Source of the DNA: Escherichia phage BAU.Micro_ELP-22 | Sequence record: OR699282.2 | DNA length: 64,000 nt | Reading direction: 5' to 3' (one strand) | In this document: in pieces, positions 1 through 64,000 of the stretch | Layout of the letters: every line of letters starts with the position of its first letter | Numbering within the stretch: position 1 is the stretch's first letter | Notes under the pieces: generated by a model | The model's input: only the letters and a program-made list of their open reading frames with translations | Told to the model about the DNA's origin: nothing | Databases searched by the model: none | Translations under genes and position numbers: made by a program

Positions 1-365
1 AGTAGGCAGAGGAAGTCTGCCGTACTTTGTAGTTTCCAAGCTCCTTTTCCATTTTTCAAATTACATCAAATGTAATCAAAAGTAATCACGCAATGATTAG
101 TACTGAATTATTACTTTCACCTTAATTTCAATTACCCCTTTACCCTTCGGGGTAAAATTCCATTACCCCTTGAGGCTCCAGCAAAAAGTTGGTTAGTACT
201 CCATCCTAAATCTCGATCCTAAAAATTTTGGAGTACCTATGAAATAAAAGTTGGATCTTCGAAAGTTGAAATTTACGTTGGGACGTTTATGATTTGTGGG
301 ATATAATGATGTTTGTAGTCGGGTAGTTCTCAAGAATATCAGTACTGAATGGTGAAAGAAAGTTA

Positions 366-393
366 TTGACATTATGATTCAGTACTGTATAAT
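366..393 (+). promoter_or_regulatory. sigma70-like promoter without downstream ORF
   Basis: TTGACA 366-371, 16-bp spacer with CAGTACTG, TATAAT 388-393. Confidence 0.45.
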
Positions 394-782
394 GTTCTAC
401 ATAGAGAGATGAGTTGCTGCGAACAATTCATTTACTCTACCTCCTGTCGTGAGACAGTACAGAAAAGATAGTTCCTCCTGTGGTGGTACATCTTTTTGAA
501 CCTCATATGAAAATCGTAATAACAGTACTGATATTAACAGAATGGTGTCAGTACTGATTTTAATCTAAATCATTATGCCACCAGCACAAGCTGGTGGATT
601 CCCTCTAACAGTATTCAGTACTACATGATAGTCTTCATCCTCCTAGGGTAACATAGTGAGGGCTATGATGGCAGTACTGAATACTCCCTTTCAAAAGATA
701 GATCTATGGTATAGTACTGACGGATTTTGGGTGTAGTTACCCTGGATGGATTTTGGGCGTAGATATGTCTAGCCCTCCAGAA

Positions 783-897
783 GTCTGGAAGTAAAGATGG
801 CTATCCATCTAGACGGCTAAACGGCTAGATTTCTGGATGGCTGGATGGCTAGACGTTTGGACGGCTAAACGGCTAGATGGTTACACGTCTGGAAGTA
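783..897. repeat. Short imperfect direct repeats
   Basis: ACGGCTAAACGGCTAGAT at 813-830 and 861-878; GTCTGGAAGTA at 783-793 and 887-897. Confidence 0.6.
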
Positions 898-1527
898 TAG
901 ACGGCTAAATCAAAATTTTATTTTGTTTTTTCCAATAGTTCCCCTACCGCGTGGGGATAGTTTCCCCGCAGTATCTGGTGTTAGATTTTTCTGAATCTGG
1001 AATCATTATCTTATAAACTGGGGGCAATGTCAACGACCTGGACGGATATTTTTAAAAATTTTTTCAGTACTGAATTTTGGGCGTAACTATGCACCCGGTG
1101 GGCTGGAGTCTTTCTCGACTTGATGGAACTATTATACAGTACTGGAAAAATAAAGCAATACCCTGGAAGCAAAAAAGTTTTAATTAATTTGCTTGCTATC
1201 CTGGGCCGGACTATGGTACTATAATTCAGTACTGAGAAAGTGCGTTTGCCTGCTAGGGTGCGGGAGTGTATCCTTTTTTTATATCTTGAATTTTGGGCGT
1301 AATTCCGCACCCTCTGGGGTTTCCGCTTTCTCGTGTCTATGTAGTAATTATACGCTTTTTCAGGATCAAGTCAATACCTAAAAACAAAATAATTGAAAAT
1401 AATTTAACGCGTTTAAACGGCCTGTAAAGCCCTGGAATGATTGGAATGGTGCAAATGTATAGCTTATGTGTATTAATGCGTTAGAATGCGTCTGAGGCCG
1501 TTTTTTGGGGTGTAGTAGTGATTTGGT

Positions 1528-1619
1528 TGATTCAGTACTGAATAATAGTACTCCTATATAGAAAGATAGTTCCCCTGGATTGATTCAGTACTGAATAATA
1601 GTACTCCTATATAGAAAGA
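1528..1619. repeat. Direct repeat, two copies of 39 bp
   Basis: TGATTCAGTACTGAATAATAGTACTCCTATATAGAAAGA at 1528-1566 and 1581-1619. Confidence 0.8.
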
Positions 1620-1645
1620 AAACTATTTTAAAAGTATTTGTAGAA

Positions 1646-1709
1646 AGTACTTGCACCGTACTGATAAAAGCGTATAATGTTTTACATCGAGAGCGGGAAC
1701 ACTTCCCGC
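1646..1709 (+). promoter_or_regulatory. Early promoter + stem-loop cassette (PeSL-like)
   Basis: AGTACT 1646-1651, -35 TTGCAC 1651-1656, -10 TATAAT 1673-1678, hairpin GCGGGAA-CAC-TTCCCGC 1693-1709. Confidence 0.7.
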
Positions 1710-1724
1710 TACACTTTAAAAGAG

Positions 1725-2096
1725 ATGAAAACGATGGCGACTCAAATCAATAAAATCATGCTTAACCTGGTAAACTTCCGCGATGAGATGAAAGGTCTTC
1801 CGGCTGAAACTGTAAAAATTCACATTGCAGCTTATCGGGAACTTATTGCAATGTTGCCGCTTAAGCGTGAACAATACGCCGCTACTTTGATGCTGGATTC
1901 AATGATCCATATAATGATCTCAAATGATTTGACGATGGTTTATCAGTATATGGGCGAAAATTTCGCGGTGTGTAGTAAGCCAGTACCAGGGATGGCAACA
2001 ACTGAGGAATTGCACGGCTTAAACTTAAAACAAGATGCATGGGATAATATGCCTCGTTTCCTGGTATGGGCTGACAGTGGCAAAATTTACAAATAA
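1725..2096 (+). CDS. hypothetical protein (123 aa)
   Basis: Track ORF 1677..2096 trimmed to first ATG after promoter/hairpin; SD-like AAGAG just upstream. Confidence 0.65.
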   Translation: MKTMATQINKIMLNLVNFRDEMKGLPAETVKIHIAAYRELIAMLPLKREQYAATLMLDSMIHIMISNDLTMVYQYMGENFAVCSKPVPGMATTEELHGLNLKQDAWDNMPRFLVWADSGKIYK

Positions 2097-2105
2097 GTTT
2101 AATAA

Positions 2106-2169
2106 AGTACTTGCATACTAAGTTAAAACAAGTATAATACTTTCTATCAGGTGGGGAATAGTTCCCCAC
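2106..2169 (+). promoter_or_regulatory. PeSL-like promoter cassette
   Basis: AGTACT 2106-2111, TTGCAT 2111-2116, TATAAT 2133-2138, hairpin GTGGGGAATAGTTCCCCAC 2151-2169. Confidence 0.7.
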
Positions 2170-2190
2170 TATAATTAAGAGATTAATTTT

Positions 2191-2424
2191 ATGAGTACTA
2201 TTTTAACTGTTTCTCAATCCGTTGCACTGACTGACCTATTAAACGCTTTAAGCCGTTGCACTGAGGTTGGCTTGTTTGATGTGGTTGACGTTGCACCGGA
2301 CGTTATTAATCATTTTTGTGATGCGATGGAAGAATGTAAGGAAGATGATAGCCGTATGATGGCGGTCGCCTTTGAGGAAGTACAGCCAGGTGAGATCAAA
2401 GGTTTACCAGTACTGAAAAAATAG
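2191..2424 (+). CDS. hypothetical protein (77 aa)
   Basis: ATG 2191 after SD-like AAGAG; downstream of PeSL 2106-2169. Confidence 0.7.
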   Translation: MSTILTVSQSVALTDLLNALSRCTEVGLFDVVDVAPDVINHFCDAMEECKEDDSRMMAVAFEEVQPGEIKGLPVLKK

Positions 2425-2486
2425 TACTTGCAAACTAAGTTTAAAAGCGTATAATGTTTTACATCAGGTGGGGAATAGTTCCCCAC
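2423..2486 (+). promoter_or_regulatory. PeSL-like promoter cassette
   Basis: AGTACT 2423-2428, TTGCAA 2428-2433, TATAAT 2450-2455, hairpin 2468-2486. Confidence 0.7.
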
Positions 2487-2506
2487 TATATAAGAGGATT
2501 AAAAAA

Positions 2507-2746
2507 ATGGCAAAATCAAAAATGTTCTTAGGTCACAAAAACAAAACTCATTGGAATGTAAGCCTGTGGATTAATAACGATGAGGGATTGTATCGGTTGG
2601 CCCTGGATTTTATTAACGACAACACTAATCGCAATGATGCGGCCCGTCATATGATGTTATTTTTAGAACAGACTGGACAAGATAAAACACCGGACGGATT
2701 CAAATATAGCACTACTGCGATCCGTGCGGCGATGGTTGGAATGTAA
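2507..2746 (+). CDS. hypothetical protein, early paralog family A (79 aa)
   Basis: Track ORF 2468 trimmed to ATG 2507 (SD AAGAGGA); paralog of 4620..4859 (GHKNKTHWNVSLWINN ... TPDGFKYSTTAIRAAMVGM). Confidence 0.7.
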   Translation: MAKSKMFLGHKNKTHWNVSLWINNDEGLYRLALDFINDNTNRNDAARHMMLFLEQTGQDKTPDGFKYSTTAIRAAMVGM

Positions 2747-2765
2747 TAGAATAGAATTTATTTAA

Positions 2766-2799
2766 AGTACTATCGCAAAAAATGATAGTACTTTATAAT
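2766..2799 (+). promoter_or_regulatory. Promoter-like site with AGTACT inverted repeat
   Basis: AGTACTATC...GATAGTACT inverted repeat 2766-2792, TATAAT 2794-2799; no clear -35. Confidence 0.45.
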
Positions 2800-2836
2800 A
2801 GTGTTTTATTCATACACCAACGATAAGGGCAACAGC

Positions 2837-3103
2837 ATGAATATTAAGTATTTTGCGACGCGTGAACAAGCTCGGATCGCCGCACGCCAGGACGGGGCAA
2901 CGTTTAAAGATATGGGCGTACAATCGGAACGTGGTAAACGTTGGGCCATTGTAAAGCGTAGTACCGCCAGATCATTACAGTACTGGTTAGCGGCCTTAAA
3001 AAGTCCCGATAGTGTATCGCGTCGAGTGGTAGAAATAAAGCTCGACCGAAAGGGCAACCGCGTGACCGTGTACCGTACTAAAAAGATTGCAGTACTTGAA
3101 TAA
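2837..3103 (+). CDS. hypothetical protein, early paralog family B (88 aa)
   Basis: Track ORF 2801 trimmed to ATG 2837; N-terminal YFATREQARIAAR..TFKDMG and C-terminal DRKGNRVTVY shared with 16025..16420. Confidence 0.65.
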   Translation: MNIKYFATREQARIAARQDGATFKDMGVQSERGKRWAIVKRSTARSLQYWLAALKSPDSVSRRVVEIKLDRKGNRVTVYRTKKIAVLE

Positions 3104-3105
3104 AA

Positions 3106-3169
3106 AGTACTTGCAAACTAAGTTTAAAAGCGTATAATGTTTTACATCGAGAGCGGGAACACTTCCCGC
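3106..3169 (+). promoter_or_regulatory. PeSL-like promoter cassette
   Basis: AGTACT 3106-3111, TTGCAA 3111-3116, TATAAT 3133-3138, hairpin GCGGGAACACTTCCCGC 3153-3169. Confidence 0.7.
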
Positions 3170-3190
3170 CTATAACCTGGAGTAATAAAA

Positions 3191-3421
3191 ATGACTAATA
3201 TGTATATGACTGAAGTTAAAACCGTAAAAGATACTACCACAAATAAAGTTACTTACTTACAGCGGATCTGTGGTGTATGGCAACGTATCAGCAAATCAAA
3301 GTACTTTAAATTAACATCATATGCAAACCGTTCGGATTCATTCAGTACTGAAATAAAAGGTAATAAAGTACACCAATATGGCACTTATTATTATTATAGC
3401 CTGGACGCGATTGCAGTATAA
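3191..3421 (+). CDS. hypothetical protein (76 aa)
   Basis: ATG 3191 with SD GGAG; follows PeSL. Confidence 0.7.
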   Translation: MTNMYMTEVKTVKDTTTNKVTYLQRICGVWQRISKSKYFKLTSYANRSDSFSTEIKGNKVHQYGTYYYYSLDAIAV

Positions 3422-3451
3422 GCAGTTTACAAATCTTTACAATTGCCGGTA

Positions 3452-3530
3452 TTGACTTATTTTGTCAGTACTGGCATAATGTATTCATTGGCAGATAAGC
3501 CGTAGCCCATAGGGTGCGGGAGTGTATCTA
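3452..3530 (+). repeat. Repeated intergenic element, type A (promoter-like + conserved GCCCAyAGGGTGC segment)
   Basis: TTGACT 3452-3457, CATAAT 3475-3480, then CATTG..AGATA..TAGCCCATAGGGTGCGGGAGTGTATCT; related copies at 10639, 14687, 17668, 19931. Confidence 0.6.
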
Positions 3531-3561
3531 TAGAAAAATTAGTTTAGTATAGTTACAATTG

Positions 3562-3625
3562 TGCACCCGGTGGGTTAGCTGTTGTCATGTGGTATATTAT
3601 GCCAGTACTTGATAATGCTGTCAAT
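3562..3625 (-). repeat. Repeated intergenic element, type B (minus-strand promoter-like + CTAACCCACCGGGTGC)
   Basis: Reverse complement reads TTGACA-17-CATAAT then ..CTAACCCACCGGGTGCAC; convergent with element at 3452-3530; similar to 5798-5869 and 12313-12388. Confidence 0.55.
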
Positions 3626-3665
3626 ACTTTTTTTTACTATTCAGTACTGAAAACTATTTTTAAAA

Positions 3666-3698
3666 AGTACTTGCAAACTATGTTTAAAGGCGTATAAT
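3666..3698 (+). promoter_or_regulatory. PeSL-type promoter driving a non-coding element
   Basis: AGTACT 3666-3671, TTGCAA 3671-3676, TATAAT 3693-3698. Confidence 0.65.
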
Positions 3699-3705
3699 GT
3701 TTTAC

Positions 3706-3780
3706 ATCAGGACGGGGAACGAAATAAGTAACTTCCCGTTAAGTAGCCCAGGAGTAAGGCACACGAAAAACTCCCCTGAT
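3706..3780 (+). ncRNA. Candidate small structured RNA (repeated about 75-nt element)
   Basis: Starts at predicted TSS; closing helix ATCAGG/CCTGAT plus internal helix ACGGGGAA/TTCCCGT; no ATG; second copy at 14831-14903 with substitutions and a 2-nt indel. Confidence 0.4.
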
Positions 3781-3788
3781 AAAATAGT

Positions 3789-3816
3789 TTGACAAATGTT
3801 TTTAAAAGCGTATAAT
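3789..3816 (+). promoter_or_regulatory. sigma70-like promoter
   Basis: TTGACA 3789-3794, 16-bp spacer, TATAAT 3811-3816. Confidence 0.6.
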
Positions 3817-3848
3817 ACTTACATCAACTACTGAATGAGGGTTACAAA

Positions 3849-4537
3849 ATGAAAACTATCACTACTACTACTTTCGTTATGGATTTTTCTGAATTGAACG
3901 CAGAACAAAAAACGTCAGCTATCGAACTGGTTCGGGAACGTGAAAAAAACTCAAACGACATTTTTCTGAATTGAACGCAGAACAAAAAACGTCAGCTATC
4001 GAACTGGTTCGGGAACGTGAAAAAAACTCAAACGACAATTATTTTTCTGAAAGTGAAATTGAATACTATAAAGAAACAGTACTACCGGAATATGGCATTA
4101 ATGACGCTGAAATACAATTCAGTGGTTTTTGGTCCCAGGGTGACGGTGCATCAATCAGTACTGACCACGTTGACGCAGTGAAGTTTTTACGCAAGGTAAG
4201 AGCATTAACTAAGTATCGCTCAATCCGTCACTTGCTGAATGAAGATGATTTGGCGATGAGTGTAAAGCGTTCGCACTCCCACTACTCGCATGAGAATACT
4301 GTAAGCGGGTACATTGAATCGGCTTACACTGATTTAACCGCAAAACAAGAAACGTTAGTTAATGAGCTTGAGGAACTACTCACTGAAACTATTCGTGAAT
4401 TGTCCCGCAAGTTGTACCGTGATTTAGAGAATGCATATGAGGATCAATTCACTACTGAAAACATTACGGCACTGATTGAGGGTAACGAGTATCAATTCAA
4501 TGTTATTGATGGCGTAGTGGAATCAATCGAATATTAA
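3849..4537 (+). pseudogene. Acidic hypothetical protein gene disrupted by a 77-bp perfect tandem duplication
   Basis: ATG 3849; units 3884-3960 and 3961-4037 identical; 77 is not a multiple of 3, so frame from 3849 stops at 3972-3974 and the remainder (3971..4537) lacks an ATG; removing one unit restores one ORF. Confidence 0.7.
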
Positions 4538-4544
4538 TTTAAAA

Positions 4545-4600
4545 AGTACTTGTTTAAAGGCGTATAATACTTTATATCGAGGCGGGGAGTGGTTCCCCGC
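4545..4600 (+). promoter_or_regulatory. Degenerate PeSL cassette (shortened spacer)
   Basis: AGTACT 4545-4550, TATAAT 4563-4568 but -35/-10 spacing collapsed relative to other copies; hairpin GCGGGGAGTGGTTCCCCGC 4582-4600. Confidence 0.4.
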
Positions 4601-4619
4601 TCAAACGAGGATTAAAAAA

Positions 4620-4859
4620 ATGGCTAGTACTAAAACTTACAACGGGCACAAAAACAAAACTCATTGGAATGTAAGCCTTTGGATTAATAACGGTGAGTCA
4701 TTGTATCGGCTTGCTCAAAGTTGCATCGCACAAAGTAGAACTAAAGATATTGCAGCGGAATGTATGTACCGCAGATTAAAAGCCAACGGTACTACTACAA
4801 CGCCGGACGGATTCAAATATAGCACTACTGCGATCCGTGCGGCGATGGTTGGAATGTAA
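4620..4859 (+). CDS. hypothetical protein, early paralog family A (79 aa)
   Basis: ATG 4620, SD GAGGA; paralog of 2507..2746. Confidence 0.7.
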   Translation: MASTKTYNGHKNKTHWNVSLWINNGESLYRLAQSCIAQSRTKDIAAECMYRRLKANGTTTTPDGFKYSTTAIRAAMVGM

Positions 4860-4916
4860 TATTCAGTACTGAGATAATGGCGGGTAATAGTTCCCGCCTT
4901 TACTGAGGGTTATCTA

Positions 4917-5204
4917 ATGAGTAAAGTAATAAAGTACAATGTGTTAAGCAAATCATTGTCTATCAGTGAATGCACCGATGGTTTTTGGATGTACGATGAA
5001 ACGCGTGGCATGAATTTAGCTATGCGTGCAAAAACTGCTGAGGCGGCGTATATTCAAGCACTGGAATACTACCAGGAACGTTTAAAGGAAGTAGAAGAAG
5101 ATTATAAAAGCCTCAAAGCGAAAGTAGATCATTTCGTCGGTCAATTCGTGGAAGACAACGACGAGGACGGGCACTACTGCGACCGTTGCGGATCTTACAG
5201 TTAA
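4917..5204 (+). CDS. hypothetical protein (95 aa), C-terminal Cys pair
   Basis: ATG 4917, SD GAGGG; start context CTGAGGGTTATCTAATGAGT repeated at next gene. Confidence 0.65.
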   Translation: MSKVIKYNVLSKSLSISECTDGFWMYDETRGMNLAMRAKTAEAAYIQALEYYQERLKEVEEDYKSLKAKVDHFVGQFVEDNDEDGHYCDRCGSYS

Positions 5205-5221
5205 GTACTGAGGATTATCTA

Positions 5222-5425
5222 ATGAGTGATTTAATCGACCGCATCAAAGAGCTTGAAGAAAAAGAATTGCAGTTGATCGGGTTACGGAATAAAGTATTCC
5301 ATGATTTAGGTGGCTTTATTAATGCCTGGGATAGTGGCGATCCTGATGCGTTACCTGCTAACCGCCAGGCGATGATCAATGATGTGCGTGGTGTCTTTGA
5401 GTATGTTTTAAAGCAATTAAATTAA
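5222..5425 (+). CDS. hypothetical protein (67 aa)
   Basis: Track ORF 5186 (TTG) trimmed to ATG 5222; SD GAGGA. Confidence 0.65.
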   Translation: MSDLIDRIKELEEKELQLIGLRNKVFHDLGGFINAWDSGDPDALPANRQAMINDVRGVFEYVLKQLN

Positions 5426-5428
5426 AAA

Positions 5429-5492
5429 AGTACTTGCAATTAGTTTTCAGTACTGTATAATGGTTTACATCAAAGGGAGAAATGGTTCTCCC
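5429..5492 (+). promoter_or_regulatory. PeSL-like promoter cassette
   Basis: AGTACT 5429-5434, TTGCAA 5434-5439, TATAAT 5456-5461, hairpin GGGAGAAATGGTTCTCCC 5475-5492. Confidence 0.7.
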
Positions 5493-5511
5493 TGGTAATG
5501 AGGAAAATAAA

Positions 5512-5733
5512 ATGGCAAATATCACTACTCTTTCCCAACTGGAAGCACTGGTTAAATCTATGCGGGAACATGCCGACAAAATCGGCGTACAAGATCCAGC
5601 CGTTTGCTTCTGCGACGAATTGAATGATGATACCCTGGTAATAGCAGAAGTCCAGGACGTTTCTAACTATTCCTCGCGTTACACTGGCGGCGTAGCAAAT
5701 AAAGGTGACTTCTGTTTATACCTTACAAAATAA
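5512..5733 (+). CDS. hypothetical protein (73 aa)
   Basis: Track ORF 5482 trimmed to ATG 5512; SD GAGGAA. Confidence 0.7.
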   Translation: MANITTLSQLEALVKSMREHADKIGVQDPAVCFCDELNDDTLVIAEVQDVSNYSSRYTGGVANKGDFCLYLTK

Positions 5734-5738
5734 CAACG

Positions 5739-5768
5739 CGGGGAGATAATAACTCCCCGTTACTTTTT
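5739..5768 (+). terminator. Rho-independent terminator
   Basis: Stem CGGGGAG/CTCCCCG 5739-5759 with loop ATAATAA, then TTACTTTTTC. Confidence 0.65.
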
Positions 5769-5797
5769 CAGTACTGAATCATTTAATAGACGGATCT

Positions 5798-5869
5798 CGG
5801 CACCCGGTGGGTTAGTGACTGTTTCGTCTTGATGTAGTAATTATGCCAGTACTGGATGCACTTGTCAAC
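5798..5869 (-). repeat. Repeated intergenic element, type B
   Basis: Reverse complement: TTGACA-17-CATAAT then ACATCAAGACGAAACAGTCACTAACCCACCGGGTGC. Confidence 0.55.
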
Positions 5870-5901
5870 AACTATTTTTCAAATACTTTTTATTAAAATA
5901 C

Positions 5902-5954
5902 TTGCTAATAGTTTTTAAACGCGTATAATGTTTTGCATAGGGGAGCGGTTCCCC
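5902..5954 (+). promoter_or_regulatory. PeSL-like promoter cassette
   Basis: TTGCTA 5902-5907, TATAAT 5924-5929, hairpin GGGGAGCGGTTCCCC 5940-5954. Confidence 0.65.
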
Positions 5955-5975
5955 TGGTAACTAAGGAATAAGAAA

Positions 5976-6212
5976 ATGCTTGAACAAATCAAATCAACGT
6001 CTGCTAATGTAACGGGAACGGTATCACACTTTATTGGTGATGAATCGCGGGGCGTTCCCTATTGTGCTGTACATGTAAACACTGAGGGTAACTACTGGTT
6101 TACGGTTTACGGATCATATTCATTTGGACGGCCAGGGCATCAAAAAATTCTGGATAAAGTACAGCCAACGGGTAAAAATATCACGGCTGAAATGTTTTAT
6201 AAAAAATCATAA
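5976..6212 (+). CDS. hypothetical protein (78 aa)
   Basis: ATG 5976, SD AAGGAA. Confidence 0.7.
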   Translation: MLEQIKSTSANVTGTVSHFIGDESRGVPYCAVHVNTEGNYWFTVYGSYSFGRPGHQKILDKVQPTGKNITAEMFYKKS

Positions 6213-6276
6213 AGTACTTGATAATAGTTTTTAGTACTGTATAATATTTTACATAGCACGGGGGAGCGGTTCCCCC
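6213..6276 (+). promoter_or_regulatory. PeSL-like promoter cassette
   Basis: AGTACT 6213-6218, TTGATA 6218-6223, TATAAT 6240-6245, hairpin GGGGGAGCGGTTCCCCC 6260-6276. Confidence 0.7.
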
Positions 6277-6296
6277 TGGTAACTAAGGATAATCAA

Positions 6297-6596
6297 ATGA
6301 AAATTGCAATCATCGCCCTGGCTTTATCTGTTTCCTCTTTCGCTGTTAATGCGTCGTTAGATGTGAGTAGTGAAAAATTCATTCAGTGCACTGTTGCGAT
6401 GACCAATGAAAGTACGGGCGAGATTGTTTTAAAGGATTTAGAGATCCAGCCACAAGCATTTAAAAACGGGCCGTTCCATGAAGAAGACGAAAACGGTAGC
6501 ACAACCATTTACTATGATGCCAGTACTAAACGCGGTTCGGTCACGGTTATGGATACTGAGAAAGTAACTCATACAGGCGTTATTAATTGCCGTTGA
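6297..6596 (+). CDS. small secreted/periplasmic protein (99 aa) with N-terminal signal peptide
   Basis: MKIAIIALALSVSSFAVNA-SLD: basic N-terminus, hydrophobic core, AxA-like cleavage motif; SD AAGGA. Confidence 0.65.
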   Translation: MKIAIIALALSVSSFAVNASLDVSSEKFIQCTVAMTNESTGEIVLKDLEIQPQAFKNGPFHEEDENGSTTIYYDASTKRGSVTVMDTEKVTHTGVINCR

Positions 6597-6617
6597 TTGA
6601 TACTACGGGGTAACATC

Positions 6618-6848
6618 ATGACAGCACGAATAGTTTTACTTAACGAAAGCAGTACTACACAACTACTTAACGCCGTGCATTATGATATTGAAACGAGCGT
6701 TAATCTTATCAGTACTGTCGTACTGTTGGACACTGGAAAGGTCGCCAATGATAAAGCGATTGCAGGTATACTAACGGATCTTGAGCCTGGTAGCAGTGCA
6801 CCAATAACGTTAAATGGTAAAGTGTTTAACATTTTACTTACTGATTAA
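6618..6848 (+). CDS. hypothetical protein (76 aa)
   Basis: Track ORF 6597 trimmed to ATG 6618 (GGGG upstream); immediately follows 6297..6596. Confidence 0.55.
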   Translation: MTARIVLLNESSTTQLLNAVHYDIETSVNLISTVVLLDTGKVANDKAIAGILTDLEPGSSAPITLNGKVFNILLTD

Positions 6849-6854
6849 GTACAT

Positions 6855-6883
6855 AGCCCACCTGGTGGGCTTTTTTGTTTTTG
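6855..6883 (+). terminator. Rho-independent terminator
   Basis: AGCCCACC..GGTGGGCT stem followed by TTTTTTGTTTTTG. Confidence 0.7.
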
Positions 6884-6930
6884 TAGTATCGTAGTACTGA
6901 GATACTTTGAAAATAGTTTTAAAAAAGTAG

Positions 6931-6958
6931 TTGACATTACCGCAGAAAAGCGTAGAAT
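6931..6958 (+). promoter_or_regulatory. sigma70-like promoter
   Basis: TTGACA 6931-6936, 16-bp spacer, TAGAAT 6953-6958. Confidence 0.6.
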
Positions 6959-6965
6959 GTATTAC

Positions 6966-7027
6966 ATCAAGACGGGGAGCACTAAGTAGACCGCCAGTAA
7001 GTCGAACGAAAAACTGGACACGTCGAG
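6966..7027 (+). ncRNA. Diverged third copy of the candidate structured RNA element
   Basis: ATCAAGACGGGGAGC..AAGTAG..CAGTAAG..ACGAAAAACT resembles 3706-3780 and 14831-14903; no ORF. Confidence 0.3.
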
Positions 7028-7081
7028 AAAACTTTGATACACTAATAAACGTAAACTAAACTTTAATTGAGGATTTATAAA

Positions 7082-7564
7082 ATGGCTAATGTAAAATCAT
7101 TCATCAAAGCACTGGTAGCAAATGAAACTAACGTCGCGGCTGAGATCCTGGCTGAACTGGATAACGATACCATGAAAGCGGTACGCAATAATTTTAACAT
7201 CGCGTACAGTACTGCGAAAGAACTACAAGCAAATAAAGCGGCAGAAATTGAAGCGGCAAAGGCGGCCCGTGAAGCAGAACTACAAGCAACAATCGAAAGT
7301 ATTCAGGCGGCAGTAGTTGGATTGGATCTGGAAGTAGTTACAGAGATGGCACAAAAAGCCCTGGCGGTTAAGTATGGGGAAGACAAGCCAGAAGTAAAAG
7401 CCAAAAAATGGATTCAGGAACGCGTAGCGGTAGTACTGGACAACGGGGAAGAATATCTGATTCCGGTGCGTGGTAACTGTATTGCGGTAGTACTGGACGC
7501 GATTAACTCCAGTGGTATGACTCGCGAGGAATGGATCGAAGCTCATCGCAAAGTTGAAGCATAA
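7082..7564 (+). CDS. hypothetical protein (160 aa), Ala/Glu-rich helical N-terminus
   Basis: Track ORF 7067 trimmed to ATG 7082, SD GAGGA; followed by strong terminator. Confidence 0.7.
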   Translation: MANVKSFIKALVANETNVAAEILAELDNDTMKAVRNNFNIAYSTAKELQANKAAEIEAAKAAREAELQATIESIQAAVVGLDLEVVTEMAQKALAVKYGEDKPEVKAKKWIQERVAVVLDNGEEYLIPVRGNCIAVVLDAINSSGMTREEWIEAHRKVEA

Positions 7565-7585
7565 CAATTAAAGTACTGAATCACT

Positions 7586-7613
7586 AGCCCACCTTAAACG
7601 GTGGGCTTTTTTG
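7586..7613 (+). terminator. Rho-independent terminator
   Basis: AGCCCACC-TTAAAC-GGTGGGCT then TTTTTTG. Confidence 0.8.
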
Positions 7614-7761
7614 TGTTTATCGTTTACCAGGCCACCAGCACCGCCTAGAAACGATTCTAACGCATTAAACTGATTATCTGATGCATTGCCCTAGCTGGTG
7701 GCGTTAAGGTCGTTGTAATGCGATTGAGAGCGTTTAAAGTATTTTGCAAAAAGTAATAAAA

Positions 7762-7822
7762 AGTACTTGCACGATTAAGAGATTAGCGTATAATGTTTTA
7801 CATCGAGAGGGGGAAACGGTTC
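7762..7822 (+). promoter_or_regulatory. PeSL-like promoter cassette
   Basis: AGTACT 7762-7767, TTGCAC 7767-7772, TATAAT 7789-7794, hairpin in GAGAGGGGGAAACGGTTCTCC. Confidence 0.65.
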
Positions 7823-7849
7823 TCCTTCCAAATCAAAGGAATCAAAACA

Positions 7850-8077
7850 ATGGCTATTATCATTACTCGCGTATCTGGTACTACTGGCAACGAACAAGTA
7901 GTTGCAGTCATTACCAACAAGGAAGGTGCGGAATTGCAAAATGCAATGAATACCTGGGCCGTTAATGAGTTCGGTCAGTGGGCAAGTGTAGCATACATTG
8001 AAACCTATCAAGTGCCGTCGATTAGTTTAACTGATTTGGGCGTTGAGCGTATCCTTTGCCTGGATGAATTAAATTAA
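7850..8077 (+). CDS. hypothetical protein (75 aa)
   Basis: Track ORF 7793 (starts inside promoter) trimmed to ATG 7850; SD AAGGAA. Confidence 0.7.
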   Translation: MAIIITRVSGTTGNEQVVAVITNKEGAELQNAMNTWAVNEFGQWASVAYIETYQVPSISLTDLGVERILCLDELN

Positions 8078-8080
8078 AAA

Positions 8081-8145
8081 AGTACTTGCAAAGTAAATCG
8101 AATAAAGTATAATACATTACATCAAGGGGAGAAATGATTCTCCCC
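8081..8145 (+). promoter_or_regulatory. PeSL-like promoter cassette
   Basis: AGTACT 8081-8086, TTGCAA 8086-8091, TATAAT 8108-8113, hairpin GGGGAGAAATGATTCTCCCC 8126-8145. Confidence 0.7.
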
Positions 8146-8162
8146 ACTACAAGGAAACTAAT

Positions 8163-8306
8163 ATGAAAACTTGTCAATGTGGTCAGAAATCTATTACTGG
8201 TTTAAAGCGGGGCGTTGCTCTTTGCCAGTACCATTATAATTTACAAGTATGGGGTAAAGAATGGGCCGACCAGGTGGAAGCAGCAAAGAAAGCAAAAAGT
8301 AAGTAA
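8163..8306 (+). CDS. small Cys-containing protein (47 aa), not in ORF track
   Basis: ATG 8163 after SD AAGGAA and PeSL; MKTCQCGQ...CQYHY possible metal-binding Cys cluster; stop 8304-8306. Confidence 0.5.
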   Translation: MKTCQCGQKSITGLKRGVALCQYHYNLQVWGKEWADQVEAAKKAKSK

Positions 8307-8318
8307 AAATATTATCAC

Positions 8319-8354
8319 AGTACTATTGACATAGTTTGATAGTACTGGCATAAT
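8319..8354 (+). promoter_or_regulatory. Class-II promoter (AGTACT-TTGACA ... AGTACT-CATAAT), no stem-loop
   Basis: AGTACT 8319-8324, TTGACA 8326-8331, AGTACT 8341-8346, CATAAT 8349-8354; near-identical at 11513-11548. Confidence 0.65.
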
Positions 8355-8397
8355 AGATTTTATCAAAACGACACATATTAATTTAAGGAATACCAAA

Positions 8398-8721
8398 ATG
8401 GCTAAAACTATCATCAACACCGTTTCCCTGGCTGCAATCCGTGCAATCAATGTTGACGGTAAACGTTGGACTGATTCATATGGCAATACTTATCATTCTT
8501 GTCATGTAAGCGTTGAACTGGATAACGGTTTGAATGATCTGGCGGTTGAATCATTTACTTATGGCTATGAAGATGCATATCAACAAACGGCGTTTGATCT
8601 CTTAAAGGAATCAGTAGACGGGCTTGATACTGTTGAAACCTCCCTTACTCGTTTATGTAATGATTTGTCTATCCCGTTGCATTGTACTGTACAGAATGTT
8701 AAACGTAAAAAAGATCTTTAA
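8398..8721 (+). CDS. hypothetical protein, early paralog family C (107 aa)
   Basis: ATG 8398, SD AAGGAA; shares RWTDSxGNTYHSC and DVKRKKD with 15606..15929. Confidence 0.7.
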   Translation: MAKTIINTVSLAAIRAINVDGKRWTDSYGNTYHSCHVSVELDNGLNDLAVESFTYGYEDAYQQTAFDLLKESVDGLDTVETSLTRLCNDLSIPLHCTVQNVKRKKDL

Positions 8722-8801
8722 TTAGCTTTACTTTATGCAGATACTTTGATATAGTGTCTGCATAGGGGAAAGAAATTAAATTAACTTAAGAGGATAGTAT
8801 A

Positions 8802-9071
8802 ATGAAAAATATCAGTACTTTAATCGATGCAGGTACACATGTTCGTCGGTCTATGGTTACAACCAGTACTACAAAACAAGTAGCAAGCGGTTATCTTGTA
8901 TTTGTGCACGATGGAAAACTCCTGGAACGTTCAATCAATTTTGATGTTAAAAACAATTGCCGTTTTATTATCTTTAAGCGTGAACAATATAAAATCGATT
9001 TACCAGCGAAGCCCATAAGCGGGGCGTACAACGTGCAATCATTGTTTGAGCGTCAACCATACACCTATTAA
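8802..9071 (+). CDS. hypothetical protein (89 aa)
   Basis: ATG 8802, SD AAGAGGA; imperfect palindrome ATGCAGATA...TGTCTGCAT upstream (8736-8765). Confidence 0.65.
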   Translation: MKNISTLIDAGTHVRRSMVTTSTTKQVASGYLVFVHDGKLLERSINFDVKNNCRFIIFKREQYKIDLPAKPISGAYNVQSLFERQPYTY

Positions 9072-9122
9072 TCAAAACATCGTTAGCGGTCGATTCAGGC
9101 CGCTTATATTGGGGATTATACC

Positions 9123-9395
9123 ATGAACGTTAATCAAGTACTGAATGAGATCGAAAGCATCATTAAACCGATGAAGCGTACTGATGCTATGTTAACACCG
9201 GAAGAATGCCGCCTTTATGAGCGTTACAGCGTCGAACAAGTCCAGGCAATGGCTATGGCTACCCCAGCCGTTAAACCGCCTGAGAATGCGTTACAGGACG
9301 TTACAGGGGATTATATCATTAATCCAGTACTAGGGAAGATGGCTGCAATCACCGAAGATCAACAAGACTACTTAAGCCAGTACTTAAAAGGTTAA
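9123..9395 (+). CDS. hypothetical protein (90 aa)
   Basis: ATG 9123, SD GGGG. Confidence 0.6.
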   Translation: MNVNQVLNEIESIIKPMKRTDAMLTPEECRLYERYSVEQVQAMAMATPAVKPPENALQDVTGDYIINPVLGKMAAITEDQQDYLSQYLKG

Positions 9396-9400
9396 TTAAT

Positions 9401-9610
9401 ATGCTTACTGTACAGGATAAGATCGACATCTTAAAGGTTAATATGTATGTGATTGATGCAGTACCTGGTAAAGTATTTGCATACGATGACACTACTGTAA
9501 GCAATTTCTACTATAGCCAGGACGTGGGGGATCTTTCTGTACAGTCGGTTATTGAAAACGTAGTTAATGCAGCGTATGAGCATTTACTTTCAAATAGTAC
9601 TTGCAATTAG
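9401..9610 (+). CDS. hypothetical protein (69 aa)
   Basis: ATG 9401 tightly following previous gene; last codons overlap the -35 of the next PeSL. Confidence 0.6.
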   Translation: MLTVQDKIDILKVNMYVIDAVPGKVFAYDDTTVSNFYYSQDVGDLSVQSVIENVVNAAYEHLLSNSTCN

Positions 9611-9660
9611 TTTTTAAACGCGTATAATGTTTTACATGAAGGGGAGAAATGATTCTCCCC
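9596..9660 (+). promoter_or_regulatory. PeSL-like promoter cassette
   Basis: AGTACT 9596-9601, TTGCAA 9601-9606, TATAAT 9623-9628, hairpin GGGGAGAAATGATTCTCCCC 9641-9660. Confidence 0.7.
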
Positions 9661-9679
9661 ACTAATTAAGGAATATGAA

Positions 9680-9826
9680 ATGAAAGCATCAAAAAAGAGT
9701 AATACTAAGAAAGCACGTTCAACCTTAGATGGGGTATTCCCTTTACGTTTCGTTGATGAAGTAGTTTCCTACCCGCCGGGCCTTACTCCTGAGATGGTAG
9801 AAAGTTTGCGTAAATCTAAAAAATAG
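9680..9826 (+). CDS. small basic protein (48 aa), not in ORF track
   Basis: ATG 9680 with SD AAGGAA at 7-nt spacing, directly after PeSL; Lys/Arg-rich. Confidence 0.5.
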   Translation: MKASKKSNTKKARSTLDGVFPLRFVDEVVSYPPGLTPEMVESLRKSKK

Positions 9827-9885
9827 TACTTGCAATTAGTTTTTAGTACTGTATAATAGTTTACATGAAGGGGAAAACGTTCCCC
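9825..9885 (+). promoter_or_regulatory. PeSL-like promoter cassette
   Basis: AGTACT 9825-9830, TTGCAA 9830-9835, TATAAT 9852-9857, hairpin GGGGAAAACGTTCCCC 9870-9885. Confidence 0.7.
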
Positions 9886-9908
9886 TTACACCTAACGAGG
9901 AAAGTATA

Positions 9909-10160
9909 ATGGAAACAATTTTAATCAAAGACACTGCTACTACTGTAACTTATGATAATGATTGCATTATCCCAGGGACTGAGTACGGCGAACGTGTACC
10001 CGTTCAAGTAGAGATTGATACCACATACATCGACAAGGCTGACCAGTGTATCACTATTGTAATTGGTGAATATCGTTTTCTACCAGAAGAGATCCAAAAA
10101 TGGCAGAATATGATTGACCGTGCGAAATTAGTCGCACAAAGTTTAAAATACAAAGTTTAA
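9909..10160 (+). CDS. hypothetical protein (83 aa)
   Basis: ATG 9909, SD GAGGAAAG. Confidence 0.7.
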   Translation: METILIKDTATTVTYDNDCIIPGTEYGERVPVQVEIDTTYIDKADQCITIVIGEYRFLPEEIQKWQNMIDRAKLVAQSLKYKV

Positions 10161-10163
10161 AAT

Positions 10164-10228
10164 AATACTTGCAATTAGTTTTTAGTACTGTATAATGTTT
10201 TACATGAAGGGGAGAAATGATTCTCCCC
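10164..10228 (+). promoter_or_regulatory. PeSL-like promoter cassette
   Basis: TTGCAA 10169-10174, TATAAT 10191-10196, hairpin GGGGAGAAATGATTCTCCCC 10209-10228. Confidence 0.7.
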
Positions 10229-10246
10229 AATAACAGGAGAAACAAA

Positions 10247-10399
10247 ATGAAACAATACAACGCTCGGTTTGATGTTACTATCGGTAACGGCAAAGGTCAA
10301 TTCTCTTTCAGTACTCGCCGCAGTTATACAGAAAACTTCCTGCGTAATTGTGCACTGACCGCCGCTCAAATTAAACATTATTTTCAGGCTAAAAAATGA
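10247..10399 (+). CDS. hypothetical protein (50 aa)
   Basis: Track ORF 10217 trimmed to ATG 10247; SD AGGAGA. Confidence 0.6.
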   Translation: MKQYNARFDVTIGNGKGQFSFSTRRSYTENFLRNCALTAAQIKHYFQAKK

Positions 10400-10485
10400 G
10401 ATCATTAGCTTATTACAGTTCGGCCCTGGTCGGTGCATTGATCGCGGCGTTGTTAGTAACCTATCTATTCTTTATGGTGATTTAA
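10396..10485 (+). CDS. tiny hydrophobic peptide (29 aa), candidate membrane peptide
   Basis: ATG 10396 overlaps upstream stop (ATGA); single hydrophobic stretch SALVGALIAALLVTYLFFMVI. Confidence 0.4.
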   Translation: MRSLAYYSSALVGALIAALLVTYLFFMVI

Positions 10486-10629
10486 ATGAATCCAACAGGT
10501 TTAAACTATAAAAGTTGTTCGGCATTTACGAAAGCAAATAAAGCGAATGCACGTAAAGCGAAAGTACAGGAATACATCAAGCAAGGCATGACGCGAAAGG
10601 CGGCGATTCTAAAAGCTAAAAATAAATGA
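10486..10629 (+). CDS. small basic protein (47 aa)
   Basis: ATG 10486 directly after TAA of preceding peptide; Lys-rich; not in ORF track. Confidence 0.35.
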   Translation: MNPTGLNYKSCSAFTKANKANARKAKVQEYIKQGMTRKAAILKAKNK

Positions 10630-10638
10630 AAAAAGTGG

Positions 10639-10717
10639 TTGACTCCGGTCAGCCATTTTGCTATTATATATTCATTGAGAGATAGCTCACTAGCCCACAG
10701 GGTGCAGGAGTGTATCT
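10639..10717 (+). repeat. Repeated intergenic element, type A
   Basis: TTGACTCCGGTCAG..TATTATAT then CATTGAGAGATAGCTCACTAGCCCACAGGGTGCAGGAGTGTATCT. Confidence 0.6.
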
Positions 10718-10766
10718 ATTGTATAATGTTTGAGTACTGAAAACTATTTTAAAGTATTTGATAAAA

Positions 10767-10830
10767 AGTACTTGCAAACTATCTCAATAAGCGTATAATG
10801 TTTTACATCGCAAGGGGAAACGGTTTCCCC
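10767..10830 (+). promoter_or_regulatory. PeSL-like promoter cassette
   Basis: AGTACT 10767-10772, TTGCAA 10772-10777, TATAAT 10794-10799, hairpin GGGGAAACGGTTTCCCC 10814-10830. Confidence 0.7.
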
Positions 10831-10850
10831 TAGTAATAAGGAAACGAATC

Positions 10851-11192
10851 ATGACTATCTCAATTGCTCAATCTAACTTTGAAAATGAAATCATCGCCCA
10901 GGCACTGCGTTTAAATGATGGTCGGGCCGAAATCAATTACGGTTTCAATTCAGGCGGTTGTGAAAAATATCAGTACTTTGTAACGGCTGATGGCGGTGTC
11001 CTGGGTATCAATACAGTTATTGTAAACATCCAAAAAATTAATTTCAATGATCCAGACGATAGCCAGTTTTACATCACTGGCGTAGACGTGAACTATGAGG
11101 ATGACTCACTAACTGATGATCACACTGGTGAGCGGTTAGAAAGTGCATACGGTGAAGATGATTATCAGTCCGGTCCAGAAGATTTCGAATAA
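10851..11192 (+). CDS. acidic hypothetical protein (113 aa) with D/E-rich C-terminal tail
   Basis: ATG 10851; C-terminal third strongly acidic (DDSLTDDHTGERLESAYGEDDYQSGPEDFE). Confidence 0.7.
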   Translation: MTISIAQSNFENEIIAQALRLNDGRAEINYGFNSGGCEKYQYFVTADGGVLGINTVIVNIQKINFNDPDDSQFYITGVDVNYEDDSLTDDHTGERLESAYGEDDYQSGPEDFE

Positions 11193-11206
11193 TATAAAAA
11201 AATAGT

Positions 11207-11265
11207 TTGACAATAGATTATAGTACTGTATAATAGTTTACATCAAGGGGAGAATAGTTCTCCCC
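11207..11265 (+). promoter_or_regulatory. PeSL-like promoter cassette
   Basis: TTGACA 11207-11212, TATAAT 11229-11234, hairpin GGGGAGAATAGTTCTCCCC 11247-11265. Confidence 0.7.
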
Positions 11266-11287
11266 ACTAACAGAGAGAGAAAACAAA

Positions 11288-11500
11288 ATGGCTAATATCC
11301 GGTCGAAATTAAAAAATGCAAAACAAGTTTTATTTTCAGATCATGAATACTTTAATAAAGATATTACAGGAGTTACAAGTATCAAGGAAGTAAAAGAAAA
11401 AACCGGCGTTTTGTGTGATGTGCGATTAGTTGGAACATTTGGGAATAACGTGCTATATCGCTGCGGTGATTACAATTTTACACTGACTATCATTAACTAA
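11288..11500 (+). CDS. hypothetical protein (70 aa)
   Basis: ATG 11288, SD-like GAGAGAGA. Confidence 0.65.
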   Translation: MANIRSKLKNAKQVLFSDHEYFNKDITGVTSIKEVKEKTGVLCDVRLVGTFGNNVLYRCGDYNFTLTIIN

Positions 11501-11512
11501 AAATATTATCAC

Positions 11513-11548
11513 AGTACTATTGACATAGTTTGATAGTACTGACATAAT
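11513..11548 (+). promoter_or_regulatory. Class-II promoter
   Basis: AGTACT 11513-11518, TTGACA 11520-11525, AGTACT 11535-11540, CATAAT 11543-11548. Confidence 0.65.
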
Positions 11549-11582
11549 AACTTTTATCAACTACACTACTAAGGAATTAAAA

Positions 11583-11762
11583 ATGGCTATCATCGCAAAA
11601 ACTGAAATCATCGGCCTGGATTCTATCATCATGACGTTTGAAGATCAAAAAGGTATGTATGTGGTTTCCTATGGTGATTATGTTCGGGAGTATGAAACGG
11701 TAGACGAAGCCTTTGAAAGTTACATTCGCCAGGTGAATAAAGCATACGACGACTACCGCTAA
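11583..11762 (+). CDS. hypothetical protein (59 aa), not in ORF track
   Basis: ATG 11583 with SD AAGGAA; downstream of class-II promoter. Confidence 0.55.
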   Translation: MAIIAKTEIIGLDSIIMTFEDQKGMYVVSYGDYVREYETVDEAFESYIRQVNKAYDDYR

Positions 11763-11773
11763 AATATATTACC

Positions 11774-11817
11774 AGTACTATTAAATCTATTGACAATGTT
11801 TGATAGTACTGTATAAT
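11774..11817 (+). promoter_or_regulatory. Class-II promoter
   Basis: AGTACT upstream, TTGACA 11790-11795, TATAAT 11812-11817. Confidence 0.6.
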
Positions 11818-11861
11818 AAGTTTTATCAACAGTAGTTAACTTAACCTAAGAGAGAAACAAA

Positions 11862-12005
11862 ATGATCGCACTGGATTCATTCATCGACGCAGTACTGGCA
11901 AAAACTGGCGAGGATCTGACCGCAGAACAATACGCAATGATCGAGCAATGCCAGCAAGACGGTAAATCGGTGAAAGATACTGTTAAGATTATCCGCAAGA
12001 TGTAA
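11862..12005 (+). CDS. hypothetical protein (47 aa), not in ORF track
   Basis: ATG 11862 with SD AAGAGAGA; followed by stem-loop 12012-12037. Confidence 0.5.
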   Translation: MIALDSFIDAVLAKTGEDLTAEQYAMIEQCQQDGKSVKDTVKIIRKM

Positions 12006-12011
12006 GATTAT

Positions 12012-12040
12012 AGCCCACTGGTTAACGCTGGTGGGCTTTA
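12012..12040 (+). terminator. Stem-loop, possible terminator (weak U-run)
   Basis: AGCCCAC..GTGGGCT then TTTAATTC. Confidence 0.45.
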
Positions 12041-12110
12041 ATTCATTACCCTATACAATGCCAGTACTAAACCGTTTATCTCGTTAGAATGCGTTACAGG
12101 ACGTTTAACA

Positions 12111-12308
12111 ATGATTAGCATGAAATCAGTACAAAAACAAATAGAAACATTATCAAAAATTAAACGTAAACAGTACTCCTTAGAATATACAATCAATGGT
12201 AACTATCATCTAATGAAAGAAAATAATTTTATAGTCATTGATGAATCATTGCAAATCATTAGTATAGTACTGAAAGCATTAATCAATGACAGAAAAAAAT
12301 TAAAATAA
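12111..12308 (+). CDS. hypothetical protein (65 aa)
   Basis: ATG 12111; weak SD; AT-rich. Confidence 0.4.
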   Translation: MISMKSVQKQIETLSKIKRKQYSLEYTINGNYHLMKENNFIVIDESLQIISIVLKALINDRKKLK

Positions 12309-12312
12309 ACTA

Positions 12313-12388
12313 TTGACAATATCATCCAGTACTGGCATAATACTTACATCAAGACGAGAACGTCACTAACCCATAGGGTGCACAAATG
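12313..12388 (+). repeat. Repeated intergenic element (B-type sequence, plus orientation)
   Basis: TTGACA 12313-12318, CATAAT 12336-12341, then ACATCAAGACGAGAACGTCACTAACCCATAGGGTGCACA. Confidence 0.55.
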
Positions 12389-12403
12389 TAACTGTATAAT
12401 ATT

Positions 12404-12434
12404 GATCAAAAAATGATCTGATCAATACTTGATC
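12404..12434. promoter_or_regulatory. Cluster of four GATC sites (TGATCA repeats)
   Basis: GATC at 12404, 12415, 12420, 12431 within 31 bp, directly downstream of TATAAT 12395-12400. Confidence 0.4.
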
Positions 12435-12639
12435 AATTTGCGTAAAGTAGTATAATTCTATGCAGTTGGTTAGACGAAAGGTTATGATTAGTAGTGCAAG
12501 TGTATAAAAATTTTCATGGTGTATCGTTCCGCACATATGGGGATGAATATGTGGTATCATGTGGATTGGAAAAAGTAAGAACAAGTAATATTATTGTCGC
12601 ATTACAGTACTATAGTATTTTTATAATGAGGTTAAAATA

Positions 12640-12897
12640 ATGGCTGTAGGATTCGCGAAAGATGGGGCCGAACAAGACGAGATTAACGCAGTGATTCAGG
12701 CTGCCGTTAACCACGCTAGAAAGCAAATTAACGCACAAATAGAATCACTGATACATTGCCTCGACTGCGGCGATATAATCCCTGAGAAACGACGCCAGGC
12801 CGTTAAGGGATGTAAGTACTGCATAACTTGCCAGGAGGATCATGATAGTACTTTTAAACGTCCCCCGCGTAATTGTTGGCATAGATCTATGAGATAA
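12640..12897 (+). CDS. TraR/DksA-family C4 zinc-finger protein (85 aa)
   Basis: C-x2-C...C-x2-C (CLDCGDIIPEKRRQAVKGCKYCITC) C-terminal zinc-finger arrangement typical of TraR/DksA; SD GAGG. Confidence 0.7.
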   Translation: MAVGFAKDGAEQDEINAVIQAAVNHARKQINAQIESLIHCLDCGDIIPEKRRQAVKGCKYCITCQEDHDSTFKRPPRNCWHRSMR

Positions 12898-12904
12898 AAA
12901 GTAA

Positions 12905-12932
12905 TTGACAGTACTGAAAGATAGTGTATAAT
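12905..12932 (+). promoter_or_regulatory. sigma70-like promoter
   Basis: TTGACA 12905-12910, 16-bp spacer with CAGTACTG, TATAAT 12927-12932. Confidence 0.65.
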
Positions 12933-12961
12933 GTTTTATATCTTAACTGAGGATAGTAATC

Positions 12962-13318
12962 ATGGGAATACAACATATCACGCGTACTACTGACAATGGC
13001 GAGATCACTGGCTATCAAGTACAGGGCAAAGTAGCACAATTGCAGTACTGGTTTGTTAAACGTGGAATCATTGCACCGGATCTTGATTATGACCGTGTAG
13101 CGTTTATTGATTCTCTTTATGTTGATCCTGATAGTCGGGGCAATGGTGAAGGTAACGAATTAATGAATGCCTTTATCGATGCCGCCGATGATTCAGATTG
13201 TATCATCTTAGAATGCGATACGGGAGAAGATAACGCCTTTAATCTTAAAGAATGGTACGAAGGTTTCGGATTCGAGGTATTGATAGATAGTGAATATCCT
13301 ATCATGATTTTATCATAG
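12962..13318 (+). CDS. GNAT-family N-acetyltransferase (118 aa)
   Basis: IDSLYVDPDSRGNGEGNELMNAFIDAA matches the GNAT acetyl-CoA binding motif (V-x-P-x-x-R-G-x-G); SD GAGGA. Confidence 0.65.
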   Translation: MGIQHITRTTDNGEITGYQVQGKVAQLQYWFVKRGIIAPDLDYDRVAFIDSLYVDPDSRGNGEGNELMNAFIDAADDSDCIILECDTGEDNAFNLKEWYEGFGFEVLIDSEYPIMILS

Positions 13319-13378
13319 TACTTGCATTTAGTTTTCAGTACTGTTATAGTACTTGCATCAAGGGGAAACATCTTCCCC
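13317..13378 (+). promoter_or_regulatory. PeSL-like promoter cassette
   Basis: AGTACT 13317-13322, TTGCAT 13322-13327, TATAGT 13345-13350, hairpin GGGGAA-ACAT-CTTCCCC 13363-13378. Confidence 0.6.
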
Positions 13379-13396
13379 TACTAAGAGGAAATAAAA

Positions 13397-13585
13397 ATGG
13401 AAAACTTATCAAGTATTTTAGTACAAGATGATTTCGGTAATCCTGGAAGTGCTATCATTGTTCGGGGTAATAAAGCAACATTTGTTATTGCTGGTGGACC
13501 TGTACAGCGTAGCATTAAAAACAATGCCGTTACTATTAATAATGTACGCTATCGCTTAGATAAAGAATTGATTCATAAACTGTAA
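13397..13585 (+). CDS. hypothetical protein (62 aa)
   Basis: ATG 13397, SD AAGAGGAA. Confidence 0.65.
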   Translation: MENLSSILVQDDFGNPGSAIIVRGNKATFVIAGGPVQRSIKNNAVTINNVRYRLDKELIHKL

Positions 13586-13612
13586 TATTAATTTAATAGA
13601 GGATAACAATAA

Positions 13613-13936
13613 ATGTACATTCATACTACTATCACAAAGGAAGTCCGTTGCCAGTTCGAAAGTATTCCGGGCGTATGTTTCATCACTGGTACGTTTTCCC
13701 CTGGTGATCGTGATAATCCAGTACTGTTACAATTACGCCATCCATCATGGGATAAAGCATTTGATCTACCGTTGAATGAATTCGCAACTACTGCTGAAAA
13801 GTACATTAAAAATATTCGCGAGAATGATCGACTATTCATTAATGCTTTTAGTGATTCCGCGTTAAGCGAGATCCACGGCGTATTGGTTGCAATCATGGAA
13901 TCAATGCAGAAAACTAAATTCAAACAAGGTGAATAA
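13613..13936 (+). CDS. hypothetical protein (107 aa)
   Basis: ATG 13613, SD AGAGGA; no own promoter, likely co-transcribed. Confidence 0.65.
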   Translation: MYIHTTITKEVRCQFESIPGVCFITGTFSPGDRDNPVLLQLRHPSWDKAFDLPLNEFATTAEKYIKNIRENDRLFINAFSDSALSEIHGVLVAIMESMQKTKFKQGE

Positions 13937-13942
13937 AAACTA

Positions 13943-14002
13943 TTGACAATGCAATCCAGTACTGTATAATAAGTTACATGAAGGGGAGAAATGATTCTCC
14001 CC
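13943..14002 (+). promoter_or_regulatory. PeSL-like promoter cassette
   Basis: TTGACA 13943-13948, TATAAT 13965-13970, hairpin GGGGAGAAATGATTCTCCCC 13983-14002. Confidence 0.7.
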
Positions 14003-14019
14003 ACTGAGAGGAAAGAAAA

Positions 14020-14232
14020 ATGCAAGGTCAACTAATCGTTCGTAAATGGTCTGATACTAACGAAAAACCGTGGGATGTACAATACATCGGACCGGATGGG
14101 GTATCACGTTATCAGCCTGGCGTAACGCATAGTACTGAGCAATATGCCGCCGCTCACCGCGAACGCCTGTTAGAATCCATGAAACAGGGATACGGTGAAA
14201 AATTCATTCAAGATCATTGGCTGAAAGATTAA
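14020..14232 (+). CDS. hypothetical protein (70 aa)
   Basis: ATG 14020, SD GAGAGGAAAG. Confidence 0.7.
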   Translation: MQGQLIVRKWSDTNEKPWDVQYIGPDGVSRYQPGVTHSTEQYAAAHRERLLESMKQGYGEKFIQDHWLKD

Positions 14233-14249
14233 TAGAAGGAGTACAGCTT

Positions 14250-14342
14250 ATGCAAATGAATCCGATGATTATTGTTTTAGCTGTACTTATGATCATTCAT
14301 GCAATTGTAGAAGTATTAACGCAATCAGGAGTAATAAAATGA
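14250..14342 (+). CDS. tiny hydrophobic peptide (30 aa), candidate membrane peptide
   Basis: ATG 14250 with strong SD AAGGAG at 7 nt; MQMNPMIIVLAVLMIIHAIVEVL hydrophobic; not in ORF track. Confidence 0.5.
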   Translation: MQMNPMIIVLAVLMIIHAIVEVLTQSGVIK

Positions 14343-14512
14343 TTCAAGTAGAATTATCAGTACTGAAAGATCTGTTTTATCGGTTAGGTACTACTGGAGA
14401 GTATCCTAAAAGTGATACCGCAAAACTTTTTGTATCACTCGACTTATGGCAACGCGAACAATTAGTAATGTCCTGGCGTAAAGGTAAAGCAGATAGCGAG
14501 GTGAAAGCATGA
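14339..14512 (+). CDS. hypothetical protein (57 aa)
   Basis: ATG 14339 overlaps upstream stop (ATGA); not in ORF track. Confidence 0.45.
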   Translation: MIQVELSVLKDLFYRLGTTGEYPKSDTAKLFVSLDLWQREQLVMSWRKGKADSEVKA

Positions 14513-14658
14513 AAGAATTCTTATTCGAAGTAGTGTTTCAAGGTGTCGGTAGTAACCAACTGATTCGCTCAAGTGGTTACAATGTTAACCAGGCATGGAA
14601 TAACATTAAACAAATGTACCCGAACGCTATCACCTATCGCAACCCGAAAGAAGTTTAA
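14509..14658 (+). CDS. hypothetical protein (49 aa)
   Basis: ATG 14509 overlaps upstream stop (ATGA); third member of a coupled mini-operon. Confidence 0.45.
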   Translation: MKEFLFEVVFQGVGSNQLIRSSGYNVNQAWNNIKQMYPNAITYRNPKEV

Positions 14659-14686
14659 AAATAATTGAAAAAGGGATTGACTCCGG

Positions 14687-14750
14687 TCAGTCCCTTTGCT
14701 ATTATATACGCATAGAAACAAATCAGCCCACAGGGTGCATAAATGTATCT
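14687..14750 (+). repeat. Repeated intergenic element, type A
   Basis: TTGACTCCGGTCAGTCCCTTTGCTATTATAT then CGCATAGAAACAAATCAGCCCACAGGGTGCATAAATGTATCT. Confidence 0.6.
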
Positions 14751-14790
14751 ATTGTTAGCTGGTGGCTAGTACTGAAAACTATTTTTAAAA

Positions 14791-14823
14791 AGTACTTGCA
14801 TTGTACTTAGAATCAAGTATAAT
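14791..14823 (+). promoter_or_regulatory. PeSL-type promoter driving non-coding element
   Basis: AGTACT 14791-14796, TTGCAT 14796-14801, TATAAT 14818-14823. Confidence 0.65.
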
Positions 14824-14830
14824 GTTTTAC

Positions 14831-14903
14831 ATCAGGACGGGGAACGAAACAAGTAACCCCGTTAAGTAGTCCAGGAGTAAGACATACGAAAACCTCCCCT
14901 GAT
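14831..14903 (+). ncRNA. Candidate small structured RNA (second copy)
   Basis: ATCAGGACGGGGAACGAAACAAGTAACCCCGTTAAGTAGTCCAGGAGTAAGACATACGAAAACCTCCCCTGAT; same layout as 3706-3780. Confidence 0.4.
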
Positions 14904-14911
14904 AAAAAAGA

Positions 14912-14940
14912 TTGACAATAGTTTGAAGTACTGATAAAAT
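14912..14940 (+). promoter_or_regulatory. sigma70-like promoter
   Basis: TTGACA 14912-14917, 17-bp spacer with AGTACT, TAAAAT 14935-14940. Confidence 0.5.
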
Positions 14941-14972
14941 AATCACATCAACTACTGATAAGGAAACATAAA

Positions 14973-15248
14973 ATGCGGATTCTACTGACAGCTAACGAAA
15001 TCGAACAAGTACTGACTACTAACCTGGAAGACTGGAAACGTGAAGCAGATATCCAGGCGGTTCAATGGCTTAACGATAAGTTAACGCCGGATGACTTAAG
15101 CAAGATTGTAGATCCTCAATTCTACGAAGATATTCACGACACCGCGTTAAGCGTCGAGGATGTACTAGATAAGCACTACATTGATACTGATTTGCAGGTT
15201 TACGGTCGTAAAAACTTTATCACTATTCACGATATTTACAATAATTAA
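14973..15248 (+). CDS. hypothetical protein (91 aa)
   Basis: ATG 14973, SD AAGGAA. Confidence 0.7.
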   Translation: MRILLTANEIEQVLTTNLEDWKREADIQAVQWLNDKLTPDDLSKIVDPQFYEDIHDTALSVEDVLDKHYIDTDLQVYGRKNFITIHDIYNN

Positions 15249-15249
15249 G

Positions 15250-15310
15250 TATTGACAAAGTATCTTAGTACTGTATAATAGTTTACATCGAGAGGGGGAA
15301 TGGTTCCCCT
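15250..15310 (+). promoter_or_regulatory. PeSL-like promoter cassette (identical 44-bp promoter, copy 1 of 3)
   Basis: TTGACA 15252-15257, TATAAT 15274-15279, hairpin GGGGGAATGGTTCCCC; same promoter at 15519 and 18096. Confidence 0.7.
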
Positions 15311-15334
15311 CCTAACTAAAAGAGAGAAATAAAA

Positions 15335-15517
15335 ATGGCTAAGTGCACTATCTGTAATAAAGAAATAGTATTAGTTCCAAGTGCCCGTGAACGTGCCGCT
15401 CGGTTCGGTGGCAAAGCGTCAGACTATACAAAAATGTTTACTGCCCATACAGCTTGCCAGGTAGCAAAACGTTCACAAGAAAGCGTAGAATTAATGCGTA
15501 AACTTTCCAAAAAATAA
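15335..15517 (+). CDS. small Cys-containing protein (60 aa)
   Basis: ATG 15335; CTICNKE ... HTACQ possible zinc-ribbon; SD-like AGAGAGA. Confidence 0.65.
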   Translation: MAKCTICNKEIVLVPSARERAARFGGKASDYTKMFTAHTACQVAKRSQESVELMRKLSKK

Positions 15518-15518
15518 G

Positions 15519-15582
15519 TATTGACAAAGTATCTTAGTACTGTATAATAGTTTACATCAAGTGAGGGGAAACGGTTCCCCTC
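15519..15582 (+). promoter_or_regulatory. PeSL-like promoter cassette (copy 2 of 3)
   Basis: TTGACA 15521-15526, TATAAT 15543-15548, hairpin GAGGGGAAACGGTTCCCCTC 15564-15582. Confidence 0.7.
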
Positions 15583-15605
15583 CTAACAAAGAGAGAGAAA
15601 TAAAA

Positions 15606-15929
15606 ATGGCTATGATCCTTACCCAGAAAGTGGAACTGAAAATTGTAACCTCCTTTGACATTAACGTTAATCGGTGGACTGATTCACACGGCAATACTTA
15701 CCACTCTTGCTACGTGTCTGCTTTAATTGGCGACCGCTGGGAAGACCTGGGACACGAAACCTTTACATACGGTTACGGTACACAAGGCGAATACACGGGC
15801 TTGGAGATCATTAAAGAAACCGTTATAGGTTTCAACCCGAAAGAAAAAGTTATTCACCGCATCGAGGAAGAGATCAACAAAGAAATAACAGTTCGCTACC
15901 ACGATGTAAAACGTAAGAAAGACATGTAA
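15606..15929 (+). CDS. hypothetical protein, early paralog family C (107 aa)
   Basis: Track ORF 15561 trimmed to ATG 15606; paralog of 8398..8721. Confidence 0.7.
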   Translation: MAMILTQKVELKIVTSFDINVNRWTDSHGNTYHSCYVSALIGDRWEDLGHETFTYGYGTQGEYTGLEIIKETVIGFNPKEKVIHRIEEEINKEITVRYHDVKRKKDM

Positions 15930-15943
15930 TAGAATCCATTTAA

Positions 15944-15980
15944 AGTACTATTTGACATTGCCCAGATAGTACTTTATAAT
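15944..15980 (+). promoter_or_regulatory. Class-II promoter
   Basis: AGTACT 15944-15949, TTGACA 15952-15957, 17-bp spacer with AGTACT, TATAAT 15975-15980. Confidence 0.65.
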
Positions 15981-16024
15981 AGACTCTAACTTGTAGTACT
16001 AACTTAACTAATAGGATGTATACC

Positions 16025-16420
16025 ATGATTACTAAATTCTACGCTACCCGTGAAGCTGCCCGTATTGTTGCACGCGAGGAAGGCGAAACATTTAAAGACA
16101 TGGGCAAAGATGCACCGAAAGGTCAACGCTGGGCCGTACAGTTCAAAGAGATCTCTGATATTGTGAATTCACCGGAGCCAGTACTAACAGCAGCAGAACT
16201 AAAACGAGCGGATTTACTGGCGTCAATACTTGATGCACAAGATGAGTTTATCGCTGATTCTGATATCAAAGTACAGACAAACCATACCGCATGGACTCAC
16301 GCGGATCACCTGGCAAACCTTAAGCGTCCAAGTGAACTGATTCGCAACCAGAAAGAGATCCGACACGACCGTAAGGGTAATCGTGTAACAGTATACAGTA
16401 AACGCCGCCAGGTTATCTAA
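16025..16420 (+). CDS. hypothetical protein, early paralog family B (131 aa)
   Basis: ATG 16025 (SD AGGA at 8 nt; alternative ATG 16016); paralog of 2837..3103. Confidence 0.65.
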   Translation: MITKFYATREAARIVAREEGETFKDMGKDAPKGQRWAVQFKEISDIVNSPEPVLTAAELKRADLLASILDAQDEFIADSDIKVQTNHTAWTHADHLANLKRPSELIRNQKEIRHDRKGNRVTVYSKRRQVI

Positions 16421-16441
16421 TAACTTGCAGTACTAACAACA

Positions 16442-16468
16442 CGGCGGGATCAGTTCCCGCCTTTTTTA
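16442..16468 (+). terminator. Rho-independent terminator
   Basis: GGCGGGA-TCAG-TTCCCGCC then TTTTTTA. Confidence 0.75.
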
Positions 16469-16481
16469 TAGGACAAACAAA

Positions 16482-16736
16482 ATGATTAAGGTTCAACTAT
16501 ATAAAGATAACATCTTACGGGTACACTATAAAGCACCACAGAGAATCATCACAAAGGCCGTACAGCTTGCTAATGAGTTTATTAATGGTAACCTATTACC
16601 TAGGAAGTTAAGCAACGGGAAACTGCGTGTAATCGACGTGGACACTAACAACAGGATAGTAATCGAGAACACAGGAAAGATAAACCTTTATGAGCATCAA
16701 CAATACAATAAGAAAATAAAACTAATATCACGTTGA
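16482..16736 (+). CDS. hypothetical protein (84 aa)
   Basis: ATG 16482; SD weak. Confidence 0.6.
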   Translation: MIKVQLYKDNILRVHYKAPQRIITKAVQLANEFINGNLLPRKLSNGKLRVIDVDTNNRIVIENTGKINLYEHQQYNKKIKLISR

Positions 16737-16790
16737 CAGTACTCAAATGTTTTAGTACTATATGTACATACCAACACGGGGAGAAACAAA

Positions 16791-17033
16791 ATGATTACTT
16801 TAGAAAAACGTATCAAAGAAACTACATCGCTGGTGGAACTGTTAACAGTACTCAAATGTAAAACTACTCGGTTTAGTACACCGGACTTTATTAATATGGT
16901 TGATGTTAACGGTCGTTATCGTATTGCAGTAGAACAAGGCACGGCAAAAGTATTCAGTACTAAAAACACTAAGGAAGTGATTCACGCGGTTAGTGTGAAA
17001 AAAGTGGTTGCCATTGATAGTAAAGTACTGTAA
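16791..17033 (+). CDS. hypothetical protein (80 aa)
   Basis: ATG 16791, SD GGGGAG. Confidence 0.65.
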   Translation: MITLEKRIKETTSLVELLTVLKCKTTRFSTPDFINMVDVNGRYRIAVEQGTAKVFSTKNTKEVIHAVSVKKVVAIDSKVL

Positions 17034-17064
17034 GATAGTTTCATTAACTCAAGGAGAACATGCA

Positions 17065-17649
17065 ATGCGTAATTATACTAAATTCATCCGTACCCTGTCA
17101 GAAATGGAAACCAACAAAGAGATCCTTTCAGCTTGTCGGTTAGCTGGCCTGGAGATCATCGGTGCTGGTTCTTCCCGTATAGTTTTCGCTTTAAATGATC
17201 GGTTAGTGATTAAGGTCGCGAATTGTGATGCGGGTGTAGAACAAAATGAAACTGAATGTAAGGTATGGAATTTTTTAGACTATGACCGCCCTCAGTTGAA
17301 ACAGTACTTTGCAAAGGTGCATATGCATTTATGCGATCCTGATAATATGTTTATCGTTATGGATCGGTTGAGTACTGCAAGCAAAGGCAGTGTGAAGCAC
17401 GTAAACGCGTGCAATGAATTAAAGTACAATATTAAACGTAATGCAATCGAACGCCAGCACCGCTTTGCTGATGCACTACAACACGTTGATGATACATTAT
17501 CAACACTAACGATAAGAGATATCAGAAAACAGAATATCGGCCAGGATCGTAATGGACTTATTAAAGTACTTGATTACGGTTTAACCAGCAATATCTGGAA
17601 TCAGTACTATAAAAAGCGTGATGTGGCAGCAAGTAAGGTAACACGATAA
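17065..17649 (+). CDS. minimal Ser/Thr protein kinase-like protein (194 aa)
   Basis: Track ORF 17008 trimmed to ATG 17065 (SD AAGGAG, 8 nt); Gly-rich loop GAGSSRIVF, Lys in VIKVAN, catalytic-loop-like RDIRKQNIG, DFG-like LDYG. Confidence 0.65.
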   Translation: MRNYTKFIRTLSEMETNKEILSACRLAGLEIIGAGSSRIVFALNDRLVIKVANCDAGVEQNETECKVWNFLDYDRPQLKQYFAKVHMHLCDPDNMFIVMDRLSTASKGSVKHVNACNELKYNIKRNAIERQHRFADALQHVDDTLSTLTIRDIRKQNIGQDRNGLIKVLDYGLTSNIWNQYYKKRDVAASKVTR

Positions 17650-17667
17650 AAAAGATTAAAAAAGGGA

Positions 17668-17746
17668 TTGACTCCGGTCAGTCCCTTTGCTATTATATAT
17701 CCATTGAGAGATAACTCACTGACCCATAGGGTGCGGAAGTGTATCT
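17668..17746 (+). repeat. Repeated intergenic element, type A
   Basis: TTGACTCCGGTCAGTCCCTTTGCTATTATAT then CATTGAGAGATAACTCACTGACCCATAGGGTGCGGAAGTGTATCT. Confidence 0.6.
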
Positions 17747-17785
17747 ATTATATAAGTATTCAGTACTGAAAACTATTTGATAAAA

Positions 17786-17850
17786 AGTACTTGCATTGTA
17801 CTTAGAATCAAGTATAATGTTTTATATCGAGAGGGGGAAATGGTTCTCCC
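17786..17850 (+). promoter_or_regulatory. PeSL-like promoter cassette
   Basis: AGTACT 17786-17791, TTGCAT 17791-17796, TATAAT 17813-17818, hairpin GGGGGAAATGGTTCTCCC 17833-17850. Confidence 0.7.
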
Positions 17851-17872
17851 TGGTATATTAAGGAATAAAATC

Positions 17873-18094
17873 ATGACTACAATGACTTGCATTTACGCTT
17901 CCAATCTTCTGAATGATGCGGCCTTTAATGTTGATTCAGAATATCAATGTTATCGGGATGAAAATAAAAAAGTTTTTGTAGTTGATAATAATGGTTTCCA
18001 TATTGAATTGCAATCCGGTTTCACTGGTGTTGATGGTAAATCAGTATGGGGCGTACAGGATGATAAAGGCACATATCATTTTAAACGTAATTAA
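17873..18094 (+). CDS. hypothetical protein (73 aa)
   Basis: Track ORF 17777 trimmed to ATG 17873; SD AAGGAA. Confidence 0.7.
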   Translation: MTTMTCIYASNLLNDAAFNVDSEYQCYRDENKKVFVVDNNGFHIELQSGFTGVDGKSVWGVQDDKGTYHFKRN

Positions 18095-18095
18095 G

Positions 18096-18156
18096 TATTG
18101 ACAAAGTATCTTAGTACTGTATAATAGTTTACATCAAGGGGAGAATAGTTCTCCCC
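18096..18156 (+). promoter_or_regulatory. PeSL-like promoter cassette (copy 3 of identical promoter)
   Basis: TTGACA 18098-18103, TATAAT 18120-18125, hairpin GGGGAGAATAGTTCTCCCC 18138-18156. Confidence 0.7.
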
Positions 18157-18180
18157 ACACCAATAAAAGGAAACATAATT

Positions 18181-18453
18181 ATGTCTAGCTACTCCGCTAC
18201 TATGATCATTAAAGATATGAACGGTAATCCTACTTCTGCTGGTGGATCATTTGGAAACATTAATTTAGATGGTCGGTTATCCATGCAATCAGCAATCGAT
18301 GCAGCGAAAGAAGTTTTTAAGAATGAATGTACTGTTAGTAAGCTGGATTATATGGGATTTGCTATCGAAAAAACTAATCGTTTTGTGAACTACAAAAAAC
18401 CATTGATGATTGATACTAACCTGAAAGCTAACGAAGTGGAGTACTTATTATGA
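18181..18453 (+). CDS. hypothetical protein (90 aa)
   Basis: ATG 18181, SD AAAGGAAA. Confidence 0.7.
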   Translation: MSSYSATMIIKDMNGNPTSAGGSFGNINLDGRLSMQSAIDAAKEVFKNECTVSKLDYMGFAIEKTNRFVNYKKPLMIDTNLKANEVEYLL

Positions 18454-18641
18454 CAGTTGAAGAAGTTAAAAAAGTACTGGCAGTACTACGCTATCATAAT
18501 CATTGCAAGGTGAAGAATGATCCTGATTATCTCGATTCATCCCTGGAAGAGGATACACTACAAGCAATAAGCCATATGCAAACATTAGCAAAGCGTATGA
18601 CTGAAAAGAACATGCCGGACTATATCGGAAATAAAATTTAA
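18450..18641 (+). CDS. hypothetical protein (63 aa)
   Basis: ATG 18450 overlaps upstream stop (ATGA). Confidence 0.6.
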   Translation: MTVEEVKKVLAVLRYHNHCKVKNDPDYLDSSLEEDTLQAISHMQTLAKRMTEKNMPDYIGNKI

Positions 18642-18643
18642 AA

Positions 18644-18710
18644 AGTACTTGCATTGTAGTTAGATTAACGTATAATGTTTTATATCGAGAGGGGGAAATG
18701 GTTTCCCCTC
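18644..18710 (+). promoter_or_regulatory. PeSL-like promoter cassette
   Basis: AGTACT 18644-18649, TTGCAT 18649-18654, TATAAT 18671-18676, hairpin GAGGGGGAAATGGTTTCCCCTC 18687-18710. Confidence 0.7.
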
Positions 18711-18728
18711 AAGTCCAGGAGATACACC

Positions 18729-18992
18729 ATGAACACTATCGAAATCACTATCAATGCACACGTATACGACAACGTAGTACTGCAAACTACTATGACCGCT
18801 AATGATACCAGTACTTTGCGGAATACTGTTATTAGTGCCGTATGTGCCGCTATCGGTGATGTCGCCCTGGAAAATGCAAAACACGTAAACGATGGTTTCA
18901 CTATGTGCAAACGTGATAACGCAAAACATATCATCGTAGAAGGTTACGGCGGTGTAGAATATAATGTTTATATGAAAAAAGTACTTGCATAA
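18729..18992 (+). CDS. hypothetical protein (87 aa)
   Basis: Track ORF 18675 trimmed to ATG 18729 (SD AGGAGA); C-terminal codons overlap -35 of next PeSL. Confidence 0.7.
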   Translation: MNTIEITINAHVYDNVVLQTTMTANDTSTLRNTVISAVCAAIGDVALENAKHVNDGFTMCKRDNAKHIIVEGYGGVEYNVYMKKVLA

Positions 18993-19041
18993 TAACTAAA
19001 ACAAAGTATAATGTTTTGCATAGGGGGAGATATCCTCCCCC
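18980..19041 (+). promoter_or_regulatory. PeSL-like promoter cassette
   Basis: AGTACT 18980-18985, TTGCAT 18985-18990, TATAAT 19007-19012, hairpin GGGGGAGATATCCTCCCCC 19023-19041. Confidence 0.7.
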
Positions 19042-19059
19042 ACTAAAAGGAGTAATAAA

Positions 19060-19284
19060 ATGGCTAACTTTGATGAACTGATGCGGGAAGTAGCTACCCT
19101 GGCAGAAGAAAAGAAATCATTCGATTCTATCTATAGCACCGCTCACCGTGATTCAGTACTGGCATGTAACCAGGATCAAAAAGATGAACTAATCGCCACC
19201 TATCATGAAGCATGGAAGTACTACCGACAATGGGAGAAAGAAGAAAGAGAGTCTACCATTGACGGCCTCAATAATCTAATCTAA
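19060..19284 (+). CDS. hypothetical protein (74 aa)
   Basis: ATG 19060, SD AAGGAG. Confidence 0.7.
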   Translation: MANFDELMREVATLAEEKKSFDSIYSTAHRDSVLACNQDQKDELIATYHEAWKYYRQWEKEERESTIDGLNNLI

Positions 19285-19296
19285 AAGTTTTATTTC

Positions 19297-19333
19297 AGTA
19301 CTATTGACATAGCTTGATAGTACTGATGTAATA
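19297..19333 (+). promoter_or_regulatory. Class-II promoter
   Basis: AGTACT 19297-19302, TTGACA 19304-19309, AGTACT in spacer, -10-like GTAATA. Confidence 0.55.
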
Positions 19334-19360
19334 ACTTTACTAACTACAAGGGGAAACATA

Positions 19361-19618
19361 ATGGAACAGTTCACACAATATCGGGTAAATCCTCAAGCTA
19401 TGGCCTACGTAGAAGACCATAAAACATTACCAGTACTAACACCAATTAAAGGCCATATCTATCGTGCAATGTCATGGAATACCGCCCAGGATAGATATAC
19501 TACCGCTGGCGTGGGTATGTATTGCGGGAATGGTGAATGGTTTGATCCAAATAATCCGGTAGCCATTGACAGTACTGAAAAAATGAAATGGGCCGACTAC
19601 ATCGAAGATATTTCATAA
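19361..19618 (+). CDS. hypothetical protein (85 aa)
   Basis: ATG 19361, SD GGGGAAA. Confidence 0.65.
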   Translation: MEQFTQYRVNPQAMAYVEDHKTLPVLTPIKGHIYRAMSWNTAQDRYTTAGVGMYCGNGEWFDPNNPVAIDSTEKMKWADYIEDIS

Positions 19619-19625
19619 AAACTAT

Positions 19626-19686
19626 TTGACAGTACTAACCAGTAATGTATAATGTTTTACATAGAGCGGGGGAATAGTTCTCCCGC
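19626..19686 (+). promoter_or_regulatory. PeSL-like promoter cassette
   Basis: TTGACA 19626-19631, TATAAT 19648-19653, hairpin GCGGGGGAATAGTTCTCCCGC 19666-19686. Confidence 0.7.
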
Positions 19687-19708
19687 CAATAGTTTGGAGT
19701 AAAACATT

Positions 19709-19909
19709 ATGTCTATCGCTATCGCCCTGGTTGAAGTACTGAAAGAAGCTAAAGCCAACCAGATCGACGTAAAGATCCAGGAACTACAAAACGGCGTAAT
19801 CGGCTGTACTTGTACCGCTGGTGGAGCGGCAGACTATCGAGAACACGAATCACTCGAATCACTGGTTCGGTATCTTACCATGATCGTTGATGATTGGAGA
19901 ATCATCTAA
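19709..19909 (+). CDS. hypothetical protein (66 aa)
   Basis: ATG 19709, SD GGAG. Confidence 0.65.
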   Translation: MSIAIALVEVLKEAKANQIDVKIQELQNGVIGCTCTAGGAADYREHESLESLVRYLTMIVDDWRII

Positions 19910-19930
19910 CAAAAAAGAATAAAAAAGGGA

Positions 19931-20004
19931 TTGACTCCGGTCAGTCCCTTTGCTATTATATACGCATAGACAAAAACTAGCCCACAGGGTGCATAGGTGT
20001 ATCC
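19931..20004 (+). repeat. Repeated intergenic element, type A
   Basis: TTGACTCCGGTCAGTCCCTTTGCTATTATAT then CGCATAGACAAAAACTAGCCCACAGGGTGCATAGGTGTATCC. Confidence 0.6.
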
Positions 20005-20070
20005 AAAATATATAGTTAATAACGGTGAGTAACTATCTGCTGGTGGAGTGAAAACTATTAATAAAAAAGT

Positions 20071-20100
20071 ATTGACAAAGTATATCAGTACTGCGATAAT
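20071..20100 (+). promoter_or_regulatory. sigma70-like promoter
   Basis: TTGACA 20071-20076, spacer with CAGTACTG, GATAAT 20095-20100. Confidence 0.55.
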
Positions 20101-20153
20101 GTATCTCGTAGGGCGGCAATGGTGCAACGGCCCACAAAGTTAGGAGATTCAAA

Positions 20154-20486
20154 ATGAGTACTTCAATCGCTATCGTTAAAGCTTTCATCCGTACCAATGT
20201 TTCATCTGTATTCATCGACGGACTGGATCGTGAAGTAGAATACTCAATCATTATCGCACAGACTGCAAACGGTGCTCGGTATATCCTCAATGATAGTGAA
20301 GCAAATCACTACTACTTCACTAAAGCTACTGGCTTTAAACGCATCGATGCCGATGTAGTATACGCTAAGATGAATAAGCTGGTAGACAAGATTAACGCTA
20401 AAGGCACTATTGATTTACAGTACTGGACCGAAACCGATCCAGAATATGGATCTCACCGCTACCTGAATCCAGGTATCAAAATGTAA
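20154..20486 (+). CDS. hypothetical protein (110 aa)
   Basis: ATG 20154, SD AGGAGA. Confidence 0.7.
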   Translation: MSTSIAIVKAFIRTNVSSVFIDGLDREVEYSIIIAQTANGARYILNDSEANHYYFTKATGFKRIDADVVYAKMNKLVDKINAKGTIDLQYWTETDPEYGSHRYLNPGIKM

Positions 20487-20488
20487 AA

Positions 20489-20554
20489 AGTACTTGCATA
20501 GTACTTAGATTCATGTATAATGTTTTACATAGAGAGGGGGAAATGGTTCTCCCT
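20489..20554 (+). promoter_or_regulatory. PeSL-like promoter cassette
   Basis: AGTACT 20489-20494, TTGCAT 20494-20499, TATAAT 20516-20521, hairpin GAGGGGGAAATGGTTCTCCCTC 20533-20554. Confidence 0.7.
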
Positions 20555-20575
20555 CCTAAATTAAGGAGTTTTATC

Positions 20576-20977
20576 ATGACCTTCTCAATCACTTCCTTCG
20601 CTGACGTTTTAGTACTGGCTCGGACTTTTGGTAAAGATGCACTGGAGTACGCTGTAAGTAATGGCACTATCCAACCGGAACAGTGCCGCATCATTGGAAA
20701 CTGCAAACGTTGGGCGGTATCCAATACTATTGCACTGGAAAACTTCCACGATGGCAACAATGAATATTCTGTTGATGTAGTATTCGAAGCCGTTGATCTC
20801 GGCGGTATCTATAATACTAACCTGAATGATGTGCGTATCGTTCGCACTGGGTTCGGTGCTTATGATGTATCTATTCGTGAAGCTATGAACACCGGATACA
20901 TTAGCAAGGACTTACTTGCTCACATCATGCAGCTGTGTACGGAACGTAACGAAGCACGCACTATCTTAGGACTGTAA
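20576..20977 (+). CDS. hypothetical protein (133 aa)
   Basis: Track ORF 20513 trimmed to ATG 20576; SD AAGGAG. Confidence 0.7.
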   Translation: MTFSITSFADVLVLARTFGKDALEYAVSNGTIQPEQCRIIGNCKRWAVSNTIALENFHDGNNEYSVDVVFEAVDLGGIYNTNLNDVRIVRTGFGAYDVSIREAMNTGYISKDLLAHIMQLCTERNEARTILGL

Positions 20978-21045
20978 GCGTTACACATCACCAAACATCA
21001 TAGGCCGCTCTCTAGCGGCCTTAACTATATCAGGAGTACATACAC

Positions 21046-21255
21046 ATGATCTATACAGTATACAGCGTCCTAGGCACTATTGCAGGCGTACATGATAACG
21101 TCGATAGTGCTATGCGTACAGTACTGCAACAGGTTCCACTAAAGCCTAAGACCATTAAGCAGATGACAGCACGACTAACCAGGGCGACCGATGGCGTGGA
21201 AGTATGGCAGGACTACGGGGATACACAGATAATCGTTAGCGTAACGAAGGATTAA
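21046..21255 (+). CDS. hypothetical protein (69 aa)
   Basis: ATG 21046, SD AGGAG; last gene before the compositional shift. Confidence 0.65.
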   Translation: MIYTVYSVLGTIAGVHDNVDSAMRTVLQQVPLKPKTIKQMTARLTRATDGVEVWQDYGDTQIIVSVTKD

Positions 21256-21505
21256 TGCGTAAAGGGATCTAGTACTGATTCAGAAAAAAGTCAAGGCGTT
21301 TTTTAAATTATGCGTTAAAAAAATGCATAGGTAATCCCTTGACTTTTTTGAAATAAAAGGGATTGGACTATGGCAAAATGCGTAGGGGGCTAAAGGGCGG
21401 GTAACCTTTAGCGACTTCGATAAAGGGGTATTACGAATAAAATGTTATTGATTTTTTATACGAATCGTATATTATAGGATTGATATTATTTTTAATGGAG
21501 TCCCT
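21256..21505. promoter_or_regulatory. Boundary intergenic region with nested inverted repeats; probable array promoter
   Basis: AAAAAAGTCAAGG (21283-21296) / CCTTGACTTTTTT (21337-21350); GCTAAAGG..CCTTTAGC hairpin near 21388-21412; TTGATT 21448-21453 plus TATTAT-like -10. Confidence 0.45.
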
Positions 21506-21703
21506 ATGCGTATTTTAACTAAAGAACAGCACCACGAAAGACTTATCAATAACATGGCTATGATAATGTATAAGTCCCATGACCGTGGTATTGCCTATAA
21601 GCGTGAATTAATTATGGCACTATTCATTGGAACTAACTTTCAGGAAAGGTATGTCAACGATTGGATTTGGTATTTAATTGAAGATATAACGAGTAAACTA
21701 TGA
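21506..21703 (+). CDS. small tandem family F1 paralog (65 aa)
   Basis: ATG 21506, SD GGAG; C-terminal FIGTNFQERYV..WI..LI..I core. Confidence 0.65.
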   Translation: MRILTKEQHHERLINNMAMIMYKSHDRGIAYKRELIMALFIGTNFQERYVNDWIWYLIEDITSKL

Positions 21704-21900
21704 AAATGCGTATTTTAAATAAAGAAGAATATCAATCACTGTTACGTAAAAACTTCACAAAGATTTATAATACAGACACACACGTAGAACGAATGGAGTT
21801 ATACCTTTTGATTACTTTGGGAACTAACTATCAGGAAAGATGGGTGATTCAATATATGGATACATTGAAAAATAAAATATTGTCCACGAGGAAACAATGA
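21700..21900 (+). CDS. F1 paralog (66 aa)
   Basis: ATGA stop/start overlap; LGTNYQERWV core. Confidence 0.65.
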   Translation: MKMRILNKEEYQSLLRKNFTKIYNTDTHVERMELYLLITLGTNYQERWVIQYMDTLKNKILSTRKQ

Positions 21901-22106
21901 AAACTATAACACGAACCCAATCATACGGTCTTATCTTGAAATACATGGACTTAATGGTGGATATCAGCAAAGACCTTCCTAAAACTGAAATTGAAGTTGC
22001 AAGAGCAGAGATCCGCATGTTGGCTGTACTGAACACAAACCATCAGGAAGATTATGTTGAAGAATGGATTCGATTTTTAATAGAAGATATTAAGAGTAAA
22101 CTATGA
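21897..22106 (+). CDS. F1 paralog (69 aa)
   Basis: ATGA overlap; LNTNHQEDYV core. Confidence 0.65.
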   Translation: MKTITRTQSYGLILKYMDLMVDISKDLPKTEIEVARAEIRMLAVLNTNHQEDYVEEWIRFLIEDIKSKL

Positions 22107-22318
22107 TTATTATAGAAAACTCATATCAATATACTGAACGCATCGCTGCCAGACAACTTGAAATCCTCATAATATACGAAGAGACTTCTGATTTAAACTT
22201 AGCCGAGGTATTGGAAAATGATATACTATTGGGTGCATTCTTAGGAACAGACTATCAGAAGTATTATGAGGAAAAGTATTTGTCATCTCTTGAGAAATAT
22301 ATCAGGAGCAAATTATGA
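22103..22318 (+). CDS. F1 paralog (71 aa)
   Basis: ATGA overlap; LGTDYQKYY core. Confidence 0.65.
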   Translation: MIIIENSYQYTERIAARQLEILIIYEETSDLNLAEVLENDILLGAFLGTDYQKYYEEKYLSSLEKYIRSKL

Positions 22319-22527
22319 TTTTTTTAACACCAGAAGAATATAAGAAACGTTTCAATTCCGCACAGGGTGAAATCTTACTTATATACCTTTCAAATGCAGA
22401 CCTTAACTTATCAAGGGTATTAGAAAAAGATTTACTTATGGGTGCATTCCTTGATACAGACTTTCAGGTGTATTATGTAGGGGAATACTTAATTGCACTT
22501 CAGAATTATATCAGGAGTAAACTATGA
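22315..22527 (+). CDS. F1 paralog (70 aa)
   Basis: ATGA overlap; LDTDFQVYYV core; close to 22103..22318. Confidence 0.65.
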   Translation: MIFLTPEEYKKRFNSAQGEILLIYLSNADLNLSRVLEKDLLMGAFLDTDFQVYYVGEYLIALQNYIRSKL

Positions 22528-22742
22528 AACATTTAAGTAACTCCGAGAAGAATAAAATTATCGTTGCTGCAATAAACAAATATTTTACACTTCCTCACAC
22601 AGAAGGTTTATGTGTAAGGGAACACAGGATAAACACCACCGATATACGCATGATGGCTGTACTGGGGACGAACTTTCAGGAAGAGTATGTTGTTGCACAC
22701 ATAGTTGCCCTCACTGATCTAATAAGGGACAAATGTAAATGA
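22524..22742 (+). CDS. F1 paralog (72 aa)
   Basis: ATGA overlap; LGTNFQEEYV core. Confidence 0.65.
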   Translation: MKHLSNSEKNKIIVAAINKYFTLPHTEGLCVREHRINTTDIRMMAVLGTNFQEEYVVAHIVALTDLIRDKCK

Positions 22743-22996
22743 AACACTTAACTGATGATGAATTTGAAACTATAATTCGTAAACTAACCCCCATCACAAG
22801 GATAGTCTACGGTGACCCCAGCCTTACATGGAACCAAATGCGAGCTAAAGTTAATGAGCTATGGTTGCTGTACTTTATGGGGACTCAATATCAAGATAAG
22901 TTTTGCACAGAATATATCGAACAATTAACGAATGTTATACAGGATAAACTAGATGATTATTTGCTCACAAAACATGAAGACTTTATCAGGAGTTGA
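22739..22996 (+). CDS. F1 paralog (85 aa) with C-terminal extension
   Basis: ATGA overlap; MGTQYQDKF core; stop displaced so the reading frame runs into the next gene. Confidence 0.6.
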   Translation: MKHLTDDEFETIIRKLTPITRIVYGDPSLTWNQMRAKVNELWLLYFMGTQYQDKFCTEYIEQLTNVIQDKLDDYLLTKHEDFIRS

Positions 22997-23225
22997 GTAT
23001 CAAACTGCCCTATTCTCTTTAATCCATGCCCTTAGAAAAAACAATGCCTTATATGGTGCACCTGAAGTGGATGTTATCAACGGTGAACTTTATCTTATGA
23101 AATTCATTGGAACAAACTATCAAGATCTGTTCATTCAACGATACTTATCAGCATTAAGAAACCAAATCCAATATAAAACCCAGAGAGCCAAAAAAGAATG
23201 GAATAAACAATGCGACACAGACTAA
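22953..23225 (+). CDS. F1 paralog (90 aa; start uncertain, alt ATG 22974)
   Basis: IGTNYQDLFI core. Confidence 0.6.
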   Translation: MIICSQNMKTLSGVEYQTALFSLIHALRKNNALYGAPEVDVINGELYLMKFIGTNYQDLFIQRYLSALRNQIQYKTQRAKKEWNKQCDTD

Positions 23226-23458
23226 ATCACAAAATGTATTGTAAACTATTACAGACACTGGCACAGAAACACTATGACACGGTATCTGGAATATTACCCT
23301 ATGATATCATGCGTTTACTTCACTGTGAGGCCGAGATGCTTGTACTGATGACAGGCACTGATAAAAACGCAATTGCCAAATCAATAGATATGTTCATCGA
23401 AGCACACTGCCAACACATGAGAACCGAAATCTGGAGGAAAGAGAATGATAATCCTTAA
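23210..23458 (+). CDS. F1 paralog, divergent (82 aa; start uncertain)
   Basis: MTGTDKNAIAKSIDMFI core variant. Confidence 0.55.
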   Translation: MRHRLNHKMYCKLLQTLAQKHYDTVSGILPYDIMRLLHCEAEMLVLMTGTDKNAIAKSIDMFIEAHCQHMRTEIWRKENDNP

Positions 23459-23660
23459 TGAGTATCAGTATCATTGGAGGTTACAAACTATCAAATCAAA
23501 AGTGTATAGTATTGTGTTAAACAAATCTATTGCACAAGAGGACAAATGTGTTATAATAGCTGAAATGAAGTTGGGTGCTTTCGTAGGGACAAACTATCAA
23601 AACATCTACACTGACGTATTGTTAAGTGCCTTACGTAACAAGGTGGTATCCAAAATATGA
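23445..23660 (+). CDS. F1 paralog (71 aa)
   Basis: VGTNYQNIY core. Confidence 0.65.
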   Translation: MIILNEYQYHWRLQTIKSKVYSIVLNKSIAQEDKCVIIAEMKLGAFVGTNYQNIYTDVLLSALRNKVVSKI

Positions 23661-23875
23661 GAAATTTACAAGGCTTTGAATACATCAGACTCCTGAAAAC
23701 ATGTGGAAGCAGAAGGAGAATGATATCAAGCGATAAGAGCATCCAAGCTAACCTTAAGCACGCACTAGTAACTGAACTCTATGTAGGTGCACTCTTAGGC
23801 ACAAACTATCAACAAATGTATGTAGATCTATGGATTGACGCTCTACAGAAAGAGGTTAAAAGTAAATGCAAATGA
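23657..23875 (+). CDS. F1 paralog (72 aa)
   Basis: ATGA overlap; LGTNYQQMYV core. Confidence 0.65.
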   Translation: MRNLQGFEYIRLLKTCGSRRRMISSDKSIQANLKHALVTELYVGALLGTNYQQMYVDLWIDALQKEVKSKCK

Positions 23876-24084
23876 TTAATTTAAGTAAAGACGAATTTTA
23901 TGTTATACTGGCGAAAACTTATCCAGCACGTAAGGCCGTTTATGATAGTCACATTATTGAACCCTCAAAGAAGTTGATTTTAGTAAATGAGATAAAGATG
24001 CTTTCAGTCTTAGGAACAAACTATCAAGAGAATGCTGTACTGATGTTAATTGATGCCCTCCAGAGAGAGGTTAAACGTAAATGA
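23866..24084 (+). CDS. F1 paralog (72 aa)
   Basis: LGTNYQENAV core. Confidence 0.65.
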   Translation: MQMINLSKDEFYVILAKTYPARKAVYDSHIIEPSKKLILVNEIKMLSVLGTNYQENAVLMLIDALQREVKRK

Positions 24085-24311
24085 AAATGATTAATTTAAC
24101 TTACCATGAATATCAAAAACGTTTAAATGCATCCAGAGATATAAGGATTCAAATATTCAATAACAAAAAATTGAAACCTGATACCAGAAGAATCAAAATC
24201 ATAGAAGCCGTGTTGTGTAACTTCCTAGGGACTAACTATCAGGAAGGTAAGGTAGAAAACTATCTTATAGAACTCATGAATAGTATTGAAAATAAATGTA
24301 AGGGTAATTAA
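24081..24311 (+). CDS. F1 paralog (76 aa)
   Basis: ATGA overlap; LGTNYQEGKV core. Confidence 0.65.
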   Translation: MKMINLTYHEYQKRLNASRDIRIQIFNNKKLKPDTRRIKIIEAVLCNFLGTNYQEGKVENYLIELMNSIENKCKGN

Positions 24312-24312
24312 C

Positions 24313-24552
24313 ATGAAAATGATTAAATTATCTCAAGCAAAATATAAAGAACGCCTGGTGAAAATTGCACCTGGACTTAATGAAATCCATCACGGAGAAG
24401 TCATTAAACACGGAAATAAGATGATTATGAAACTTGAGTTAAAGGTGGGTGCATTCATAGGAACAAACTATCAGGAGTATTATGTAGATGAATACATAAT
24501 CGCACTTAAGAGATACATTGGAAGAAAACTATATATACAAACTAAAGAATAG
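24313..24552 (+). CDS. F1 paralog (79 aa)
   Basis: Track ORF 24286 trimmed to ATG 24313; IGTNYQEYYV core; shares about 50-bp junction repeat with next gene. Confidence 0.6.
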   Translation: MKMIKLSQAKYKERLVKIAPGLNEIHHGEVIKHGNKMIMKLELKVGAFIGTNYQEYYVDEYIIALKRYIGRKLYIQTKE

Positions 24553-24581
24553 TATTGAAAATAAATGTAAGGGTATTTAAC

Positions 24582-24845
24582 ATGAAAATGATTAATTTAA
24601 GTAAAGATGAATATACCGAGCGTATGACAAAAATTACGCACAAACGTAATACAATCTATCACAACCCAGAAATTCAACACAGTAAGAAAATGATTATGAT
24701 GCGTGAGTTAAAGATGGGTGTATTCTTAGGAACAAACTATCAAGATACAGAAGTAAATCGCTTAATCGCGGAGTTACTACTGGAAATCAGAGGTAAGCTG
24801 TACTTTCATCAAATGACCCAACCACTGAGGTGTACTGATCGATGA
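24582..24845 (+). CDS. F1 paralog (87 aa)
   Basis: Track ORF 24555 trimmed to ATG 24582; LGTNYQDTEV core. Confidence 0.6.
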   Translation: MKMINLSKDEYTERMTKITHKRNTIYHNPEIQHSKKMIMMRELKMGVFLGTNYQDTEVNRLIAELLLEIRGKLYFHQMTQPLRCTDR

Positions 24846-25093
24846 ATGCGATGAATATTGTGAATAACATCAGATTAGCAGAAAGATTTGATAGAATTGG
24901 GGAAGCACTGAGAAGATACGATAAAGAATATGGTCATTTGAGCTTTTCTATAGAAAAGAGATATGAACTTGAAGCAGAGTTTAAAATGCAGAGTCTCTTA
25001 GGCACACAGTATCAAAACCAATATATTCAAACTTGGATTGATTGTTTAATCCAGACAATTTACGTAAGAAACATTAAATGCAAAATGAAATGA
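24842..25093 (+). CDS. F1 paralog (83 aa)
   Basis: ATGA overlap; LGTQYQNQYI core. Confidence 0.65.
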   Translation: MNAMNIVNNIRLAERFDRIGEALRRYDKEYGHLSFSIEKRYELEAEFKMQSLLGTQYQNQYIQTWIDCLIQTIYVRNIKCKMK

Positions 25094-25332
25094 TATACTT
25101 AACACATGATGAGTTAACAGAAAGACTAGATAAATCCAAAAGACTTACAAATAAACTTCCTCACAACACAAATCAAACCCCAGCAGAAAGGAGTGCAGAA
25201 GTTTTATTCCAAAGATTACCATACCTTCTTGGAACTGATAGGCAAGAGTATCACATTGAACGTATAATTAAATATCTCAAAATTACTATTAAGGAAAAAG
25301 TAAATGCAAATGAAATACTTAACAGACGATGA
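25078..25332 (+). CDS. F1 paralog (84 aa; start uncertain)
   Basis: LGTDRQEYHI core; close paralog of 25304..25555. Confidence 0.6.
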   Translation: MQNEMIYLTHDELTERLDKSKRLTNKLPHNTNQTPAERSAEVLFQRLPYLLGTDRQEYHIERIIKYLKITIKEKVNANEILNRR

Positions 25333-25555
25333 GTTAAAAGAACGACTAATTAAATCCAGAAAACTTACAAATCAACTTCCAAACGACACAAACAAGTCAC
25401 ATGCCGAAAGGAGTGCAGAAGTTTTATACATTCAACTCATGTACTTTCTTGGCACTGACAGACAAGAGTATTACATTGAAAGTATGCTTCGATATCTTAA
25501 ATTCTCTATAAAGGAAAAGATACATGCTCAAGAATTTAAAAATCCTAACAGTTAA
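25304..25555 (+). CDS. F1 paralog (83 aa; start uncertain)
   Basis: LGTDRQEYYI core; shares HAERSAEVL with previous gene. Confidence 0.6.
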   Translation: MQMKYLTDDELKERLIKSRKLTNQLPNDTNKSHAERSAEVLYIQLMYFLGTDRQEYYIESMLRYLKFSIKEKIHAQEFKNPNS

Positions 25556-25766
25556 TGAATATCATACGATTGTAATGAAAACTAATAGTGCAATTTCTAA
25601 AAAATCAAACCCCAAGTACATACTGGAACACACATTTGAAGAACGTCAATTAGCTTTAGTTGAAGCAAAACTTCTTGCACTCCTAGGAACAAACTATCAA
25701 GAAGAATACATCAGAAAACTAATATACCTTTTAACTAAACATATAAGAAAAAGAAAAAATGCATGA
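25524..25766 (+). CDS. F1 paralog (80 aa)
   Basis: LGTNYQEEYI core. Confidence 0.6.
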   Translation: MLKNLKILTVNEYHTIVMKTNSAISKKSNPKYILEHTFEERQLALVEAKLLALLGTNYQEEYIRKLIYLLTKHIRKRKNA

Positions 25767-25993
25767 AACACTTGACAGATGATGAACATGGGCTTATAGT
25801 AATGGATGTAATCAACATCGAATACAAAAAGTTGATACGCTACCGTTGTTATGAAGATAAGCAACTCGTTCTAGCAGAACAGAAGTTGTTTCGACTCTTA
25901 AACACAAACTTCCAAGCACAATACGAAGAATCGTATATGTACCTTTTGGCGAGGAAAGCAAAAAGAGATTATGAAAATTTTAAGCAAAGGTGA
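25763..25993 (+). CDS. F1 paralog (76 aa)
   Basis: ATGA overlap; LNTNFQAQY core. Confidence 0.65.
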   Translation: MKHLTDDEHGLIVMDVINIEYKKLIRYRCYEDKQLVLAEQKLFRLLNTNFQAQYEESYMYLLARKAKRDYENFKQR

Positions 25994-26186
25994 TTCAGTA
26001 ATATTACTTATAGAGAGTTCAAGTAAATTCTTAAACATAACACTGTCTGATATAGATGAAGATGACAAAGAAGTACTGAGAGCAGATTTAAGAGTACTGT
26101 TACATATCGGAACAAACCTACAAGAAGAATATGTAGAGTGCTACATCAATGAACTTAAAGAATTAGTACTGAGAACATGCAAATGA
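25971..26186 (+). CDS. F1 paralog (71 aa)
   Basis: IGTNLQEEYV core. Confidence 0.6.
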   Translation: MKILSKGDSVILLIESSSKFLNITLSDIDEDDKEVLRADLRVLLHIGTNLQEEYVECYINELKELVLRTCK

Positions 26187-26419
26187 AAATCCTTTCACCA
26201 AGTGAATACCACGAACTATTAAGTAGTTTAATTCTAAAATTGTATATAGCAAAGACCACAGATTTACCTGATGAAGAAAAAAATATTCTAATGAGTGAAA
26301 TCTATGTTAATTCTACCCTAGGGACTAACTATCAAGAATGTAATATTAATGATTACATCAAAGAACTAAAAAGGTTTATCCAATGCAAATGCGAATCATT
26401 ACCGAAACAGAATACCTAA
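26177..26419 (+). CDS. F1 paralog (80 aa)
   Basis: LGTNYQECNI core; close paralog of next gene. Confidence 0.65.
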   Translation: MQMKILSPSEYHELLSSLILKLYIAKTTDLPDEEKNILMSEIYVNSTLGTNYQECNINDYIKELKRFIQCKCESLPKQNT

Positions 26420-26625
26420 CAATCATAAATGGACTGTTTTTGAAGTTATTTGCCATTAACACATCAAAACTACCAGATACTGATAAAATTATTAAGTTAA
26501 ATGAAATCTATGTTCAAGCTACACTGGGAACTAACTATCAAGAAGCCAATGTGTATAATTACATTAATACACTCAAAAGGGTAATAAAATTAAAATGCAC
26601 AAACAGCCAATACACAAACCACTAG
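26383..26625 (+). CDS. F1 paralog (80 aa)
   Basis: LGTNYQEANV core. Confidence 0.65.
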   Translation: MQMRIITETEYLTIINGLFLKLFAINTSKLPDTDKIIKLNEIYVQATLGTNYQEANVYNYINTLKRVIKLKCTNSQYTNH

Positions 26626-26825
26626 GAACAGCAGAATACATTGAACTCATGGCATTACACTTCTCATCCTTTCAGAAACTTAGGCGAGAATCAAAGAATG
26701 ATTTAGAATATACCATCAGAGGTTCCGATTTAAGAATGCTTCTCACCCTAGACACAGATTCCCAAGAGCGATTTGTCAATGAGCATATTAGAGCACTTTT
26801 AATGGAAATTCAAAGTAAACTATGA
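26595..26825 (+). CDS. F1 paralog (76 aa)
   Basis: LDTDSQERFV core. Confidence 0.6.
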   Translation: MHKQPIHKPLGTAEYIELMALHFSSFQKLRRESKNDLEYTIRGSDLRMLLTLDTDSQERFVNEHIRALLMEIQSKL

Positions 26826-27037
26826 AGATAATATCAAACCAAGAGTACTTGGCACTATTCAGGAAGAATAATCACAAATATATGGCACTTGATTCAAGAA
26901 CTGATATAAGTGAACTTGAAAAAAATCTTTTGCGTTCAGATATGATAGTACTGACACTCTTAGGAACACAGCATCAAGAGAGAACTGTTAATTCACACAT
27001 AGGGATTCTTATGCAGATAGTACAGGAAAAGATATGA
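26822..27037 (+). CDS. F1 paralog (71 aa)
   Basis: ATGA overlap; LGTQHQERTV core. Confidence 0.65.
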   Translation: MKIISNQEYLALFRKNNHKYMALDSRTDISELEKNLLRSDMIVLTLLGTQHQERTVNSHIGILMQIVQEKI

Positions 27038-27255
27038 GAATCATAACACAACAAGATATTCTTAAGTTCACAAGGGTTCATGCATCTGAATTTGATGCTA
27101 TATTATCAAAAAGTTACAACAACCCTTATACACAAGATGTACATTACAGTGAATTATGGATGTATATACTTTTAGGTACAAATAAGCAAGAGCAAGCCGT
27201 ACAGAAGTATTTGACAGCTTTACGTGATGCTACTGCTAATGGAGTACATGTTTAA
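27034..27255 (+). CDS. F1 paralog (73 aa)
   Basis: ATGA overlap; LGTNKQEQAV core. Confidence 0.65.
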   Translation: MRIITQQDILKFTRVHASEFDAILSKSYNNPYTQDVHYSELWMYILLGTNKQEQAVQKYLTALRDATANGVHV

Positions 27256-27256
27256 T

Positions 27257-27499
27257 ATGAAAGTACTGACAGAACTAGAAATGTATCATAGATTTAATAA
27301 GTACTATCATTTACTTAAGCCTATACAGAGGATTAAATGTCCATTTGAAGAGAAACAGGTTTTAATCTATGAGCACAAGTTCTTTGTATCATTAGGTACA
27401 GATCAACAAGAGTACTATTTGACGTTGTACTTGATTACATTAATAGATTTAATTCACTATAAAACCAAACAAGCTAATAAAGAGAAATATGAAAACTAA
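27257..27499 (+). CDS. F1 paralog (80 aa)
   Basis: Track ORF 27224 trimmed to ATG 27257; LGTDQQEYYL core. Confidence 0.6.
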   Translation: MKVLTELEMYHRFNKYYHLLKPIQRIKCPFEEKQVLIYEHKFFVSLGTDQQEYYLTLYLITLIDLIHYKTKQANKEKYEN

Positions 27500-27833
27500 T
27501 ATACAACTCAAGGTATATAAATCATTTGAACATACATATATCAAAAGTAGTCTATGTAGAGATGTAATGGATTACAAGGGTAAGCCATTCACAATTACCT
27601 ATGATTCTTATGTTAGTGATTTATATATATCATTTGTTAATTACGAAAATAAAATATACAAGCACGTTGATATTAAAGATTTAAGTACTTTATCACCAGA
27701 GGAATACTTTCAGGAATCATTAGTATGGGATTTAGAGTTTCCTATGCCATTAGTACATAAGATGATAGTACTAATGAAAGAATCTAAACAGGAGCCTAAT
27801 GGTGATTATGAAGAACACACAGTTGAGTATTAA
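27489..27833 (+). CDS. large tandem family F2 paralog (114 aa)
   Basis: PEEYFQESLVWD core followed by short helical C-terminus. Confidence 0.6.
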   Translation: MKTNIQLKVYKSFEHTYIKSSLCRDVMDYKGKPFTITYDSYVSDLYISFVNYENKIYKHVDIKDLSTLSPEEYFQESLVWDLEFPMPLVHKMIVLMKESKQEPNGDYEEHTVEY

Positions 27834-28203
27834 AAGTACTGATAATATTAAGAGTTATACAAGCTCAAGTACTGTGACAATCGAAGTGAATTCTCTTAAT
27901 GCTGGTAATACAGTAGATAAGTTCTTTATTGCTCAAGGGTACAGGAAAGATATTCATCAATATTGTTCAGTATATGGGGAGTACAATAGTACTGAAGATA
28001 TAATTTATTGGTCAACACATCAAGATTATATAACTAAAATTGGCGTTCCAGATGTTAGTACTTTATCTGAAGAAGAATACTTTCAGTACAGCTTAATATG
28101 TGATGTACCTATACCTTTAGGGTTAATCAAGGGTATACAGGAAGAGGTTCATAAGCTTAAATCCATGAGTAAAGGTACTTTCATTAGAACAGTGCAATAC
28201 TAG
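27799..28203 (+). CDS. F2 paralog (134 aa; start uncertain)
   Basis: EEEYFQYSLICD core. Confidence 0.6.
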   Translation: MVIMKNTQLSIKSTDNIKSYTSSSTVTIEVNSLNAGNTVDKFFIAQGYRKDIHQYCSVYGEYNSTEDIIYWSTHQDYITKIGVPDVSTLSEEEYFQYSLICDVPIPLGLIKGIQEEVHKLKSMSKGTFIRTVQY

Positions 28204-28204
28204 C

Positions 28205-28233
28205 TTGACAGTACTTTTCATTACTGATATAGT
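28205..28233 (+). promoter_or_regulatory. sigma70-like promoter inside array
   Basis: TTGACA 28205-28210, 17-bp spacer with AGTACT, TATAGT 28228-28233. Confidence 0.55.
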
Positions 28234-28262
28234 ACACTAACGTTAATCATAGGGTAAAAATT

Positions 28263-28508
28263 ATGTTAAATTTTTTAAATTTTCTTATCGTCTTGTGTAT
28301 TGTTCTTGGGATTGCACCATTTGTATTGTATTTCATGGATTCAGATGAAATGCAAAAGATGAATTGCACAAGGACAGGACAGAGTAGAGTAGAGACGATT
28401 CTTATGCCTGTTACGGTTATTGTTAATAATATGCCCATTACCAACATGGTCCCTACCCTAACGACAACGTACCAGTACTCTTGTGCTGACGGAGAGAGGT
28501 GGAGATGA
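28263..28508 (+). CDS. small membrane protein (81 aa), not a family member
   Basis: N-terminal hydrophobic helix FLNFLIVLCIVLGIAPFVLYF; own promoter; SD AGGG. Confidence 0.6.
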   Translation: MLNFLNFLIVLCIVLGIAPFVLYFMDSDEMQKMNCTRTGQSRVETILMPVTVIVNNMPITNMVPTLTTTYQYSCADGERWR

Positions 28509-28816
28509 AATTTAATATAGCAAAAACATCGAGTATATGTATTTTTGGTTATGCAGAAGAGTTAGGTGATATTGACATTCTTTTGTACAAAAAGGATGGT
28601 GTTATGCATTTCAAGTACCAGGATGAAGAGGCAGACAATTATCTTTTACCTAATTTAGTACAAATGCAGGAAGAGGAATTATTCCAGTACAGCTTAGTAT
28701 ACGACATTGATATTTGCACGATGCCAGTACTAATTAGTATTCAAAAAGTGATGCTCGATATGTATGATAAGCTAATACAAGGTATGTCAGGGAGGATCAT
28801 TGAAATTGACATATAA
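28505..28816 (+). CDS. F2 paralog (103 aa)
   Basis: Track ORF 28499 (GTG) trimmed to ATG 28505; EEELFQYSLVYD core. Confidence 0.6.
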   Translation: MKFNIAKTSSICIFGYAEELGDIDILLYKKDGVMHFKYQDEEADNYLLPNLVQMQEEELFQYSLVYDIDICTMPVLISIQKVMLDMYDKLIQGMSGRIIEIDI

Positions 28817-28838
28817 GAATATACCTAATGCATATGAA

Positions 28839-29012
28839 ATGAAGTACAGGGAGTTTATTAAAAATGTACACACCGATCCTTTTAATATCAAAATATCAGA
28901 GTTTGATGTATTATTTTATCTAGGGTCAATAGCACAGGATCAATGCGTTGATAAGCTCATATGGTCCTTGAAAATGGAGATACAATGCAGACCCAAATAT
29001 ATAAAAAGGTAG
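28839..29012 (+). CDS. F1-type paralog embedded in F2 array (57 aa)
   Basis: Track ORF 28800 (TTG) trimmed to ATG 28839; FYLGSIAQDQCV core. Confidence 0.55.
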   Translation: MKYREFIKNVHTDPFNIKISEFDVLFYLGSIAQDQCVDKLIWSLKMEIQCRPKYIKR

Positions 29013-29248
29013 ATTCTTTATTGTACGCTTCAAAGTACAGGGATTTTTGTTTACGAGGGGGAGAGGAAGATTTCTCTCTGAGATTATCTGAATTTAATAT
29101 GTTATTTTATCTTGGTACAAAAGATCAAGAAGATACAGTACAGAAATTTATCAAGCACCTTGAACAAAAAATTAATATGCAAATTTTGATGCTTAAGTTA
29201 CAGAATGAGATAAATGAATATGAATCCAGAAATAGTTCAGGATCTTAA
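28961..29248 (+). CDS. F1-type paralog embedded in F2 array (95 aa; alt ATG 28985)
   Basis: FYLGTKDQEDTV core. Confidence 0.55.
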   Translation: MVLENGDTMQTQIYKKVDSLLYASKYRDFCLRGGEEDFSLRLSEFNMLFYLGTKDQEDTVQKFIKHLEQKINMQILMLKLQNEINEYESRNSSGS

Positions 29249-29606
29249 AAAAGTAATATTTCTTTTGAATACCAGAAGTGAATTGTATACAGAGTTAAAA
29301 GAGATTAATGCATTTTATCAGAATTTTGTAATCCAAGAGATCAGTGATTTAATTACAGATGCATTATTTGAATTCTCGGAGAAATACAAAGGTTCAGAGT
29401 TCAGTGTTAAGAATGTTATTCGTCCAAGTGCAAGGAAAATTATATTATCACATTTTACATTTGACAATAAAGATTTATTCAGTCATAATCCAAGTACAGC
29501 TTTATATTTTATTCCTGATTCAGACAAAAATCATCCTATTCATTACGGATGGATTTTGTCATATATAGTACAAGGAAAGGAGTATCCTATTAAATGGAAA
29601 GATTAG
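29214..29606 (+). CDS. hypothetical protein (130 aa)
   Basis: Long ORF in array, no family core recognised. Confidence 0.5.
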   Translation: MNMNPEIVQDLKKVIFLLNTRSELYTELKEINAFYQNFVIQEISDLITDALFEFSEKYKGSEFSVKNVIRPSARKIILSHFTFDNKDLFSHNPSTALYFIPDSDKNHPIHYGWILSYIVQGKEYPIKWKD

Positions 29607-29754
29607 GGCGATTAGATTATTACACAATTAATACAAATTATTTGTTGCGTAATATAAAATCCGATTACAAAATATGGATAAAGAACAGAGATAGCATGTG
29701 TTATGAATTTTATTTAGATTATGCTATCAAACGATTTTTAAGAGAAGAACATTA

Positions 29755-29958
29755 ATGCAAAAGATTAATACGATAACATTAAATGCATTACAGGATTCAT
29801 TATTAGATAGTATTAAGATGTATTACAATATACATTTGAAGGGTGGTATTGATAATTACGATTATTATTTGAGTTTAATTACATTTGAGCACCTTTCAGT
29901 ACAGGACAGGATTTTACATCCTACAAATCCTAGGTATCCATCGATAGGTAAATTATGA
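29755..29958 (+). CDS. hypothetical protein (67 aa)
   Basis: ATG 29755; ATGA overlap with next gene. Confidence 0.5.
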   Translation: MQKINTITLNALQDSLLDSIKMYYNIHLKGGIDNYDYYLSLITFEHLSVQDRILHPTNPRYPSIGKL

Positions 29959-30503
29959 ATGAGATAGAGTTATTAGCACACAAGATAAGTACAATAATGC
30001 TTATCCTCAATAACAACCATCCTATATCGCATATAGATGGAATCCTGAGTCAGAGAACAGGTGGTAGTTTATATTTGTCCATAAACGCAGATATCGCAAG
30101 GAAATACATTGATATTGATGTTGAAATCGAATATGATACAACGGGGATTGTTGATGTAGGTGCATTAATCAGTTCAAATCCAGTATCAGCATCCCCATTG
30201 ACCAAAGGTGTTAGTACAGGATTCGAAGGGTATTTGTGGTACAATACCAATGATGATTATTTTATATATCAGCATTCCAATACAAATTATGATGAAGACA
30301 AATTTCAGTTCATAGACCCTTATGATGAAGCTGGCGTATTCCAACAATCATTAATCACAAAACCGCATGAGATGATGTATCTAATGTTATTCAGTACAAT
30401 GCATTTGAATTCATTAATTAAAGGTTTAAAATTTTATATTCAATTAAATTTAGTCCATGTAGTTTATGATTTATTAATGCAAGGATATAGTTATGAAGTA
30501 TAA
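29955..30503 (+). CDS. F2 paralog (182 aa), member of duplicated unit
   Basis: MNEIELLAHKIST N-terminus and LMQGYSYEV C-terminus shared with 30575..31081; VFQQSLI core. Confidence 0.65.
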   Translation: MNEIELLAHKISTIMLILNNNHPISHIDGILSQRTGGSLYLSINADIARKYIDIDVEIEYDTTGIVDVGALISSNPVSASPLTKGVSTGFEGYLWYNTNDDYFIYQHSNTNYDEDKFQFIDPYDEAGVFQQSLITKPHEMMYLMLFSTMHLNSLIKGLKFYIQLNLVHVVYDLLMQGYSYEV

Positions 30504-30574
30504 AATGTTGTATACCCCAAGATATGATTTATGTTGAATTAGAAGATGATGCATCCATCAATAGGTAATAATAT
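30493..30574 (+). pseudogene. Truncated, frameshifted remnant of a copy of gene 31071..31382
   Basis: ATGAAGTATAAAATGTTGTATACCCCAAGATATGATTTATGTTGAATTAGAAGATGATG matches start of 31071 gene but has 1-nt insertion and early stop. Confidence 0.6.
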
Positions 30575-31081
30575 ATGAATGAGATAGAATTATTAGCACA
30601 CAAGATTAGTACAGTAATGCTTATGCTCAAGAATAATCATTCTATGCATAAGTACATTTATATAGGTGATTTACGCATAGAAGATAGATATGATAAATTA
30701 TCGTTTTTGTTTAAAGATGAAAGTAATGCAAAAGTTTGTTTTGCAGCATTTGCCCAAGGCAATCCAGAACAAGCATCTCCTGTTATATACGAAAATAGTG
30801 AAGGGTATTTGTGGGTCAACACAAACGATTATTTCTTTTATGATTTGAAACAAAATGATGAAGTAGAAGCACGAATTGATTTAATTGATATTAGTTCAGA
30901 TTGTAGTTCTGAATTATTTCAGAAATCGTTATTATACAGTCCTCGTCAAATACATTATCTAAAGTTATTCAGTTCATTGTACGCGAATCCTTTAATTAAG
31001 GGTTTTAAATTTTATATCAAAATTCCGTACCTTTCAAACGTTTATGATATTTTGATGCAAGGATATAGTTATGAAGTATAA
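30575..31081 (+). CDS. F2 paralog (168 aa), duplicated unit
   Basis: Paralog of 29955..30503; ELFQKSLLY core. Confidence 0.65.
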   Translation: MNEIELLAHKISTVMLMLKNNHSMHKYIYIGDLRIEDRYDKLSFLFKDESNAKVCFAAFAQGNPEQASPVIYENSEGYLWVNTNDYFFYDLKQNDEVEARIDLIDISSDCSSELFQKSLLYSPRQIHYLKLFSSLYANPLIKGFKFYIKIPYLSNVYDILMQGYSYEV

Positions 31082-31382
31082 AATGATGTATACCCCAGAT
31101 ATGATTTATGTTGAATTAGAAGATGATGACGATGGGTGGAATTTGATTTATTCAAGAAGTTCAGGTTGGTACATGGCACATTTAAATGATTCGATAGTTA
31201 CAGATTATTTTGTAGATTTCAATACATTATCCGATGAAGAATTGTTCCAACAGCAATTAGTGATTGACACGGGTGGTTATGATGTCTTATTATTAAAAAA
31301 GATACAAAAAGCTGTTATTGATTTTAAGCCCATGATATGGCAAAGGAAATATTATGACCTCGAAGTACCATACCAGCAATGA
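31071..31382 (+). CDS. F2 paralog (103 aa)
   Basis: DEELFQQQLVID core. Confidence 0.6.
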   Translation: MKYKMMYTPDMIYVELEDDDDGWNLIYSRSSGWYMAHLNDSIVTDYFVDFNTLSDEELFQQQLVIDTGGYDVLLLKKIQKAVIDFKPMIWQRKYYDLEVPYQQ

Positions 31383-31920
31383 AATTCAGTACACCTACGC
31401 TAATGCCATCCTTATGGGACAAAAGTTAGCTTGTATTGTTGCAGCCTTATATAATGCCCAGAAATATCACAAGCGTCATTTCCACAAATGTATTGGTATT
31501 ATTCCATCGAAGTACAATACATATATTGCGTGCACGAGTCATTTTGATAAACGATTCAATACACCTGATACCCCAAATTCCCGTAGTGTTATTGGTCTTT
31601 TGGATTTCGCCCCTGGTGCTGTTATTGGAAAGAATGATTTAGAGTACGCATGGTATAATAAAAATGCCCCGTTAGTAATGGTAAAATATGATACAGAAAC
31701 GAACAAAACAATAGAGTACAATACATATAAATCAGAGGAAGAATTTTTCCAAGGTTCATTGCTTGTACCAGTGCGTTTGTTGTTTTATAATGTCCTTATT
31801 AGTACAGTACACAATAGTCCATTACACAAGAATCACAAAATTAATTTCAATTTTTGTGCTTATGCGATTGATGGTGTGTATGAGTGTTTAATGGAGGTAT
31901 TGAGTTATGAAGCTGAATAA
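31354..31920 (+). CDS. F2 paralog (188 aa; start uncertain)
   Basis: EEEFFQGSLL core. Confidence 0.6.
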   Translation: MTSKYHTSNEIQYTYANAILMGQKLACIVAALYNAQKYHKRHFHKCIGIIPSKYNTYIACTSHFDKRFNTPDTPNSRSVIGLLDFAPGAVIGKNDLEYAWYNKNAPLVMVKYDTETNKTIEYNTYKSEEEFFQGSLLVPVRLLFYNVLISTVHNSPLHKNHKINFNFCAYAIDGVYECLMEVLSYEAE

Positions 31921-32248
31921 TACATTTGATATTAATAAGTTAAGAGAATGGTTTTATAGTATTGAAATTGAAGCCATCCCGTATCATAGATATGAACAAT
32001 ATAATTTAACCAGTATTGATATCAGTGAGTTGTACGCGTATTATCAAAGTGCATTAGAGATGCATAAGTTATTTTTGAGTACAGATTTTGTTCTAAATTA
32101 CAATTTTGAGGAATTTAAAAATTATAATTTAGTACAGAAATATGTAGTAGCAAAGTACATGTACAATCAAGGAATCAAAGGTTGCATCGAATTCAATACC
32201 GTTCTTGTTTTAGTTGAGGTAATTTTATGCACCGCATGTCTGATTTAG
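31907..32248 (+). CDS. F2-like paralog, divergent (113 aa)
   Basis: ELYAYYQSAL variant core. Confidence 0.5.
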   Translation: MKLNNTFDINKLREWFYSIEIEAIPYHRYEQYNLTSIDISELYAYYQSALEMHKLFLSTDFVLNYNFEEFKNYNLVQKYVVAKYMYNQGIKGCIEFNTVLVLVEVILCTACLI

Positions 32249-32733
32249 AGTTCAGTTTAGATGCAGCATTTAAATTTGTTCACAAAATAGAAACAATATA
32301 CAGTACATTATGTGCAATAACATCAGTATCAAAAGAGCTTGATGTTGGTGAAAGGTATCAGGTGTGGAATAATTCATTTTTTAATAAAGAACATTCTTCG
32401 ACGGCATTTTATATTTTAGCATTTAATCCCAGCAATTGTTACCCAGAGAAGCATGAACGTTATCCGAATGACGACATGTGGTTTGAGTACAAAGAAGATT
32501 CTGATATGTCGTCAATTGTAGTTCCTGATGATTTTAATGCACAAGATTTAACAGAAGAGTGGTGGTTCCAGCAGAATTTAGTACATGATGATATTGATTT
32601 ATTTTTCTATATTGCATTTAAAATGCTTTATCACAACAATATAGTTAAAGAAAGTGTATCGTTTTCATGTCTATATATTGATGATTTGTACAATGAAATT
32701 CAAATAAACATGCCCAGAACGCCTGTATCGTAA
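32227..32733 (+). CDS. F2 paralog (168 aa)
   Basis: EEWWFQQNLVHD core. Confidence 0.6.
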   Translation: MHRMSDLEFSLDAAFKFVHKIETIYSTLCAITSVSKELDVGERYQVWNNSFFNKEHSSTAFYILAFNPSNCYPEKHERYPNDDMWFEYKEDSDMSSIVVPDDFNAQDLTEEWWFQQNLVHDDIDLFFYIAFKMLYHNNIVKESVSFSCLYIDDLYNEIQINMPRTPVS

Positions 32734-32815
32734 GATATGGGCTTTTTTCGTTTTGGTATTGACATAGAAGACCAAAGCTGTTATCATGTGTATTCATTTT
32801 AAAGGAGAACATATA

Positions 32816-33328
32816 GTGAGTTTCATAATCCCAAGTACATACGAAGATGCATCAAGTGCAGTTCATAAGATTCATTATATTTTTAATTTAATTATTAGAT
32901 CTGCAAAAATTAAAATGTATGCACCTCTTGTGACAAATAATCGAAATGAAGAAATTTTTATTAGCACAGACAAAATTATTTTTCCATATTTCAATGAAGA
33001 TAGATTGTGGTTCATACATTTAGCTGCATTACAAAAATATAAGATGTCAATTCGTAATAATTTGGTTATACCGTTATATCATCCCGATATTGGAGAGGAT
33101 GAGTATTTTCAGTACAGCACAGTACACCGCCATGAAGATATCTTTGCTGCTATGCTTATTGCTAAATTGAACACCGTTGATTTGGAGCAGTACAAATACA
33201 ATAATAAATCATGTAAGATCATAATCCCTGCATTCATAGCTCTTTATGATTATGTGGTGCATAACAAAAAAGATGATACATATGCTTTCAATGAAGAGTA
33301 TTTGAATTTTTTTAAGGAGAAAATATGA
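32816..33328 (+). CDS. F2 paralog (about 170 aa; GTG start favoured)
   Basis: GTG 32816 has strong SD AAGGAG at 8 nt; alternative ATG 32786 lacks SD; EDEYFQYSTVH core. Confidence 0.55.
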   Translation: MSFIIPSTYEDASSAVHKIHYIFNLIIRSAKIKMYAPLVTNNRNEEIFISTDKIIFPYFNEDRLWFIHLAALQKYKMSIRNNLVIPLYHPDIGEDEYFQYSTVHRHEDIFAAMLIAKLNTVDLEQYKYNNKSCKIIIPAFIALYDYVVHNKKDDTYAFNEEYLNFFKEKI

Positions 33329-33864
33329 GCAGTACAACAGTATCAAAAGTACAGAAAGCAATGTCATTCAATGAAATTGGTACATTTAAAGATAAGATCA
33401 TTGATTGCCTTGAATACATGATTTGTAGTAATATCGAAAGTATCGAGATATTTAACAAGACAAATCGCTCTTACCATATGATGTACATTGCAAACAATAA
33501 TGGTATCATTCCATTTATTTCGGATAGTACAATATGGTACGCATGTGATACGAAAAAATACACAGCAGGTTCGTATAGCTTAGGGTCACATACGGAATTG
33601 ATTATTCCTGAGCATTGTATGCAAGAAGAAGAATATTTTCAAATGCAATGTATACATTCACCATTAGTGTTGTTTAGTTTATATATTATACCTTATATCA
33701 CCAAATGTGTTCATGAGAATAAAGCTCCGTGGAATCATGAATTTGTATCGTTGAAGTTATTGTATAATGTATTAGTAGAATATTATGATTACAGGCACAA
33801 TGGTACAATCAGTGATGTATGGGAATTTGAATCGCTAAGGGTGAAAACATACACAGGTGAATGA
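33325..33864 (+). CDS. F2 paralog (179 aa)
   Basis: ATGA overlap; EEEYFQMQCIH core. Confidence 0.6.
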   Translation: MSSTTVSKVQKAMSFNEIGTFKDKIIDCLEYMICSNIESIEIFNKTNRSYHMMYIANNNGIIPFISDSTIWYACDTKKYTAGSYSLGSHTELIIPEHCMQEEEYFQMQCIHSPLVLFSLYIIPYITKCVHENKAPWNHEFVSLKLLYNVLVEYYDYRHNGTISDVWEFESLRVKTYTGE

Positions 33865-34480
33865 TATGACCAGAATTAAAATGTATGATTTGATGCAGTA
33901 CAGTAAAATTGCCATTCCAGTGCTTAATAAAGTGCTGGATGCATTCATTGCCAAATACCCTGAGAATTCAGTGTTATGTATTCCATTTAGTGTTCCAGAT
34001 AAAGATGATATATTCCAAGTGAATGTCAGTACACGTGGTATTACATTACAGCAGAAATACATGGATACGGAATATTATGGAATAAAGTTGGATTCAGTAC
34101 AGGGTTCAAAATCAGCCTATGATTTTTTTGTTCCTAATAATATAGAGTCATGGGAAACAAACATTTCAAAGAAAGATGAAAATGATGTTCCTATTAGTGG
34201 TGTGTTCAACAATAAAGTTTTTTATTATTACGAAACCGACAAATTCCCTGAAGAGTTATATTACAATTCAGAAATGAATGAAGATGTAGATGCATTCATG
34301 TTTCAATTATCTTTAGTACATGATATCATTGATGTTCAAGAGTTAAGAGCAGAAATCAATTTAGCTAAAGAGTTATCGGACATGCTGCCACCGTTTAGTA
34401 TGCTTTTTTGTGAAGGTGGTTATTTTTCAAAAGAAGTGTTTGAACATTTCGTAGATGTTGTAAAAGGGTTGGATATATAG
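33857..34480 (+). CDS. F2 paralog (207 aa)
   Basis: DAFMFQLSLVHD core. Confidence 0.6.
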   Translation: MNDMTRIKMYDLMQYSKIAIPVLNKVLDAFIAKYPENSVLCIPFSVPDKDDIFQVNVSTRGITLQQKYMDTEYYGIKLDSVQGSKSAYDFFVPNNIESWETNISKKDENDVPISGVFNNKVFYYYETDKFPEELYYNSEMNEDVDAFMFQLSLVHDIIDVQELRAEINLAKELSDMLPPFSMLFCEGGYFSKEVFEHFVDVVKGLDI

Positions 34481-34481
34481 T

Positions 34482-34676
34482 ATGCTTACAGTTGATGTTA
34501 AACAAAAATACCGTAAGTTTGATTGGTTCACCGACAGTTTCCAGCTTGAATTATTACATTTGAATATCTGTGAAACATTATGTGCAGAAACACAAGATGA
34601 ATTTGATGATAGAGTGATGAACATAGTAATGCTTTCTTGCTTTAAACATTTTGGTTATTTTTTCGGACAGAATTGA
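34482..34676 (+). CDS. hypothetical protein (64 aa)
   Basis: ORF between family members; no core recognised. Confidence 0.45.
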   Translation: MLTVDVKQKYRKFDWFTDSFQLELLHLNICETLCAETQDEFDDRVMNIVMLSCFKHFGYFFGQN

Positions 34677-34684
34677 GGTAAAAA

Positions 34685-35203
34685 ATGCATCAACACAAGC
34701 ATCATTCATATGATTTTGCAATTAACATTATGAAGTTCATTCGAGCGTTGGAGGATGGGAAGCTTAGTCATAAGTACAGAAAAGAGGGTAACAATTGGTT
34801 CAGAAATGATGATGATGAGTTCAGAAGTCATAAGATTGTTTACAGCAATAATTACAGTGCCAATTACCTACAAGATGTAGTGATGTGTTTTGAATACGTG
34901 TTGCAGTTCAGGGGTTCAATCCAGGATGAGTTGATGGAGCACATGTACATCAGATACCTTCCAATGCTCAAAGATGAAAATGTATTATTAAATTCAATAT
35001 ACCAACGAGTTCGTGAAATTGAGTGCAGGGATATATTAGATACAGAAGAATCGTATTTCCAGCAATCCCTGATTTATGCACCTGATTTATTACAGGTACA
35101 TAATTTGTTTAATACATTACGTCAAAACATCAGTACAGACATATTTTTGTCATTATCGGATTATGATACATTTGTCAAAGATTTAGAGGAAATAGGTTTA
35201 TGA
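34685..35203 (+). CDS. F2 paralog (172 aa)
   Basis: EESYFQQSLIY core. Confidence 0.6.
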   Translation: MHQHKHHSYDFAINIMKFIRALEDGKLSHKYRKEGNNWFRNDDDEFRSHKIVYSNNYSANYLQDVVMCFEYVLQFRGSIQDELMEHMYIRYLPMLKDENVLLNSIYQRVREIECRDILDTEESYFQQSLIYAPDLLQVHNLFNTLRQNISTDIFLSLSDYDTFVKDLEEIGL

Positions 35204-35544
35204 GTCAATTTTCGGTTTATATAGTAAACGTCAGTAAAGATGGTAGTTTAATTGAATTTGATGTAGTTGATAACAATGATAATTCATATGGTATTAAGGT
35301 ACAGGACAATGATGTACAGTTCAGTACAAGGACAAATTTTGAGAATCCAGTCCAAGTTCCGAATTTCATAGAAGATGAAGCTGCACGATTCCAATACGAA
35401 ACGGCATATGACAATGTACATATGCATATTATTATGCAAACGAGTTTAGTTCAATTAGTTCCTTTGTTCAGACAAAATATATATGTACATGAAGTGTCGA
35501 TTAATGGCATTCAAAGTTCCGTTTTGTTCGGTACAAATATGTAA
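35200..35544 (+). CDS. F2 paralog, divergent (114 aa)
   Basis: ATGA overlap; ARFQYETAYD core variant. Confidence 0.55.
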   Translation: MSQFSVYIVNVSKDGSLIEFDVVDNNDNSYGIKVQDNDVQFSTRTNFENPVQVPNFIEDEAARFQYETAYDNVHMHIIMQTSLVQLVPLFRQNIYVHEVSINGIQSSVLFGTNM

Positions 35545-35554
35545 GGAAAGTACA

Positions 35555-36106
35555 ATGAGTTCAATGAGTTTATTAGATACATTAGAAAAAGACAGAAGTG
35601 CAATTAAGCGTTTAAAAGAGCAAGTACAAAAGATTGTATACAACGTTGATAAGTTTGAAGTCCCAGGAAGATTTGGTGATATTTCCCATACGGAGATCAA
35701 ATCCCTTAAGTCAGATTTGTTGATTAAAAATAAAAATGGGTTGATTTTAGTTTTGAGTTCAGATATGATGGGGGCAACACATAGTTATAATGCAGTATCG
35801 GTGCGTTCAGAGTGTGAAGGTATATATCTATCACAGGGTTTCAATAGCGAGACACAGGTTTGTTTTTGTGATGCAGTACATGACCCTATGAAGTTCACGA
35901 GAAGTGAAGCCCAAGCGTTATTAGAGCTATCAGACGAGAGTTTGTTTCAGTACAGTACAATGTATGACAATGATAAGCTTCGTTGTATGTACGCTGTAAA
36001 GCATTATACACAGGAGTTTTCTGGATTTGCATACCTTTTAGTTAGAACCAATACCAGATATATTGATATGTTAGAAGATTACATCGATAAAGTTGTTAAT
36101 GTATGA
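35555..36106 (+). CDS. F2 paralog (183 aa)
   Basis: Track ORF 35483 trimmed to ATG 35555 (SD AAGGAAAG); DESLFQYSTMYD core. Confidence 0.6.
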   Translation: MSSMSLLDTLEKDRSAIKRLKEQVQKIVYNVDKFEVPGRFGDISHTEIKSLKSDLLIKNKNGLILVLSSDMMGATHSYNAVSVRSECEGIYLSQGFNSETQVCFCDAVHDPMKFTRSEAQALLELSDESLFQYSTMYDNDKLRCMYAVKHYTQEFSGFAYLLVRTNTRYIDMLEDYIDKVVNV

Positions 36107-36296
36107 TGTATTATTATGGGATGGGATAATGCTGATGAAAGAGTTATTTGAAGATCAGTTCAATACATATGTGGATAATATTCTTTATTCCAGCCGTGCT
36201 AGTCAACGAGGAAATCGTGCTTACAATATAGATTACCTATTAGTGGTGCTGAGTTCACAGTACACCTACGCTGTACAGAGGACATATTATGAATAA
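36093..36296 (+). CDS. hypothetical protein (67 aa)
   Basis: Small overlapping ORF, no core. Confidence 0.4.
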   Translation: MLMYDVLLWDGIMLMKELFEDQFNTYVDNILYSSRASQRGNRAYNIDYLLVVLSSQYTYAVQRTYYE

Positions 36297-36492
36297 TTTT
36301 AGAGATGTTGCTAAGGAGAAGTTCAAGTGCAGTTTAGATTACGGTTTAAATGATTTTCTTACATGCACAATGTACAGGAATGATGATTATGAGCAATCCG
36401 TAATTTCGTTGCACAGATATTTCGAAATAATTTACGCAAGATATCTTAGAAGGTTAGATGGGATAGGGGATTGGAATTATGATTACGTTTGA
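36289..36492 (+). CDS. hypothetical protein (67 aa)
   Basis: Small overlapping ORF, no core. Confidence 0.4.
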   Translation: MNNFRDVAKEKFKCSLDYGLNDFLTCTMYRNDDYEQSVISLHRYFEIIYARYLRRLDGIGDWNYDYV

Positions 36493-36688
36493 AGAGCCGG
36501 AAGTGTTAAGTTCGCATAGTATTAAGGGTTTTGAATACATGATGGATTTGATTTTGAAGGATACATATTTGGTTCAGAGTGTAGATAATACGGTACACCG
36601 AGTATTGAATTTATACGAGATGACGAGTCGAAGGCTTTGTGCGATGAAAAGGATTGAAGAAATCAAGCTTTCTAGGCTGAATAAATAG
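36479..36688 (+). CDS. hypothetical protein (69 aa)
   Basis: Small overlapping ORF, no core. Confidence 0.4.
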   Translation: MITFEEPEVLSSHSIKGFEYMMDLILKDTYLVQSVDNTVHRVLNLYEMTSRRLCAMKRIEEIKLSRLNK

Positions 36689-36884
36689 AGACGTTTCATT
36701 TTTACAGGCCGCAGGGGGTCAAAAAAATTTCCGCTGAAAAACATGCTAAGGTATATGTTTAATATAAAGTTTTATATTGTGTTTTTCAGAGTACAGTCCA
36801 TGTTTCCTGAAACAAAAAATACCCCGCCCCCGCAACGTGCTCCTTATATTGGAGTTTACCTTATTAATTATAGTAGAGATTAAG

Positions 36885-37262
36885 ATGGAAATAAAATATA
36901 ATGAATTTTGTGCAAGGACATGGATGTACACTGGTGAGTTAGTTACGCACTCTAACTTATACAAGGGTGATTTAAACTACGCTAGGGACAAGATTTTAAA
37001 GTACTGGAATGCTGACTTTTATTTGATGGATTTTAGTACTGGGTTTCATGGGATATCTATCGAGATGCCGGACTATACAGTACTTGATGATGCTGCACTG
37101 TTCCAGGAGGCATTAGTATTTGATAAGAAGTACATCTGTACATTAGAAGAGATGATTGAATTACAGCGTAGAATTAAATGTATTCACAGGGAATGTATAG
37201 ATATCTGGTGCAGTACTGGTGAGGCCGATTTCTGGAAATTTTTTAATCTAGGAGAAGAGTGA
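36885..37262 (+). CDS. F2 paralog, subfamily ELFQESLVFDKKY (125 aa)
   Basis: Track ORF 36777 trimmed to ATG 36885; MPDYTVLDDAALFQEALVFDKKYICTLEE. Confidence 0.6.
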   Translation: MEIKYNEFCARTWMYTGELVTHSNLYKGDLNYARDKILKYWNADFYLMDFSTGFHGISIEMPDYTVLDDAALFQEALVFDKKYICTLEEMIELQRRIKCIHRECIDIWCSTGEADFWKFFNLGEE

Positions 37263-37618
37263 TGGAATTTGATTTTTTAATATCAGTACATACTTTCAAG
37301 CACAGTTATCAGTACTTTTGTAATTTAAACAAAGGTGATTTAATGCACAGTGCGAATGAGTATGTTCATTACACTCAGGGTAAATTTACATTCATTGATT
37401 ACAGTTCATTACAGTATCCACACCAAGATATGCCGGACTATACATTAATGGATACCGCAGAACTATTCCAAGAATCATTAGTATTTGATAAGAAGTACTT
37501 GTGTACATTTGAAGAAGTTATTGCAATACAAAATGAAATGAAAGAGTATGCTGCTTTGCATAAACCCAATGCAAGTATTAATCAAGAATACAAATTCAAT
37601 TTAGGAATTCAAGAATGA
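37259..37618 (+). CDS. F2 paralog, same subfamily (119 aa)
   Basis: ATGA overlap; MPDYTLMDTAELFQESLVFDKKYLCTFEE. Confidence 0.65.
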   Translation: MMEFDFLISVHTFKHSYQYFCNLNKGDLMHSANEYVHYTQGKFTFIDYSSLQYPHQDMPDYTLMDTAELFQESLVFDKKYLCTFEEVIAIQNEMKEYAALHKPNASINQEYKFNLGIQE

Positions 37619-37974
37619 CATATGATTATTCTATGTACTATTATAAGTTACCTAAAGGATGGGACTTGTGCTGTAATCTTATTAAGGGCGACTCGGAACA
37701 TGAGTTGAGTTTATATATGCATTACAAAGATTCTTGTTTTAAATTTATTCATGTATCACATGACGACTATGACTATGAATCTGAGAGTCTTATAGATTAT
37801 ACAGTACTGGACGATGGCGAACTATTTCAGGCTGCATTAGTGTTTGATAAGAATAAGTACTCCTGTACATTTGAAGAAATGGTTTCTTTGCAAAATGAAA
37901 TGAAGAGATTTGAAAAAGAAAACGTATTTAATCCATCCCCATCAAGAACGAATAATTATTATTTCAATATATGA
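37615..37974 (+). CDS. F2 paralog, same subfamily (119 aa)
   Basis: ATGA overlap; IDYTVLDDGELFQAALVFDKNKYSCTFEE. Confidence 0.65.
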   Translation: MTYDYSMYYYKLPKGWDLCCNLIKGDSEHELSLYMHYKDSCFKFIHVSHDDYDYESESLIDYTVLDDGELFQAALVFDKNKYSCTFEEMVSLQNEMKRFEKENVFNPSPSRTNNYYFNI

Positions 37975-37983
37975 GATTATAAA

Positions 37984-38475
37984 ATGACATTACAGAGTTC
38001 ATTGGAAAAAGCAAAGAAGATTCATGAGTACATGAATATGGCAAAAGAAGGTTCAGTTTACGGTGTTTTCAAAGACACAAGTACTCAATATTATGTACCG
38101 GATAACCTCCTTTATAATGACTGCTCAGATACAGAAACGTGCGTACTGGATACAGAAACGTGCATACTAGATACCGACCCTAATGATTATGAATGCTTCA
38201 TTAATATGCATAATGAGTACATGGTCTATATTAATGATACAGATACCATCAACAGTACTGACAGCGATTCCAATGACATTATAATTCCGAGTGAAGTACT
38301 GGAAGGTCCGTGGGATAGTGAAGAGTATTACTTCCAACAAAGTACTGTATATGATAATGAAGTACTTGATGTTATTATAATTATGTGGTACTTTAAAAGT
38401 ATTGGTTCTGGGAACTTCTATTTCGATTACAAATACGTAAAGAAAACTGTAGATAACGGTATTAACAGGGGTTGA
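37984..38475 (+). CDS. F2 paralog, subfamily MSLESALK (163 aa)
   Basis: EEYYFQQSTVYDNEVLDVIIIMWYFKSIG; very close to 39387..39878. Confidence 0.65.
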   Translation: MTLQSSLEKAKKIHEYMNMAKEGSVYGVFKDTSTQYYVPDNLLYNDCSDTETCVLDTETCILDTDPNDYECFINMHNEYMVYINDTDTINSTDSDSNDIIIPSEVLEGPWDSEEYYFQQSTVYDNEVLDVIIIMWYFKSIGSGNFYFDYKYVKKTVDNGINRG

Positions 38476-38476
38476 A

Positions 38477-38947
38477 ATGAGTTTAGAAAGAGCATTAGAG
38501 ATTGCGAAGTTAATTGATTTATGCAGCAAAGAAATTGTAGCAAATTGTCTTAATGGATATCTATTCAAGGAAGGTAAATCTTATTGTCGAATGAGATACG
38601 ATGACAGTAGTGAGTACATTCACATGTATGAAGAAAACTTAGATTCTTCTGAAACAACACTCAATGGGTGTGATGTTAATTTGGAAGATAATTACATGTA
38701 CTTCTGTCGTGATGCTGATATTTTAATACAAGATTCTGACATTATATCTGGTGCAGCAGAGAAACATCTTCCGTATTCAGTACTGGATAATGACTGGGGA
38801 AGTGAAGAGTTCTACTTCCAGCAGAATACTATCTACGAGGAATATGTGCTTGACAAGCTTGTCATTCTGTGGTACTTTAATAATACCGATTGTCCTAGCT
38901 TCTATCTGGACTTGGATCTACTACGAGTTATTAAAGAGGATATATGA
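38477..38947 (+). CDS. F2 paralog, same subfamily (156 aa)
   Basis: EEFYFQQNTIYEEYVLDKLVILWYF. Confidence 0.65.
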   Translation: MSLERALEIAKLIDLCSKEIVANCLNGYLFKEGKSYCRMRYDDSSEYIHMYEENLDSSETTLNGCDVNLEDNYMYFCRDADILIQDSDIISGAAEKHLPYSVLDNDWGSEEFYFQQNTIYEEYVLDKLVILWYFNNTDCPSFYLDLDLLRVIKEDI

Positions 38948-39384
38948 GTTTAGCAAGTGCACTTAAACTGGCACACAAAATACATCACTTCCACGATAAC
39001 ATAAAAAGTGGTTTCTATGGTGATAAAGTAAGTGCATTTGGTAATGAGTATTATCTATCAGGTATAAAGACATACTCTGATGATATTTTACTTATGGGCC
39101 ATGATAAAGACAATACTATACAGTACTCTTCATGTAGTCAATATACTAGTTTCTTTGTATATATTCCAGGTACTAAGATTACTTTTGACACATCAAATAC
39201 ACCTGTTGACTTCGGGGTACTTGATGGGCCGTGGGGTACTGAAGAGTATTACTTCCAACAGAGTCTTATTTTTAACCAAGAAATGCTTGATTCCTTGGTT
39301 GTTTTGTGGTACTTTAAGGAATTGAATTTTGAACCCTTCTTCCTTGACTGGGGAGCATGTGAATATTTAAGTACAGGGGATTAG
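38944..39384 (+). CDS. F2 paralog, same subfamily (146 aa)
   Basis: ATGA overlap; EEYYFQQSLIFNQEMLDSLVVLWYF. Confidence 0.65.
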   Translation: MSLASALKLAHKIHHFHDNIKSGFYGDKVSAFGNEYYLSGIKTYSDDILLMGHDKDNTIQYSSCSQYTSFFVYIPGTKITFDTSNTPVDFGVLDGPWGTEEYYFQQSLIFNQEMLDSLVVLWYFKELNFEPFFLDWGACEYLSTGD

Positions 39385-39386
39385 TA

Positions 39387-39878
39387 ATGTCATTAGAAAG
39401 TGCATTGAAAGAAGCAAAGAAGATTCATGAGTACATGATTATGGTACAAGAAGGTTCAGTGCCTGGTGTGTATAAAACATCTGATACTGAATTTTTTGTA
39501 AAAGACCGCGACGATTATGATGAGTCAGAGATACATGCAGAAACGTTAGTACTACACACTGATACGGGTGATACTGATGACTGTGAATATCATATGTACA
39601 ATCAGTACATTAGTTATTGTAGAGATGAAGATATTATAATTTACAGCCCTGATTACGATGATTATGACACAATCATTCCGTATTCAGTACTAGAAGGTCC
39701 GTGGGATAGTGAAGAATATTACTTCCAGAATAGTACGTTGTACAATGAAGAAGAATTAGATGTTATTGTAATTATGTGGTACTTTAAAAGTATTGGTTCT
39801 GATAGTTTCTATTTCGATTATGAATACGTAGAGAATACTGTAGGGGAAGATAATGTCATTACAAAGTGCTCTGGATAA
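39387..39878 (+). CDS. F2 paralog, same subfamily (163 aa)
   Basis: EEYYFQNSTLYNEEELDVIVIMWYFKSIG. Confidence 0.65.
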   Translation: MSLESALKEAKKIHEYMIMVQEGSVPGVYKTSDTEFFVKDRDDYDESEIHAETLVLHTDTGDTDDCEYHMYNQYISYCRDEDIIIYSPDYDDYDTIIPYSVLEGPWDSEEYYFQNSTLYNEEELDVIVIMWYFKSIGSDSFYFDYEYVENTVGEDNVITKCSG

Positions 39879-40296
39879 AGCAAAAGAACTACAGGTATAT
39901 ATTGAAGATATCAAGGCTGGGAAGTTCGAAGAAGTATACAAAGCCGAGAATGGTAACTACTACAAGGATAGTGATTTTGCTACAACTACAGTTATTCTTG
40001 GGTTGAATTCCAAAAGTCCCGCAGATTTTTCACAATACAATCCAGATGCAGAATTTATCAGTTATGCTTATGGTGGTGAAATCCGTTTTTATAATCGCAG
40101 CAGACCTTTAAAATTGAACTTTGAAGTACTGAAAGGTCCGTGGGATAGTGAAGAGTATTACTTTCAGAATAGTACTTTGTATGATGATGAAGTACTAGAT
40201 ACTTTAGTTATTATGTGGTACTTTAAAAGTATTGATAGTACAAGGTTTTATTTGGATTATGAATATGTACGTGCCGAACATAAGGGTAAACGATGA
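39853..40296 (+). CDS. F2 paralog, same subfamily (147 aa)
   Basis: EEYYFQNSTLYDDEVLDTLVIMWYFKSID. Confidence 0.65.
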   Translation: MSLQSALDKAKELQVYIEDIKAGKFEEVYKAENGNYYKDSDFATTTVILGLNSKSPADFSQYNPDAEFISYAYGGEIRFYNRSRPLKLNFEVLKGPWDSEEYYFQNSTLYDDEVLDTLVIMWYFKSIDSTRFYLDYEYVRAEHKGKR

Positions 40297-40607
40297 AATT
40301 ATTATACAGTATTCAGTACATTCCAGGTACAATTAGTTTAATGTATTTCTTCGATCATGATAATTTCCAGCACCTTGCCGTTAGAAGATGTAATGAATCT
40401 TTAATGATTGAATATCTTCACGATTGTGATTATCTTCCTGACTTCCTTGAATGTGATTACAGAGATGATCATGAATCATTTATTTTTCAGGAATCACTTG
40501 TATGGGATAAGAGAATTAATTTTTATGCTTTACTTGAGATACAAAAACATGTGAAGTACTACTGGGATTACTTAATTACCCAAAAATATATAGAGATTGA
40601 AATATAA
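40293..40607 (+). CDS. F2 paralog (104 aa)
   Basis: ATGA overlap; HESFIFQESLVWD core. Confidence 0.6.
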   Translation: MKLLYSIQYIPGTISLMYFFDHDNFQHLAVRRCNESLMIEYLHDCDYLPDFLECDYRDDHESFIFQESLVWDKRINFYALLEIQKHVKYYWDYLITQKYIEIEI

Positions 40608-41080
40608 TGTACGAAAGTGATCTTAAGCACGCTGAGGAATTAGTTAATATAGTAAAGTTCTTTCAAAATAATGTAAAGTACTTAGACGACAAAGGGGCAT
40701 ATATTAGTACTATAAGTGTTGGTACAGATATTCTAGGATTAGGTAATGAATATAAGTACGAGTCCCATGATTATGATTTGGAATTCAAGTACTTCGAATG
40801 GAATCCTGGAACTTTCTATTCAATCGATGAAAGTGGGAAATATTTTGAATTCACCGAAGAAGACGTACTATTCTTAAATTCAGAAGATGCTTACTTCCAG
40901 TACAGTACTATATACCCAAATAGTGCATTAAGATCTTTAGTAGTTTTTAATGCATTTCTGAAAGAGAACTTTAATAATTCTATATTCATTGATTTAAATT
41001 ATGTATATGAACTAAATCAGGTGATATATATGGAGTCCAGAAAAAATGAGTTACGAAAGTGCAATCAAGAAAGCAAATGA
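40607..41080 (+). CDS. F2 paralog (157 aa)
   Basis: EDAYFQYSTIY core. Confidence 0.6.
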   Translation: MYESDLKHAEELVNIVKFFQNNVKYLDDKGAYISTISVGTDILGLGNEYKYESHDYDLEFKYFEWNPGTFYSIDESGKYFEFTEEDVLFLNSEDAYFQYSTIYPNSALRSLVVFNAFLKENFNNSIFIDLNYVYELNQVIYMESRKNELRKCNQESK

Positions 41081-41492
41081 TATTCTAAAAGTTGTTAAGT
41101 TCTTCAAAGAAAATCCTGAATACGTAGATGATGAACGAAGAGAAGTTTCTAATGGCACGAAGATTACAATTGATTCTTTATTTGATACTAGCAACAACAA
41201 CTGTAGTACTATTGAATTAGCATACGATTATATTTCATTGAACAGAAAATATGATGAAGTTACGATAGAGCGTCATGAGAATGAAGAATCTTTTAAAATT
41301 TCTGATATTTTATCTCTGAGTACAGAAGAAGGGTACTTCCAGGGAAGTACTGTTTATAATGAAGGAACACTAGACAATCTATGTACATTTAGTGTACTAT
41401 ATCAGAAGTCAGTACTGGATATATTTTATCTAGACACTGAAAAACTTGATAGGTTAGTTGATTTCGTTACTATAGAAGAGGCATCCGTTTGA
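41046..41492 (+). CDS. F2 paralog (148 aa)
   Basis: EEGYFQGSTVY core. Confidence 0.6.
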   Translation: MSYESAIKKANDILKVVKFFKENPEYVDDERREVSNGTKITIDSLFDTSNNNCSTIELAYDYISLNRKYDEVTIERHENEESFKISDILSLSTEEGYFQGSTVYNEGTLDNLCTFSVLYQKSVLDIFYLDTEKLDRLVDFVTIEEASV

Positions 41493-42025
41493 GAAAAATT
41501 AACATTAATGATTATGATGCATTACAAGATTTATCAAAAAAGATTCGCACTATCGTACCAGTACTGAAGAAATGCAGTACTGGTTTAATCGATCCTAGTA
41601 CTGTTGTTAATGAGAAGTACAATTTTCATTATGTATTACAGGGTACTGGGGCATTCCAGAAGTGTGAGGTGCGTGAGACACACGTAATTGATACATCATT
41701 GTTTTCTATTGGTGCACCTGTGTCGAATAATACTATTTTCCTAGACAACGCTGGAAATATTCAACAATTAACATTTAAGAAAAGGAAAAAGAACAATAAC
41801 ATTGGTGTGTATGCGATGAAGTGGGGTCAACCTGATTTGAAGCGTGAAATTCACATCCCTAAGTACAATTACAATGCATTTGACGAACAGTGTTTTCAAC
41901 TATCGTGTACTGACCCTGACTATGCTATTATTCAGTTCTATATGGAATTGCAGATAGCATTTAACAGTAATTTGTATATTAACTTATTGGCGATGAACAT
42001 CGATGAAGTATTCAAAAACATTTAA
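41489..42025 (+). CDS. F2 paralog, divergent (178 aa)
   Basis: ATGA overlap; DEQCFQLSCTD core variant. Confidence 0.55.
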   Translation: MRKININDYDALQDLSKKIRTIVPVLKKCSTGLIDPSTVVNEKYNFHYVLQGTGAFQKCEVRETHVIDTSLFSIGAPVSNNTIFLDNAGNIQQLTFKKRKKNNNIGVYAMKWGQPDLKREIHIPKYNYNAFDEQCFQLSCTDPDYAIIQFYMELQIAFNSNLYINLLAMNIDEVFKNI

Positions 42026-42221
42026 TCGAATTGAATACATGAGAACTGTGAGTGCAGTGTGGGACATATGGTTCACTACTAAACCAAAAATGGATTACCA
42101 TGACTTTAAGCTCTTGTTCTTCGTTGGCTCTAACAAACAGGATGTTGCAATGAAGGGTTATATTCAGCACTTACAGGAACTAATCCAGAAGAGAATATAT
42201 GAAAATAATAGACCAAAATGA
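42003..42221 (+). CDS. F1-type paralog embedded in F2 array (72 aa)
   Basis: FFVGSNKQDVAMKGYIQHLQELI core. Confidence 0.55.
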   Translation: MKYSKTFNRIEYMRTVSAVWDIWFTTKPKMDYHDFKLLFFVGSNKQDVAMKGYIQHLQELIQKRIYENNRPK

Positions 42222-42390
42222 CATTGCTAAACTATTCAATATATATTCTACTAGAATGATGCAAACAGACTCATATAGTACTGAATTCAAAGAGTTGAAA
42301 GTCCTGATGTACTTGGGAACCCAATATCAGGAACAAGTTATTTTGGAATATATTAATTCGCTGAAGAAGGATATCCGTTATGTACGATGA
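42199..42390 (+). CDS. F1-type paralog embedded in F2 array (63 aa)
   Basis: MYLGTQYQEQVILEYINSL core. Confidence 0.6.
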   Translation: MKIIDQNDIAKLFNIYSTRMMQTDSYSTEFKELKVLMYLGTQYQEQVILEYINSLKKDIRYVR

Positions 42391-42940
42391 TTTAGATCTT
42401 GCGTTTGAACGTATGGTAATTTTAATGCAATGTGCAGAAATGCATGAAACAATCCGTCGCACCAAAGGGATTGAATATACAAGTAAACTATTCTCATACG
42501 AAAGTCGTCGAGGGATGGATCATTTTTACTGCACTGATTGTTCAAAGTTTTCAGTACTGAAATATTATCATCCTACTGTTTCCAATAATAGTTTAATATC
42601 CACATATGACGGTGATCTGTTTAGTGTAATGTATGACACATTACATCCATCAATTTCAATCTATAAAGATTGCGATAGTAGTTTATCGTATATAATTGAA
42701 GATTACTTATCTCCTAATACTGAAGAGAATATTTTTCAGAACAGTGTGTTGTATGATGAATTAAGTATAAAATGCATCTATATGTTCAATAAGTTAAAAG
42801 AGTACGCCGATAATAATTACTTAATTGATAAGTTAGCAGTATTGTCTGTTTCCGTTTTTAATACAAATGACATTGATATGAAATACTATAATGAGATTTG
42901 TAAAGTACATCATATGTATAAGGAACTATTATGTCAATAA
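42380..42940 (+). CDS. F2 paralog (186 aa)
   Basis: EENIFQNSVLYD core. Confidence 0.6.
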   Translation: MYDDLDLAFERMVILMQCAEMHETIRRTKGIEYTSKLFSYESRRGMDHFYCTDCSKFSVLKYYHPTVSNNSLISTYDGDLFSVMYDTLHPSISIYKDCDSSLSYIIEDYLSPNTEENIFQNSVLYDELSIKCIYMFNKLKEYADNNYLIDKLAVLSVSVFNTNDIDMKYYNEICKVHHMYKELLCQ

Positions 42941-43533
42941 ATGCAAATAAATGTTGTAGTGCAGATGTGCATTTGTTTTTTAAGAAATTAGCAAATGATA
43001 TTATATATATGCAGGAAATGATTTATCACAAACGAGCGGATTTAGAAAAAGCATTAGTACAGTTCTCATTTATGCTTGATGGTGATATATTTCTAGAGAG
43101 TGATGCATTGCGAATAGTATTAGACAAAAATGCTAAAAGATTTTTATTTCATATAGATAATAAATTATGTTCCTCCGTATGTCGTACTTTTTATAATCGT
43201 GATTCGGACTTATATCAATTCCTTTATTCTAAAGGTGCAGTAGAAGCATCATATGGTGATGGTTATGCCCTAGGAAAGAGTATTCCATTTATGAAATCAT
43301 TTAAAATAGAACACATCAGTACTGATGAAGATGTAATGTTCACAAATGATATAACTATGGGACGTGAAGATGCAATGCGATATATTACAAATTCTATGCA
43401 TACATTCTTTCAACGAACAGAATTTGATAATGTATATATATCAAATGTAAATATTTTCAATGACCTGTGTCAGTACTTGAAAAGTGTTTGTGATTTTGAT
43501 GAAAGCTATTGTAAGCTATACACTGAGGTATAA
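42931..43533 (+). CDS. hypothetical protein in array (200 aa), core not evident
   Basis: Long ORF; possible degenerate core DVMFTNDIT. Confidence 0.5.
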   Translation: MSINANKCCSADVHLFFKKLANDIIYMQEMIYHKRADLEKALVQFSFMLDGDIFLESDALRIVLDKNAKRFLFHIDNKLCSSVCRTFYNRDSDLYQFLYSKGAVEASYGDGYALGKSIPFMKSFKIEHISTDEDVMFTNDITMGREDAMRYITNSMHTFFQRTEFDNVYISNVNIFNDLCQYLKSVCDFDESYCKLYTEV

Positions 43534-43538
43534 AACCA

Positions 43539-43901
43539 ATGAACACATTAAGTATTACATACTATACAACTAAAAAATTAGTTACTTGTTTAATATCATT
43601 GAAGACAAATCATGATGATATGTTTGATATGGCGGCATATGAATTAGAATTATCAGAAGATGGCTTCAAGAGCTATGAAGTATATAGCTATGTTCGTGAA
43701 GATGTAATTGACACTACACTAATGCAAGAGGATGAGTTATTCCAAGAAAGTTTAGTATGGGATAATAAGTACGATTGTAACTTTGATTTCTTATGTTTAA
43801 TCCAGAAAGAAATGAAAAGAATCTTTGATAATTATCCAGTGAAGAGATTGAGTACTGGACCGGAGCAGTACAGGAGAATTTTATTCCGTTATGAAGACTG
43901 A
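43539..43901 (+). CDS. F2 paralog, ELFQESLV subfamily (120 aa)
   Basis: EDELFQESLVWDNKYDCNFD. Confidence 0.6.
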   Translation: MNTLSITYYTTKKLVTCLISLKTNHDDMFDMAAYELELSEDGFKSYEVYSYVREDVIDTTLMQEDELFQESLVWDNKYDCNFDFLCLIQKEMKRIFDNYPVKRLSTGPEQYRRILFRYED

Positions 43902-44226
43902 ATTAGTGAAAGTAATGTACGCTACTCATATTAAACTACTACTTGTGAAATTTGATTATAATAAAAAACATAATGATTTCTATACTTTAATTCGTGATGA
44001 AAATACATTCTCCTTGCGATGCAACAATATACCGTTGAAGATAAATGATTTTACTTCACTTGACGAGGGTGAATTATTTCAAGAATCATTAGTTTTTAAT
44101 AGTAATATAAAAATTGATATAGAAGTTATTAAAAAATACCAGATTTTATTGAACAAAATTATGAATTGTTATCCATGTGAAATAGGTGGTCATATGCAGT
44201 TCAAATCAAAAATGTATGAATTATGA
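43891..44226 (+). CDS. F2 paralog, ELFQESLV subfamily (111 aa)
   Basis: EGELFQESLVFNSN. Confidence 0.6.
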   Translation: MKTELVKVMYATHIKLLLVKFDYNKKHNDFYTLIRDENTFSLRCNNIPLKINDFTSLDEGELFQESLVFNSNIKIDIEVIKKYQILLNKIMNCYPCEIGGHMQFKSKMYEL

Positions 44227-44233
44227 GGTTTAT

Positions 44234-44770
44234 ATGTTAGATGAAAAAATGAACAATGGAACACAATATAATCATCTTAAGTTAGATACATTCGAATCAG
44301 CTATCAGTACTGCACAAGATATAATTGATATTATCAAGTTCATTAAAGAAAATAAGTTCAAATGTTTGAAAATACTAAATCGTTCAATGTACCGTGATAA
44401 CAATATTCATGTATCAGTACGTAGACCGAAAGATAAAGAAAGTGGGAGAGATTTCTATAACAACAGTGAGCAGTTCGAATGTGAATATGATCCAGAATTC
44501 AGAGGCGGTTTCATGTGTTACAGTATAAAGGATACCTCACACATTGAGATACGTTCATCGAAAGGTGGCATACGTACATTAGAGTTCATTGATATAGTTT
44601 TAAATCAGGAATACTACTTTCAACTATCATTATTGTTTCCTGCATACGATTTAGGAGTTCTATTCATGTATAAGTACTTTTATGAGCACTGGAATGAAGA
44701 CTTCTATCTGGACTTAGAAGATTACCAATTAGTTTGGAAAGAAATGGTAGAACTTCGCAATCCCTCTTGA
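44234..44770 (+). CDS. F2 paralog (178 aa)
   Basis: Track ORF 44186 trimmed to ATG 44234 (SD GAGG); QEYYFQLSLLF core. Confidence 0.6.
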   Translation: MLDEKMNNGTQYNHLKLDTFESAISTAQDIIDIIKFIKENKFKCLKILNRSMYRDNNIHVSVRRPKDKESGRDFYNNSEQFECEYDPEFRGGFMCYSIKDTSHIEIRSSKGGIRTLEFIDIVLNQEYYFQLSLLFPAYDLGVLFMYKYFYEHWNEDFYLDLEDYQLVWKEMVELRNPS

Positions 44771-44819
44771 CACCCACCGATTCTTTGTGATATAATCCCT
44801 TTATATTAATTGTAAAGGG
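44767..44819 (+). promoter_or_regulatory. Internal array promoter with stem-loop
   Basis: TTGACA 44767-44772, 18-bp spacer, TG-n-TATAAT 44791-44796, hairpin CCCTTTA..TAAAGGG 44797-44819. Confidence 0.6.
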
Positions 44820-44829
44820 TTATAACACA

Positions 44830-45306
44830 ATGTCCAAAGACCTATCATTTAGCAATGCACAAAAAATAGCAAAAGACATTATCAGGGTTTATAAATTCCT
44901 TGCGAATGTTACTGAAGATTTTTCCGTGGGGGAACATAAAGTTATTAAACGAAATGGATACCTTTCATTTATGGATGGGTTACTCTATAGTTCAGATGAA
45001 TCAACTTGTAGCATTAGAGTACTTGATGAAGTACCAAGTGGTGATTTTATTTCATACCATTTTCCAAGTTCAGATAATTTCAAATACTACAATCATCTTC
45101 TTATAAATGAAGCATTTAATACGATTGTAATTAACACTGAAGAAGAGTTCTTCCAGTACAGTACTGTGTATCCAGAGAGGATTGTTTTCAGTTCAGTGAT
45201 TTTAACAGCCCTTAAAAATGAACTAAATTCCGATAGTGATCATTTCTACTTGGACCTGAACAATGTCGATTGTATTATTGAGTACCTGGAGAAAAATGGT
45301 TTATGA
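44830..45306 (+). CDS. F2 paralog (158 aa)
   Basis: EEEFFQYSTVYP core. Confidence 0.6.
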   Translation: MSKDLSFSNAQKIAKDIIRVYKFLANVTEDFSVGEHKVIKRNGYLSFMDGLLYSSDESTCSIRVLDEVPSGDFISYHFPSSDNFKYYNHLLINEAFNTIVINTEEEFFQYSTVYPERIVFSSVILTALKNELNSDSDHFYLDLNNVDCIIEYLEKNGL

Positions 45307-45788
45307 TTACTACAGAATATGATTACTATGGTGTTTTAGAATTTACAGAAAATATCTATCGCATTGCAAAGGAGTTCAGAAGTCCTAAGCCTTTTGGTGG
45401 AATGCCTTTTGGTGGTATGTTTCAATACGATGAGTTCAGTTCATCTAAAGGAAGACTAGCATTTACTAATGGTAGAGGTAATCAAATCTACGCGGAGTAC
45501 TTTGATGATAATGACTTTCATTACAAAGCCGAATACATTTCATATTGCCCTGGGTCTGATTTGAAGATTAATATTGATACATTTAGAGAAGCAGTATTTG
45601 TTCCGTATAATGATTTAGTCTTCATGTCAGAGGAAATGTACTTTCAGGGTTCTTGTATTCATGATGTAAAAGTACTTAATGCTATGTTATTTTATGGTGC
45701 ACTACTTAATCATTACAAATACAATCAACGATTCTTTTTAGATTTAGCAGTCTACTATAAATGCGTGGATTATTTGAATGCAAAATAA
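45303..45788 (+). CDS. F2 paralog (161 aa)
   Basis: ATGA overlap; EEMYFQGSCIHD core. Confidence 0.6.
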   Translation: MITTEYDYYGVLEFTENIYRIAKEFRSPKPFGGMPFGGMFQYDEFSSSKGRLAFTNGRGNQIYAEYFDDNDFHYKAEYISYCPGSDLKINIDTFREAVFVPYNDLVFMSEEMYFQGSCIHDVKVLNAMLFYGALLNHYKYNQRFFLDLAVYYKCVDYLNAK

Positions 45789-46140
45789 GAAAACAATTCA
45801 GTACATGACGGATGGCAATGAATGCTTTGCTTCAAGATATGAATTCAACAAGAACCATTTCGTAACCTATATCCCTGAATATAATCAGTTTTATCTACAG
45901 ATTTACCAAAATGATTCATATATGAATGAGATATATTCTGAAATAAAAATCCTGGATTATAGTACTTTATCAGAAGAGGAATTGTTTCAGCAGAGCACTA
46001 TCAGTACTGAAGATGTGTATGAAATAATGGAATACCAGAAGGTACTTAAATATTTCCATGAAGTTCAGGATATACAAATGGATAGTGTTAAAGCGTGGAA
46101 TTATAACACATACGAGGTAAATTATGTTCGAAATGATTAA
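45778..46140 (+). CDS. F2 paralog (120 aa)
   Basis: EEELFQQSTIS core. Confidence 0.6.
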   Translation: MQNKKTIQYMTDGNECFASRYEFNKNHFVTYIPEYNQFYLQIYQNDSYMNEIYSEIKILDYSTLSEEELFQQSTISTEDVYEIMEYQKVLKYFHEVQDIQMDSVKAWNYNTYEVNYVRND

Positions 46141-46537
46141 AATTATGCAACGATGTATTGTAGACCAACACGGGATATATGGATATAGTTTAAGTGCTCC
46201 TATTGACAAAAATAAAACAACCTATGTAAGCTATAATGCTGTACAAGGATTTGATATATTCATTGATGCCAACAATAAAATCAAACAAGCTAAGGATGTG
46301 TCTATAATGACCCCTGACGAGCTATTTCAGTACAGCTTAGTTCTGCCTACCTGTATTGATTTACAACGTCTAGGAGCTATACAGAAGGTTTTACGCGAAC
46401 ATAAAGTACAACCCAATAAAGTCACACACATTCCAGAAACAATCTTCAAAACCATAGAAGTAGAAACTCCTGATTATATGTTAAGTGATGATGAGTACTA
46501 CGAGAAACACTTCCCTGGTAAAGTTTGGAGAGACTAA
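46124..46537 (+). CDS. F2 paralog (137 aa)
   Basis: PDELFQYSLVLP core. Confidence 0.6.
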   Translation: MFEMIKIMQRCIVDQHGIYGYSLSAPIDKNKTTYVSYNAVQGFDIFIDANNKIKQAKDVSIMTPDELFQYSLVLPTCIDLQRLGAIQKVLREHKVQPNKVTHIPETIFKTIEVETPDYMLSDDEYYEKHFPGKVWRD

Positions 46538-47019
46538 TGAACCGAAAGTACAGAGAAACTATGAAGTTCGCTAAGGAGTGTTTAGAGACAGTTGATTTCA
46601 TTTTCGATAACAAAGACTCACTGGGTCATCACTTCGTAATTACAAAGAAAGAAGATAAGAGATACAAGTGTGAAAGATTAGGATACAGTATTGAGTTCTC
46701 CTTAATGATTGATGGAATGATAAACTCCTTATATGAATGTGGTAAGACTGATTACCTTTCATTTAGATCATGGAGTGAAGGTATCATGTTCTTGAGAACA
46801 AATGGAGTTTTATATCCGTTTCTTGATGATTTATCAGAAGAAAGTTACTTTCAAAATAGTTTAATTTACACAGAAAAAGAACTCAAGATGCTATTCATTA
46901 TGTCGTACTTTAAAAAGTACTGCAATTTTAAATCATTATCTTTTGAGATCTCTGCAATGAAAGTATTCATTAAAAATGTAAAAGAATTAAAGAGGATTTA
47001 CGATGTACATAGAAAATGA
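46525..47019 (+). CDS. F2 paralog (164 aa)
   Basis: EESYFQNSLIY core. Confidence 0.6.
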   Translation: MERLMNRKYRETMKFAKECLETVDFIFDNKDSLGHHFVITKKEDKRYKCERLGYSIEFSLMIDGMINSLYECGKTDYLSFRSWSEGIMFLRTNGVLYPFLDDLSEESYFQNSLIYTEKELKMLFIMSYFKKYCNFKSLSFEISAMKVFIKNVKELKRIYDVHRK

Positions 47020-47545
47020 TAATGTAAAATGCATTGCCGACATTTGTATAAAATTAATGAAAATTTTCATTAACCCAAAATACAAGACTCGTTCTTTACG
47101 TCATAATATTGATGAGCATTGTACCATTAATATACTAGGTAGTATTCTTGATGTAAAATATGATGGTAAAATGTTATTCGGTATAAGAGAAGAGAAGATA
47201 GATGATGCATTCTTTTCTTCTAAAGATAAATTTGAACCTTCTGATTATAAAGTGATTATTCGTGATGATAGCATCTATATTAGTAGTGATTATTCAAATT
47301 ACTTCGATAAAATATACACTGAAAACGTTGACTACCATTATGAAATGATTGATTTACCAGTAACAGACATTGATATGGAGAGAATCAAATTTTCATTATC
47401 AGATAATGAGTACTTAGGTATACAAACATATTATTCACTACAAGGAAAGATTCCACCTGCTATGTATATAAGGATTGAGATTGGTAATGTATTCAATGAT
47501 AAGGTTATATCAATTGCTGATAAAATATTGAGGGTTGAATTATGA
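47003..47545 (+). CDS. hypothetical protein in array (180 aa), core not evident
   Basis: Long ORF, ATGA coupling to next gene. Confidence 0.5.
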   Translation: MYIENDNVKCIADICIKLMKIFINPKYKTRSLRHNIDEHCTINILGSILDVKYDGKMLFGIREEKIDDAFFSSKDKFEPSDYKVIIRDDSIYISSDYSNYFDKIYTENVDYHYEMIDLPVTDIDMERIKFSLSDNEYLGIQTYYSLQGKIPPAMYIRIEIGNVFNDKVISIADKILRVEL

Positions 47546-48105
47546 ATATCAATGATTACCAATTTCATAGGCTTGAATTTCGTCATTGTGTTGCATTTGC
47601 AAAAACATTGATGTGCATCATTGACACTCTTTCATCCAAACAATTTCGTAAGGATAATGATTTATTTCTGAAAAAAGGTCGTGTAACATCATCCGATATC
47701 AGTGTTGAACTATTTGTTGATATCAGTGTTGATACCGGAGACAGTACAAGGGTTGGTTGTATAGGTCATATTGGTACACATTGCTTCACATGGAATCCAA
47801 ATACAAGTCAAGTACGAATTGATTATAGAAATTCACGTTGGGTTGATCTTAGTACTGAATCCGATTTAGAATCAGCTATGTTCCAGCTAAGTTTAATTCA
47901 CAATCCTAATGAACTTCTTTACATTATTACTTTCAGTTATCTGTTACAAAACTACGATAATCCATCAGGGTTTTTCATAGAATCGGATATAGAAGAAATT
48001 ATGGAAGAGTTTCCTAGTTTAAAGGATATTCTGGAAGAAAAAGATTTCTATGAAGACTTCAGAGATTTATACGACATGCACTTGGAGTTATTTAAGAATG
48101 GATAA
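47542..48105 (+). CDS. F2 paralog (187 aa)
   Basis: ATGA overlap; LESAMFQLSLIHN core. Confidence 0.6.
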   Translation: MNINDYQFHRLEFRHCVAFAKTLMCIIDTLSSKQFRKDNDLFLKKGRVTSSDISVELFVDISVDTGDSTRVGCIGHIGTHCFTWNPNTSQVRIDYRNSRWVDLSTESDLESAMFQLSLIHNPNELLYIITFSYLLQNYDNPSGFFIESDIEEIMEEFPSLKDILEEKDFYEDFRDLYDMHLELFKNG

Positions 48106-48616
48106 AGATGATATTCTAATTAGACTAATTAAGAGTTTAATAAAGTTCTCAAATAATGATGTCGATACATACAAAGTAGGGGATATTGAATTCAAATCAT
48201 TTGGTATGTACGGTGAGGACAAAACATATTATGCGTCAATGAAAATTCAAGATTTTCACGAGATGTTAATATCGTTATCATATGAAGATGTTGATCCAAG
48301 ATGGAGTTCCAGTATTTCACTATCGAGAATGGTAATTCGTAGTAAGCATCGTTACATTTCGTCAAAGAATACTCCTAACTTGATTAATATTGTGTTGAAT
48401 GAAAATACCAATCCTATATCTAAACTTGATATCGTACCGTTAACCGATGAAGTACTTTTTCAATTGAGTACCATTTGTGATGAAGATGTGATATCATGTA
48501 TGAAAATTTATGAGACGGTTGGGAGTGATATTCCCATGAACTATTACCTAACGATAGATGGAACATACCTCAGAGATGAAGCTCTAGCGTACATTGACAG
48601 TGTTTTACCAAAATAA
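48098..48616 (+). CDS. F2 paralog (172 aa)
   Basis: Track ORF 48050 trimmed to ATG 48098 (overlaps upstream stop); DEVLFQLSTICD core. Confidence 0.55.
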   Translation: MDKDDILIRLIKSLIKFSNNDVDTYKVGDIEFKSFGMYGEDKTYYASMKIQDFHEMLISLSYEDVDPRWSSSISLSRMVIRSKHRYISSKNTPNLINIVLNENTNPISKLDIVPLTDEVLFQLSTICDEDVISCMKIYETVGSDIPMNYYLTIDGTYLRDEALAYIDSVLPK

Positions 48617-48640
48617 AGACCCTTATTGGGTCTTTTTGTG
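48617..48640 (+). terminator. Rho-independent terminator inside array
   Basis: AGACCC-TTATT-GGGTCT then TTTTTGTGTTT. Confidence 0.75.
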
Positions 48641-48648
48641 TTTACGTC

Positions 48649-48677
48649 TTTACAGTAGCATTCAGATGTGTTATAAT
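48649..48677 (+). promoter_or_regulatory. Promoter with extended -10
   Basis: TG-T-TATAAT 48669-48677; weak -35 TTACAG; precedes gene 48705. Confidence 0.5.
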
Positions 48678-48704
48678 CGCTTTTAATAGAGTACAGGAGA
48701 AGAT

Positions 48705-49271
48705 ATGAGTACTGAATTAATTAAAGAAGTTACCTTACTTCTGAAGCATTGTTTTAAGTTCATTCCTGATACTGGTTCACGCCAGTACATTAAAGTTAAT
48801 GAGAAATATAACATCAATATCCTTGTATCTGAAACTGCGAGCAGTTATGCTAACATTGAGTTGGATTCTGAAGAAAAATATACAGTATTACAAATCATAG
48901 CAGATGTACAACGTAAACAAGATTATCGTTCTTCATTTTACAACGATTATCTGTGTGTTTGCTCAAACTTCAGTGAGAATAAAATTGTGTATAAGAATTT
49001 ATACACACATGAAGTGATTGATACATATAATTATAAAATTTCATCTGATGAATACAATGTGCTAATGTTCAACGCAAACCTTTTGTATGATGCCAGTACT
49101 GTACGCTGTTTAGAGTTAGCATATAAAATTCCAAAGATCATGGAAAGAAAAGATTTGATTCACTTTAAAACTATTTTAAAATACAGTACAAAAGAATTAG
49201 AGGATTTAGTACAGGCTCTTAAGAATTTCATTAATGAACATGTACCTGTTAAATTCGAGGATGCACAATGA
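48705..49271 (+). CDS. F2-like paralog (188 aa)
   Basis: SD AGGAGA; variant core VLMFNANLLYD. Confidence 0.55.
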   Translation: MSTELIKEVTLLLKHCFKFIPDTGSRQYIKVNEKYNINILVSETASSYANIELDSEEKYTVLQIIADVQRKQDYRSSFYNDYLCVCSNFSENKIVYKNLYTHEVIDTYNYKISSDEYNVLMFNANLLYDASTVRCLELAYKIPKIMERKDLIHFKTILKYSTKELEDLVQALKNFINEHVPVKFEDAQ

Positions 49272-49852
49272 ACCATATCAGAACTAAAATTTTGAGACTC
49301 ATGCATGACATTGCAGAACTTTCAGAGATTCATGACATTACAGAAATTGTTGAATTTGATGATTATCGACTGAAAATTGAAAACAAATCCAAACATCGTT
49401 TTGGATCAGTTCAGTTGGATGTATATAAAACTTATGAATTTTCTAAAAAAATTAAAAGTTCATGGGATACGATTACTATGTACATTCGCACATCCAGAAA
49501 TCGTGAACGTATTGGTTCTATTTCTTCTAATATGGTATTTGCGAATGCATTACATGAAAAAATGAATAAAATTGTAGAATCTGATTTCAGTGAAGATGAT
49601 GGTTTTATTGGGTTGGATGTTCCACCAGAATTAGACCAAAGTGAAGATATTCGAGATGCATTCATTTTCCAGAAATCATTGTTGGACAATTACAAAGAAT
49701 TCGAGTACTTAATGCTTTGTTACGATACTGCAAAAGTTCTTGATTGTGGTGAACTAGTTATGTACAATGATTTTATCAATTACAAGACTGATGTTCTGAA
49801 TACACTACTTCAAAATATAGAATCGGTTAAGGAAAAATATGAACGCTTATAG
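49268..49852 (+). CDS. F2 paralog (194 aa)
   Basis: ATGA overlap; DAFIFQKSLLDN core. Confidence 0.6.
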   Translation: MNHIRTKILRLMHDIAELSEIHDITEIVEFDDYRLKIENKSKHRFGSVQLDVYKTYEFSKKIKSSWDTITMYIRTSRNRERIGSISSNMVFANALHEKMNKIVESDFSEDDGFIGLDVPPELDQSEDIRDAFIFQKSLLDNYKEFEYLMLCYDTAKVLDCGELVMYNDFINYKTDVLNTLLQNIESVKEKYERL

Positions 49853-50417
49853 TTATATGACAGAACGCCATCAGTTATTATATGATATCAGTACAAAAAT
49901 GTTATCAATTGTTAGTAGTGCAAAAGAAATTGAAAAACAATACCTCATCCGTGATGTAGCAATTTCATCTAAATGTTGGTCCAATGAATATTACGATCAC
50001 GGTATTCTTACTATTTCTGGGGCTAGAAATATTTGTATTGTAAAAAATAAAAATAAAAGTAATGAAGAGTGTGAGATTATAACCGATATACAAATTAAGG
50101 ATGATGGAAGTTTTTCACACCACCCATTCCATATTAGTACTATTGGTGTTTTATATAATATTAAAGTACTATTCGGTGATGAAGAGTATGTGTTAAAATC
50201 TATCAATCCAGAATCAAGTACAGTTGAAGAAGAACTGTTCCAGATGAGCACTGTTATACCTGAAGAGGTTCTTAGTACTGTTATTTTTTGTAGTTTAATT
50301 TATCATGAATACAAAAAGTACCAGTTCGATTTCCACATGTTAGGAACATACATCTTCAATAATTTGAATGTAGATCGTTTAACAGCATTAAATGCAGCAA
50401 TGGATAAGGTGCTATAA
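49839..50417 (+). CDS. F2 paralog (192 aa)
   Basis: EEELFQMSTVIP core. Confidence 0.6.
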   Translation: MNAYSYMTERHQLLYDISTKMLSIVSSAKEIEKQYLIRDVAISSKCWSNEYYDHGILTISGARNICIVKNKNKSNEECEIITDIQIKDDGSFSHHPFHISTIGVLYNIKVLFGDEEYVLKSINPESSTVEEELFQMSTVIPEEVLSTVIFCSLIYHEYKKYQFDFHMLGTYIFNNLNVDRLTALNAAMDKVL

Positions 50418-50845
50418 TGACAAGAGATGATTGTTTGTACATATGGGATATAATTGAAACTACACTTTCAAATCCAGAAAATTATAAAACAAAAAAAAGA
50501 CAACGACACAAAATATGGATAGATTTGTTCGTTGAGGGCATACACGCAGTGACTATTTGGGATTCACCGAGGGCATCATCATCTACTCTGTTGGACAATG
50601 AATGCATTGATTGCATTAATTCCACTTTTCATCTCCACGGTACTACAATTTTTGGTACATTTCTGGATATTGAAAGTAAAGATGATATTGATTCACTTGC
50701 GTTACAATACCAAGTACTATATAATACTAAATTAATTTACGATTTAGTACTAGCTTCTTATGTGTATAAATTAATGATGAAATATAATCATATTTCTGTT
50801 TCAGTTTATACTAAGGATATTCTTTCATTAAGAGACAAAACATGA
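50417..50845 (+). CDS. F2-like paralog, divergent (142 aa)
   Basis: Variant core SLALQYQVLYN. Confidence 0.5.
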   Translation: MTRDDCLYIWDIIETTLSNPENYKTKKRQRHKIWIDLFVEGIHAVTIWDSPRASSSTLLDNECIDCINSTFHLHGTTIFGTFLDIESKDDIDSLALQYQVLYNTKLIYDLVLASYVYKLMMKYNHISVSVYTKDILSLRDKT

Positions 50846-51351
50846 GTTTATTAAATGCACGCGAATTGGTTGAGATGTATGAGATTTTGTCTTCATATAA
50901 AAATTCTCCAAAAGATGTAATTCTAAACAAAAAGTTCCATGTCAGTGTTGAACATATAACAAATATAGATATGATTTCTTTGGTGGAAAGTAATAAGTCA
51001 GGTCTGGAGCGTGATATCATGCGTTTGATTTATATTCCTAAACCATCATATACTAATGATAGTACTATTAGCAATGAGACATTCATGTATAGTCCTGGTA
51101 CGGATTCTACTATAGTATCGCTGTCCAATAAATCAATGGATACTTTCCAATTCATCTATACCAGTACTGATAACATTGAAGAAATTGAATTTCAAAACAA
51201 TACATTAAGTCCATGTAGTAGTGTTATAACCTTTATGTCATATCTATGGTCAACTAAAACAAGTGCTGTTGTATATAGTTCAAATTATACACAAGATAGT
51301 ATTGTTGAATCATATAAAGTTCTAAAGGAATACTATGAAAATAACAAATGA
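50842..51351 (+). CDS. hypothetical protein in array (169 aa)
   Basis: ATGA overlap; weak variant MDTFQFIYTSTD. Confidence 0.5.
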   Translation: MSLLNARELVEMYEILSSYKNSPKDVILNKKFHVSVEHITNIDMISLVESNKSGLERDIMRLIYIPKPSYTNDSTISNETFMYSPGTDSTIVSLSNKSMDTFQFIYTSTDNIEEIEFQNNTLSPCSSVITFMSYLWSTKTSAVVYSSNYTQDSIVESYKVLKEYYENNK

Positions 51352-51916
51352 TTTTATTAAAAGTGTAGTACACCCTATGCTTAGTATTATGAAAAAAATA
51401 CAGAATCTACCGGAAGATAACGATTACAAGTTTAATCGTTTTGATTCAGATGTGTTTTGTATTGAAATTGAAATTAATAACAATCGTAATTTACATTTAA
51501 AATTCAAAGAATCTTCGAGTCCGTACTACAACTTTGATATGAATTTTAAAATAGATACTGACATTGAAGAAAACGTAATATCAAATCATACTAGCAAAAA
51601 TGGTTTTATGCATAGAACTACTATGTACAATAATAAAAATAGTATTATATCTAAATGGAATCAACAATTCACTAAAATTTGTGAAATTGAATATAATGAT
51701 TTTGGTGAAGAACATTACTTTCAGTTAAGTACAATTCATGAACTTCCACCATATGATTATGTTAAAACATGGTTTGATATTCATAATATAATTGATGATG
51801 CAATCAAACTTCCATTTGGTGTGTCAATATCATATACTGCTCCTAAAACATTTGTTTTTACTGAAGATATGATTATGAAAAAGATATGGGCAATCATCCC
51901 ACTTATGATGGATTAA
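51335..51916 (+). CDS. F2 paralog (193 aa)
   Basis: EEHYFQLSTIHE core. Confidence 0.6.
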   Translation: MKITNDFIKSVVHPMLSIMKKIQNLPEDNDYKFNRFDSDVFCIEIEINNNRNLHLKFKESSSPYYNFDMNFKIDTDIEENVISNHTSKNGFMHRTTMYNNKNSIISKWNQQFTKICEIEYNDFGEEHYFQLSTIHELPPYDYVKTWFDIHNIIDDAIKLPFGVSISYTAPKTFVFTEDMIMKKIWAIIPLMMD

Positions 51917-51921
51917 ATTTG

Positions 51922-51947
51922 TACCAGGGGTTGACTCTGGTTTTTTT
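51922..51947 (+). terminator. Possible terminator (short stem, long T-run)
   Basis: ACCAGG..CTGGT then TTTTTTT; overlaps candidate -35 TTGACT. Confidence 0.4.
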
Positions 51948-51977
51948 GTATGATACATTGTTCTCAAGGAGAATTTT

Positions 51978-52529
51978 ATGAACTACAATCATGATCTTTT
52001 TACATTATGTGCATCCAAATGTGTTGAAGGATGGGCAGATAAAATCAATACCATAATTCATCGATATCTCGTCTTTAGTTCCCGTGCACGAAGTGAGGGG
52101 GCTATGGATTTCAAATATACACTATCTATTGATGGTGTAACTATCCATGCAGACGAAGAACGTCTGAACATTAATTTGTATGATTCCTGTGTATTTGCTA
52201 TTCACCAAAAGATGGGGAAAGGATGGGGTTGTAATAACATTAACTCCAAAGCTATCTTTTGGGTTGGTCACCATCAGACAGTACTTGATCCTTCAATCAA
52301 ATCTAATCTTTTATCCGATAATATGGTTTATGATTTATTGTACTCCGAAGAACAACATTTTCAGTTAAGTACATTACATGATCTGGCACAGTACGAGGAT
52401 TGTTACAAAACATTAGAACTATGCCATTCCCTTGAACTTAAAGATAAATTGATACAAGTTTACCCTTCATTCTTTCATGAAGAAGTACAAAGTACACTAG
52501 ATCATATTTTATATGGATACGATAAATGA
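51978..52529 (+). CDS. F2 paralog (183 aa)
   Basis: SD AAGGAG; EEQHFQLSTLHD core. Confidence 0.6.
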   Translation: MNYNHDLFTLCASKCVEGWADKINTIIHRYLVFSSRARSEGAMDFKYTLSIDGVTIHADEERLNINLYDSCVFAIHQKMGKGWGCNNINSKAIFWVGHHQTVLDPSIKSNLLSDNMVYDLLYSEEQHFQLSTLHDLAQYEDCYKTLELCHSLELKDKLIQVYPSFFHEEVQSTLDHILYGYDK

Positions 52530-53128
52530 GAAAAAGTTATCAAGAAGCTATTGACTTAATTCGTGAAGTTATCAAGGTGGCTCCTGCTGCTATTGAGTTC
52601 AAGAAGTCCATATACAAGAAGTATGGTTCAATGTCGAGTATGTGCTTTCAAAAGAAACGTAGAGCATTCACTACCCAGTACTGGAATGATTCTATCATCC
52701 TGAGCAATGAGACTCAGCGTATTTTAACACTAGAATCTGAACCTAATGAGTACGGGGAAGGGAACATTTGTGTACCTGATTATGATGAAATTAACTTCAA
52801 CTGCGGTGATTTTGAAACAACATTATTACTTCATGAGGGTTATCCAGAAGGTGATGTATTAGCTGAGTACAATCCAAAAACTAAAATTCTCAAAAGAGGA
52901 ATCCAGTTCACTATTAATAACAAAGATGATGTTCAAGCAGCACTGATGCAACTGAGTACAAGTGAACCTATCACTATTAGTGTAGAAGAGTTATGGGGAA
53001 TTATTTCAGTACTCAATGAGTGCTACAAAGTAAAATCATTGCGTAAACACAGCATTATATTACATACCAATATGGCAAATATAAAATGTAAGCACATTCA
53101 AGAAATGGTGGTTCCAGATGGACTTTAA
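52526..53128 (+). CDS. F2-like paralog (200 aa)
   Basis: ATGA overlap; variant AALMQLSTSEP. Confidence 0.5.
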   Translation: MRKSYQEAIDLIREVIKVAPAAIEFKKSIYKKYGSMSSMCFQKKRRAFTTQYWNDSIILSNETQRILTLESEPNEYGEGNICVPDYDEINFNCGDFETTLLLHEGYPEGDVLAEYNPKTKILKRGIQFTINNKDDVQAALMQLSTSEPITISVEELWGIISVLNECYKVKSLRKHSIILHTNMANIKCKHIQEMVVPDGL

Positions 53129-53702
53129 AGAAATTGAAAGTAAATTAAAGTACTTCAAAGATATCAAACTTCTTTGGAAAAAGTATAAAGTTGATTACAA
53201 TTTCAGTGATGATGAGACAATAAAATACATTGAGATTAATATCAAAATCAAGTTCAAGAATAATAATTATGGTGAAGTAACCTTAAATCATACTGGTATA
53301 TCACTCAAGGACTATGATGGTACAACACTCGCATATTTTGACTTCACACCAGAACCAGGTGAAACACTACTTAGTGAGATAAATTCCTATGACATGGAAG
53401 TGTTCGGCGGGAATCCGTTACTGTTCCGACTTTCTGAAGAGTGGAGTGAAGAGTACTACACTTACAAAGATGGTGTAGTACTTGACATTCATGGAGAAGT
53501 TGTGAATGACTTGGAAGAACGTTTGTTCCAAGAATTGTGTGTTTCAAATACTTCATATGCATACAATCATATCCTTGACATGTTTGATTTATATAGTAAA
53601 ATAGATGCTGAAATGAAGGCACATGGTATTCATTACCTTACAATTAACGACTATGCTCAACTCGAAACCGCTGTGAAAGCATTGACTAAAGTACTGAAAT
53701 AG
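53118..53702 (+). CDS. F2 paralog (194 aa)
   Basis: EERLFQELCVSN core. Confidence 0.55.
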   Translation: MDFKEIESKLKYFKDIKLLWKKYKVDYNFSDDETIKYIEINIKIKFKNNNYGEVTLNHTGISLKDYDGTTLAYFDFTPEPGETLLSEINSYDMEVFGGNPLLFRLSEEWSEEYYTYKDGVVLDIHGEVVNDLEERLFQELCVSNTSYAYNHILDMFDLYSKIDAEMKAHGIHYLTINDYAQLETAVKALTKVLK

Positions 53703-53711
53703 GAATGAAAT

Positions 53712-54125
53712 ATGAAACTGTATCATGCGAGTACTGTAAAAATTGATAACTTTTATATCCCGTATGGTGGTCTTCATATGGGAGGTAAACACAGTGCTTT
53801 GGAAGCTGCATTACGCAAGCTGAGAAGCCCACTGAACGTAGTAGACGCATGTACAGTATACTTGCATACCTTAGAAGTTGATGTTGATAACGTGCTTCTG
53901 TGTGAAGATTTAGGCAGTGATGATGAGTGGCGTTCACTTATTGAGAATTGCACTGCTCAAGGTTATGATGCTGTTCAGTACAAAAATGATTACGAGCCAG
54001 ACAATGTTCCTAGCTTTATGATTTGGGATGCATCTAAAGTTCGCATCATTGAAGTTGATGCTATGCATATGGATGAAGCTGAAATGATTATCGAAGATTT
54101 TCTTGATGAATATGAAGGTGTATAA
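53712..54125 (+). CDS. hypothetical protein (137 aa), not a family member
   Basis: ATG 53712 with SD AGGAA; no F1/F2 core; acidic C-terminus. Confidence 0.55.
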   Translation: MKLYHASTVKIDNFYIPYGGLHMGGKHSALEAALRKLRSPLNVVDACTVYLHTLEVDVDNVLLCEDLGSDDEWRSLIENCTAQGYDAVQYKNDYEPDNVPSFMIWDASKVRIIEVDAMHMDEAEMIIEDFLDEYEGV

Positions 54126-54661
54126 TGACTGACCCGATGGTAGCACTGGCACGTACTAAGTTACTATTAAAGATTGGTGAGATTTTTACGGTTCTTCTGT
54201 CCAATAATATTGATATTACTGAGCTAGATATTAAGCAACCGTGGGAAGTGACTATGTTCTCGGCGTTCCACCGATTGTCATATAAAGGTGAAAGTGTTCT
54301 TGATTTTAACCCTAAAGCAAAATTCATAGATTATGCTGCGTTGTACAGAGAGTTGCACCGAAATATTTATTCCGGTTGTATAACCAATAACTTCAAAGAA
54401 ATTAAAGTTCAAACTGCATCACATGAGTTCAATGATTTACTTTATCCAGAATTTAATCTAACGGAAGAATTACTCTTTCAGTACTCGTTAATTCTCACAA
54501 ATCTCGAAACGCTAGAGTACTACAAAGAGTTAGTAGATATTTTTATGAATACACGTCTTTCAAAAGATATTGTGATATTCTGGTATACAGAGCATGTTAC
54601 GGAGGAATTGCTTACTGAATTTCTTCTAAATATGACAGCTATAAAGGAGAAGTTATGTTAG
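54125..54661 (+). CDS. F2 paralog (178 aa)
   Basis: TEELLFQYSLIL core. Confidence 0.6.
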   Translation: MTDPMVALARTKLLLKIGEIFTVLLSNNIDITELDIKQPWEVTMFSAFHRLSYKGESVLDFNPKAKFIDYAALYRELHRNIYSGCITNNFKEIKVQTASHEFNDLLYPEFNLTEELLFQYSLILTNLETLEYYKELVDIFMNTRLSKDIVIFWYTEHVTEELLTEFLLNMTAIKEKLC

Positions 54662-55128
54662 ATATTTTAGGAAACATCGACACTGCAAATTATTTTATTC
54701 AAGATGCATTGTTTAATACAGTACAACAAGGTTTAGAAGTTCACCACAATGTTTATCAGGGTGATGGATATTTTGTTGATATTATCGAGACACGTAAAAA
54801 TACATTTAATGTTAACATTACGACGCTTGGAAGACAGAACATTGCACGAATTTTAGTAAGTAAAGATGAAATAGTACTGAGATACAGTGCTAAGTTTATG
54901 TTGACTTATAAGAAAAAAACTGATATGTTCAGTACTAATTTATTTGATGAGCCATTTGACCTTGAAGATATTGAAGCTACTTTCTTTACTCAAAGTACTA
55001 TGGTAAAATACACTGATGTTCAATTTTCTGCTGATGTAATGTCGGAAACATTACAAATGATCAAGGTATTATTTTATGCATTTGAGCAATTTAGAGAAGA
55101 AAGAAACAAGGTTAACAACCACAGATGA
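54655..55128 (+). CDS. F2-like paralog (157 aa)
   Basis: Variant core EATFFTQSTMV. Confidence 0.5.
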   Translation: MLDILGNIDTANYFIQDALFNTVQQGLEVHHNVYQGDGYFVDIIETRKNTFNVNITTLGRQNIARILVSKDEIVLRYSAKFMLTYKKKTDMFSTNLFDEPFDLEDIEATFFTQSTMVKYTDVQFSADVMSETLQMIKVLFYAFEQFREERNKVNNHR

Positions 55129-55489
55129 ACTAATAGAGGCGATCACTAAGGAGTCAAAATACCACAAAGGGATTCGTCTATATTTTATAGATATTGGTTC
55201 AATGGAAGGCATATACATTTATGGTTCACAATCTTTATCTTATGATGTAATGCCAAAAAAACATGTAAAAATCTTTTTAGGTTCAGATAAAAAAACTTTC
55301 TTGACAATTAATGATAAAAACGTTATTATGAATTCGTTGGGTCATGATAAGGTGGAAATTGATCTAAACACACTGGAGGATATTGATTTTTTTCAATACG
55401 AGTGTTTAGGTGTTGACTTACATGGCATTAGTAGCGATATGATAAAATCATTAATCAAATATTTCGAAGGTGTTCATAAATGTATCTAA
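55076..55489 (+). CDS. F2-like paralog (137 aa; start uncertain)
   Basis: Variant core DIDFFQYECLG. Confidence 0.5.
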   Translation: MHLSNLEKKETRLTTTDELIEAITKESKYHKGIRLYFIDIGSMEGIYIYGSQSLSYDVMPKKHVKIFLGSDKKTFLTINDKNVIMNSLGHDKVEIDLNTLEDIDFFQYECLGVDLHGISSDMIKSLIKYFEGVHKCI

Positions 55490-55977
55490 CTAAATCAATG
55501 AAAAATTCATTTGATAAAATCAAGAGTTGTCTTGATGGGGAAAATATTACAAGTGTTACACAAACTGCTGACCAAATTCAAAGCAGTTCAAGTGATTGTA
55601 CTGTTATTTTAGGTTTACATAGTCTACGTTTATCAATAGTAAATAATATTGACAACACTGCTATTGTAATCACACCATGCCATATTCAAAATGAGAATGG
55701 TGTATATCTTCATCACATGGGAACAGTATTTCATATTTTCAATACAAACGAAAACATTGTTAAGGAATACAAATCTCTTAATATTGATTCAGGTGAATTA
55801 TTTCAAATGAGTACTTTGTACTCATGTAATTTTACAGATACTTCATGTATTTTGCCATTTTTCTTGGAAATTATTAAGAAAATGGAAAATTTAAAACGTG
55901 AATACAATAAAGAAATGGTTCCTGAAGCTATATTAAATATTACTAATGCTATAGAGAAGTATAATGCAGTGACTTAA
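55480..55977 (+). CDS. F2 paralog (165 aa)
   Basis: SGELFQMSTLYS core; last member before array ends. Confidence 0.6.
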   Translation: MYLTKSMKNSFDKIKSCLDGENITSVTQTADQIQSSSSDCTVILGLHSLRLSIVNNIDNTAIVITPCHIQNENGVYLHHMGTVFHIFNTNENIVKEYKSLNIDSGELFQMSTLYSCNFTDTSCILPFFLEIIKKMENLKREYNKEMVPEAILNITNAIEKYNAVT

Positions 55978-56019
55978 TAAAAACGCACATGGAGTGCATT
56001 AGAAGATCAAGGATAGATC

Positions 56020-56493
56020 ATGGAGATTAAAACTGTTGAAAATGGGAAAATTGATGACATTTTAGAGTTGGACGCATTCAAAGTTCATGATATAATGTTT
56101 AATGTGAAGGACATTATTCAATGTCTATTTTTGTGTAGCAAGACAATGCATGATTTTTTTCACAACCCAAATACTAACGTTTTTATACTAACAATCAGTA
56201 CTGAAAACTCGTTTATCATGGGTATGCCTATGAGTACAAATGAACAATATATTGATTGTGTTATTCGTAATAACGATAGTATTACGCCACAATCTGAAGT
56301 ACGTAAAAAGAAAAACACCTACACAATCAAAGATGATAAAATTATGATGTGCTGTAGTAAAGGGTTTATATTAGATAATTTTATCATCAAAGACAGTTAT
56401 CACGACTTTAAAGTGTCTGAAAATCAATCCAATGTAGTTCTTTATGCGAGTGACATAGAAAGTCTAACAGTTAAAGATCCCAGTTTGGAGTAA
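56020..56493 (+). CDS. hypothetical protein (157 aa)
   Basis: ATG 56020, SD-like AAGGA; no family core. Confidence 0.6.
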   Translation: MEIKTVENGKIDDILELDAFKVHDIMFNVKDIIQCLFLCSKTMHDFFHNPNTNVFILTISTENSFIMGMPMSTNEQYIDCVIRNNDSITPQSEVRKKKNTYTIKDDKIMMCCSKGFILDNFIIKDSYHDFKVSENQSNVVLYASDIESLTVKDPSLE

Positions 56494-56495
56494 GT

Positions 56496-56627
56496 ATGGC
56501 TAAGAAAGTAAACAATTTCGTACAGAAACACATGAATGAGTTTAACAAGCCTCAGACACATGTTGATCGTAAGAAAGAAATGAAAAATGGTAAAGTAAAA
56601 CACAAGTCGAGATTTATTCTCGACTAA
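56496..56627 (+). CDS. small basic protein (43 aa), not in ORF track
   Basis: ATG 56496 with SD GGAG at 5 nt; Lys-rich. Confidence 0.45.
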   Translation: MAKKVNNFVQKHMNEFNKPQTHVDRKKEMKNGKVKHKSRFILD

Positions 56628-56656
56628 TTTTTTGTCTAAATTTATGGAGATTTTAT

Positions 56657-57508
56657 ATGTTAGATAGCACTGACTTTCGCAATTTCAAAAAGTATTCAGT
56701 TCTTGAACATATAAACGAATTTCTAAATTCTACTACACCATTTGGCATCAGTGCGTTCGACTCATACGATGGGTATAGAATCTTCTCATGCAATGACTTT
56801 CAAATTTCCGTCAAAAAAGGTTTTACAAAAGAAGTTGCAATTCGTGATGTAGTACTGTATAGCGATTCTTCCATTTCTTACTGTCATGATGCGAACAATT
56901 TTGAATCTCTTTCAACACCTAATTGTTCATACTACAAATCCCATGACACGATGATGTACAAAGAACAACATATCAATGGTGTTTCGTTCTATAAAACGAA
57001 CAGTGATAAGTCATATACATCGAGAGATGATTTTGGAAAGTACACATGTACTATGCACGCGGATAATGAAAAAACAAGCTACACACATTCATTCGAGTCC
57101 AAATTCAAAGAGAGTGACTTTTCAAATATCACTATTCAAGAACAAGTTACAGAAGAAGGTGTTGTATATCGTAGTACTGCATTCTTTCGCATGAAAGATA
57201 TTGTCACTGGTAGACCAATGATGTACAATATTGACATATATATGAAAGGTGATATATCCGAAGTAGTGATTAGTACTGGTTATCGTGAAAAATATACAGT
57301 TACGATGGAATCACCAGATGCATCACTAGTTCACCTCTTTAACAATTTATACACATTCCAATTCGAACTTAGTTTCGAACCCAATGAATATCAAATATTC
57401 GATGTATTAAAAAGTAATATTATTAATAAGTTAGAATATTACTACAAGTTAGGTGGGAAAATGAGCATAGTTAATACTATGTTACATAACATAAAAGAAA
57501 CATTATAA
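56657..57508 (+). CDS. hypothetical protein (283 aa)
   Basis: ATG 56657, SD GGAG; Ser/Thr/Tyr-rich. Confidence 0.65.
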   Translation: MLDSTDFRNFKKYSVLEHINEFLNSTTPFGISAFDSYDGYRIFSCNDFQISVKKGFTKEVAIRDVVLYSDSSISYCHDANNFESLSTPNCSYYKSHDTMMYKEQHINGVSFYKTNSDKSYTSRDDFGKYTCTMHADNEKTSYTHSFESKFKESDFSNITIQEQVTEEGVVYRSTAFFRMKDIVTGRPMMYNIDIYMKGDISEVVISTGYREKYTVTMESPDASLVHLFNNLYTFQFELSFEPNEYQIFDVLKSNIINKLEYYYKLGGKMSIVNTMLHNIKETL

Positions 57509-57523
57509 ATTGGAGGATTTGGG

Positions 57524-57817
57524 ATGGATACTAAATTCAAAGTTATATTTAAAACTAAGCCGTATATTCCGCATACAGCAGAACGTTTTATACCACATGG
57601 TGCAGAGGAAATTATTCACCATGATGGTACAAAGTTATATCTAGTGCCATGTTCATATGAACGTGCAGTAGAAATGTTACTCATGAATTCTAAATTATGT
57701 ACAAACAAGTACATTAGCTACTTATACAATGAACATATTTTAGATTTTAATGATGAAAATATGTTTATTCTAGCAATTGAAGATTTTAATAATTGGTACA
57801 ACATTATTAAAATCTGA
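57524..57817 (+). CDS. hypothetical protein (97 aa)
   Basis: ATG 57524, SD GGAGGA. Confidence 0.65.
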   Translation: MDTKFKVIFKTKPYIPHTAERFIPHGAEEIIHHDGTKLYLVPCSYERAVEMLLMNSKLCTNKYISYLYNEHILDFNDENMFILAIEDFNNWYNIIKI

Positions 57818-57825
57818 TAAAAATA

Positions 57826-57863
57826 TTGTGAACATATTAAATCTTTATGATATAATGTTCACA
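57826..57863 (+). promoter_or_regulatory. Promoter overlapped by 9-bp inverted repeat (candidate operator)
   Basis: TGTGAACAT 57827-57835 and ATGTTCACA 57855-57863 flank/overlap TATAAT 57851-57856. Confidence 0.5.
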
Positions 57864-57887
57864 TCTTTTTTGATAATGGAGATATAG

Positions 57888-58274
57888 ATGAATACAAGTT
57901 CAATCCTAAAAGCAATTGGTGGTGTTTTACTTATTGAAGTGAAAGGTGAACCAAAACTATGCTGTTTGGAAGATATGAAGAATACAAAACACTTCAGTAC
58001 TGGTCAGATTTTTAATGCCATTCGTGTTCTAAATGATAAATCAATCGCTGATTATGGTAAAGTTTGGCCTGTATATCAAAACGCAGAGGGTGATATCAGT
58101 TCTGACTGGAAAACCATCGAAGCAGTTCGACAAAGTTGCGATAGTGACTGGGACTTTATTGTCGAAGTATGTGATCAACTACAAGAAGATGTTCCAGAAA
58201 TTGTCGAACGAAAAGAAGTCCTAGCACGACTTGAAAAATTCCGTCACGGAACACTACAGTATGACACAATCTAA
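57888..58274 (+). CDS. hypothetical protein (128 aa)
   Basis: ATG 57888, SD GGAG. Confidence 0.65.
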   Translation: MNTSSILKAIGGVLLIEVKGEPKLCCLEDMKNTKHFSTGQIFNAIRVLNDKSIADYGKVWPVYQNAEGDISSDWKTIEAVRQSCDSDWDFIVEVCDQLQEDVPEIVERKEVLARLEKFRHGTLQYDTI

Positions 58275-58323
58275 TCTGCTTATTAAAAATATCTAATTAA
58301 CATTATATAAAAGGAATTTAAAA

Positions 58324-58629
58324 ATGGAAGACAATGGAATGAAATTTGATATGTTTGAAGGTGTACCAGAGTTCGATTTCAATAAACTTGAAAATGGTGA
58401 AGAATCAGAACTAGTAAGTGTTACACTAAAATCAGATACCAAAAAGAAATATTCCCCATCAGTTCGTTCACGTTCTCAAGAAGAATATGAAACCTTCATT
58501 GAGAGTATTCATTACGAAACGTTCCATCATGCAGATGGTACTCCGTATGAAGTTCGTGTTACAGTACTGAAGCCTGAAGTAAACCCAATGGAAAATCTAC
58601 GTCCTGTTTACTGCTGGGCAAGCCACTAA
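58324..58629 (+). CDS. hypothetical protein (101 aa)
   Basis: ATG 58324, SD AAGGAA; followed by strong terminator. Confidence 0.65.
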   Translation: MEDNGMKFDMFEGVPEFDFNKLENGEESELVSVTLKSDTKKKYSPSVRSRSQEEYETFIESIHYETFHHADGTPYEVRVTVLKPEVNPMENLRPVYCWASH

Positions 58630-58639
58630 TAAACCAAAG

Positions 58640-58669
58640 GACGGGATATAATATCTCGTCTTTTTTTTT
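58640..58669 (+). terminator. Rho-independent terminator
   Basis: GACGGGATAT..ATATCTCGTC stem then nine T. Confidence 0.8.
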
Positions 58670-58681
58670 GTCTGGAGATAT

Positions 58682-59530
58682 ATGAAACTTTATCTAATCG
58701 TTGACTACAGTAAGGGTTATTATGACTACGCAGAAGAATCTGAAGGGTATTGCTCGTCTACTAATGTCAATGTACGCACCAGTAGTACACATGAGCATGA
58801 ATCTATTACAAACCTAAAAGATTTCATCGCATATCGAGCATTTGAAAAGAATTTCTGTCGTAGTAGATATTCGAAGTTTGAGTACCCGTTAATTGATGTT
58901 CCTGATGAATTGATGTTCCAGTTAATGCTCACTGGAGTACAAGATTATGATTACATCGCGTACAATCACATTACTAAGAAAATTTATATCGGTACGTCAA
59001 CACATGACATTTCTATGTATGCATCATGCCCCGATGATCGAATGAATGATAGAAAATCATACTATAGTGGATCAGTTGGTTCAAATGATTCATTAAATAA
59101 AAATTTATTCTTTGAGTACGAGTTTGATAATCATCGAGGGAAAAAAGACCGAGAAGATTATTGTACTGAAATTGATAGTACCAATGGATATGAAGAAGTG
59201 AAAGAAGCGATAATGCCATATATCCTTGACAAGTACTACAAAGATTTTCAGTACTGTAGTAATTTTCTAATCCGAAATTCTATCATAATCGGTCGTCAAA
59301 GTACTGCATTCTCTAAGTACTACAATGATTCCCCTGTTGCTGAAAATGAAAACTGTAATATTCTCTCAATCCCACGTGAAGATATGGTATTCATGTTCAC
59401 ATCTTTCATTGAAGATGATGAGTTGTATGTAAAAAACAAGCACAGGTTCATGCCAAGTAAGATTGAGGTTATGAGAAGCTTAAGTGCAGATATCTTAACT
59501 AATTTCACTGAAAAAACAGAATACAACTGA
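58682..59530 (+). CDS. hypothetical protein (282 aa)
   Basis: ATG 58682, SD GGAGA. Confidence 0.65.
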   Translation: MKLYLIVDYSKGYYDYAEESEGYCSSTNVNVRTSSTHEHESITNLKDFIAYRAFEKNFCRSRYSKFEYPLIDVPDELMFQLMLTGVQDYDYIAYNHITKKIYIGTSTHDISMYASCPDDRMNDRKSYYSGSVGSNDSLNKNLFFEYEFDNHRGKKDREDYCTEIDSTNGYEEVKEAIMPYILDKYYKDFQYCSNFLIRNSIIIGRQSTAFSKYYNDSPVAENENCNILSIPREDMVFMFTSFIEDDELYVKNKHRFMPSKIEVMRSLSADILTNFTEKTEYN

Positions 59531-59560
59531 GACATACCATAAGTTTATGATATAATGTAA

Positions 59561-59594
59561 GGTGACAGCAGAATATGTTGTCGCCTTTTTTTTT
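59561..59594 (+). terminator. Rho-independent terminator
   Basis: GGTGACAGC-AGAATAT-GTTGTCGCC (G-U tolerant) then nine T. Confidence 0.7.
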
Positions 59595-60132
59595 AATCCT
59601 GAAAGGTTCCATATGGAAATGATTAAAGCCTAATCCACTCGAAAAGTAGAGGGTAGATGAGTAGTCCTTTCAGTACGAACAGCAAATGAAACCCGTTAGA
59701 TGATGGCATAGTTTGAACCACTCACGGCAATGCGGCTGTATAAAGAACTCCAATAGGATAAAGAGAGTTCCTCGATAGACATATAAGGATCGCACCTTAC
59801 CAATTATCTAAGGGAGATTTCATGAGAAATTTGCGGTCGTAATTTATACAAAATAGTTGCGTCCAAAATTCGTGAAATCAAATACAAGTACTGGTCATAT
59901 GGTATTTGTATTATGTGTCGGGATGTTTAAGACCGACGACCGTTGCTACAAGAACCGCGATAGAGAGAAACAGAGCAACCCGCTTTCGTCTCGTAAGAGA
60001 ATTCGTGATATGAACTATGTGAAGGCCACCAGCGTCAAACTTTTTTGTTCTTTCCCCTGCGGGGGGATGAAATATGCTCAAGCAAACCCCGTCAATATTA
60101 ATTAAAAGAAAATAGTACTTGTAGAATTAGAC
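59595..60132. other. Non-coding island, GC-richer than flanks
   Basis: No ORF with RBS; contains hairpin TCCCCTGCGGGGGGA near 60052-60068; no tRNA-like T-loop seen. Confidence 0.45.
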
Positions 60133-60753
60133 ATGCGTAGCATGGTAATTCTACTGATGTTGATGGAATCAACGTCACGTATATTCATTGATGTTTCCAT
60201 AGGAATAATGATGGCATTTATTAGAAAACAAAAAACTTTTACCTATAAGACTTTGGATTTTGTTGATTGTGAAAACCAATTACAAGATGAAGATAACTTT
60301 ACAGGATTTGTTGTTATTAAAGAAAAAGGATGCATTTCGTATATAAAGGAATTACAGAACGGCATTGAAGTTACTTCAGTCAAATTACTTCCTACACAAA
60401 AACCAACAATATTAAAAGCACAGTATGGTAATTATTTCGAGGAAAGATATAGTAATAATTTAATAAGTGTTAAGGCTCATATTATAAAAGGAGAACTAGA
60501 AGGAGAATATAGAAAATACAACCCACAAGGAAAATGTGTTTGGGTTAAATACTTCAATTCAGGAAATGATGTAACATCTGAAATAATTGAGTTTTTAGGT
60601 TTAACATGTACCCCTGAAACTCTTCATGATTACAAATTTAATACTGAAGAAGAGTTTAATCTGATGATGCGTTATGGTTCACATTTTAAATTTTTATATG
60701 AATATAACATTGACAGTAGTACTTTTGATAAGATAGTACAGAACTGTCTCTAA
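60133..60753 (+). CDS. hypothetical protein (206 aa; alternative start ATG 60208 with SD AGGAA)
   Basis: Long ORF; possible MORN-like G..Y..NG repeats (weak). Confidence 0.55.
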   Translation: MRSMVILLMLMESTSRIFIDVSIGIMMAFIRKQKTFTYKTLDFVDCENQLQDEDNFTGFVVIKEKGCISYIKELQNGIEVTSVKLLPTQKPTILKAQYGNYFEERYSNNLISVKAHIIKGELEGEYRKYNPQGKCVWVKYFNSGNDVTSEIIEFLGLTCTPETLHDYKFNTEEEFNLMMRYGSHFKFLYEYNIDSSTFDKIVQNCL

Positions 60754-60769
60754 CAAAAGGAATTATATA

Positions 60770-61291
60770 ATGTCGAAGAAGGATGCTTCGAAAAAACATT
60801 CAGTACATTTTAGTACTGGTAAAGATAACTGGACAACTCCAAAAGATTTCTTTGAAGAGTTAGATGAGTTATGGGGATTTACGCTTGATGCTGCTTGTGT
60901 TGATGAGACTGCATTATGTGAGAATTATTTTACACCAAATGATGATTCTCTTTCACAGGATTGGGGAAAGAATATAGTTTGGTTGAACCCTCCATATAGT
61001 GATTTGAAAACATGGTTATCTAAAGCAGTAGATGCGTATAATAAAGGAGCAACTGTATTAATTCTTGTACCATCAAGAACGGATACTATAGCCTTTCAGG
61101 ATTATGCTGCGAAAGTTTGTGATTGTATTTGTTTTATTAAGGGAAGGTTACGATTTGGTATCCCAGAAGAACCAGAGAAGAAAACAGATTCAGCACCATT
61201 TCCTTCGTGTCTGATAGTACTGGATAAGTACTTAACCACTGCTAAAATCAATTATCTTAAATCTCTTGGATTGGTGATGAAGAATTTATGA
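60770..61291 (+). CDS. dam: DNA N6-adenine methyltransferase, phage Dam type (173 aa)
   Basis: FTLDAAC...VWLNPPYS: target-binding/catalytic NPPY motif and overall layout typical of small phage Dam methylases; SD AAGGAA. Confidence 0.8.
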   Translation: MSKKDASKKHSVHFSTGKDNWTTPKDFFEELDELWGFTLDAACVDETALCENYFTPNDDSLSQDWGKNIVWLNPPYSDLKTWLSKAVDAYNKGATVLILVPSRTDTIAFQDYAAKVCDCICFIKGRLRFGIPEEPEKKTDSAPFPSCLIVLDKYLTTAKINYLKSLGLVMKNL

Positions 61292-61821
61292 AAGAAACAT
61301 GCGTATTAACTTTTGGACGTGTTAATCCCGTACATCGTGGACATGGTTTAGTTTTTGAAAAGGCCAAAACATTACAAGAACAGTACAATGCTGATTTAAA
61401 AATATATCTAAGCACCAGTACTGACAATATAAAAAACCCACTCCCACCTGAACTAAAAATGTATTATACAGAGGGATTTTATCCTTCAGTGCAAGAGAAC
61501 ATCTACACAGAAGACAATCTGTTTGATATAATGAGAGAACTGGATGGAAAGTACTTAGATGTTCTTTTCATATGTGGTTCTGACCGTATTGATTCTTTTC
61601 AAAAAACTCTTGACATGTACAATGGTAAGTTGTATAATTTTTGTAGTATAAAAGTAATTCAAGCAGGTATTGACCGTAATGTAAGTCAATATAGCTCAAC
61701 ACAAATGCGTAACTTCGCAAAAAATGAAGATTTTGATAGTTTTCGTGAGTTTTTACCTGGAAATGACGAGAACTTAAAAATACAATTATTTGAAGACGTT
61801 ATAAAATACATGAGGAAATAA
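61288..61821 (+). CDS. HxGH-motif nucleotidyltransferase (NMNAT/NadD-like adenylyltransferase) (177 aa)
   Basis: ATGA overlap with dam; FGRVNPVHRGH (G-x-F-x-P-x-H-x-G-H) and C-terminal SSTQMR (S-x-T-x-x-R) motifs. Confidence 0.7.
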   Translation: MKETCVLTFGRVNPVHRGHGLVFEKAKTLQEQYNADLKIYLSTSTDNIKNPLPPELKMYYTEGFYPSVQENIYTEDNLFDIMRELDGKYLDVLFICGSDRIDSFQKTLDMYNGKLYNFCSIKVIQAGIDRNVSQYSSTQMRNFAKNEDFDSFREFLPGNDENLKIQLFEDVIKYMRK

Positions 61822-61823
61822 TT

Positions 61824-62117
61824 ATGTCAGTACTGTTCAAAACCAATCCAGTACTTTGGGATCAAAATGAGCAATCAGGATTTCGTTCCATCCATGTTGA
61901 ATACAAAGGTAATACTGTAGTTGCAATTATTGCTAACAAAACTCTAGGAAACTGGACTGCACAGGTTGTTCCTATGGGATATTCTTACACATCTGATGAG
62001 GTTCAATTCCTGGCTGAACTATATCGTCAAGTGCCGTTTATCATTAATGTACTAGAAGGTAATGATACATTATCACATGCAGATGTGATTAATTTTCTTG
62101 GAAACTTGCATGTGTGA
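61824..62117 (+). CDS. hypothetical protein (97 aa)
   Basis: ATG 61824 two nt after upstream stop. Confidence 0.6.
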   Translation: MSVLFKTNPVLWDQNEQSGFRSIHVEYKGNTVVAIIANKTLGNWTAQVVPMGYSYTSDEVQFLAELYRQVPFIINVLEGNDTLSHADVINFLGNLHV

Positions 62118-62397
62118 TGAAATAAATCTTACAGGATATTTTTTACAAGAATCAATGATTAAATTTAGTGATAAATTTTCAGTACTGGATGGTATCGAAA
62201 TGTGGCATGTCAAACCACTGTTCCACACTTTCAGTAAAGAGCACAAAATGTTATTGACTGAAGCGAGTAAATCAAATAACATATGTGAAATCAAAATTGG
62301 TGTAAATGTCTATAAAGGGATGGTTATCTTTTTTGACAATAACAGCAACTACTTTTATATTGTTAAGGAGCATTACGTTGACAAATACAAATACTAA
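62110..62397 (+). CDS. hypothetical protein (95 aa)
   Basis: Track ORF 62098 (TTG) trimmed to ATG 62110; overlaps upstream gene by 8 nt. Confidence 0.55.
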   Translation: MCDEINLTGYFLQESMIKFSDKFSVLDGIEMWHVKPLFHTFSKEHKMLLTEASKSNNICEIKIGVNVYKGMVIFFDNNSNYFYIVKEHYVDKYKY

Positions 62398-62992
62398 TAC
62401 ATACTTCCGTTATCTTCGCTTAGGTCTTTCCCTACGTCCGATCCGTGGAAAGTGCGATTCACTCGCTGACCTTGACTATGCATATGCATTACATCATGAA
62501 GGTGTACAGTATGTATTGGGTGATTATGGTGAATTTGAAGAAACAAATGACAGTACTGGAATTAATGCTGGTGTAGAAAATCTTAACAACATTGCTAACA
62601 GTTCTCGCCATGACATTGTGTTACAGATTCAAAACTTTATTGAGCAGCACACAGGTAAACGTGTTTGGTGCTATGTCGGTACTGATGCACAAATGTCAAT
62701 TTCATTCGGTAACGATGAAGGATATGTTGCACAGCTTATTATGGATTTTGAATCTGAAGAGAAGTTTTTAGAATTCAAAGAAAAGATTATTCAGTCACTT
62801 GTTGATATGGGTATCCCCGAAGATAAAATGCCAGAAGTTCAAAACATTGATGAATTTGTTTTGATTCCATCTGATGAGAAATATGATGCAATGTTTACTG
62901 CCCTTAATATTCCAGGAGTTATTGTGGAGTACTTTGATGATGGTGATGATAGTATCTATATCGATCTAGATGACGATGACGACGATGAATAA
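62378..62992 (+). CDS. acidic hypothetical protein (204 aa), poly-Asp C-terminus, probable TTG start
   Basis: TTG 62378 preceded by SD AAGGAG at 7 nt; C-terminus DDGDDSIYIDLDDDDDDE. Confidence 0.55.
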   Translation: MTNTNTNTYFRYLRLGLSLRPIRGKCDSLADLDYAYALHHEGVQYVLGDYGEFEETNDSTGINAGVENLNNIANSSRHDIVLQIQNFIEQHTGKRVWCYVGTDAQMSISFGNDEGYVAQLIMDFESEEKFLEFKEKIIQSLVDMGIPEDKMPEVQNIDEFVLIPSDEKYDAMFTALNIPGVIVEYFDDGDDSIYIDLDDDDDDE

Positions 62993-62998
62993 TGTACA

Positions 62999-63027
62999 TA
63001 GCCCGACATAAGTTCGGGCTATTTTTG
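62999..63027 (+). terminator. Rho-independent terminator
   Basis: TAGCCCGA-CATAAGT-TCGGGCTA then TTTTTG. Confidence 0.8.
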
Positions 63028-63038
63028 TAAGGGGATAT

Positions 63039-63314
63039 ATGAATTATAAAGTTCTACAATATACATACAGTGTTTTGTTTGATTTACATCACAATGGAAG
63101 ATATCTCAATACAATACGAGAAAACACATTCACTCATACTATCTGGATTAATCACTTAATAATGATACGTGAATATTTTGTTAATAGTGAGATAATCATT
63201 CGTGGTAAAAAACAGAAGATAGAACAAGTTAATAGTTTTGGTGGTAAATTAGTACTATCATTTATAGATAGTAATACTAATGAAAGATATAGTATAGATT
63301 TGGTGGACATATGA
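63039..63314 (+). CDS. tandem family F3 paralog (91 aa)
   Basis: MNYKVLQYTYSVLFDLHHNG; SD GGGGA. Confidence 0.6.
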   Translation: MNYKVLQYTYSVLFDLHHNGRYLNTIRENTFTHTIWINHLIMIREYFVNSEIIIRGKKQKIEQVNSFGGKLVLSFIDSNTNERYSIDLVDI

Positions 63315-63577
63315 ATTATAAAGATTTCCTACTAACATACAAGATTATTCGAGATTTAGCACACGACAATGATAGCCCTAGTCTAGAAGACACATGCACT
63401 GAAATGATTCATACAATTCGTGGTAAGATTAAAAAAAAATTCAGTACTGTTATTATTGGTGATGACCATGCAGAATTTTCTGATATAATCATTAGACGTG
63501 ATGGTAAAGTTGAGGTTCAGTACTACACTGATTTTGGATTTACCAGTATTCCGTTGGAGATATTCCCTTGGGATTAA
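63311..63577 (+). CDS. F3 paralog (88 aa)
   Basis: ATGA overlap; MNYKDFLLTYKIIRDLAHDN. Confidence 0.6.
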   Translation: MNYKDFLLTYKIIRDLAHDNDSPSLEDTCTEMIHTIRGKIKKKFSTVIIGDDHAEFSDIIIRRDGKVEVQYYTDFGFTSIPLEIFPWD

Positions 63578-63879
63578 ATTTAAATGATATACAATTCACT
63601 TATAAGATCCTATATGATTTGTATGATGTATACCTTGTTAGTAACAAAATAGGTTCACATAACCCATACAAAGAACAACCATTTATTGATTTATATATTG
63701 AGTACTTAGATTCAGTAGGTGAATATATAAAAAAGAATTACAGTACTTTTATCGATGGAAATGATAAATTCGATTTCTATGGTGTGCAATCATATAATGG
63801 TATAATCCATGTTCAATTTCAGGAAATAACCGATAGGGGATTTATCGAGATTAAAGTTGTGAAGTTGGTGAATTTATAA
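63568..63879 (+). CDS. F3 paralog (103 aa), no in-frame ATG (TTG start?)
   Basis: LNDIQFTYKILYDLYDV; TTG 63568 with SD GGAGA upstream; may be decaying. Confidence 0.45.
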   Translation: MGLNLNDIQFTYKILYDLYDVYLVSNKIGSHNPYKEQPFIDLYIEYLDSVGEYIKKNYSTFIDGNDKFDFYGVQSYNGIIHVQFQEITDRGFIEIKVVKLVNL

Positions 63880-63889
63880 GAGGTTACAT

Positions 63890-64000
63890 ATGTTATTAAA
63901 TGATATACAATTCACATACAAATTTTTGTATATCCAATACGCTACGGTTGATGCTGGAGAATATCTCTACAGTGAAATCTATCGTTCGGTATGGATAAAG
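63890..64000 (+). CDS. F3 paralog, 5' partial (runs off window)
   Basis: ATG 63890; MLLNDIQFTYKFLY matches previous gene. Confidence 0.55.
   Translation, partial: MLLNDIQFTYKFLYIQYATVDAGEYLYSEIYRSVWIK

Follow-up and report, generated by a model that had tools for sequence, protein, structure and literature searches.

What is the 250-nt junction at positions 21256-21505 of the Escherichia phage BAU.Micro_ELP-22 genome (sequence record OR699282.2), and why do nucleotide composition and gene organisation change there together? The DNA analysed comprises 64,000 nt (hereafter, the window), numbered from its first base. A first-pass annotation of it had placed a sharp compositional and organisational boundary at about 21.26 kb, and the boundary is borne out. 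GC content is 0.387 for positions 1-21407 and 0.323 for positions 21408-64000. The best single change-point by maximum likelihood lies at 21428, with an LLR of 129 against a maximum of 31 in shuffles of 500-nt blocks. Close to the junction, the flanking 1-kb stretches have GC contents of 0.432 (left) and 0.325 (right), and GC drops from 0.43 to 0.32 between adjacent 250-nt intervals. The shift sits in the coding sequence and affects all three codon positions, GC1/2/3 being 0.49/0.35/0.39 to the left and 0.40/0.27/0.30 to the right. The two sides also differ in codon usage (chi-square 1063, df 60), so that a uniform composition across the junction is excluded.

The organisation of the genes changes in the same way as that annotation had described it, from singly promoted early-type genes to AT-richer coupled arrays. 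Genes on the left side are separated by a median of 82 nt, with 4% of neighbouring pairs overlapping or abutting and a coding density of 65%; on the right side, the corresponding values are -4 nt, 66% and 93%. In a scan of the interval from 12 to 31 kb, seven perfect TTGACA-N16/17-TATAAT promoters were found on the + strand between 12.9 and 19.7 kb, and no perfect-consensus sigma-70 promoter was found after 21.4 kb.

To place the junction within a genome, the segment from 20 to 23 kb was compared with deposited sequences by megablast. It matched 43 phage records at 89-99% identity, nearly all of them jumbo phages of Escherichia or Salmonella belonging to the genus Asteriusvirus (PBECO4, 121Q, phAPEC6, UB and others). 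When the first 2.5 kb were aligned, position 1 of the window coincided with position 1 of the records of BF17, vB_Ec-M-J, CRJP21, fEgEco12 and E9.1, five linear-style records whose left physical end is the one given by their depositors. Because its first base aligns to base 1 of all five, the start of the window is taken as the physical left end of the genome. Judged from these alignments, the window covers the leftmost 64 kb of an Asteriusvirus genome, that of a PBECO4/121Q-like jumbo coliphage.

The same five records each contain both copies of a long repeat, so that in these relatives the same sequence is found in direct orientation at the two ends of the genome. In an alignment of their last 1.2 kb, each of the five terminates at ...GGGCGGGTAACCT, which corresponds to window position 21407; at the terminus site, the same record ends can also be written ...GGTAACCT. 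In 5/5 records the end falls exactly 152 nt past the stop codon of the last repeat gene, while the internal left copies of these records run on as T(T)AGCGACTTCG, as does the window. The record of vB_Ec-M-J (OQ718158) annotates 'Direct Terminal Repeats' at 1..21525; this annotated repeat ends in the spacer at the base homologous to 21407, 152 nt after the stop of the homologue of ORF 21046-21255. In G17, WPEC3 and WPEC5, which are deposited in the opposite orientation, tblastn coordinates place the last repeat gene 152 nt from the first base, implying the same end. Since later records may in part have been oriented to match earlier ones, these eight concordant ends are not fully independent of each other. 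Published work on individual phages likewise reports such repeats: one of 20,993 bp in fEgEco12 by PhageTerm with confirming restriction digests, one of about 20.5 kb in BF17 and one of 20,668 bp in Sharanji, both by PhageTerm, and one of 22.5 kb predicted from read depth in the relative CBB.

We consider it likely, on the strength of these comparisons, that the junction marks where the left copy of a direct terminal repeat (DTR) of about 21.4 kb ends on its inner, right-hand side, at window position 21407, that the same sequence also forms the right end of the virion DNA, and that two modules of the genome meet at this point. The window carries a single copy of the repeat; its own second copy and termini are deduced from relatives of 89-99% identity. 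Composition and organisation would change here because two different modules meet at the repeat end, from which the GC change-point is just 21 nt away. The left DTR copy (1..21407, + strand) is the GC-richer module, with about 53 short, individually promoted genes; it would be a repeat full of short genes, each with its own strong sigma-70 promoter. The right module would be the single-copy genome, opening with long operon-like arrays of paralogous small genes. A DTR boundary thereby explains the step in composition and organisation without a new regulatory device. The true genome ends and the gene dosage would follow from it as well, each gene in 1-21407 being present twice per virion.

The cut itself lies within the terminus site GGGTAACCT|TTAGC (21399..21412, + strand), between 21407 and 21408, where the right genome end would be; this site occurs once in the window. 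The first-pass annotation had noticed here a second hairpin ahead of a weak promoter, and both elements are indeed present. The hairpin, GCTAAAGG-gcgggtaa-CCT|TTAGC (21389..21412, + strand), contains the end of the DTR inside its 3' arm; in the form GCTAAAGG-N8-CCTTTAGC it has a predicted folding energy of -13.5 kcal/mol (z = -4.1). Its sequence is conserved and its pairing is not: it is bulged in the TT phages (CCTTAGC), and other genera pair differently. We therefore rejected the terminus hairpin as a structural signal, since it is the sequence and not the pairing that is kept across phages.

To see which parts of the spacer are maintained, it was aligned with those of A4, JNE01 and Turkey5 (divergent Asteriusvirus), fENko-Kae01, Xanthomonas phage XbC2, Erwinia phage Kaldavass and one IMG/VR contig. 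The spacer is mostly diverged, and the islands that are kept are an AGTACT box, an A-run followed by GTYAAG, AGGTAATCCCTTGACTTTT, GACTATG and the terminus YCT|T(T)AGC. The AGTACT box (AGTACTGA, 21271..21278, + strand) is found at the same position in JNE01, A4, XbC2 and Kaldavass and is absent in fENko-Kae01. It is one copy of a motif present about 100 times in the window (101 matches versus 2.4 expected), which elsewhere occupies the spacer or extended -10 of early promoters. AGGTAATCCCTTGACTTTT is kept in Asteriusvirus of the PBECO4/121Q type and in the XbC2 group, and has diverged in fENko-Kae01, JNE01 and A4. A further box, GATTGGACTATG (21361..21372, + strand), precedes the CCT of the cut site by 32 nt and is unique in the window but for one site with 2 mismatches; it recurs with the same N32 spacing in JNE01, Turkey5 and the Klebsiella phage fENko-Kae01. 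GGGTAACCTTTAGC, GATTGGACTATG and an 18-mer in the hairpin described below are each essentially unique in the 64 kb.

Two of the more distant phages offer an end of their own for comparison. The repeat end of fENko-Kae01, annotated with PhageTerm, reads ...GTCATGCCT|TAGCC, with GATTGGACTATG exactly 32 nt upstream. The Kaldavass record ends in ...AGTAATGCT, and its relative XbC2 runs on as TAGCGGCC at an internal junction. Because the same YCT|TAGC is found at the PhageTerm boundary of the one and the record end of the other, the cut position and the core sequence YCT|T(T)AGC are, by alignment, conserved beyond the genus, in two more distant groups of jumbo phages. The full bipartite signal occurs in Asteriusvirus and fENko-Kae01; the XbC2/Kaldavass group shares only the YCT|TAGC and GACTATG core. 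A search of IMG/VR with the bipartite terminus pattern returned 121Q itself as its sole match. In this signal, GATTGGACTATG-N32-CCT|T(T)AGC, the DNA end has an observed position, and the packaging nuclease would presumably recognise the elements around it.

The last gene of the DTR (21046..21255, + strand) encodes a protein of 69 aa that matches phrog_17833, a family with no function assigned; Pfam and PHROG searches with the genes flanking the junction returned only families of unknown function. Its homologues in the other genus-level groups (fENko-Kae01, XbC2 and Kaldavass) are just 33-40% identical to it and adjoin the same kind of junction. In a protein homologue search with this gene, only close relatives of at least 86% identity were retrieved, and their contigs contain TT-type junctions and no left borders. 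In RaK2, 8 nt separate the homologue of the last repeat gene from the next gene; the junction architecture is therefore not universal in the family.

A non-coding block that is conserved across genera next to a protein of such low identity recalls the injection stop signal of T5. That signal lies where the left repeat ends on its inner side, in untranslated DNA that is rich in inverted repeats and palindromes and more conserved than its neighbour genes. Were the junction to act in this manner, DNA entry would pause at the inner end of the repeat until repeat-encoded proteins had been made, and the strong host-type promoters carried by the repeat would suit such a scheme. The region, however, measures about 250 nt, versus more than 1 kb in T5, it has no DnaA boxes (TTWTNCACA) between 16994 and 22901, with no enrichment in the window, and two-step injection goes without mention in the portions of the literature on these phages that were available. 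Moreover, its conserved elements are accounted for by the cut site and by a terminator-type hairpin. A T5-like stop thus seems to us extremely improbable, and we retain the terminal-repeat boundary.

The hairpin in question was first noted as a set of nested inverted repeats around a TATGCG...GCATA palindrome, a description that holds in full. It spans 21284..21349 on the + strand. The arms of the outer 13-bp stem, AAAAAAGTCAAGG (21284-21296) and CCTTGACTTTTTT (21337-21349), are complementary at 13/13 positions with 40 nt between them, and the inner 9-bp stem (21308-21316/21322-21330) is the palindrome, which includes G.U pairs. Perfect inverted repeats of at least 13 nt with a loop of up to 60 nt number 5 in the 64-kb window, versus 0.1 expected from shuffles. 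Two of the other perfect inverted repeats are paired copies of a palindromic motif. For the 74-nt nested hairpin, the predicted folding energy on the + strand is -23.2 kcal/mol (z = -4.6; 0/200 shuffles as good), compared with -16.6 kcal/mol for the - strand RNA, and the whole 250-nt spacer folds at z = -3.9.

On the + strand the nested hairpin is followed by UUUUUU, and the + strand RNA is the stabler one in every lineage tested. In phages of the vB_Ec-M-J type, a G.U pair has become a U-A pair by a double change that keeps the pairing. A4 carries, at this position, another perfect hairpin built on the same AGTCAA/TTGACT core, and in fENko-Kae01 the position is occupied by a nested hairpin whose inner sequence differs; in Turkey5 and JNE01 the nested hairpin is weak or absent. 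Given the U-run, the greater stability of the + strand RNA, to which the G.U pairs contribute, and the pairing-preserving double change, the hairpin may well have a role in + strand RNA. A stable hairpin and a U-run are what an intrinsic terminator possesses, whereas the compact G+C-rich stem with a loop of 3-8 nt is lacking: the stem is AT-rich and encloses a 40-nt structured interior, which is atypical for an intrinsic terminator, and a simple terminator consensus scan missed it. Membership of the Rfam family bglG-cis-reg was considered and rejected, as the score is 32.9 bits against a cut-off of 80 and the sequence aligns as a generic long hairpin with a U-run.

The arms of this hairpin also resemble a class of elements described in T4-type phages. 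In the parts of those reports that were accessible, PeSLs are stem-loops of the type A-run/G-run...C-run/T-run at a sigma-70-like -35 and are tied to indels between related phages; 'degraded' copies keep the stem-loop and the -35 and have lost the -10. The arms AAAAAAGTCAAGG/CCTTGACTTTTTT, with their embedded TTGACT, fit the A3-4G3-loop-C3T3-4 description as far as it was available, and the junction spacer, like PeSLs, is linked to gene insertion, with an extra gene in BF17 and A4. Unlike PeSLs, the copy at 21284-21349 encloses 40 nt that form a hairpin of their own, and it lacks a -10 at the proper spacing: 17 nt past TTGACT the sequence is ATTGGA, and a promoter scan reports none there. It is thus at best a 'degraded' PeSL. 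Canonical hairpin-plus-promoter copies do exist, three of them within the repeat. In the accessible literature, PeSLs are not described in Rak2-like phages. We interpret the nested hairpin as a putative PeSL-like terminator of the rightward early transcription of the repeat.

The end of the loop and the 3' arm together form an 18-mer, GGTAATCCCTTGACTTTT (21330..21347, + strand), which contains TTGACT as a -35-like hexamer and is unique in the window. It is identical at the homologous position in XbC2, Kaldavass and the IMG/VR contig (L032). Unrelated viral contigs from IMG/VR carry the 18-mer in the arrangement AAAAGTTAAGGG-TAAT-CCCTTGACTTTT-N17-TAAAAT, that is, as a stem-loop that holds the -35 of a promoter. 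These hairpin-and-promoter copies in unrelated contigs weaken GGTAATCCCTTGACTTTT as a candidate for a packaging-specific signal. Its conservation need not reflect packaging, because unrelated phages carry it too, within a promoter cassette.

Beyond the cut, the first promoter of the unique region is predicted at 21448..21475 (+ strand), where TTGATT-N16-TATTAT matches 9/12 positions of the consensus; it is the weak promoter that had been noted after the second hairpin. In related phages the site is TTGACT, followed at the same distance by TATTAT or TAAAAT, also where its flanks have diverged. By its sequence, this promoter is sigma-70-like and of the same type as those upstream, and no change of promoter class is visible. 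It is followed by a GGAG ribosome-binding site (21498-21501) and by the first array gene (21506-21703, + strand; ATG at 21506), which encodes 65 aa and belongs to phrog_4148. This gene is the start of AT-rich, translationally coupled arrays (21506..42390, + strand) that contain a phrog_4148 family of 26 paralogues of about 70 residues, as delimited by all-against-all BLASTP clustering and PHROG; the predicted promoter would drive its first member. The order of elements in the 250-nt junction would accordingly be read as the stop of the last repeat gene, the AGTACT box, the nested hairpin with its U-run, the cut site, the promoter, the ribosome-binding site and the first array gene.

Promoter density and gene coupling both change at the junction, and its sequence contains a conserved sigma-70 promoter as well as a hairpin with a U-run that resembles a terminator. 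This is what one would expect of a purely transcriptional boundary, in which a terminator closes the early operons and a promoter opens the genes of the following class, independently of where the genome ends. Such a boundary does not account for the eight related records that end exactly 58 nt past the hairpin, at window position 21407, nor for the published PhageTerm and restriction data, which put the terminal repeat boundary there. Furthermore, the most conserved sequence of the spacer is the cut site, neither promoter nor hairpin, and the downstream promoter is of the same sigma-70 type as the upstream ones. We regard a transcriptional boundary alone as very unlikely. The proposal that the junction is a regulatory switch is thus correct in that a major discontinuity with a terminator-like hairpin and a promoter exists; a change to a different class of promoter does not accompany it.

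The junction also varies in gene content. BF17 and A4 each have one extra gene between the cut site and the array, in BF17 with its own promoter; genes are therefore also gained and lost at the junction. In Turkey5 and JNE01, the spacer is retained and leads into different genes. Together with the sharp step in GC and codon usage, and with hairpin arms that resemble PeSL-type stem-loops, which are proposed mediators of shuffling, these observations could be taken to indicate a mosaic or recombination seam, where a GC-richer block and AT-rich arrays of different origin were joined, for instance via PeSL-type cassettes. A seam of this kind is compatible with the terminal-repeat reading, and partly true alongside it, rather than an alternative to it; it leaves the record ends and PhageTerm boundaries at this very base unexplained. 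Besides, genus-level groups share the succession of last repeat gene, spacer and cut site, and any seam would therefore be old and stable, not a recent join. As the primary explanation we consider it unlikely. What had been suspected as a recombination junction is, then, an indel hot spot, as the extra genes of BF17 and A4 attest, but its likely primary identity as the inner end of the DTR had been missed. In the comparison of synteny with related phages, the order of spacer and cut site is maintained across groups and the downstream genes differ in Turkey5 and JNE01.

If the junction is the inner end of the repeat, its counterpart is the left border, where the unique end of one genome meets the start of the repeat in the next. 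We examined this border in eleven phages, ten of which were usable; CMSTMSU was left out of the co-variation count given below, as its record is unverified and has unrelated sequence immediately to the left of the left terminus. The usable left borders read ...cAGTACTGAtatg[c/t]CACTA(A)|AGTAGGCAGAggaagTCTGCCgTACT, with conservation starting at the AGTACTGA box and a hairpin directly inside the end. In the window, this hairpin is AGTAGGCAGA-ggaag-TCTGCCgTACT (1..26, + strand; -12.2 kcal/mol, z = -2.6); fENko-Kae01 has a different 8-bp hairpin at its left terminus, TATCTTCT-N7-AGAAGATA. No convincing mirrored copy of the right-border box was found inside the left end.

Going inwards, the left border reads CRCTA(A)|AG, and the right border, in reverse complement, reads C-G-CTA(A)|AG. 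In Asteriusvirus, CRCTA(A)| and |(T)TAGYG are thus inverted with respect to each other, with a shared motif so short (5-7 nt) that chance is possible. The borders of fENko-Kae01 are GCTA|TA and GCTA|AG, and the shared inverted motif is just GCTA. The length of the A/T-run is concordant at the two borders in 7/7 phages: it is AAA/TTT in vB_Ec-M-J and BF17, and AA/TT in fEgEco12, E9.1, 121Q, JNE01 and A4. These seven, from a genus with more than 40 records, are the phages in which both borders were read; the co-variation rests on the two AAA/TTT phages, and homopolymer sequencing error is possible. The sequences flanking the borders group the phages differently, which argues against simple linkage.

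Since the border flanks read 5'-C-R-C-T-A-(A)|AG in inverted orientation, we infer a nicking enzyme shared by the two borders. The same enzyme would nick opposite strands at the two borders of a single repeat in a concatemer, and strand-displacement synthesis would then give each daughter genome its own copy of the repeat. The flanks fit this model of a one-nuclease nick with strand displacement, without proving it, and Twort-like phages offer a precedent for a shared enzyme. The wider proposal would be that one inverted recognition and cleavage motif, 5'-C-R-C-T-A-(A)|A-G, with a co-evolving A-run, acts together with the right-border GATTGGACTATG-N32-YCT|TAGC, that a site-specific nuclease rather than headful measurement sets the ends in this T4-related lineage of jumbo phages, and that the 21-kb repeat is duplicated by strand displacement at each packaging. 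We advance it tentatively, as a possibility about which we are more doubtful than confident.

Taken together, the layout with a terminal repeat of about 21 kb has already been published for this group of phages, and the finding is real and largely ordinary. What it contributes beyond the literature, as far as the accessible parts of that literature extend, is the base-level anatomy of the terminus, the conservation of the cut site across genera and the inverted, co-varying flanks, which amount to a modest and testable addition. Jumbo phages as distant as those of Escherichia, Klebsiella, Erwinia and Xanthomonas appear to have the cut site in common, with inverted flanks. If this is true, the motif could predict the ends of most deposited Rak2-like genomes, which are now recorded as circular or opened arbitrarily; it would also provide a testable model for the regeneration of the 21-kb repeat during packaging.

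The closest known systems are the Asteriusvirus and other Rak2-like jumbo phages themselves (vB_Ec-M-J, fEgEco12, BF17, Sharanji, CBB and fENko-Kae01), which have a long DTR of the kind proposed for the window, those of Asteriusvirus in the same genus and at the same position. The repeat lengths that are annotated, implied by record coordinates or obtained by PhageTerm and restriction range from 20.1 to 21.5 kb, the 22.5 kb of CBB being a prediction. In the portions of the literature on Rak2-like repeats that could be consulted, only lengths are given, and the boundary sequence, the conserved cut site, the inverted flank motif and the step in composition are undescribed.

Among less related phages, T5 has a repeat of about 10 kb with its first-expressed genes under host-type promoters and, as here, an untranslated, repeat-rich and conserved region at the inner end. 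Here, however, that region is five times shorter, and no homologues of A1, A2 or dmp were identified; the analogy is one of layout only. Finally, the Twort-like (Kayvirus) staphylococcal phages have a long terminal repeat of early genes and a non-redundant genome bordered on either side by 12-bp inverted repeats, and the CRCTA(A) flanks found here seem to be arranged as those inverted repeats are. The present motif differs from theirs in being much shorter (5-7 nt versus 12 nt), in its unrelated sequence and in belonging to unrelated phages of different hosts.

The palindrome TCAGTACTGA has at its core the motif AGTACTGA, which is found 101 times in the whole window against 2.4 matches expected; 61 of these 101 lie within the terminal repeat (example sites at 365-393, 12905-12932, 14912-14940 and 20072-20100). 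Intergenic copies are mostly located between a -35 and a -10 hexamer, with the motif's TG placed 1 base ahead of the -10, as in the arrangement TTGACA-N9-AGTACTG-N-TATAAT. AGTACTGA looks like a component of the phage's early promoter consensus (an extended -10), or else an operator superimposed on the promoter. AGTACT boxes are also abundant in the more distant jumbo phages fENko-Kae01 and XbC2.

The same motif is found at the left border of the repeat. In most relatives, a AGTACTGA box lies 11-12 nt ahead of the left terminus, with cAGTACTGAtatgcCACTA running up to the terminus and AGTAGG following it; in BF17 and fEgEco12, the box is more distant upstream. Among the left-border loci of relatives, this stretch of the border lies at 781-801 of L008, at 1040-1059 of L012, in L017, and at approximately 485-505 of L018-L021. 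The box, the TG and a TATGCC or TATGTC hexamer together look like an extended -10 promoter, and transcription from this putative promoter would start near the first bases of the repeat. Transcription could be connected with end formation.

The repeat's first ~2.5 kb (window 1-2500) contains no ATG-started ORF of at least 45 aa on the + strand, and the corresponding stretch of 121Q has no annotated CDS in its first ~1.7 kb. This region is dense in TCAGTACTGA palindromes, among which are perfect inverted pairs of 13-14 nt at 610-685 and 1530-1596, and 18 motif matches fall within the first 1.6 kb. It may be a signal for packaging or entry, an array of protein-binding sites or a promoter cluster.

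In the CMSTMSU record (MH494197.1; marked unverified), homology to all relatives stops exactly at the left terminus (~locus position 1209, - strand), where unrelated sequence directly abuts AGTAGGCAG. An assembler that fused a physical DNA end to other sequence would produce such a break. At the other border, the window reads CCTTTAGC at the cut site (21407-21409), while the near-identical metagenomic Logan contig DRR517660_225 and most close relatives carry CCTTAGC. Either the additional T arose recently, or it reflects a sequencing difference in a homopolymer; this phage's matching left border falls beyond the window. Klebsiella phage RaK2 (JQ513383.1; locus L029, 701-1191) has a homologue of the repeat's last gene, but another gene begins 8 nt after it, and neither a spacer nor the terminus motif is present; an Alcyoneusvirus repeat boundary, if one exists, must be located elsewhere.

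Finally, a 38-nt element, AAAGGGATTGACTCCGGTCAGTCCCTTTGCTATTATAT, is present in three identical copies (14670-14707, 17661-17698 and 19924-19961). It consists of a 12-bp hairpin, whose 5' arm holds a TTGACT -35, followed by a TATTAT -10, and resembles the PeSL promoter/terminator stem-loop cassettes known from T4-type phages.

Follow-up and report, generated by a model that had tools for sequence, protein, structure and literature searches.

Results

Genomic setting of the array

The window analysed here, a 64,000-nt stretch of record OR699282.2 (Escherichia phage BAU.Micro_ELP-22), represents the left genome end of an Asteriusvirus, a jumbo coliphage of the PBECO4/121Q/phAPEC6 type; phAPEC6 shares 95% DNA identity with the window, and 35 Asteriusvirus records match it. 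Base 1 of vB_Ec-M-J aligns with window base 1, and on the right the genomes of vB_Ec-M-J and fEgEco12 each have their physical end at ...GGGCGGGTAACCT, corresponding to window position 21407. The left direct terminal repeat (DTR), which forms the context of the array and lies outside the gene family, is placed at 1..21407 (plus strand). The DTR of vB_Ec-M-J has been annotated as 1..21525, and that of fEgEco12 (20,993 bp) was confirmed with PhageTerm and restriction digests (PMC13070987). The array, which we call F1, opens the unique DNA, starting 99 bp past the DTR end. GC content drops from 0.44-0.47 to 0.32 within ~300 bp at 21.2-21.5 kb, which bears out the sharp compositional boundary that had been proposed to precede the array.

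Composition of the array

Between 21506 and 27499, 27 same-strand F1 ORFs of 64-96 codons lie head to tail on the plus strand with no gene in between, and all 27 consecutive small paralogs of the original prediction were recovered there. The profile built from the 27 matches each of them at E 2e-18 to 9e-27, values that are circular by construction; 26 of the 27 also match PHROG 4148, an independent model, with a best E of 1e-26. Gene 1 (21506..21703, 65 aa; profile E 1.9e-20) has a GGAG 6 nt 5' of its ATG. ATGA overlaps characterize gene 2 (21700..21900, 66 aa, alternative start 21706; E 5.2e-20), gene 3 (21897..22106, 69 aa; E 3.1e-22), gene 4 (22103..22318, 71 aa; E 1.2e-19), which is 53% identical to gene 5 (22315..22527, 70 aa; E 2.1e-22), gene 6 (22524..22742, 72 aa; E 1.4e-24) and gene 7 (22739..22996, 85 aa; E 5.8e-26), as well as gene 11 (23657..23875, 72 aa; E 3.3e-26), gene 20 (25763..25993, 76 aa; E 6.2e-19), gene 25 (26822..27037, 71 aa; E 2.3e-22) and gene 26 (27034..27255, 73 aa; E 5.2e-22).

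The remaining genes of the first half are gene 8 (22953..23225, 90 aa, likely start 22974; E 8.3e-21), gene 9 (23210..23458, 82 aa; E 2.1e-18), which is the most divergent member and carries a 7-residue insertion in its aligned motif (MTGTDKNAIAKS), gene 10 (23445..23660, 71 aa; E 7.2e-25), gene 12 (23866..24084, 72 aa, alternative start 23872; E 8e-24) and gene 13 (24081..24311, 76 aa, alternative start 24087; E 1.1e-25), the member that was modelled. They are followed by gene 14 (24286..24552, likely ATG 24313, 79 aa; E 9.4e-27), gene 15 (24555..24845, likely ATG 24582, 87 aa; E 4.7e-26, with a TRF repeat), gene 16 (24842..25093, 83 aa; E 7.7e-20), gene 17 (25078..25332, 84 aa, alternative start 25090; E 4.8e-23), gene 18 (25304..25555, 83 aa; E 3.3e-24), gene 19 (25524..25766, 80 aa; E 1.3e-21), gene 21 (25971..26186, 71 aa; E 2.6e-21), gene 22 (26177..26419, 80 aa, alternative start 26183; E 1.2e-26), gene 23 (26383..26625, 80 aa; E 4.7e-24), gene 24 (26595..26825, 76 aa; E 8.4e-20) and gene 27 (27224..27499, likely ATG 27257, 80 aa; E 1.5e-22), which ends the contiguous run and is used in its 243-nt form in the SP27 annotation. 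The proposed length range of 65-90 aa holds at its lower end for the longest ORFs, which extend to 96 aa; with likely starts, the range becomes 64-85 aa.

ATGA overlaps had been expected at most junctions, but we counted 12 of 26; the others are overlaps of 10-44 nt or gaps of 1-35 nt, varying with the start codon chosen. Such overlaps and tight packing are common in phage operons and by themselves imply no function.

The shared LGTNYQE core was confirmed: the array holds 26 in-frame occurrences of the pattern [LIVMF][GND]T[NDQ]x[QN], as compared with a mean of 0.3 and a maximum of 2 in 200 shuffles. The remaining 58 kb, read in all six frames, yields six occurrences, one of which is a true outlying F1 member. 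The claim that the N-termini diverge, by contrast, holds only in part: the proteins align over the full ~70 residues, in an M-[KR]-[IH]-[LI]-[TS]-x-x-[EQ]-[YF] start as well as in the hydrophobic core, and the alignment indicates that homology spans the whole protein, the C-terminus being only part of it. The profile search also found four further diverged members in the window, all on the plus strand: two outside the run, at 28800..29012 (70 aa, LGSIAQD motif; E 2.2e-5) and 28961..29248 (95 aa, LGTKDQE; E 8.9e-8), and two inside the array of the downstream F2 (EE-x-FQ-x-S) family, at 42003..42221 (72 aa, VGSNKQD; E 3.9e-6) and 42199..42390 (63 aa, LGTQYQE; E 4.2e-12).

Predicted fold and relation to the F2 family

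The AlphaFold model of gene 13 (pLDDT 96.3, pTM 0.80), which rests on an alignment made up of paralogs only, contains helices at residues 6-15, 17-24, 31-45 and 52-71, and F1 is predicted with high model confidence to be a soluble protein of ~70 residues with a compact four-helix fold. GTNYQ is placed in the turn joining helices 3 and 4. The conserved residues, in the hydrophobic core and in the turn L-G-T-N-Y-Q-E, would constitute the scaffold; the turn may end helix 3, cap helix 4 and bridge to the N-terminal strand, a structural role that is read from the DSSP string and column conservation, not from inspected coordinates. The exposed faces and net charge would be free to vary: pI ranges from 4.45 to 9.82 (median 8.7), 7 of the 27 proteins are acidic (pI below 5.5), and substitutions between orthologs avoid the core and motif columns. 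Searches of Pfam, NCBIfam, PADLOC and the PDB returned no F1 relatives, and no link was found between the fold and known anti-defence, immunity or takeover proteins.

The same conservation can be read differently, with an invariant polar cluster (E8, E40, T49, N50, Q52, E53) docking all paralogs on one partner, to which variable faces or fused C-terminal domains would carry different cargos. Several polar positions are indeed conserved as strongly as the core, and RaK2 ORF362 and ORF372, as well as a 269-aa protein found in phages EC.P1 and UB, combine the F1 domain with unrelated domains at the C-terminus. However, a helix cap and turn would explain the same polar residues equally well, and no known function was found for the fused domains; we regard such a shared adaptor as distinctly unlikely.

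F1 had been proposed to be the short and F2 the long form of a single family, since both have an aromatic-Gln pair with a helix after it; the four additional F1 members are, moreover, interspersed in the F2 array. Neither HMM matches the other family, though, and in the profile-profile comparison suggested with that proposal, hhalign detects no similarity (probability 0.14-0.19%, E 0.3-0.4). The models also differ in class: F1 is all-alpha with GTNYQ in a turn, whereas the short-form F2 model (pLDDT 73) is alpha/beta, with five beta strands, two main helices and FQ within a short helix. Kinship is highly improbable and, at the level of sequence profiles, appears effectively refuted. The original prediction had named two findings that would speak against it; the lack of F1-F2 profile similarity was observed, and the match of F1 to a known family is formal only, PHROG 4148 being a family that is catalogued without a known function.

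Leader and predicted transcription

A conserved non-coding leader (21256..21505, plus strand), which includes the DTR end at 21407, extends from the last DTR gene to gene 1. Three phages share it at 97% identity, despite which the gene 1 proteins of the window and vB_Ec-M-J are only 58% identical. A consensus scan identified in it a candidate sigma70-type promoter, TTGATT-16-TATTAT (21448..21475, plus strand), which is conserved at the same position in vB_Ec-M-J, phAPEC6 and ph0011 (four phages including the window), with TTGACT as the -35 hexamer of the relatives. Promoter-like plus-strand sites number 39 in the 21-kb DTR (11 perfect) versus 4 in the 6-kb array, and a scan of the array returned no convincing intrinsic terminator. 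An 11/12 promoter-like match in gene 20 (25772-25800) has no counterpart in ph0011 and is therefore probably due to chance.

Host sigma70 RNA polymerase may accordingly read the array early from the 21448-21475 promoter, as one polycistronic mRNA, in keeping with the single long transcription unit originally suggested and with a possible contribution from DTR read-through, and translation may be coupled between neighbouring genes. The frequent C-terminal ...R-S-K-L-stop would be the codon image of AGGAGTAAACTATGA, that is, of the next gene's Shine-Dalgarno sequence and start codon. The region of the related phage CBB that is presumed to be early and to serve host takeover is marked by RpoD-like promoters (PMC5259590), and by analogy we infer that the array belongs to the early region. 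Our literature search found no Asteriusvirus transcriptome.

Origin, selection and turnover

Mean identity between paralogs is 25%; neighbouring copies resemble each other more than copies further apart do (30.9% versus 24.8%; permutation p<1e-4), and two young duplications are visible in the DNA. These are genes 14 and 15 (TRF 24254-24742, period 269, 77% match) and genes 17 and 18 (61% amino acid identity; TRF 25083-25518, period 220). The neighbour similarity and the young duplications support the proposed tandem-duplication origin, and the sequences indicate that the family expanded long ago through repeated local tandem duplication.

Pairwise NG86 estimates against vB_Ec-M-J, which are confounded by overlapping frames and recombination mosaicism, gave a dN/dS of 0.38 and a dN of 0.089 for F1, compared with 0.16 and 0.020 for 47 DTR genes. 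These values point to purifying yet relaxed selection; with the pooled dN/dS below 1, positive selection finds no direct support in them.

In the nine phages compared, the main run comprises 25-29 genes, and slot order is conserved. Five phages carry an extra gene after gene 6, and genes 14, 18 and 22 are missing from some, gene 14 from vB_Ec-M-J, ph0011 and WPEC5, and gene 22 from SP27, UE-S1 and SD-15_S21. Alleles are only 62-63% identical at slot 8 in phAPEC6, ph0011 and UE-S1 and 41-45% identical at slot 16 in phAPEC6, UE-S1, PBECO4 and SD-15_S21, and these divergent alleles (41-63%) are flanked by neighbours of 100% identity. Sequence comparison thus indicates that slots are gained, lost or exchanged for distant alleles between otherwise near-identical phages.

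A search of 1.84 billion representatives placed F1 in 82 clusters. In the phage collection, it occurs in 35 Asteriusvirus and 10 Klebsiella Alcyoneusvirus records, the RaK2-like Klebsiella phages having about a dozen dispersed copies, and the complete E. coli genomes searched gave no match; F1 (PHROG 4148) appears from these searches to be a lineage-restricted family.

Discussion

The explanation that we tentatively favour overall, plausible if not quite probable, is that the array encodes old, tandem-duplicated proteins, made early and not part of the virion, whose diversified surfaces bind targets in the host. The products may be non-virion proteins acting on the host; gp467-gp489 are absent from the main text of the phAPEC6 paper, including its virion mass-spectrometry table, where small proteins are easily missed (PMC7247149). 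On this reading, a single scaffold would supply a set of small binders, each directed at a different host or defence protein; this step, a guess, is the weakest of the explanation.

The copies might instead be redundant by-products of tandem duplication with little individual function, kept since a larger capsid needs more DNA, along the lines of the size ratchet of Hua et al. 2017 (mBio, PMC5646251). The variation from 25 to 29 copies, with whole genes coming and going, and the relaxed dN/dS relative to DTR genes agree with genome filling. Yet all copies, old as they are (mean identity 25%), have kept open frames, core and motif, a dN/dS of 0.38 still denotes purifying selection, slot order is conserved in nine phages, and the family also persists, dispersed, in a second genus. 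Moreover, Asteriusvirus ends are fixed ~21-kb repeats rather than headful-packaged, a feature that makes the ratchet, with its appeal to headful packaging, less compelling. We consider genome filling unlikely.

We assign a similarly low probability to a function directed at the phage itself, with the proteins serving as subunits of a hetero-oligomeric assembly or as small nucleic-acid-binding early-to-middle regulators. Translationally coupled operons often specify subunits in fixed ratio, the median pI is 8.7, and for the ~35-copy zinc-ribbon expansion of Bacillus phage G, a role as transcription factors or in DNA binding has been suggested (Iyer et al. 2021, PMC7824862). However, the pI range of 4.45 to 9.82, with 7 of 27 members acidic, fits poorly, and our search of F1 for HTH, zinc-ribbon and other nucleic-acid-binding families or folds detected none. 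Copy content also varies among near-identical phages, so that an obligate multi-subunit complex is hard to reconcile with the data. In phage G, too, one small domain is present dozens of times in a single giant genome, but F1 is a four-helix protein without metal ligands, the phage groups are unrelated, and F1, unlike that expansion, forms a strictly contiguous co-oriented run adjoining a terminal repeat.

The array has one earlier mention in the literature and no prior study. Tandem-duplicated genes in this virus genus were noted in one sentence in 2017 (mBio, PMC5646251), echoed for phAPEC6 (PMC7247149). That sentence concerns the same genus, reads the genes as tandem duplications and very probably refers to F1 or to the neighbouring F2 array; it leaves unsaid which of them is meant, gives no coordinates, family definition, structure or function, and speaks of 'very similar' genes, whereas F1 copies average 25% identity.

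The array also invites comparison with several known systems. The gp37-60 genes of SPO1 and the first-step-transfer region of T5 are host-takeover/pre-early modules in terminal repeats, with many small early genes at the genome end and strong host-type promoters. This description fits the DTR of the window (1-21407, 39 promoter-like sites) rather than the F1 array, which lies just outside the repeat and has essentially one promoter and a single family. The MGF110/360/505 families of ASFV and the ankyrin and Bcl-2-like families of poxviruses serve host range and immune evasion; like F1, they consist of diverged tandem paralogs near a genome end, and isolates differ in copy number and alleles. 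They have no sequence or fold relationship with F1, for which a host-interaction role is a hypothesis; if it is true, the array would be a phage counterpart of the terminal multigene families in large eukaryotic DNA viruses. Finally, the colicin DNase immunity proteins Im7/Im9 are four-helix proteins of ~85 aa, and in bacterial polyimmunity loci, small proteins that have diverged on a single scaffold are encoded in tandem, each of them neutralising its own toxin; F1 resembles these in its similar size, its all-helical class and its tandem diverged runs on one scaffold.

An array of small paralogs

The plus strand from 21506 to 27499 holds 27 ORFs with no other gene in between, and all of them belong to a single family of small proteins, here termed F1; the predicted array of 27 paralogs is therefore real. 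The ORFs align across their full length of about 70 residues. The family's own profile recovers each of the 27 members with E values of 2e-18 to 9e-27, a result that is circular because the profile was built from the same set; the independent profile of the phage protein family PHROG 4148 is matched by 26 of the 27 members (best E 1.2e-26), with gene 13 spanning positions 1-72 of its 74, and 13 members also match phrog_28039. Additionally, the array contains 26 in-frame instances of [LIVMF][GND]T[NDQ]x[QN], against 0.3 expected in shuffles. Two tandem pairs of diverged F1 members lie outside the array, one with starts at 28800 and 28961 and the other with starts at 42003 and 42199.

Several details of the original prediction required revision. 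The proteins span 64-96 aa, depending on the start codon chosen, rather than 65-90 aa, and ATGA overlaps, which had been assigned to most junctions, are present at 12 of 26, the remainder being overlaps of 10-44 nt or gaps of 1-35 nt. The conserved C-terminus was confirmed, but the N-termini, described as diverging, are conserved too, as M-[KR]-[IH]-[LI]-[TS]-x-x-[EQ]-[YF]. The sequence ATCAGGAGTAAACTATGA encodes the recurrent gene end ...I-R-S-K-L-stop and at the same time includes the Shine-Dalgarno site and start codon of the next gene; thus, some of the apparent C-terminal conservation reflects a second coding role, in translational coupling.

An array was mentioned by Hua et al. (PMC5646251) and the point was repeated in the phAPEC6 paper (PMC7247149), in both cases without analysis and without stating which array was meant; its existence is therefore not new. 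Judged by the searched literature, what is new comprises the family definition, the fold model and the precise placement of the array with respect to the terminal repeat, together with the turnover at individual positions of the array, the presence of the family in RaK2-like phages and the rejection of a link to the neighboring F2 family.

Predicted fold and relation to the F2 family

The AlphaFold2 model obtained from the alignment of the 27 paralogs (pLDDT 96.3, pTM 0.80) consists of four helices at residues 6-15, 17-24, 31-45 and 52-71, with a one-residue bridge from residue 2 to the invariant T49. The conserved columns are M1, L4, E8, L13, E40, L47, G48, T49, N50, Q52, E53, V56, I60, L63, I67 and K70, the hydrophobic ones among them being spaced as in helices, and the G-T-N-Y-Q-E element is placed in the model exactly at the turn between helices 3 and 4. 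Judging from the DSSP string of this model, the element probably belongs to the scaffold: its Gly would stop the helix, a bridge would tie it to the N-terminal strand, and N/D...E would form a capping box. The proteins have pI values from 4.45 to 9.82 with a net charge that varies between members, and no transmembrane or signal character was detected in them.

From 27489 to about 56000, at least 42 genes belong to the downstream F2 family, which carries an EE-x-FQ-x-S core; together, F1 (~6 kb) and F2 (~29 kb) occupy about 35 kb of the roughly 350-kb Asteriusvirus genome. It had been proposed that the two families may be distant relatives, a short and a long form, on account of their aromatic-Gln cores followed by a helix. 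This proposal was not upheld: F1 and F2 HMMs gave no hits to the other family in either direction, hhalign returned probabilities of 0.14% for the core alignment and 0.19% for the full-length alignment, and the four-helix model of F1 stands against an alpha/beta model for a short F2 member, with five strands and helices at 66-75 and 84-100, albeit at a pLDDT of only 73. In that same model (pLDDT 73), the FQ pair lies within a helix. We consider kinship between F1 and F2 extremely improbable.

Downstream of both paralog arrays, two ORFs carry motifs that by eye look enzyme-like: 60770-61291 has NPPY, as found in N6-adenine DNA methyltransferases, and 61288-61821 has the H-x-G-H-like GRVNPVHRGH, as found in nucleotidyltransferases.

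Position beyond the terminal repeat

In megablast searches, window positions 21000-28000 match 35 phage records, all of them Escherichia/Salmonella jumbo phages of the genus Asteriusvirus, the best being phAPEC6 (95% identity, 97% of the query covered). In vB_Ec-M-J, whose genome ends are resolved and whose direct terminal repeat is annotated as 21,525 bp, base 1 aligns to window base 1, and the common right physical end of vB_Ec-M-J and fEgEco12, which reads ...GGGCGGGTAACCT, corresponds to window 21407. Taken together, these mappings identify window 1-21407 as the left terminal repeat and the F1 array as the first unique DNA beyond it, since the array starts at 21506, 99 bp past the repeat end, and thus lies outside the repeat. 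The sharp compositional boundary noticed earlier ahead of the array proved to be this repeat end, where GC drops from 0.44-0.47 to ~0.32 across roughly 300 bp.

The non-coding leader at 21256-21505 is 97% identical among three phages, whereas the protein of the adjacent gene 1 is only 58% identical. This leader contains the physical genome end (…GCGTAGGGGGCTAAAGGGCGGGTAACCT|, 21407) and, at ~21341-21372, the inverted repeat AATCCCTT…AAGGGATT; it may include the signal for cutting by terminase, or a different cis-acting signal. At the very left end of the genome (62-90), tandem copies of a 10-bp unit, GTAATCAAAA, are present, one fewer in the window than in vB_Ec-M-J.

Expression signals

Promoter-like sites scoring at least 10/12 number 39 on the plus strand and 8 on the minus strand of the terminal repeat, compared with 4 in the 6 kb of the array; among the 39, 11 are perfect TTGACA-16/17-TATAAT sites, often with a TG-extended -10. 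Within the terminal repeat (1-21407), small genes are densely arranged with spacers between them, and a near-perfect sigma70 promoter stands ahead of most; the layout resembles that of the pre-early or host-takeover modules that T5 and SPO1 carry in their terminal repeats. We rejected the reading of the F1 array itself as a module of this type, whose genes would lie inside the repeat with a strong early promoter each, because the array is outside the repeat and has few promoter-like sites.

A sigma70-like element at 21448-21475, TTGAC[T]-16-TATAAAAT or TATATTAT, is conserved in four phages and lies 41 bp beyond the repeat end and about 30 bp ahead of gene 1. No convincing intrinsic terminator was detected in the array interior. 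These promoter and terminator results, together with the coupling signals, make it plausible that the host polymerase transcribes the array early as one polycistronic unit. A candidate internal promoter at 25772-25800 is retained only in phages whose copy of the gene is itself 99-100% identical, and ph0011 lacks it; it is probably due to chance. Rfam yielded no RNA family in 19-30 kb, and the searched literature held nothing relevant on an Asteriusvirus or RaK2 transcriptome or on phage paralog arrays.

Distribution among phages

Only 82 F1 clusters were retrieved when 1.84 billion representative proteins were searched exhaustively with the profile; all encode small proteins except two, of 121 aa and 269 aa. 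With the family consensus as query, tblastn matched records of two genera only, 35 of Asteriusvirus and 10 of Klebsiella Alcyoneusvirus (RaK2/K64-1), and megablast against 5,426 complete E. coli genomes gave no match to the array. In sequence databases, many F1 members bear the label 'hypothetical protein [Escherichia coli]' and come from contigs of 340-360 kb, which look like whole Asteriusvirus genomes within E. coli isolate assemblies; such contigs could reflect contamination, a carrier state or pseudolysogeny.

In RaK2, F1 is represented by about a dozen shorter members, which stand singly or in groups of up to three genes; the first of these come immediately after the stretch of spaced small genes. 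RaK2 and Asteriusvirus members could not be matched as one-to-one orthologs, because the identity between the genera, 30-39%, is no higher than that between paralogs. The F1 domain also serves as an N-terminal module fused to other domains, namely in RaK2 ORF362 and ORF372 (RaK2 19956-20363 and 23639-23989) and in the 269-aa protein of EC.P1/UB. Except for PHROG 4148 on the F1 part, these fused proteins have no Pfam or PHROG annotation. The C-terminal domains of ORF362 and ORF372, each of ~55 aa, are apparently related, sharing similar motifs by eye; the ~180-aa domain fused in phages EC.P1 and UB corresponds in RaK2 to a gene of its own, ORF380, and the window lacks it.

Duplication and turnover

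Pairwise identity among the 27 copies averages 24.8% (range 11-61%), and adjacent genes are closer, at 30.9% (permutation p<1e-4); repeats at the DNA level are still detectable only for genes 14/15 and 17/18. The similarity of neighbors and the scarcity of DNA-level repeats together indicate that the array grew by local tandem duplication, mostly long ago. The competing possibility of concerted evolution was ruled out, as across nine phages the copies group by slot, that is, by position in the array, and not by genome.

In the same nine phages, the main run comprises 25-29 genes: five carry an extra gene after gene 6, and genes 14, 18 or 22 are absent from some. At slots 8 and 16, alleles only 41-63% identical stand beside 100%-identical neighbors. 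Pairwise NG86 comparison with vB_Ec-M-J, pooled per gene set, gave a dN/dS of 0.38 for the F1 array (n=27, dN 0.089), 0.16 for the terminal-repeat genes (n=47, dN 0.020) and 0.33 for the genes downstream of the array, mostly F2 (n=48, dN 0.124). Among neighboring genes, dS ranges from 0 to 1.0, which points to a recombination mosaic. The F1 copies are real, fast-evolving genes that are turning over. The rival view that they are largely redundant 'filler' duplication we judge quite improbable; if the copies were dispensable, they would lend support to the capsid-size ratchet model of genome growth.

Possible functions

No consistent relatives of F1 were found in Pfam, NCBIfam, PADLOC or, by sequence, the PDB, and in BFVD the sole matches are Asteriusvirus paralogs. 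Regarding a role in the virion or as internal head proteins, gp467-gp489 are absent from the main text of the phAPEC6 paper, including its virion mass-spectrometry table (PMC7247149); this is weak evidence against such a role, since small proteins can escape detection. Our favored reading, held tentatively, is that F1 is an early, non-virion multigene family with a fixed scaffold and variable surfaces, which most likely bind host targets in takeover or counter-defence.

Two specific assignments were rejected: a helix-turn-helix or other DNA-binding regulator has no HTH, zinc-ribbon or similar family or fold support, and a colicin/pyocin DNase immunity protein (Im7/Im9-like) has no Pfam Colicin_Pyocin or close structural match. 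That the F1 proteins form a phage-directed complex or act as regulators, a reading that a unit of coupled genes would accommodate but that the first of these rejections counts against, appears quite unlikely. An adaptor for one common partner, for which the conserved polar residues and the fused forms might be cited, although the former are explained equally well as a helix cap and turn, is very unlikely.

A more specific version of the host-target reading would make the array a counter-defence arsenal, each ~70-residue four-helix paralog neutralizing a different host immune effector or toxin in a viral 'polyimmunity' locus; we regard this as unlikely. Under it, the cassette-like gain, loss and allele swaps between near-identical phages would track the defence repertoire of the hosts. 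PADLOC models of anti-phage defence gave two single-member, chance-level F1 hits only (E about 1e-3), and the searched literature contained no data on a host-range or immune-evasion role of F1. The comparison with the terminal multigene families of viruses is one of kind and not of homology: F1 likewise comprises many diverged tandem paralogs near a genome end (27 contiguous copies, 99 bp past the 21.4-kb repeat, mean identity 25%), and it shares with them variation in copy number and alleles between isolates (25-29 copies and 41-63% alleles in nine phages). If the arsenal reading is true, the array would be the phage equivalent of the poxvirus/ASFV families, built on a fold without known relative.

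If the F1 proteins are early target-specific binders, their roughly 30 natural variants of a very small, confidently folded scaffold would amount to an existing library that could be screened against host defence systems, and they would help to explain how jumbo phages use their extra DNA. Either way, placing the array at the start of the unique DNA that follows the repeat, with a single conserved candidate promoter ahead of it, makes the question experimentally tractable.

Other sequence elements

Three identical copies of GGGATTGACTCCGGTCAGTCCC are present at 14673-14694, 17664-17685 and 19927-19948, where none is expected by chance, and the element recurs in vB_Ec-M-J. At 19924-19951 it forms a terminator-like hairpin with a TTGACT -35 hexamer within the stem, followed by a TATTAT -10; such elements appear to be a terminator fused with the next promoter.

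The palindrome CAGTACTG occurs 60 times in the whole window, against 0.69 expected, and is absent from 21127-37210. AGTACT density is 6.4/kb in the repeat and 3.7/kb in 37-64 kb, but only ~1.2-1.3/kb across the F1 array and the initial 10 kb of F2. Some copies of CAGTACTG lie directly ahead of a promoter -10 and many lie within ORFs; possible roles include a regulator site, a modification site or a recombination signal.

Follow-up and report, generated by a model that had tools for sequence, protein, structure and literature searches.

A 53-nt direct repeat bordering a variable gene in a tandem small-gene array of Escherichia phage BAU.Micro_ELP-22

Two 53-nt repeat copies in Escherichia phage BAU.Micro_ELP-22 (OR699282.2) very probably constitute the left and right joints of an insertion/deletion unit built by recombination within a tandem multigene array. 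The repeat was analyzed in a stretch of 64,000 nt of this sequence record (hereafter the window; 34% GC) and in related phages, among which one gene of the array, designated here gene B, is present or absent together with one copy of the repeat. The mechanism is the classical one, recombination of an ordinary kind between repeats, by which the genes of an array are added, removed and homogenised, and comparisons between isolates suggest that exchange between the two copies is ongoing. The locus adds a further case to a known class of events and reveals no new mechanism.

The array, the repeat and a fused gene end

A 6-kb query spanning positions 21500-27500 of the window retrieved 35 phage records, all of them from Escherichia or Salmonella jumbo phages, with identities ranging from 84% to 98% and none identical to the query. 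Every matched record whose taxonomy line was read (PBECO4, 121Q, phAPEC6, SP27 and others) belongs to the genus Asteriusvirus and, judging by sequence similarity, the window can be assigned to a PBECO4/121Q-like jumbo coliphage of this genus. The array (21506-27499, + strand) comprises 27 head-to-tail small paralogues, encoded by consecutive ORFs of 65-90 aa with the motif LGTNYQE. Neighboring genes are linked mostly by ATGA-type or longer stop/start overlaps, which occur at 23 of the 26 internal junctions, and a sigma-70-like site (21448-21475) is located just 5' of the first gene. Given these overlaps and the position of the sigma-70-like site, the PHROG 4148 array looks like a single translationally coupled operon. 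The four array genes scanned against family profiles (A, B, C and g5) all matched PHROG 4148, annotated as 'unknown function' (E 1e-22 to 1e-26; for A, B and C, 1.7e-24, 1.3e-26 and 7.3e-26, respectively, over profile positions 1-72/73 of 74), and no Pfam family was found for any of the four. The gene content of the array varies widely among the 12 related genomes that were mapped in full. Genes of this family are called inconsistently in Asteriusvirus annotation, for which the locus is useful, and the UE-S1, CBB and Sharanji papers contain nothing specific on the PHROG 4148 family or on array turnover in Asteriusvirus. A second tandem family of small genes (motif EEYFQxSL, PHROG 13866) lies directly 3' of the PHROG 4148 array, at 27489-28816.

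The segment of the array that carries the repeat is composed of the following features:

24081-24311, + strand: gene A, 76 aa, PHROG 4148; its 3' end is the left 34 nt of J1
24278-24330, + strand: J1, repeat copy 1; the final 10 codons of A and TAA (NSIENKCKGN*), a 1-nt gap and the first 6 codons of B
24278-24546, + strand: presence/absence unit of 269 bp (one joint plus gene B); its register is arbitrary within the repeat
24313-24552, + strand: gene B, 79 aa, PHROG 4148, the variable gene; family-typical end ...GRKL, then a 6-codon extension, YIQTKE, into J2
24521-24580, + strand: out-of-frame relic of an A-like C-terminus; reads EENYIYKLKNSIENKCKGI*, versus VENYLIELMNSIENKCKGN* in A
24547-24599, + strand: J2, repeat copy 2; the last codon of B and TAG, the 29-nt spacer and the first 6 codons of C
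24553-24581, + strand: 29-nt intergenic spacer between B and C, the only spacer in the array longer than 1 nt (other junctions overlap or have a 1-nt gap)
24582-24845, + strand: gene C, 87 aa, PHROG 4148, 3' of J2

The two copies are spaced 269 nt apart and are identical at 51 of 53 positions, with mismatches at 24307/24576 and 24327/24596. A preliminary description, made from the sequence alone, had placed a direct repeat of about 50 bp at 24283-24330 and 24548-24600; the repeat itself stands, but these coordinates are a few bases off the true 53-nt copies, and the 47-mer quoted there was located at 24280-24326 and 24549-24595 with one mismatch. The same description had each copy covering the 3' end of one gene and the 5' end of the next, which is accurate for J1 but not for J2, where the stop codon of B (TAG, 24550-24552) falls inside the repeat and is followed by the 29-nt spacer before C starts. 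The spacer contains a Shine-Dalgarno-like AAGGG, located 8 nt 5' of the start codon (ATG) of C.

A search allowing up to 3 mismatches identified only these two copies in the 64 kb. Within the array, J1/J2 ranks best among the 351 pairs formed by its 27 junctions: it matches at 51 of 53 positions, the next-best pair at 45 and the average pair at 20.5 (sd 4.7). The sequences flanking the copies are far less alike (103/146 nt, or 71%, between the bodies of B and C, and 18/27 in the 27 nt upstream). The region is AT-rich, as is the window at large, and repetitive, so that a chance match or an assembly or sequencing artefact might be suspected; the probability of either is nonetheless negligible, since none of 100 dinucleotide-preserving shuffles produced a comparable match, 19 GenBank records of independently sequenced phages have the two copies in this arrangement, and the exact haplotype of the window over 24081-24845 recurs in four further, independent public assemblies. 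These recurrences exclude an assembly artefact and confirm that the repeat noted in the preliminary description is real.

The DNA that follows the body of gene B is what remains of the end of an A-like gene, joined to B in a different reading frame, and J2 is mostly made up of this relic and the spacer instead of being a normal gene junction. Translated in the other frame, 24521-24583 reads EENYIYKLKNSIENKCKGI*H, and the corresponding segment of A (24252-24314) reads VENYLIELMNSIENKCKGN*H. The relic joins the body of B at a shared AGAAAACTAT; over its first nine codons it has come to differ from A, with 18 matches in these 27 nt, and from 24547, the first position of J2, onwards the two are identical. 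An extension of the repeat further upstream was considered at the nucleotide level and rejected, as its margin is thin: the in-register upstream 27-mer is only marginally the best of 6147 positions (18 matches versus several 17s), the similarity mostly consists of GG(T/A)AGAAAACTAT, and only 6 of the 14 nt next to it match. The homology of this segment is clearer in the protein.

Presence and absence of gene B among related phages

BLAST spans were determined among the related records with a 765-nt query running from A through C. The span was 752-765 bp in 19 records, which have the order A-J-B-J-C (J designating the junction repeat), and 484-496 bp in 12 records with the order A-J-C, including UB, 121Q, Ecwhy_1, fEgEco12, WPEC3 and TH47; the shorter span differs by about 269 bp, or one period. 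Two further records match the query only partially, CMSTMSU being without B and A4 without both A and B. The locus was also read directly in 26 genomes, among them 14 of the B-carrying and 10 of the A-J-C group, with results that agree with the split by BLAST span. All 14 B-carrying genomes read present the 269-nt spacing and the same relic, and in a multiple alignment (A1) one junction alone connects A to C in UB, 121Q and Ecwhy_1, with a clean gap of 269 columns. Related genomes therefore either have or lack the unit as a whole, and the breakpoints fall inside the repeats. Copy-number variants among isolates, which the preliminary description had proposed to look for, do exist, with 12 Asteriusvirus records lacking exactly one 269-bp period and 19 having both copies. 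Its reading of such junction repeats as substrates and products of unequal crossing-over is supported by these exact one-unit variants and by a second bracketed unit, which contains the array gene g12 (23866-24084). This unit, of 215 bp, is absent from 121Q and UE-S1 and is bracketed by the second-best pair of the junction-pair comparison (45/53, spacing 215):

23831-23883, + strand: junction upstream of g12, member 1 of the pair
24046-24098, + strand: junction upstream of gene A, member 2 of the pair

Gene B shares about 50% amino acid identity with its neighbor C and 71% with its closest relative, designated B', the two gene bodies aligning closely along their length. B' is found in CMSTMSU (L005:3387-3635), fEgEco12, WPEC3 and EC.P1, in a slot between g11 and g12 that lies two genes upstream of the slot of B and is likewise flanked by junction-type repeats. 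B and B' were found together in none of the genomes read. The occurrence of B' in another slot suggests that the B lineage is older than the present arrangement and, considered jointly with the g12 unit and the varied gene content of the array, it points to the turnover of units at junction repeats as a general property of the array. In the slot after C (g16, 24842-25093), phAPEC6, SHEFM2K, slurp01, UE-S1, 121Q, Turkey3 and other relatives carry a gene that is only 44-47% identical, and several BLAST matches break at about 24836, suggesting that, at the next junction, one entire gene has been exchanged for another. An AlphaFold model of B (24313-24549, with an alignment of 26 window paralogues) predicts a three-helix bundle (pLDDT 95, pTM 0.80); its search against the PDB returned no meaningful neighbor (best E 4.2), and its BFVD matches were Asteriusvirus paralogues only.

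The proposed course of events would have started with an unequal or illegitimate exchange, located at AGAAAACTAT, by which B became joined to an A-like gene tail; this fusion would have created the second junction between an A end and a start codon. Homologous exchange between the two copies would then take place in a recombination-rich replicating pool, which is assumed by analogy with T4-type phages. Crossing-over or copy-choice between them would delete B, the reciprocal product carrying a duplicated B, and exchange of this kind may account for the loss or transfer of the unit in some lineages. Short-patch gene conversion would in turn re-homogenise the copies, most fully in the lineage of the window (51/53). 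The reciprocal product with two copies of B was seen in none of the genomes read, a small sample in which its absence is weak evidence.

As B is absent from the most divergent lineages (121Q, TH47, A4, ph0011), the comparison favors a gain of B in the PBECO4-like group. The relic, on the other hand, implies an ancestor of more complex organization, and the close relative UB could either have lost B or have imported an A-J-C segment. The uniformity of B was also considered as a pointer to gain versus loss. Over 73 aa the protein shows no difference among 18 records (100% identity), and the body of the gene has 2 segregating sites, both protein-neutral, among 13 genomes (UE-S1 excluded); C is nearly as uniform, and this indicator is not decisive.

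Junction alleles and gene conversion

At least four forms of the orthologous junction, quite unlike one another, occur among the genomes read:

alpha allele: AAATGTAAGGGTAATTAACATG; J1 of 13 of the 14 B-carrying genomes read, and A-C junction of UB and 121Q
beta allele: AAATGTGAGGTTGATGAACATG; J2 of six B-carrying genomes, and A-C junction of Ecwhy_1, CMSTMSU and others
gamma allele: a different junction sequence; ph0011 and Turkey3
delta allele: a different junction sequence; UE-S1, A-B junction only

UE-S1 is the single exception to an otherwise invariant, alpha-type J1 in the B-carrying genomes read. J2, on the other hand, is dimorphic among genomes, the alpha and beta states being distinguished at 24569, 24573, 24575 and 24578, and the identity between J1 and J2 is graded accordingly:

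J2 alpha with window-private changes (this window): 51/53
J2 alpha (SP27, PBECO4, JP4, E9.1, BF17, ECO103, SD-2_S15): 50/53
J2 beta (phAPEC6, G17, SHEFM2K, slurp01, CRJP21): 46/53
J2 beta-like, with delta J1 (UE-S1): 40/53

Nucleotide diversity (pi) among the B-carrying genomes, UE-S1 excluded, is 0 in J1, 0.005 in the body of B, 0.006 in the tail of B and 0.009 in the body of C, with values of 0.047 in J2 and 0.037 in the body of A. The alpha and beta states of J2 differ by 4 substitutions in 10 nt, in a B-to-C haplotype that is nearly uniform elsewhere (clustering P <= 0.002). Between the window and SP27 there are 5 differing sites in 765 nt, of which 3 are located in J2 (24576, 24585 and 24593, all with states private to the window), and 2 of these 3 differences are changes to the J1 state. 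Since the differences between J1 and J2 are arranged in short clustered patches, gene conversion is indicated. The near-identity of the copies in the window represents the upper extreme of a range extending from 40/53 to 51/53 and appears to be best explained by short-patch conversion superimposed on an older rearrangement; the private changes in its J2 would fit conversion from J1. Phages without B also have the beta allele, at their A|C junction, and the window-private J1-like bases are also found, singly, in 121Q and UE-S1. Because other members of the genus thus show each of the J2 states, the alpha/beta patch could have been donated by a co-infecting phage instead of by J1, and recombination between phages is an alternative source for the two J1-like bases of the window. 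A search of IMG/VR and JGI metagenomes for the alpha/beta junction pattern returned only 121Q itself, the metagenomes yielding no match.

Alternative explanations and comparison with known systems

Two other histories of gene B bear on the interpretation of the repeat. B could be a recent in-place tandem duplicate of C, the bodies of both genes having diverged fast under diversifying selection while the junction remained fixed. The genes are indeed adjacent, they share the 269-nt period and they are 71% identical over their first 146 nt; yet B is much closer to B', which occupies a different slot in four phages, than to C, its protein is invariant in 18 records, the opposite of fast diversification, and the source of the unit's tail is an A-like gene and not C. 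The protein and nucleotide comparisons consequently refute B as a young duplicate of C, and we consider this history highly improbable. It is also conceivable, if rather unlikely, that B arrived as a small excised circle containing one junction and B, integrated by a single homologous exchange at an A|C junction. Single-crossover integration predicts the order J-B-J with a spacing equal to the length of the unit, B-type genes reside at two alternative slots in different phages, each between junction repeats, and the block made up of J1, B and the B tail hardly varies (pi 0-0.006) compared with A (0.037; UE-S1 excluded). Circles between repeated cassettes have moreover been documented in phages phi1 and RB49 (PMC2839356). 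Against this stand the near-equal uniformity of C and the need for an earlier event to produce the fusion of B to the A-like tail, and the circle differs from exchange between joints within the array in its intermediate alone.

The resemblance of the copies could also reflect functional constraint on the sequence preceding B and C, as a translation-initiation region, a regulatory RNA or a protein-binding site, without any contribution of recombination. An AAGGG located 8 nt 5' of the ATG in both copies, within unstructured sequence, would suit translation initiation, and a weak promoter-like match in each copy (TTGAAA-17-TAACAT) agrees with the sigma-70 consensus at 9 of 12 positions. Such matches, however, occur at the level of the shuffled background in the consensus scan (37 found versus 34.3 expected), a scan of 24000-24900 detected no terminator-like site, and folding of both 53-mers and their 101-nt contexts gave no structural signal (z-scores -0.18 to +1.38), each 53-mer having an MFE of -0.9 kcal/mol (z-scores +0.93 and +1.38). 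The left 34 nt of the repeat are, in copy 1, ordinary coding sequence of A, most internal junctions of the array (23/26) rely on stop/start overlaps instead, and the existence of four junction forms among relatives argues that the junction sequence is not constrained. An explanation by constraint is hence improbable, and to the extent that sequence analysis can tell, the repeat carries no detectable signal of its own beyond an ordinary Shine-Dalgarno motif and the downstream start codon.

Recombination between joints within the array, the reading preferred here, conforms to several known systems. Tandem multigene families are described by a general population-genetic model of birth-and-death and concerted evolution, driven by unequal crossing-over and gene conversion. 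Head-to-tail paralogues, repeats placed one unit apart, presence or absence of whole units and patchy homogenisation are common to that model and to the present locus. The locus differs in that only a 53-nt repeat is involved, which straddles a gene boundary in a translationally coupled phage operon, and in that neighboring genes are old and about 50% identical, instead of being near-identical copies. In phage T4, deletions arise between short direct repeats, and efficient recombination requires about 50 bp of homology. The 53 nt found here are close to the length at which exchange becomes efficient, and in both cases the deletion removes one repeat plus the intervening DNA.

The T4-type PeSLs (promoter-early stem-loops), which combine a strong sigma-70 promoter with a terminator hairpin, are likewise short repeats that lie between small, non-essential early-type genes and serve as recombination points for the insertion, deletion or replacement of single genes (PMC2839356; Comeau et al. 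2014, PMC4122927). The junction repeat, like PeSLs, borders insertions and deletions of individual small genes that distinguish close relatives, but it has neither promoter nor hairpin and is partly coding. A bolder view, to which we assign a low probability, is that the array junctions, each joining a conserved gene end to a conserved gene start, are built-in, partly coding recombination cassettes that shuffle and re-homogenise single 70-aa genes, possibly via mini-circles, with translational coupling retained, as a coding-embedded counterpart of PeSLs that would reshuffle a host-takeover or anti-defence repertoire. In poxvirus gene accordions, copy number changes through recombination between repeats in a large DNA virus and variants spread in a conversion-like manner (Sasani et al. 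2018, PMC6115191), as appears to be the case here. Accordions differ in that one gene is amplified to identical copies within the time span of laboratory experiments (PMC6115191), whereas a single divergent paralogue has been gained or lost here over the divergence of isolates, and no amplification of B was seen in the genomes read.

The locus provides a base-resolved natural example of turnover in a small orphan-gene family of jumbo phages. Its fused gene-end relic is a record of an earlier rearrangement, the graded genomes illustrate a rising identity between J1 and J2, and the 269-bp shift in size offers a simple assay for repeat-mediated recombination in a jumbo phage.

Several other repeats were observed in the window. 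Positions 1-21000 contain at least 24 copies of a 70-90-nt cassette, located ahead of almost every small gene (e.g. at 1642, 2419, 3102, 5425, 9592, 10160, 15243, 15512, 17782, 18089, 18640 and 20485), and many exact 43-59-nt repeats of this region correspond to these PeSL-like cassettes. The layout of the cassette is AAAAAGTACTTGCA/TTGACA, 17 nt, GTATAATGTTTTACATC, a GC-rich hairpin (such as GAGAGGGGGAAATGGTTCTCCC) and SD/ATG; this amounts to a near-consensus sigma-70 promoter plus a stem-loop, resembling a T4-type PeSL, and no copy lies inside the array. A second cassette (family D9), consisting of promoter-like sequence within an inverted repeat (AAAAAGGGATTGACTCCGGTCAGTCCCTTTGCTATTATATA...CCCACAGGGTGCA), is present in four copies, at 10619-10711, 14657-14749, 17648-17740 and 19911-20003. 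An exact 44-nt repeat at 15246/15515, formed by two promoter cassettes around the ORF at 15335-15517, also has a spacing of 269 nt, and the sharing of this value with J1/J2 appears to be a coincidence. The non-coding segment at 779-906 is made up of 8-nt periodic repeats (GGATGGCT / AGACGGCT / AAACGGCT; family D11), and a perfect 77-nt tandem duplication (3883-3959/3960-4036) overlaps the start of the ORF at 3971-4537.
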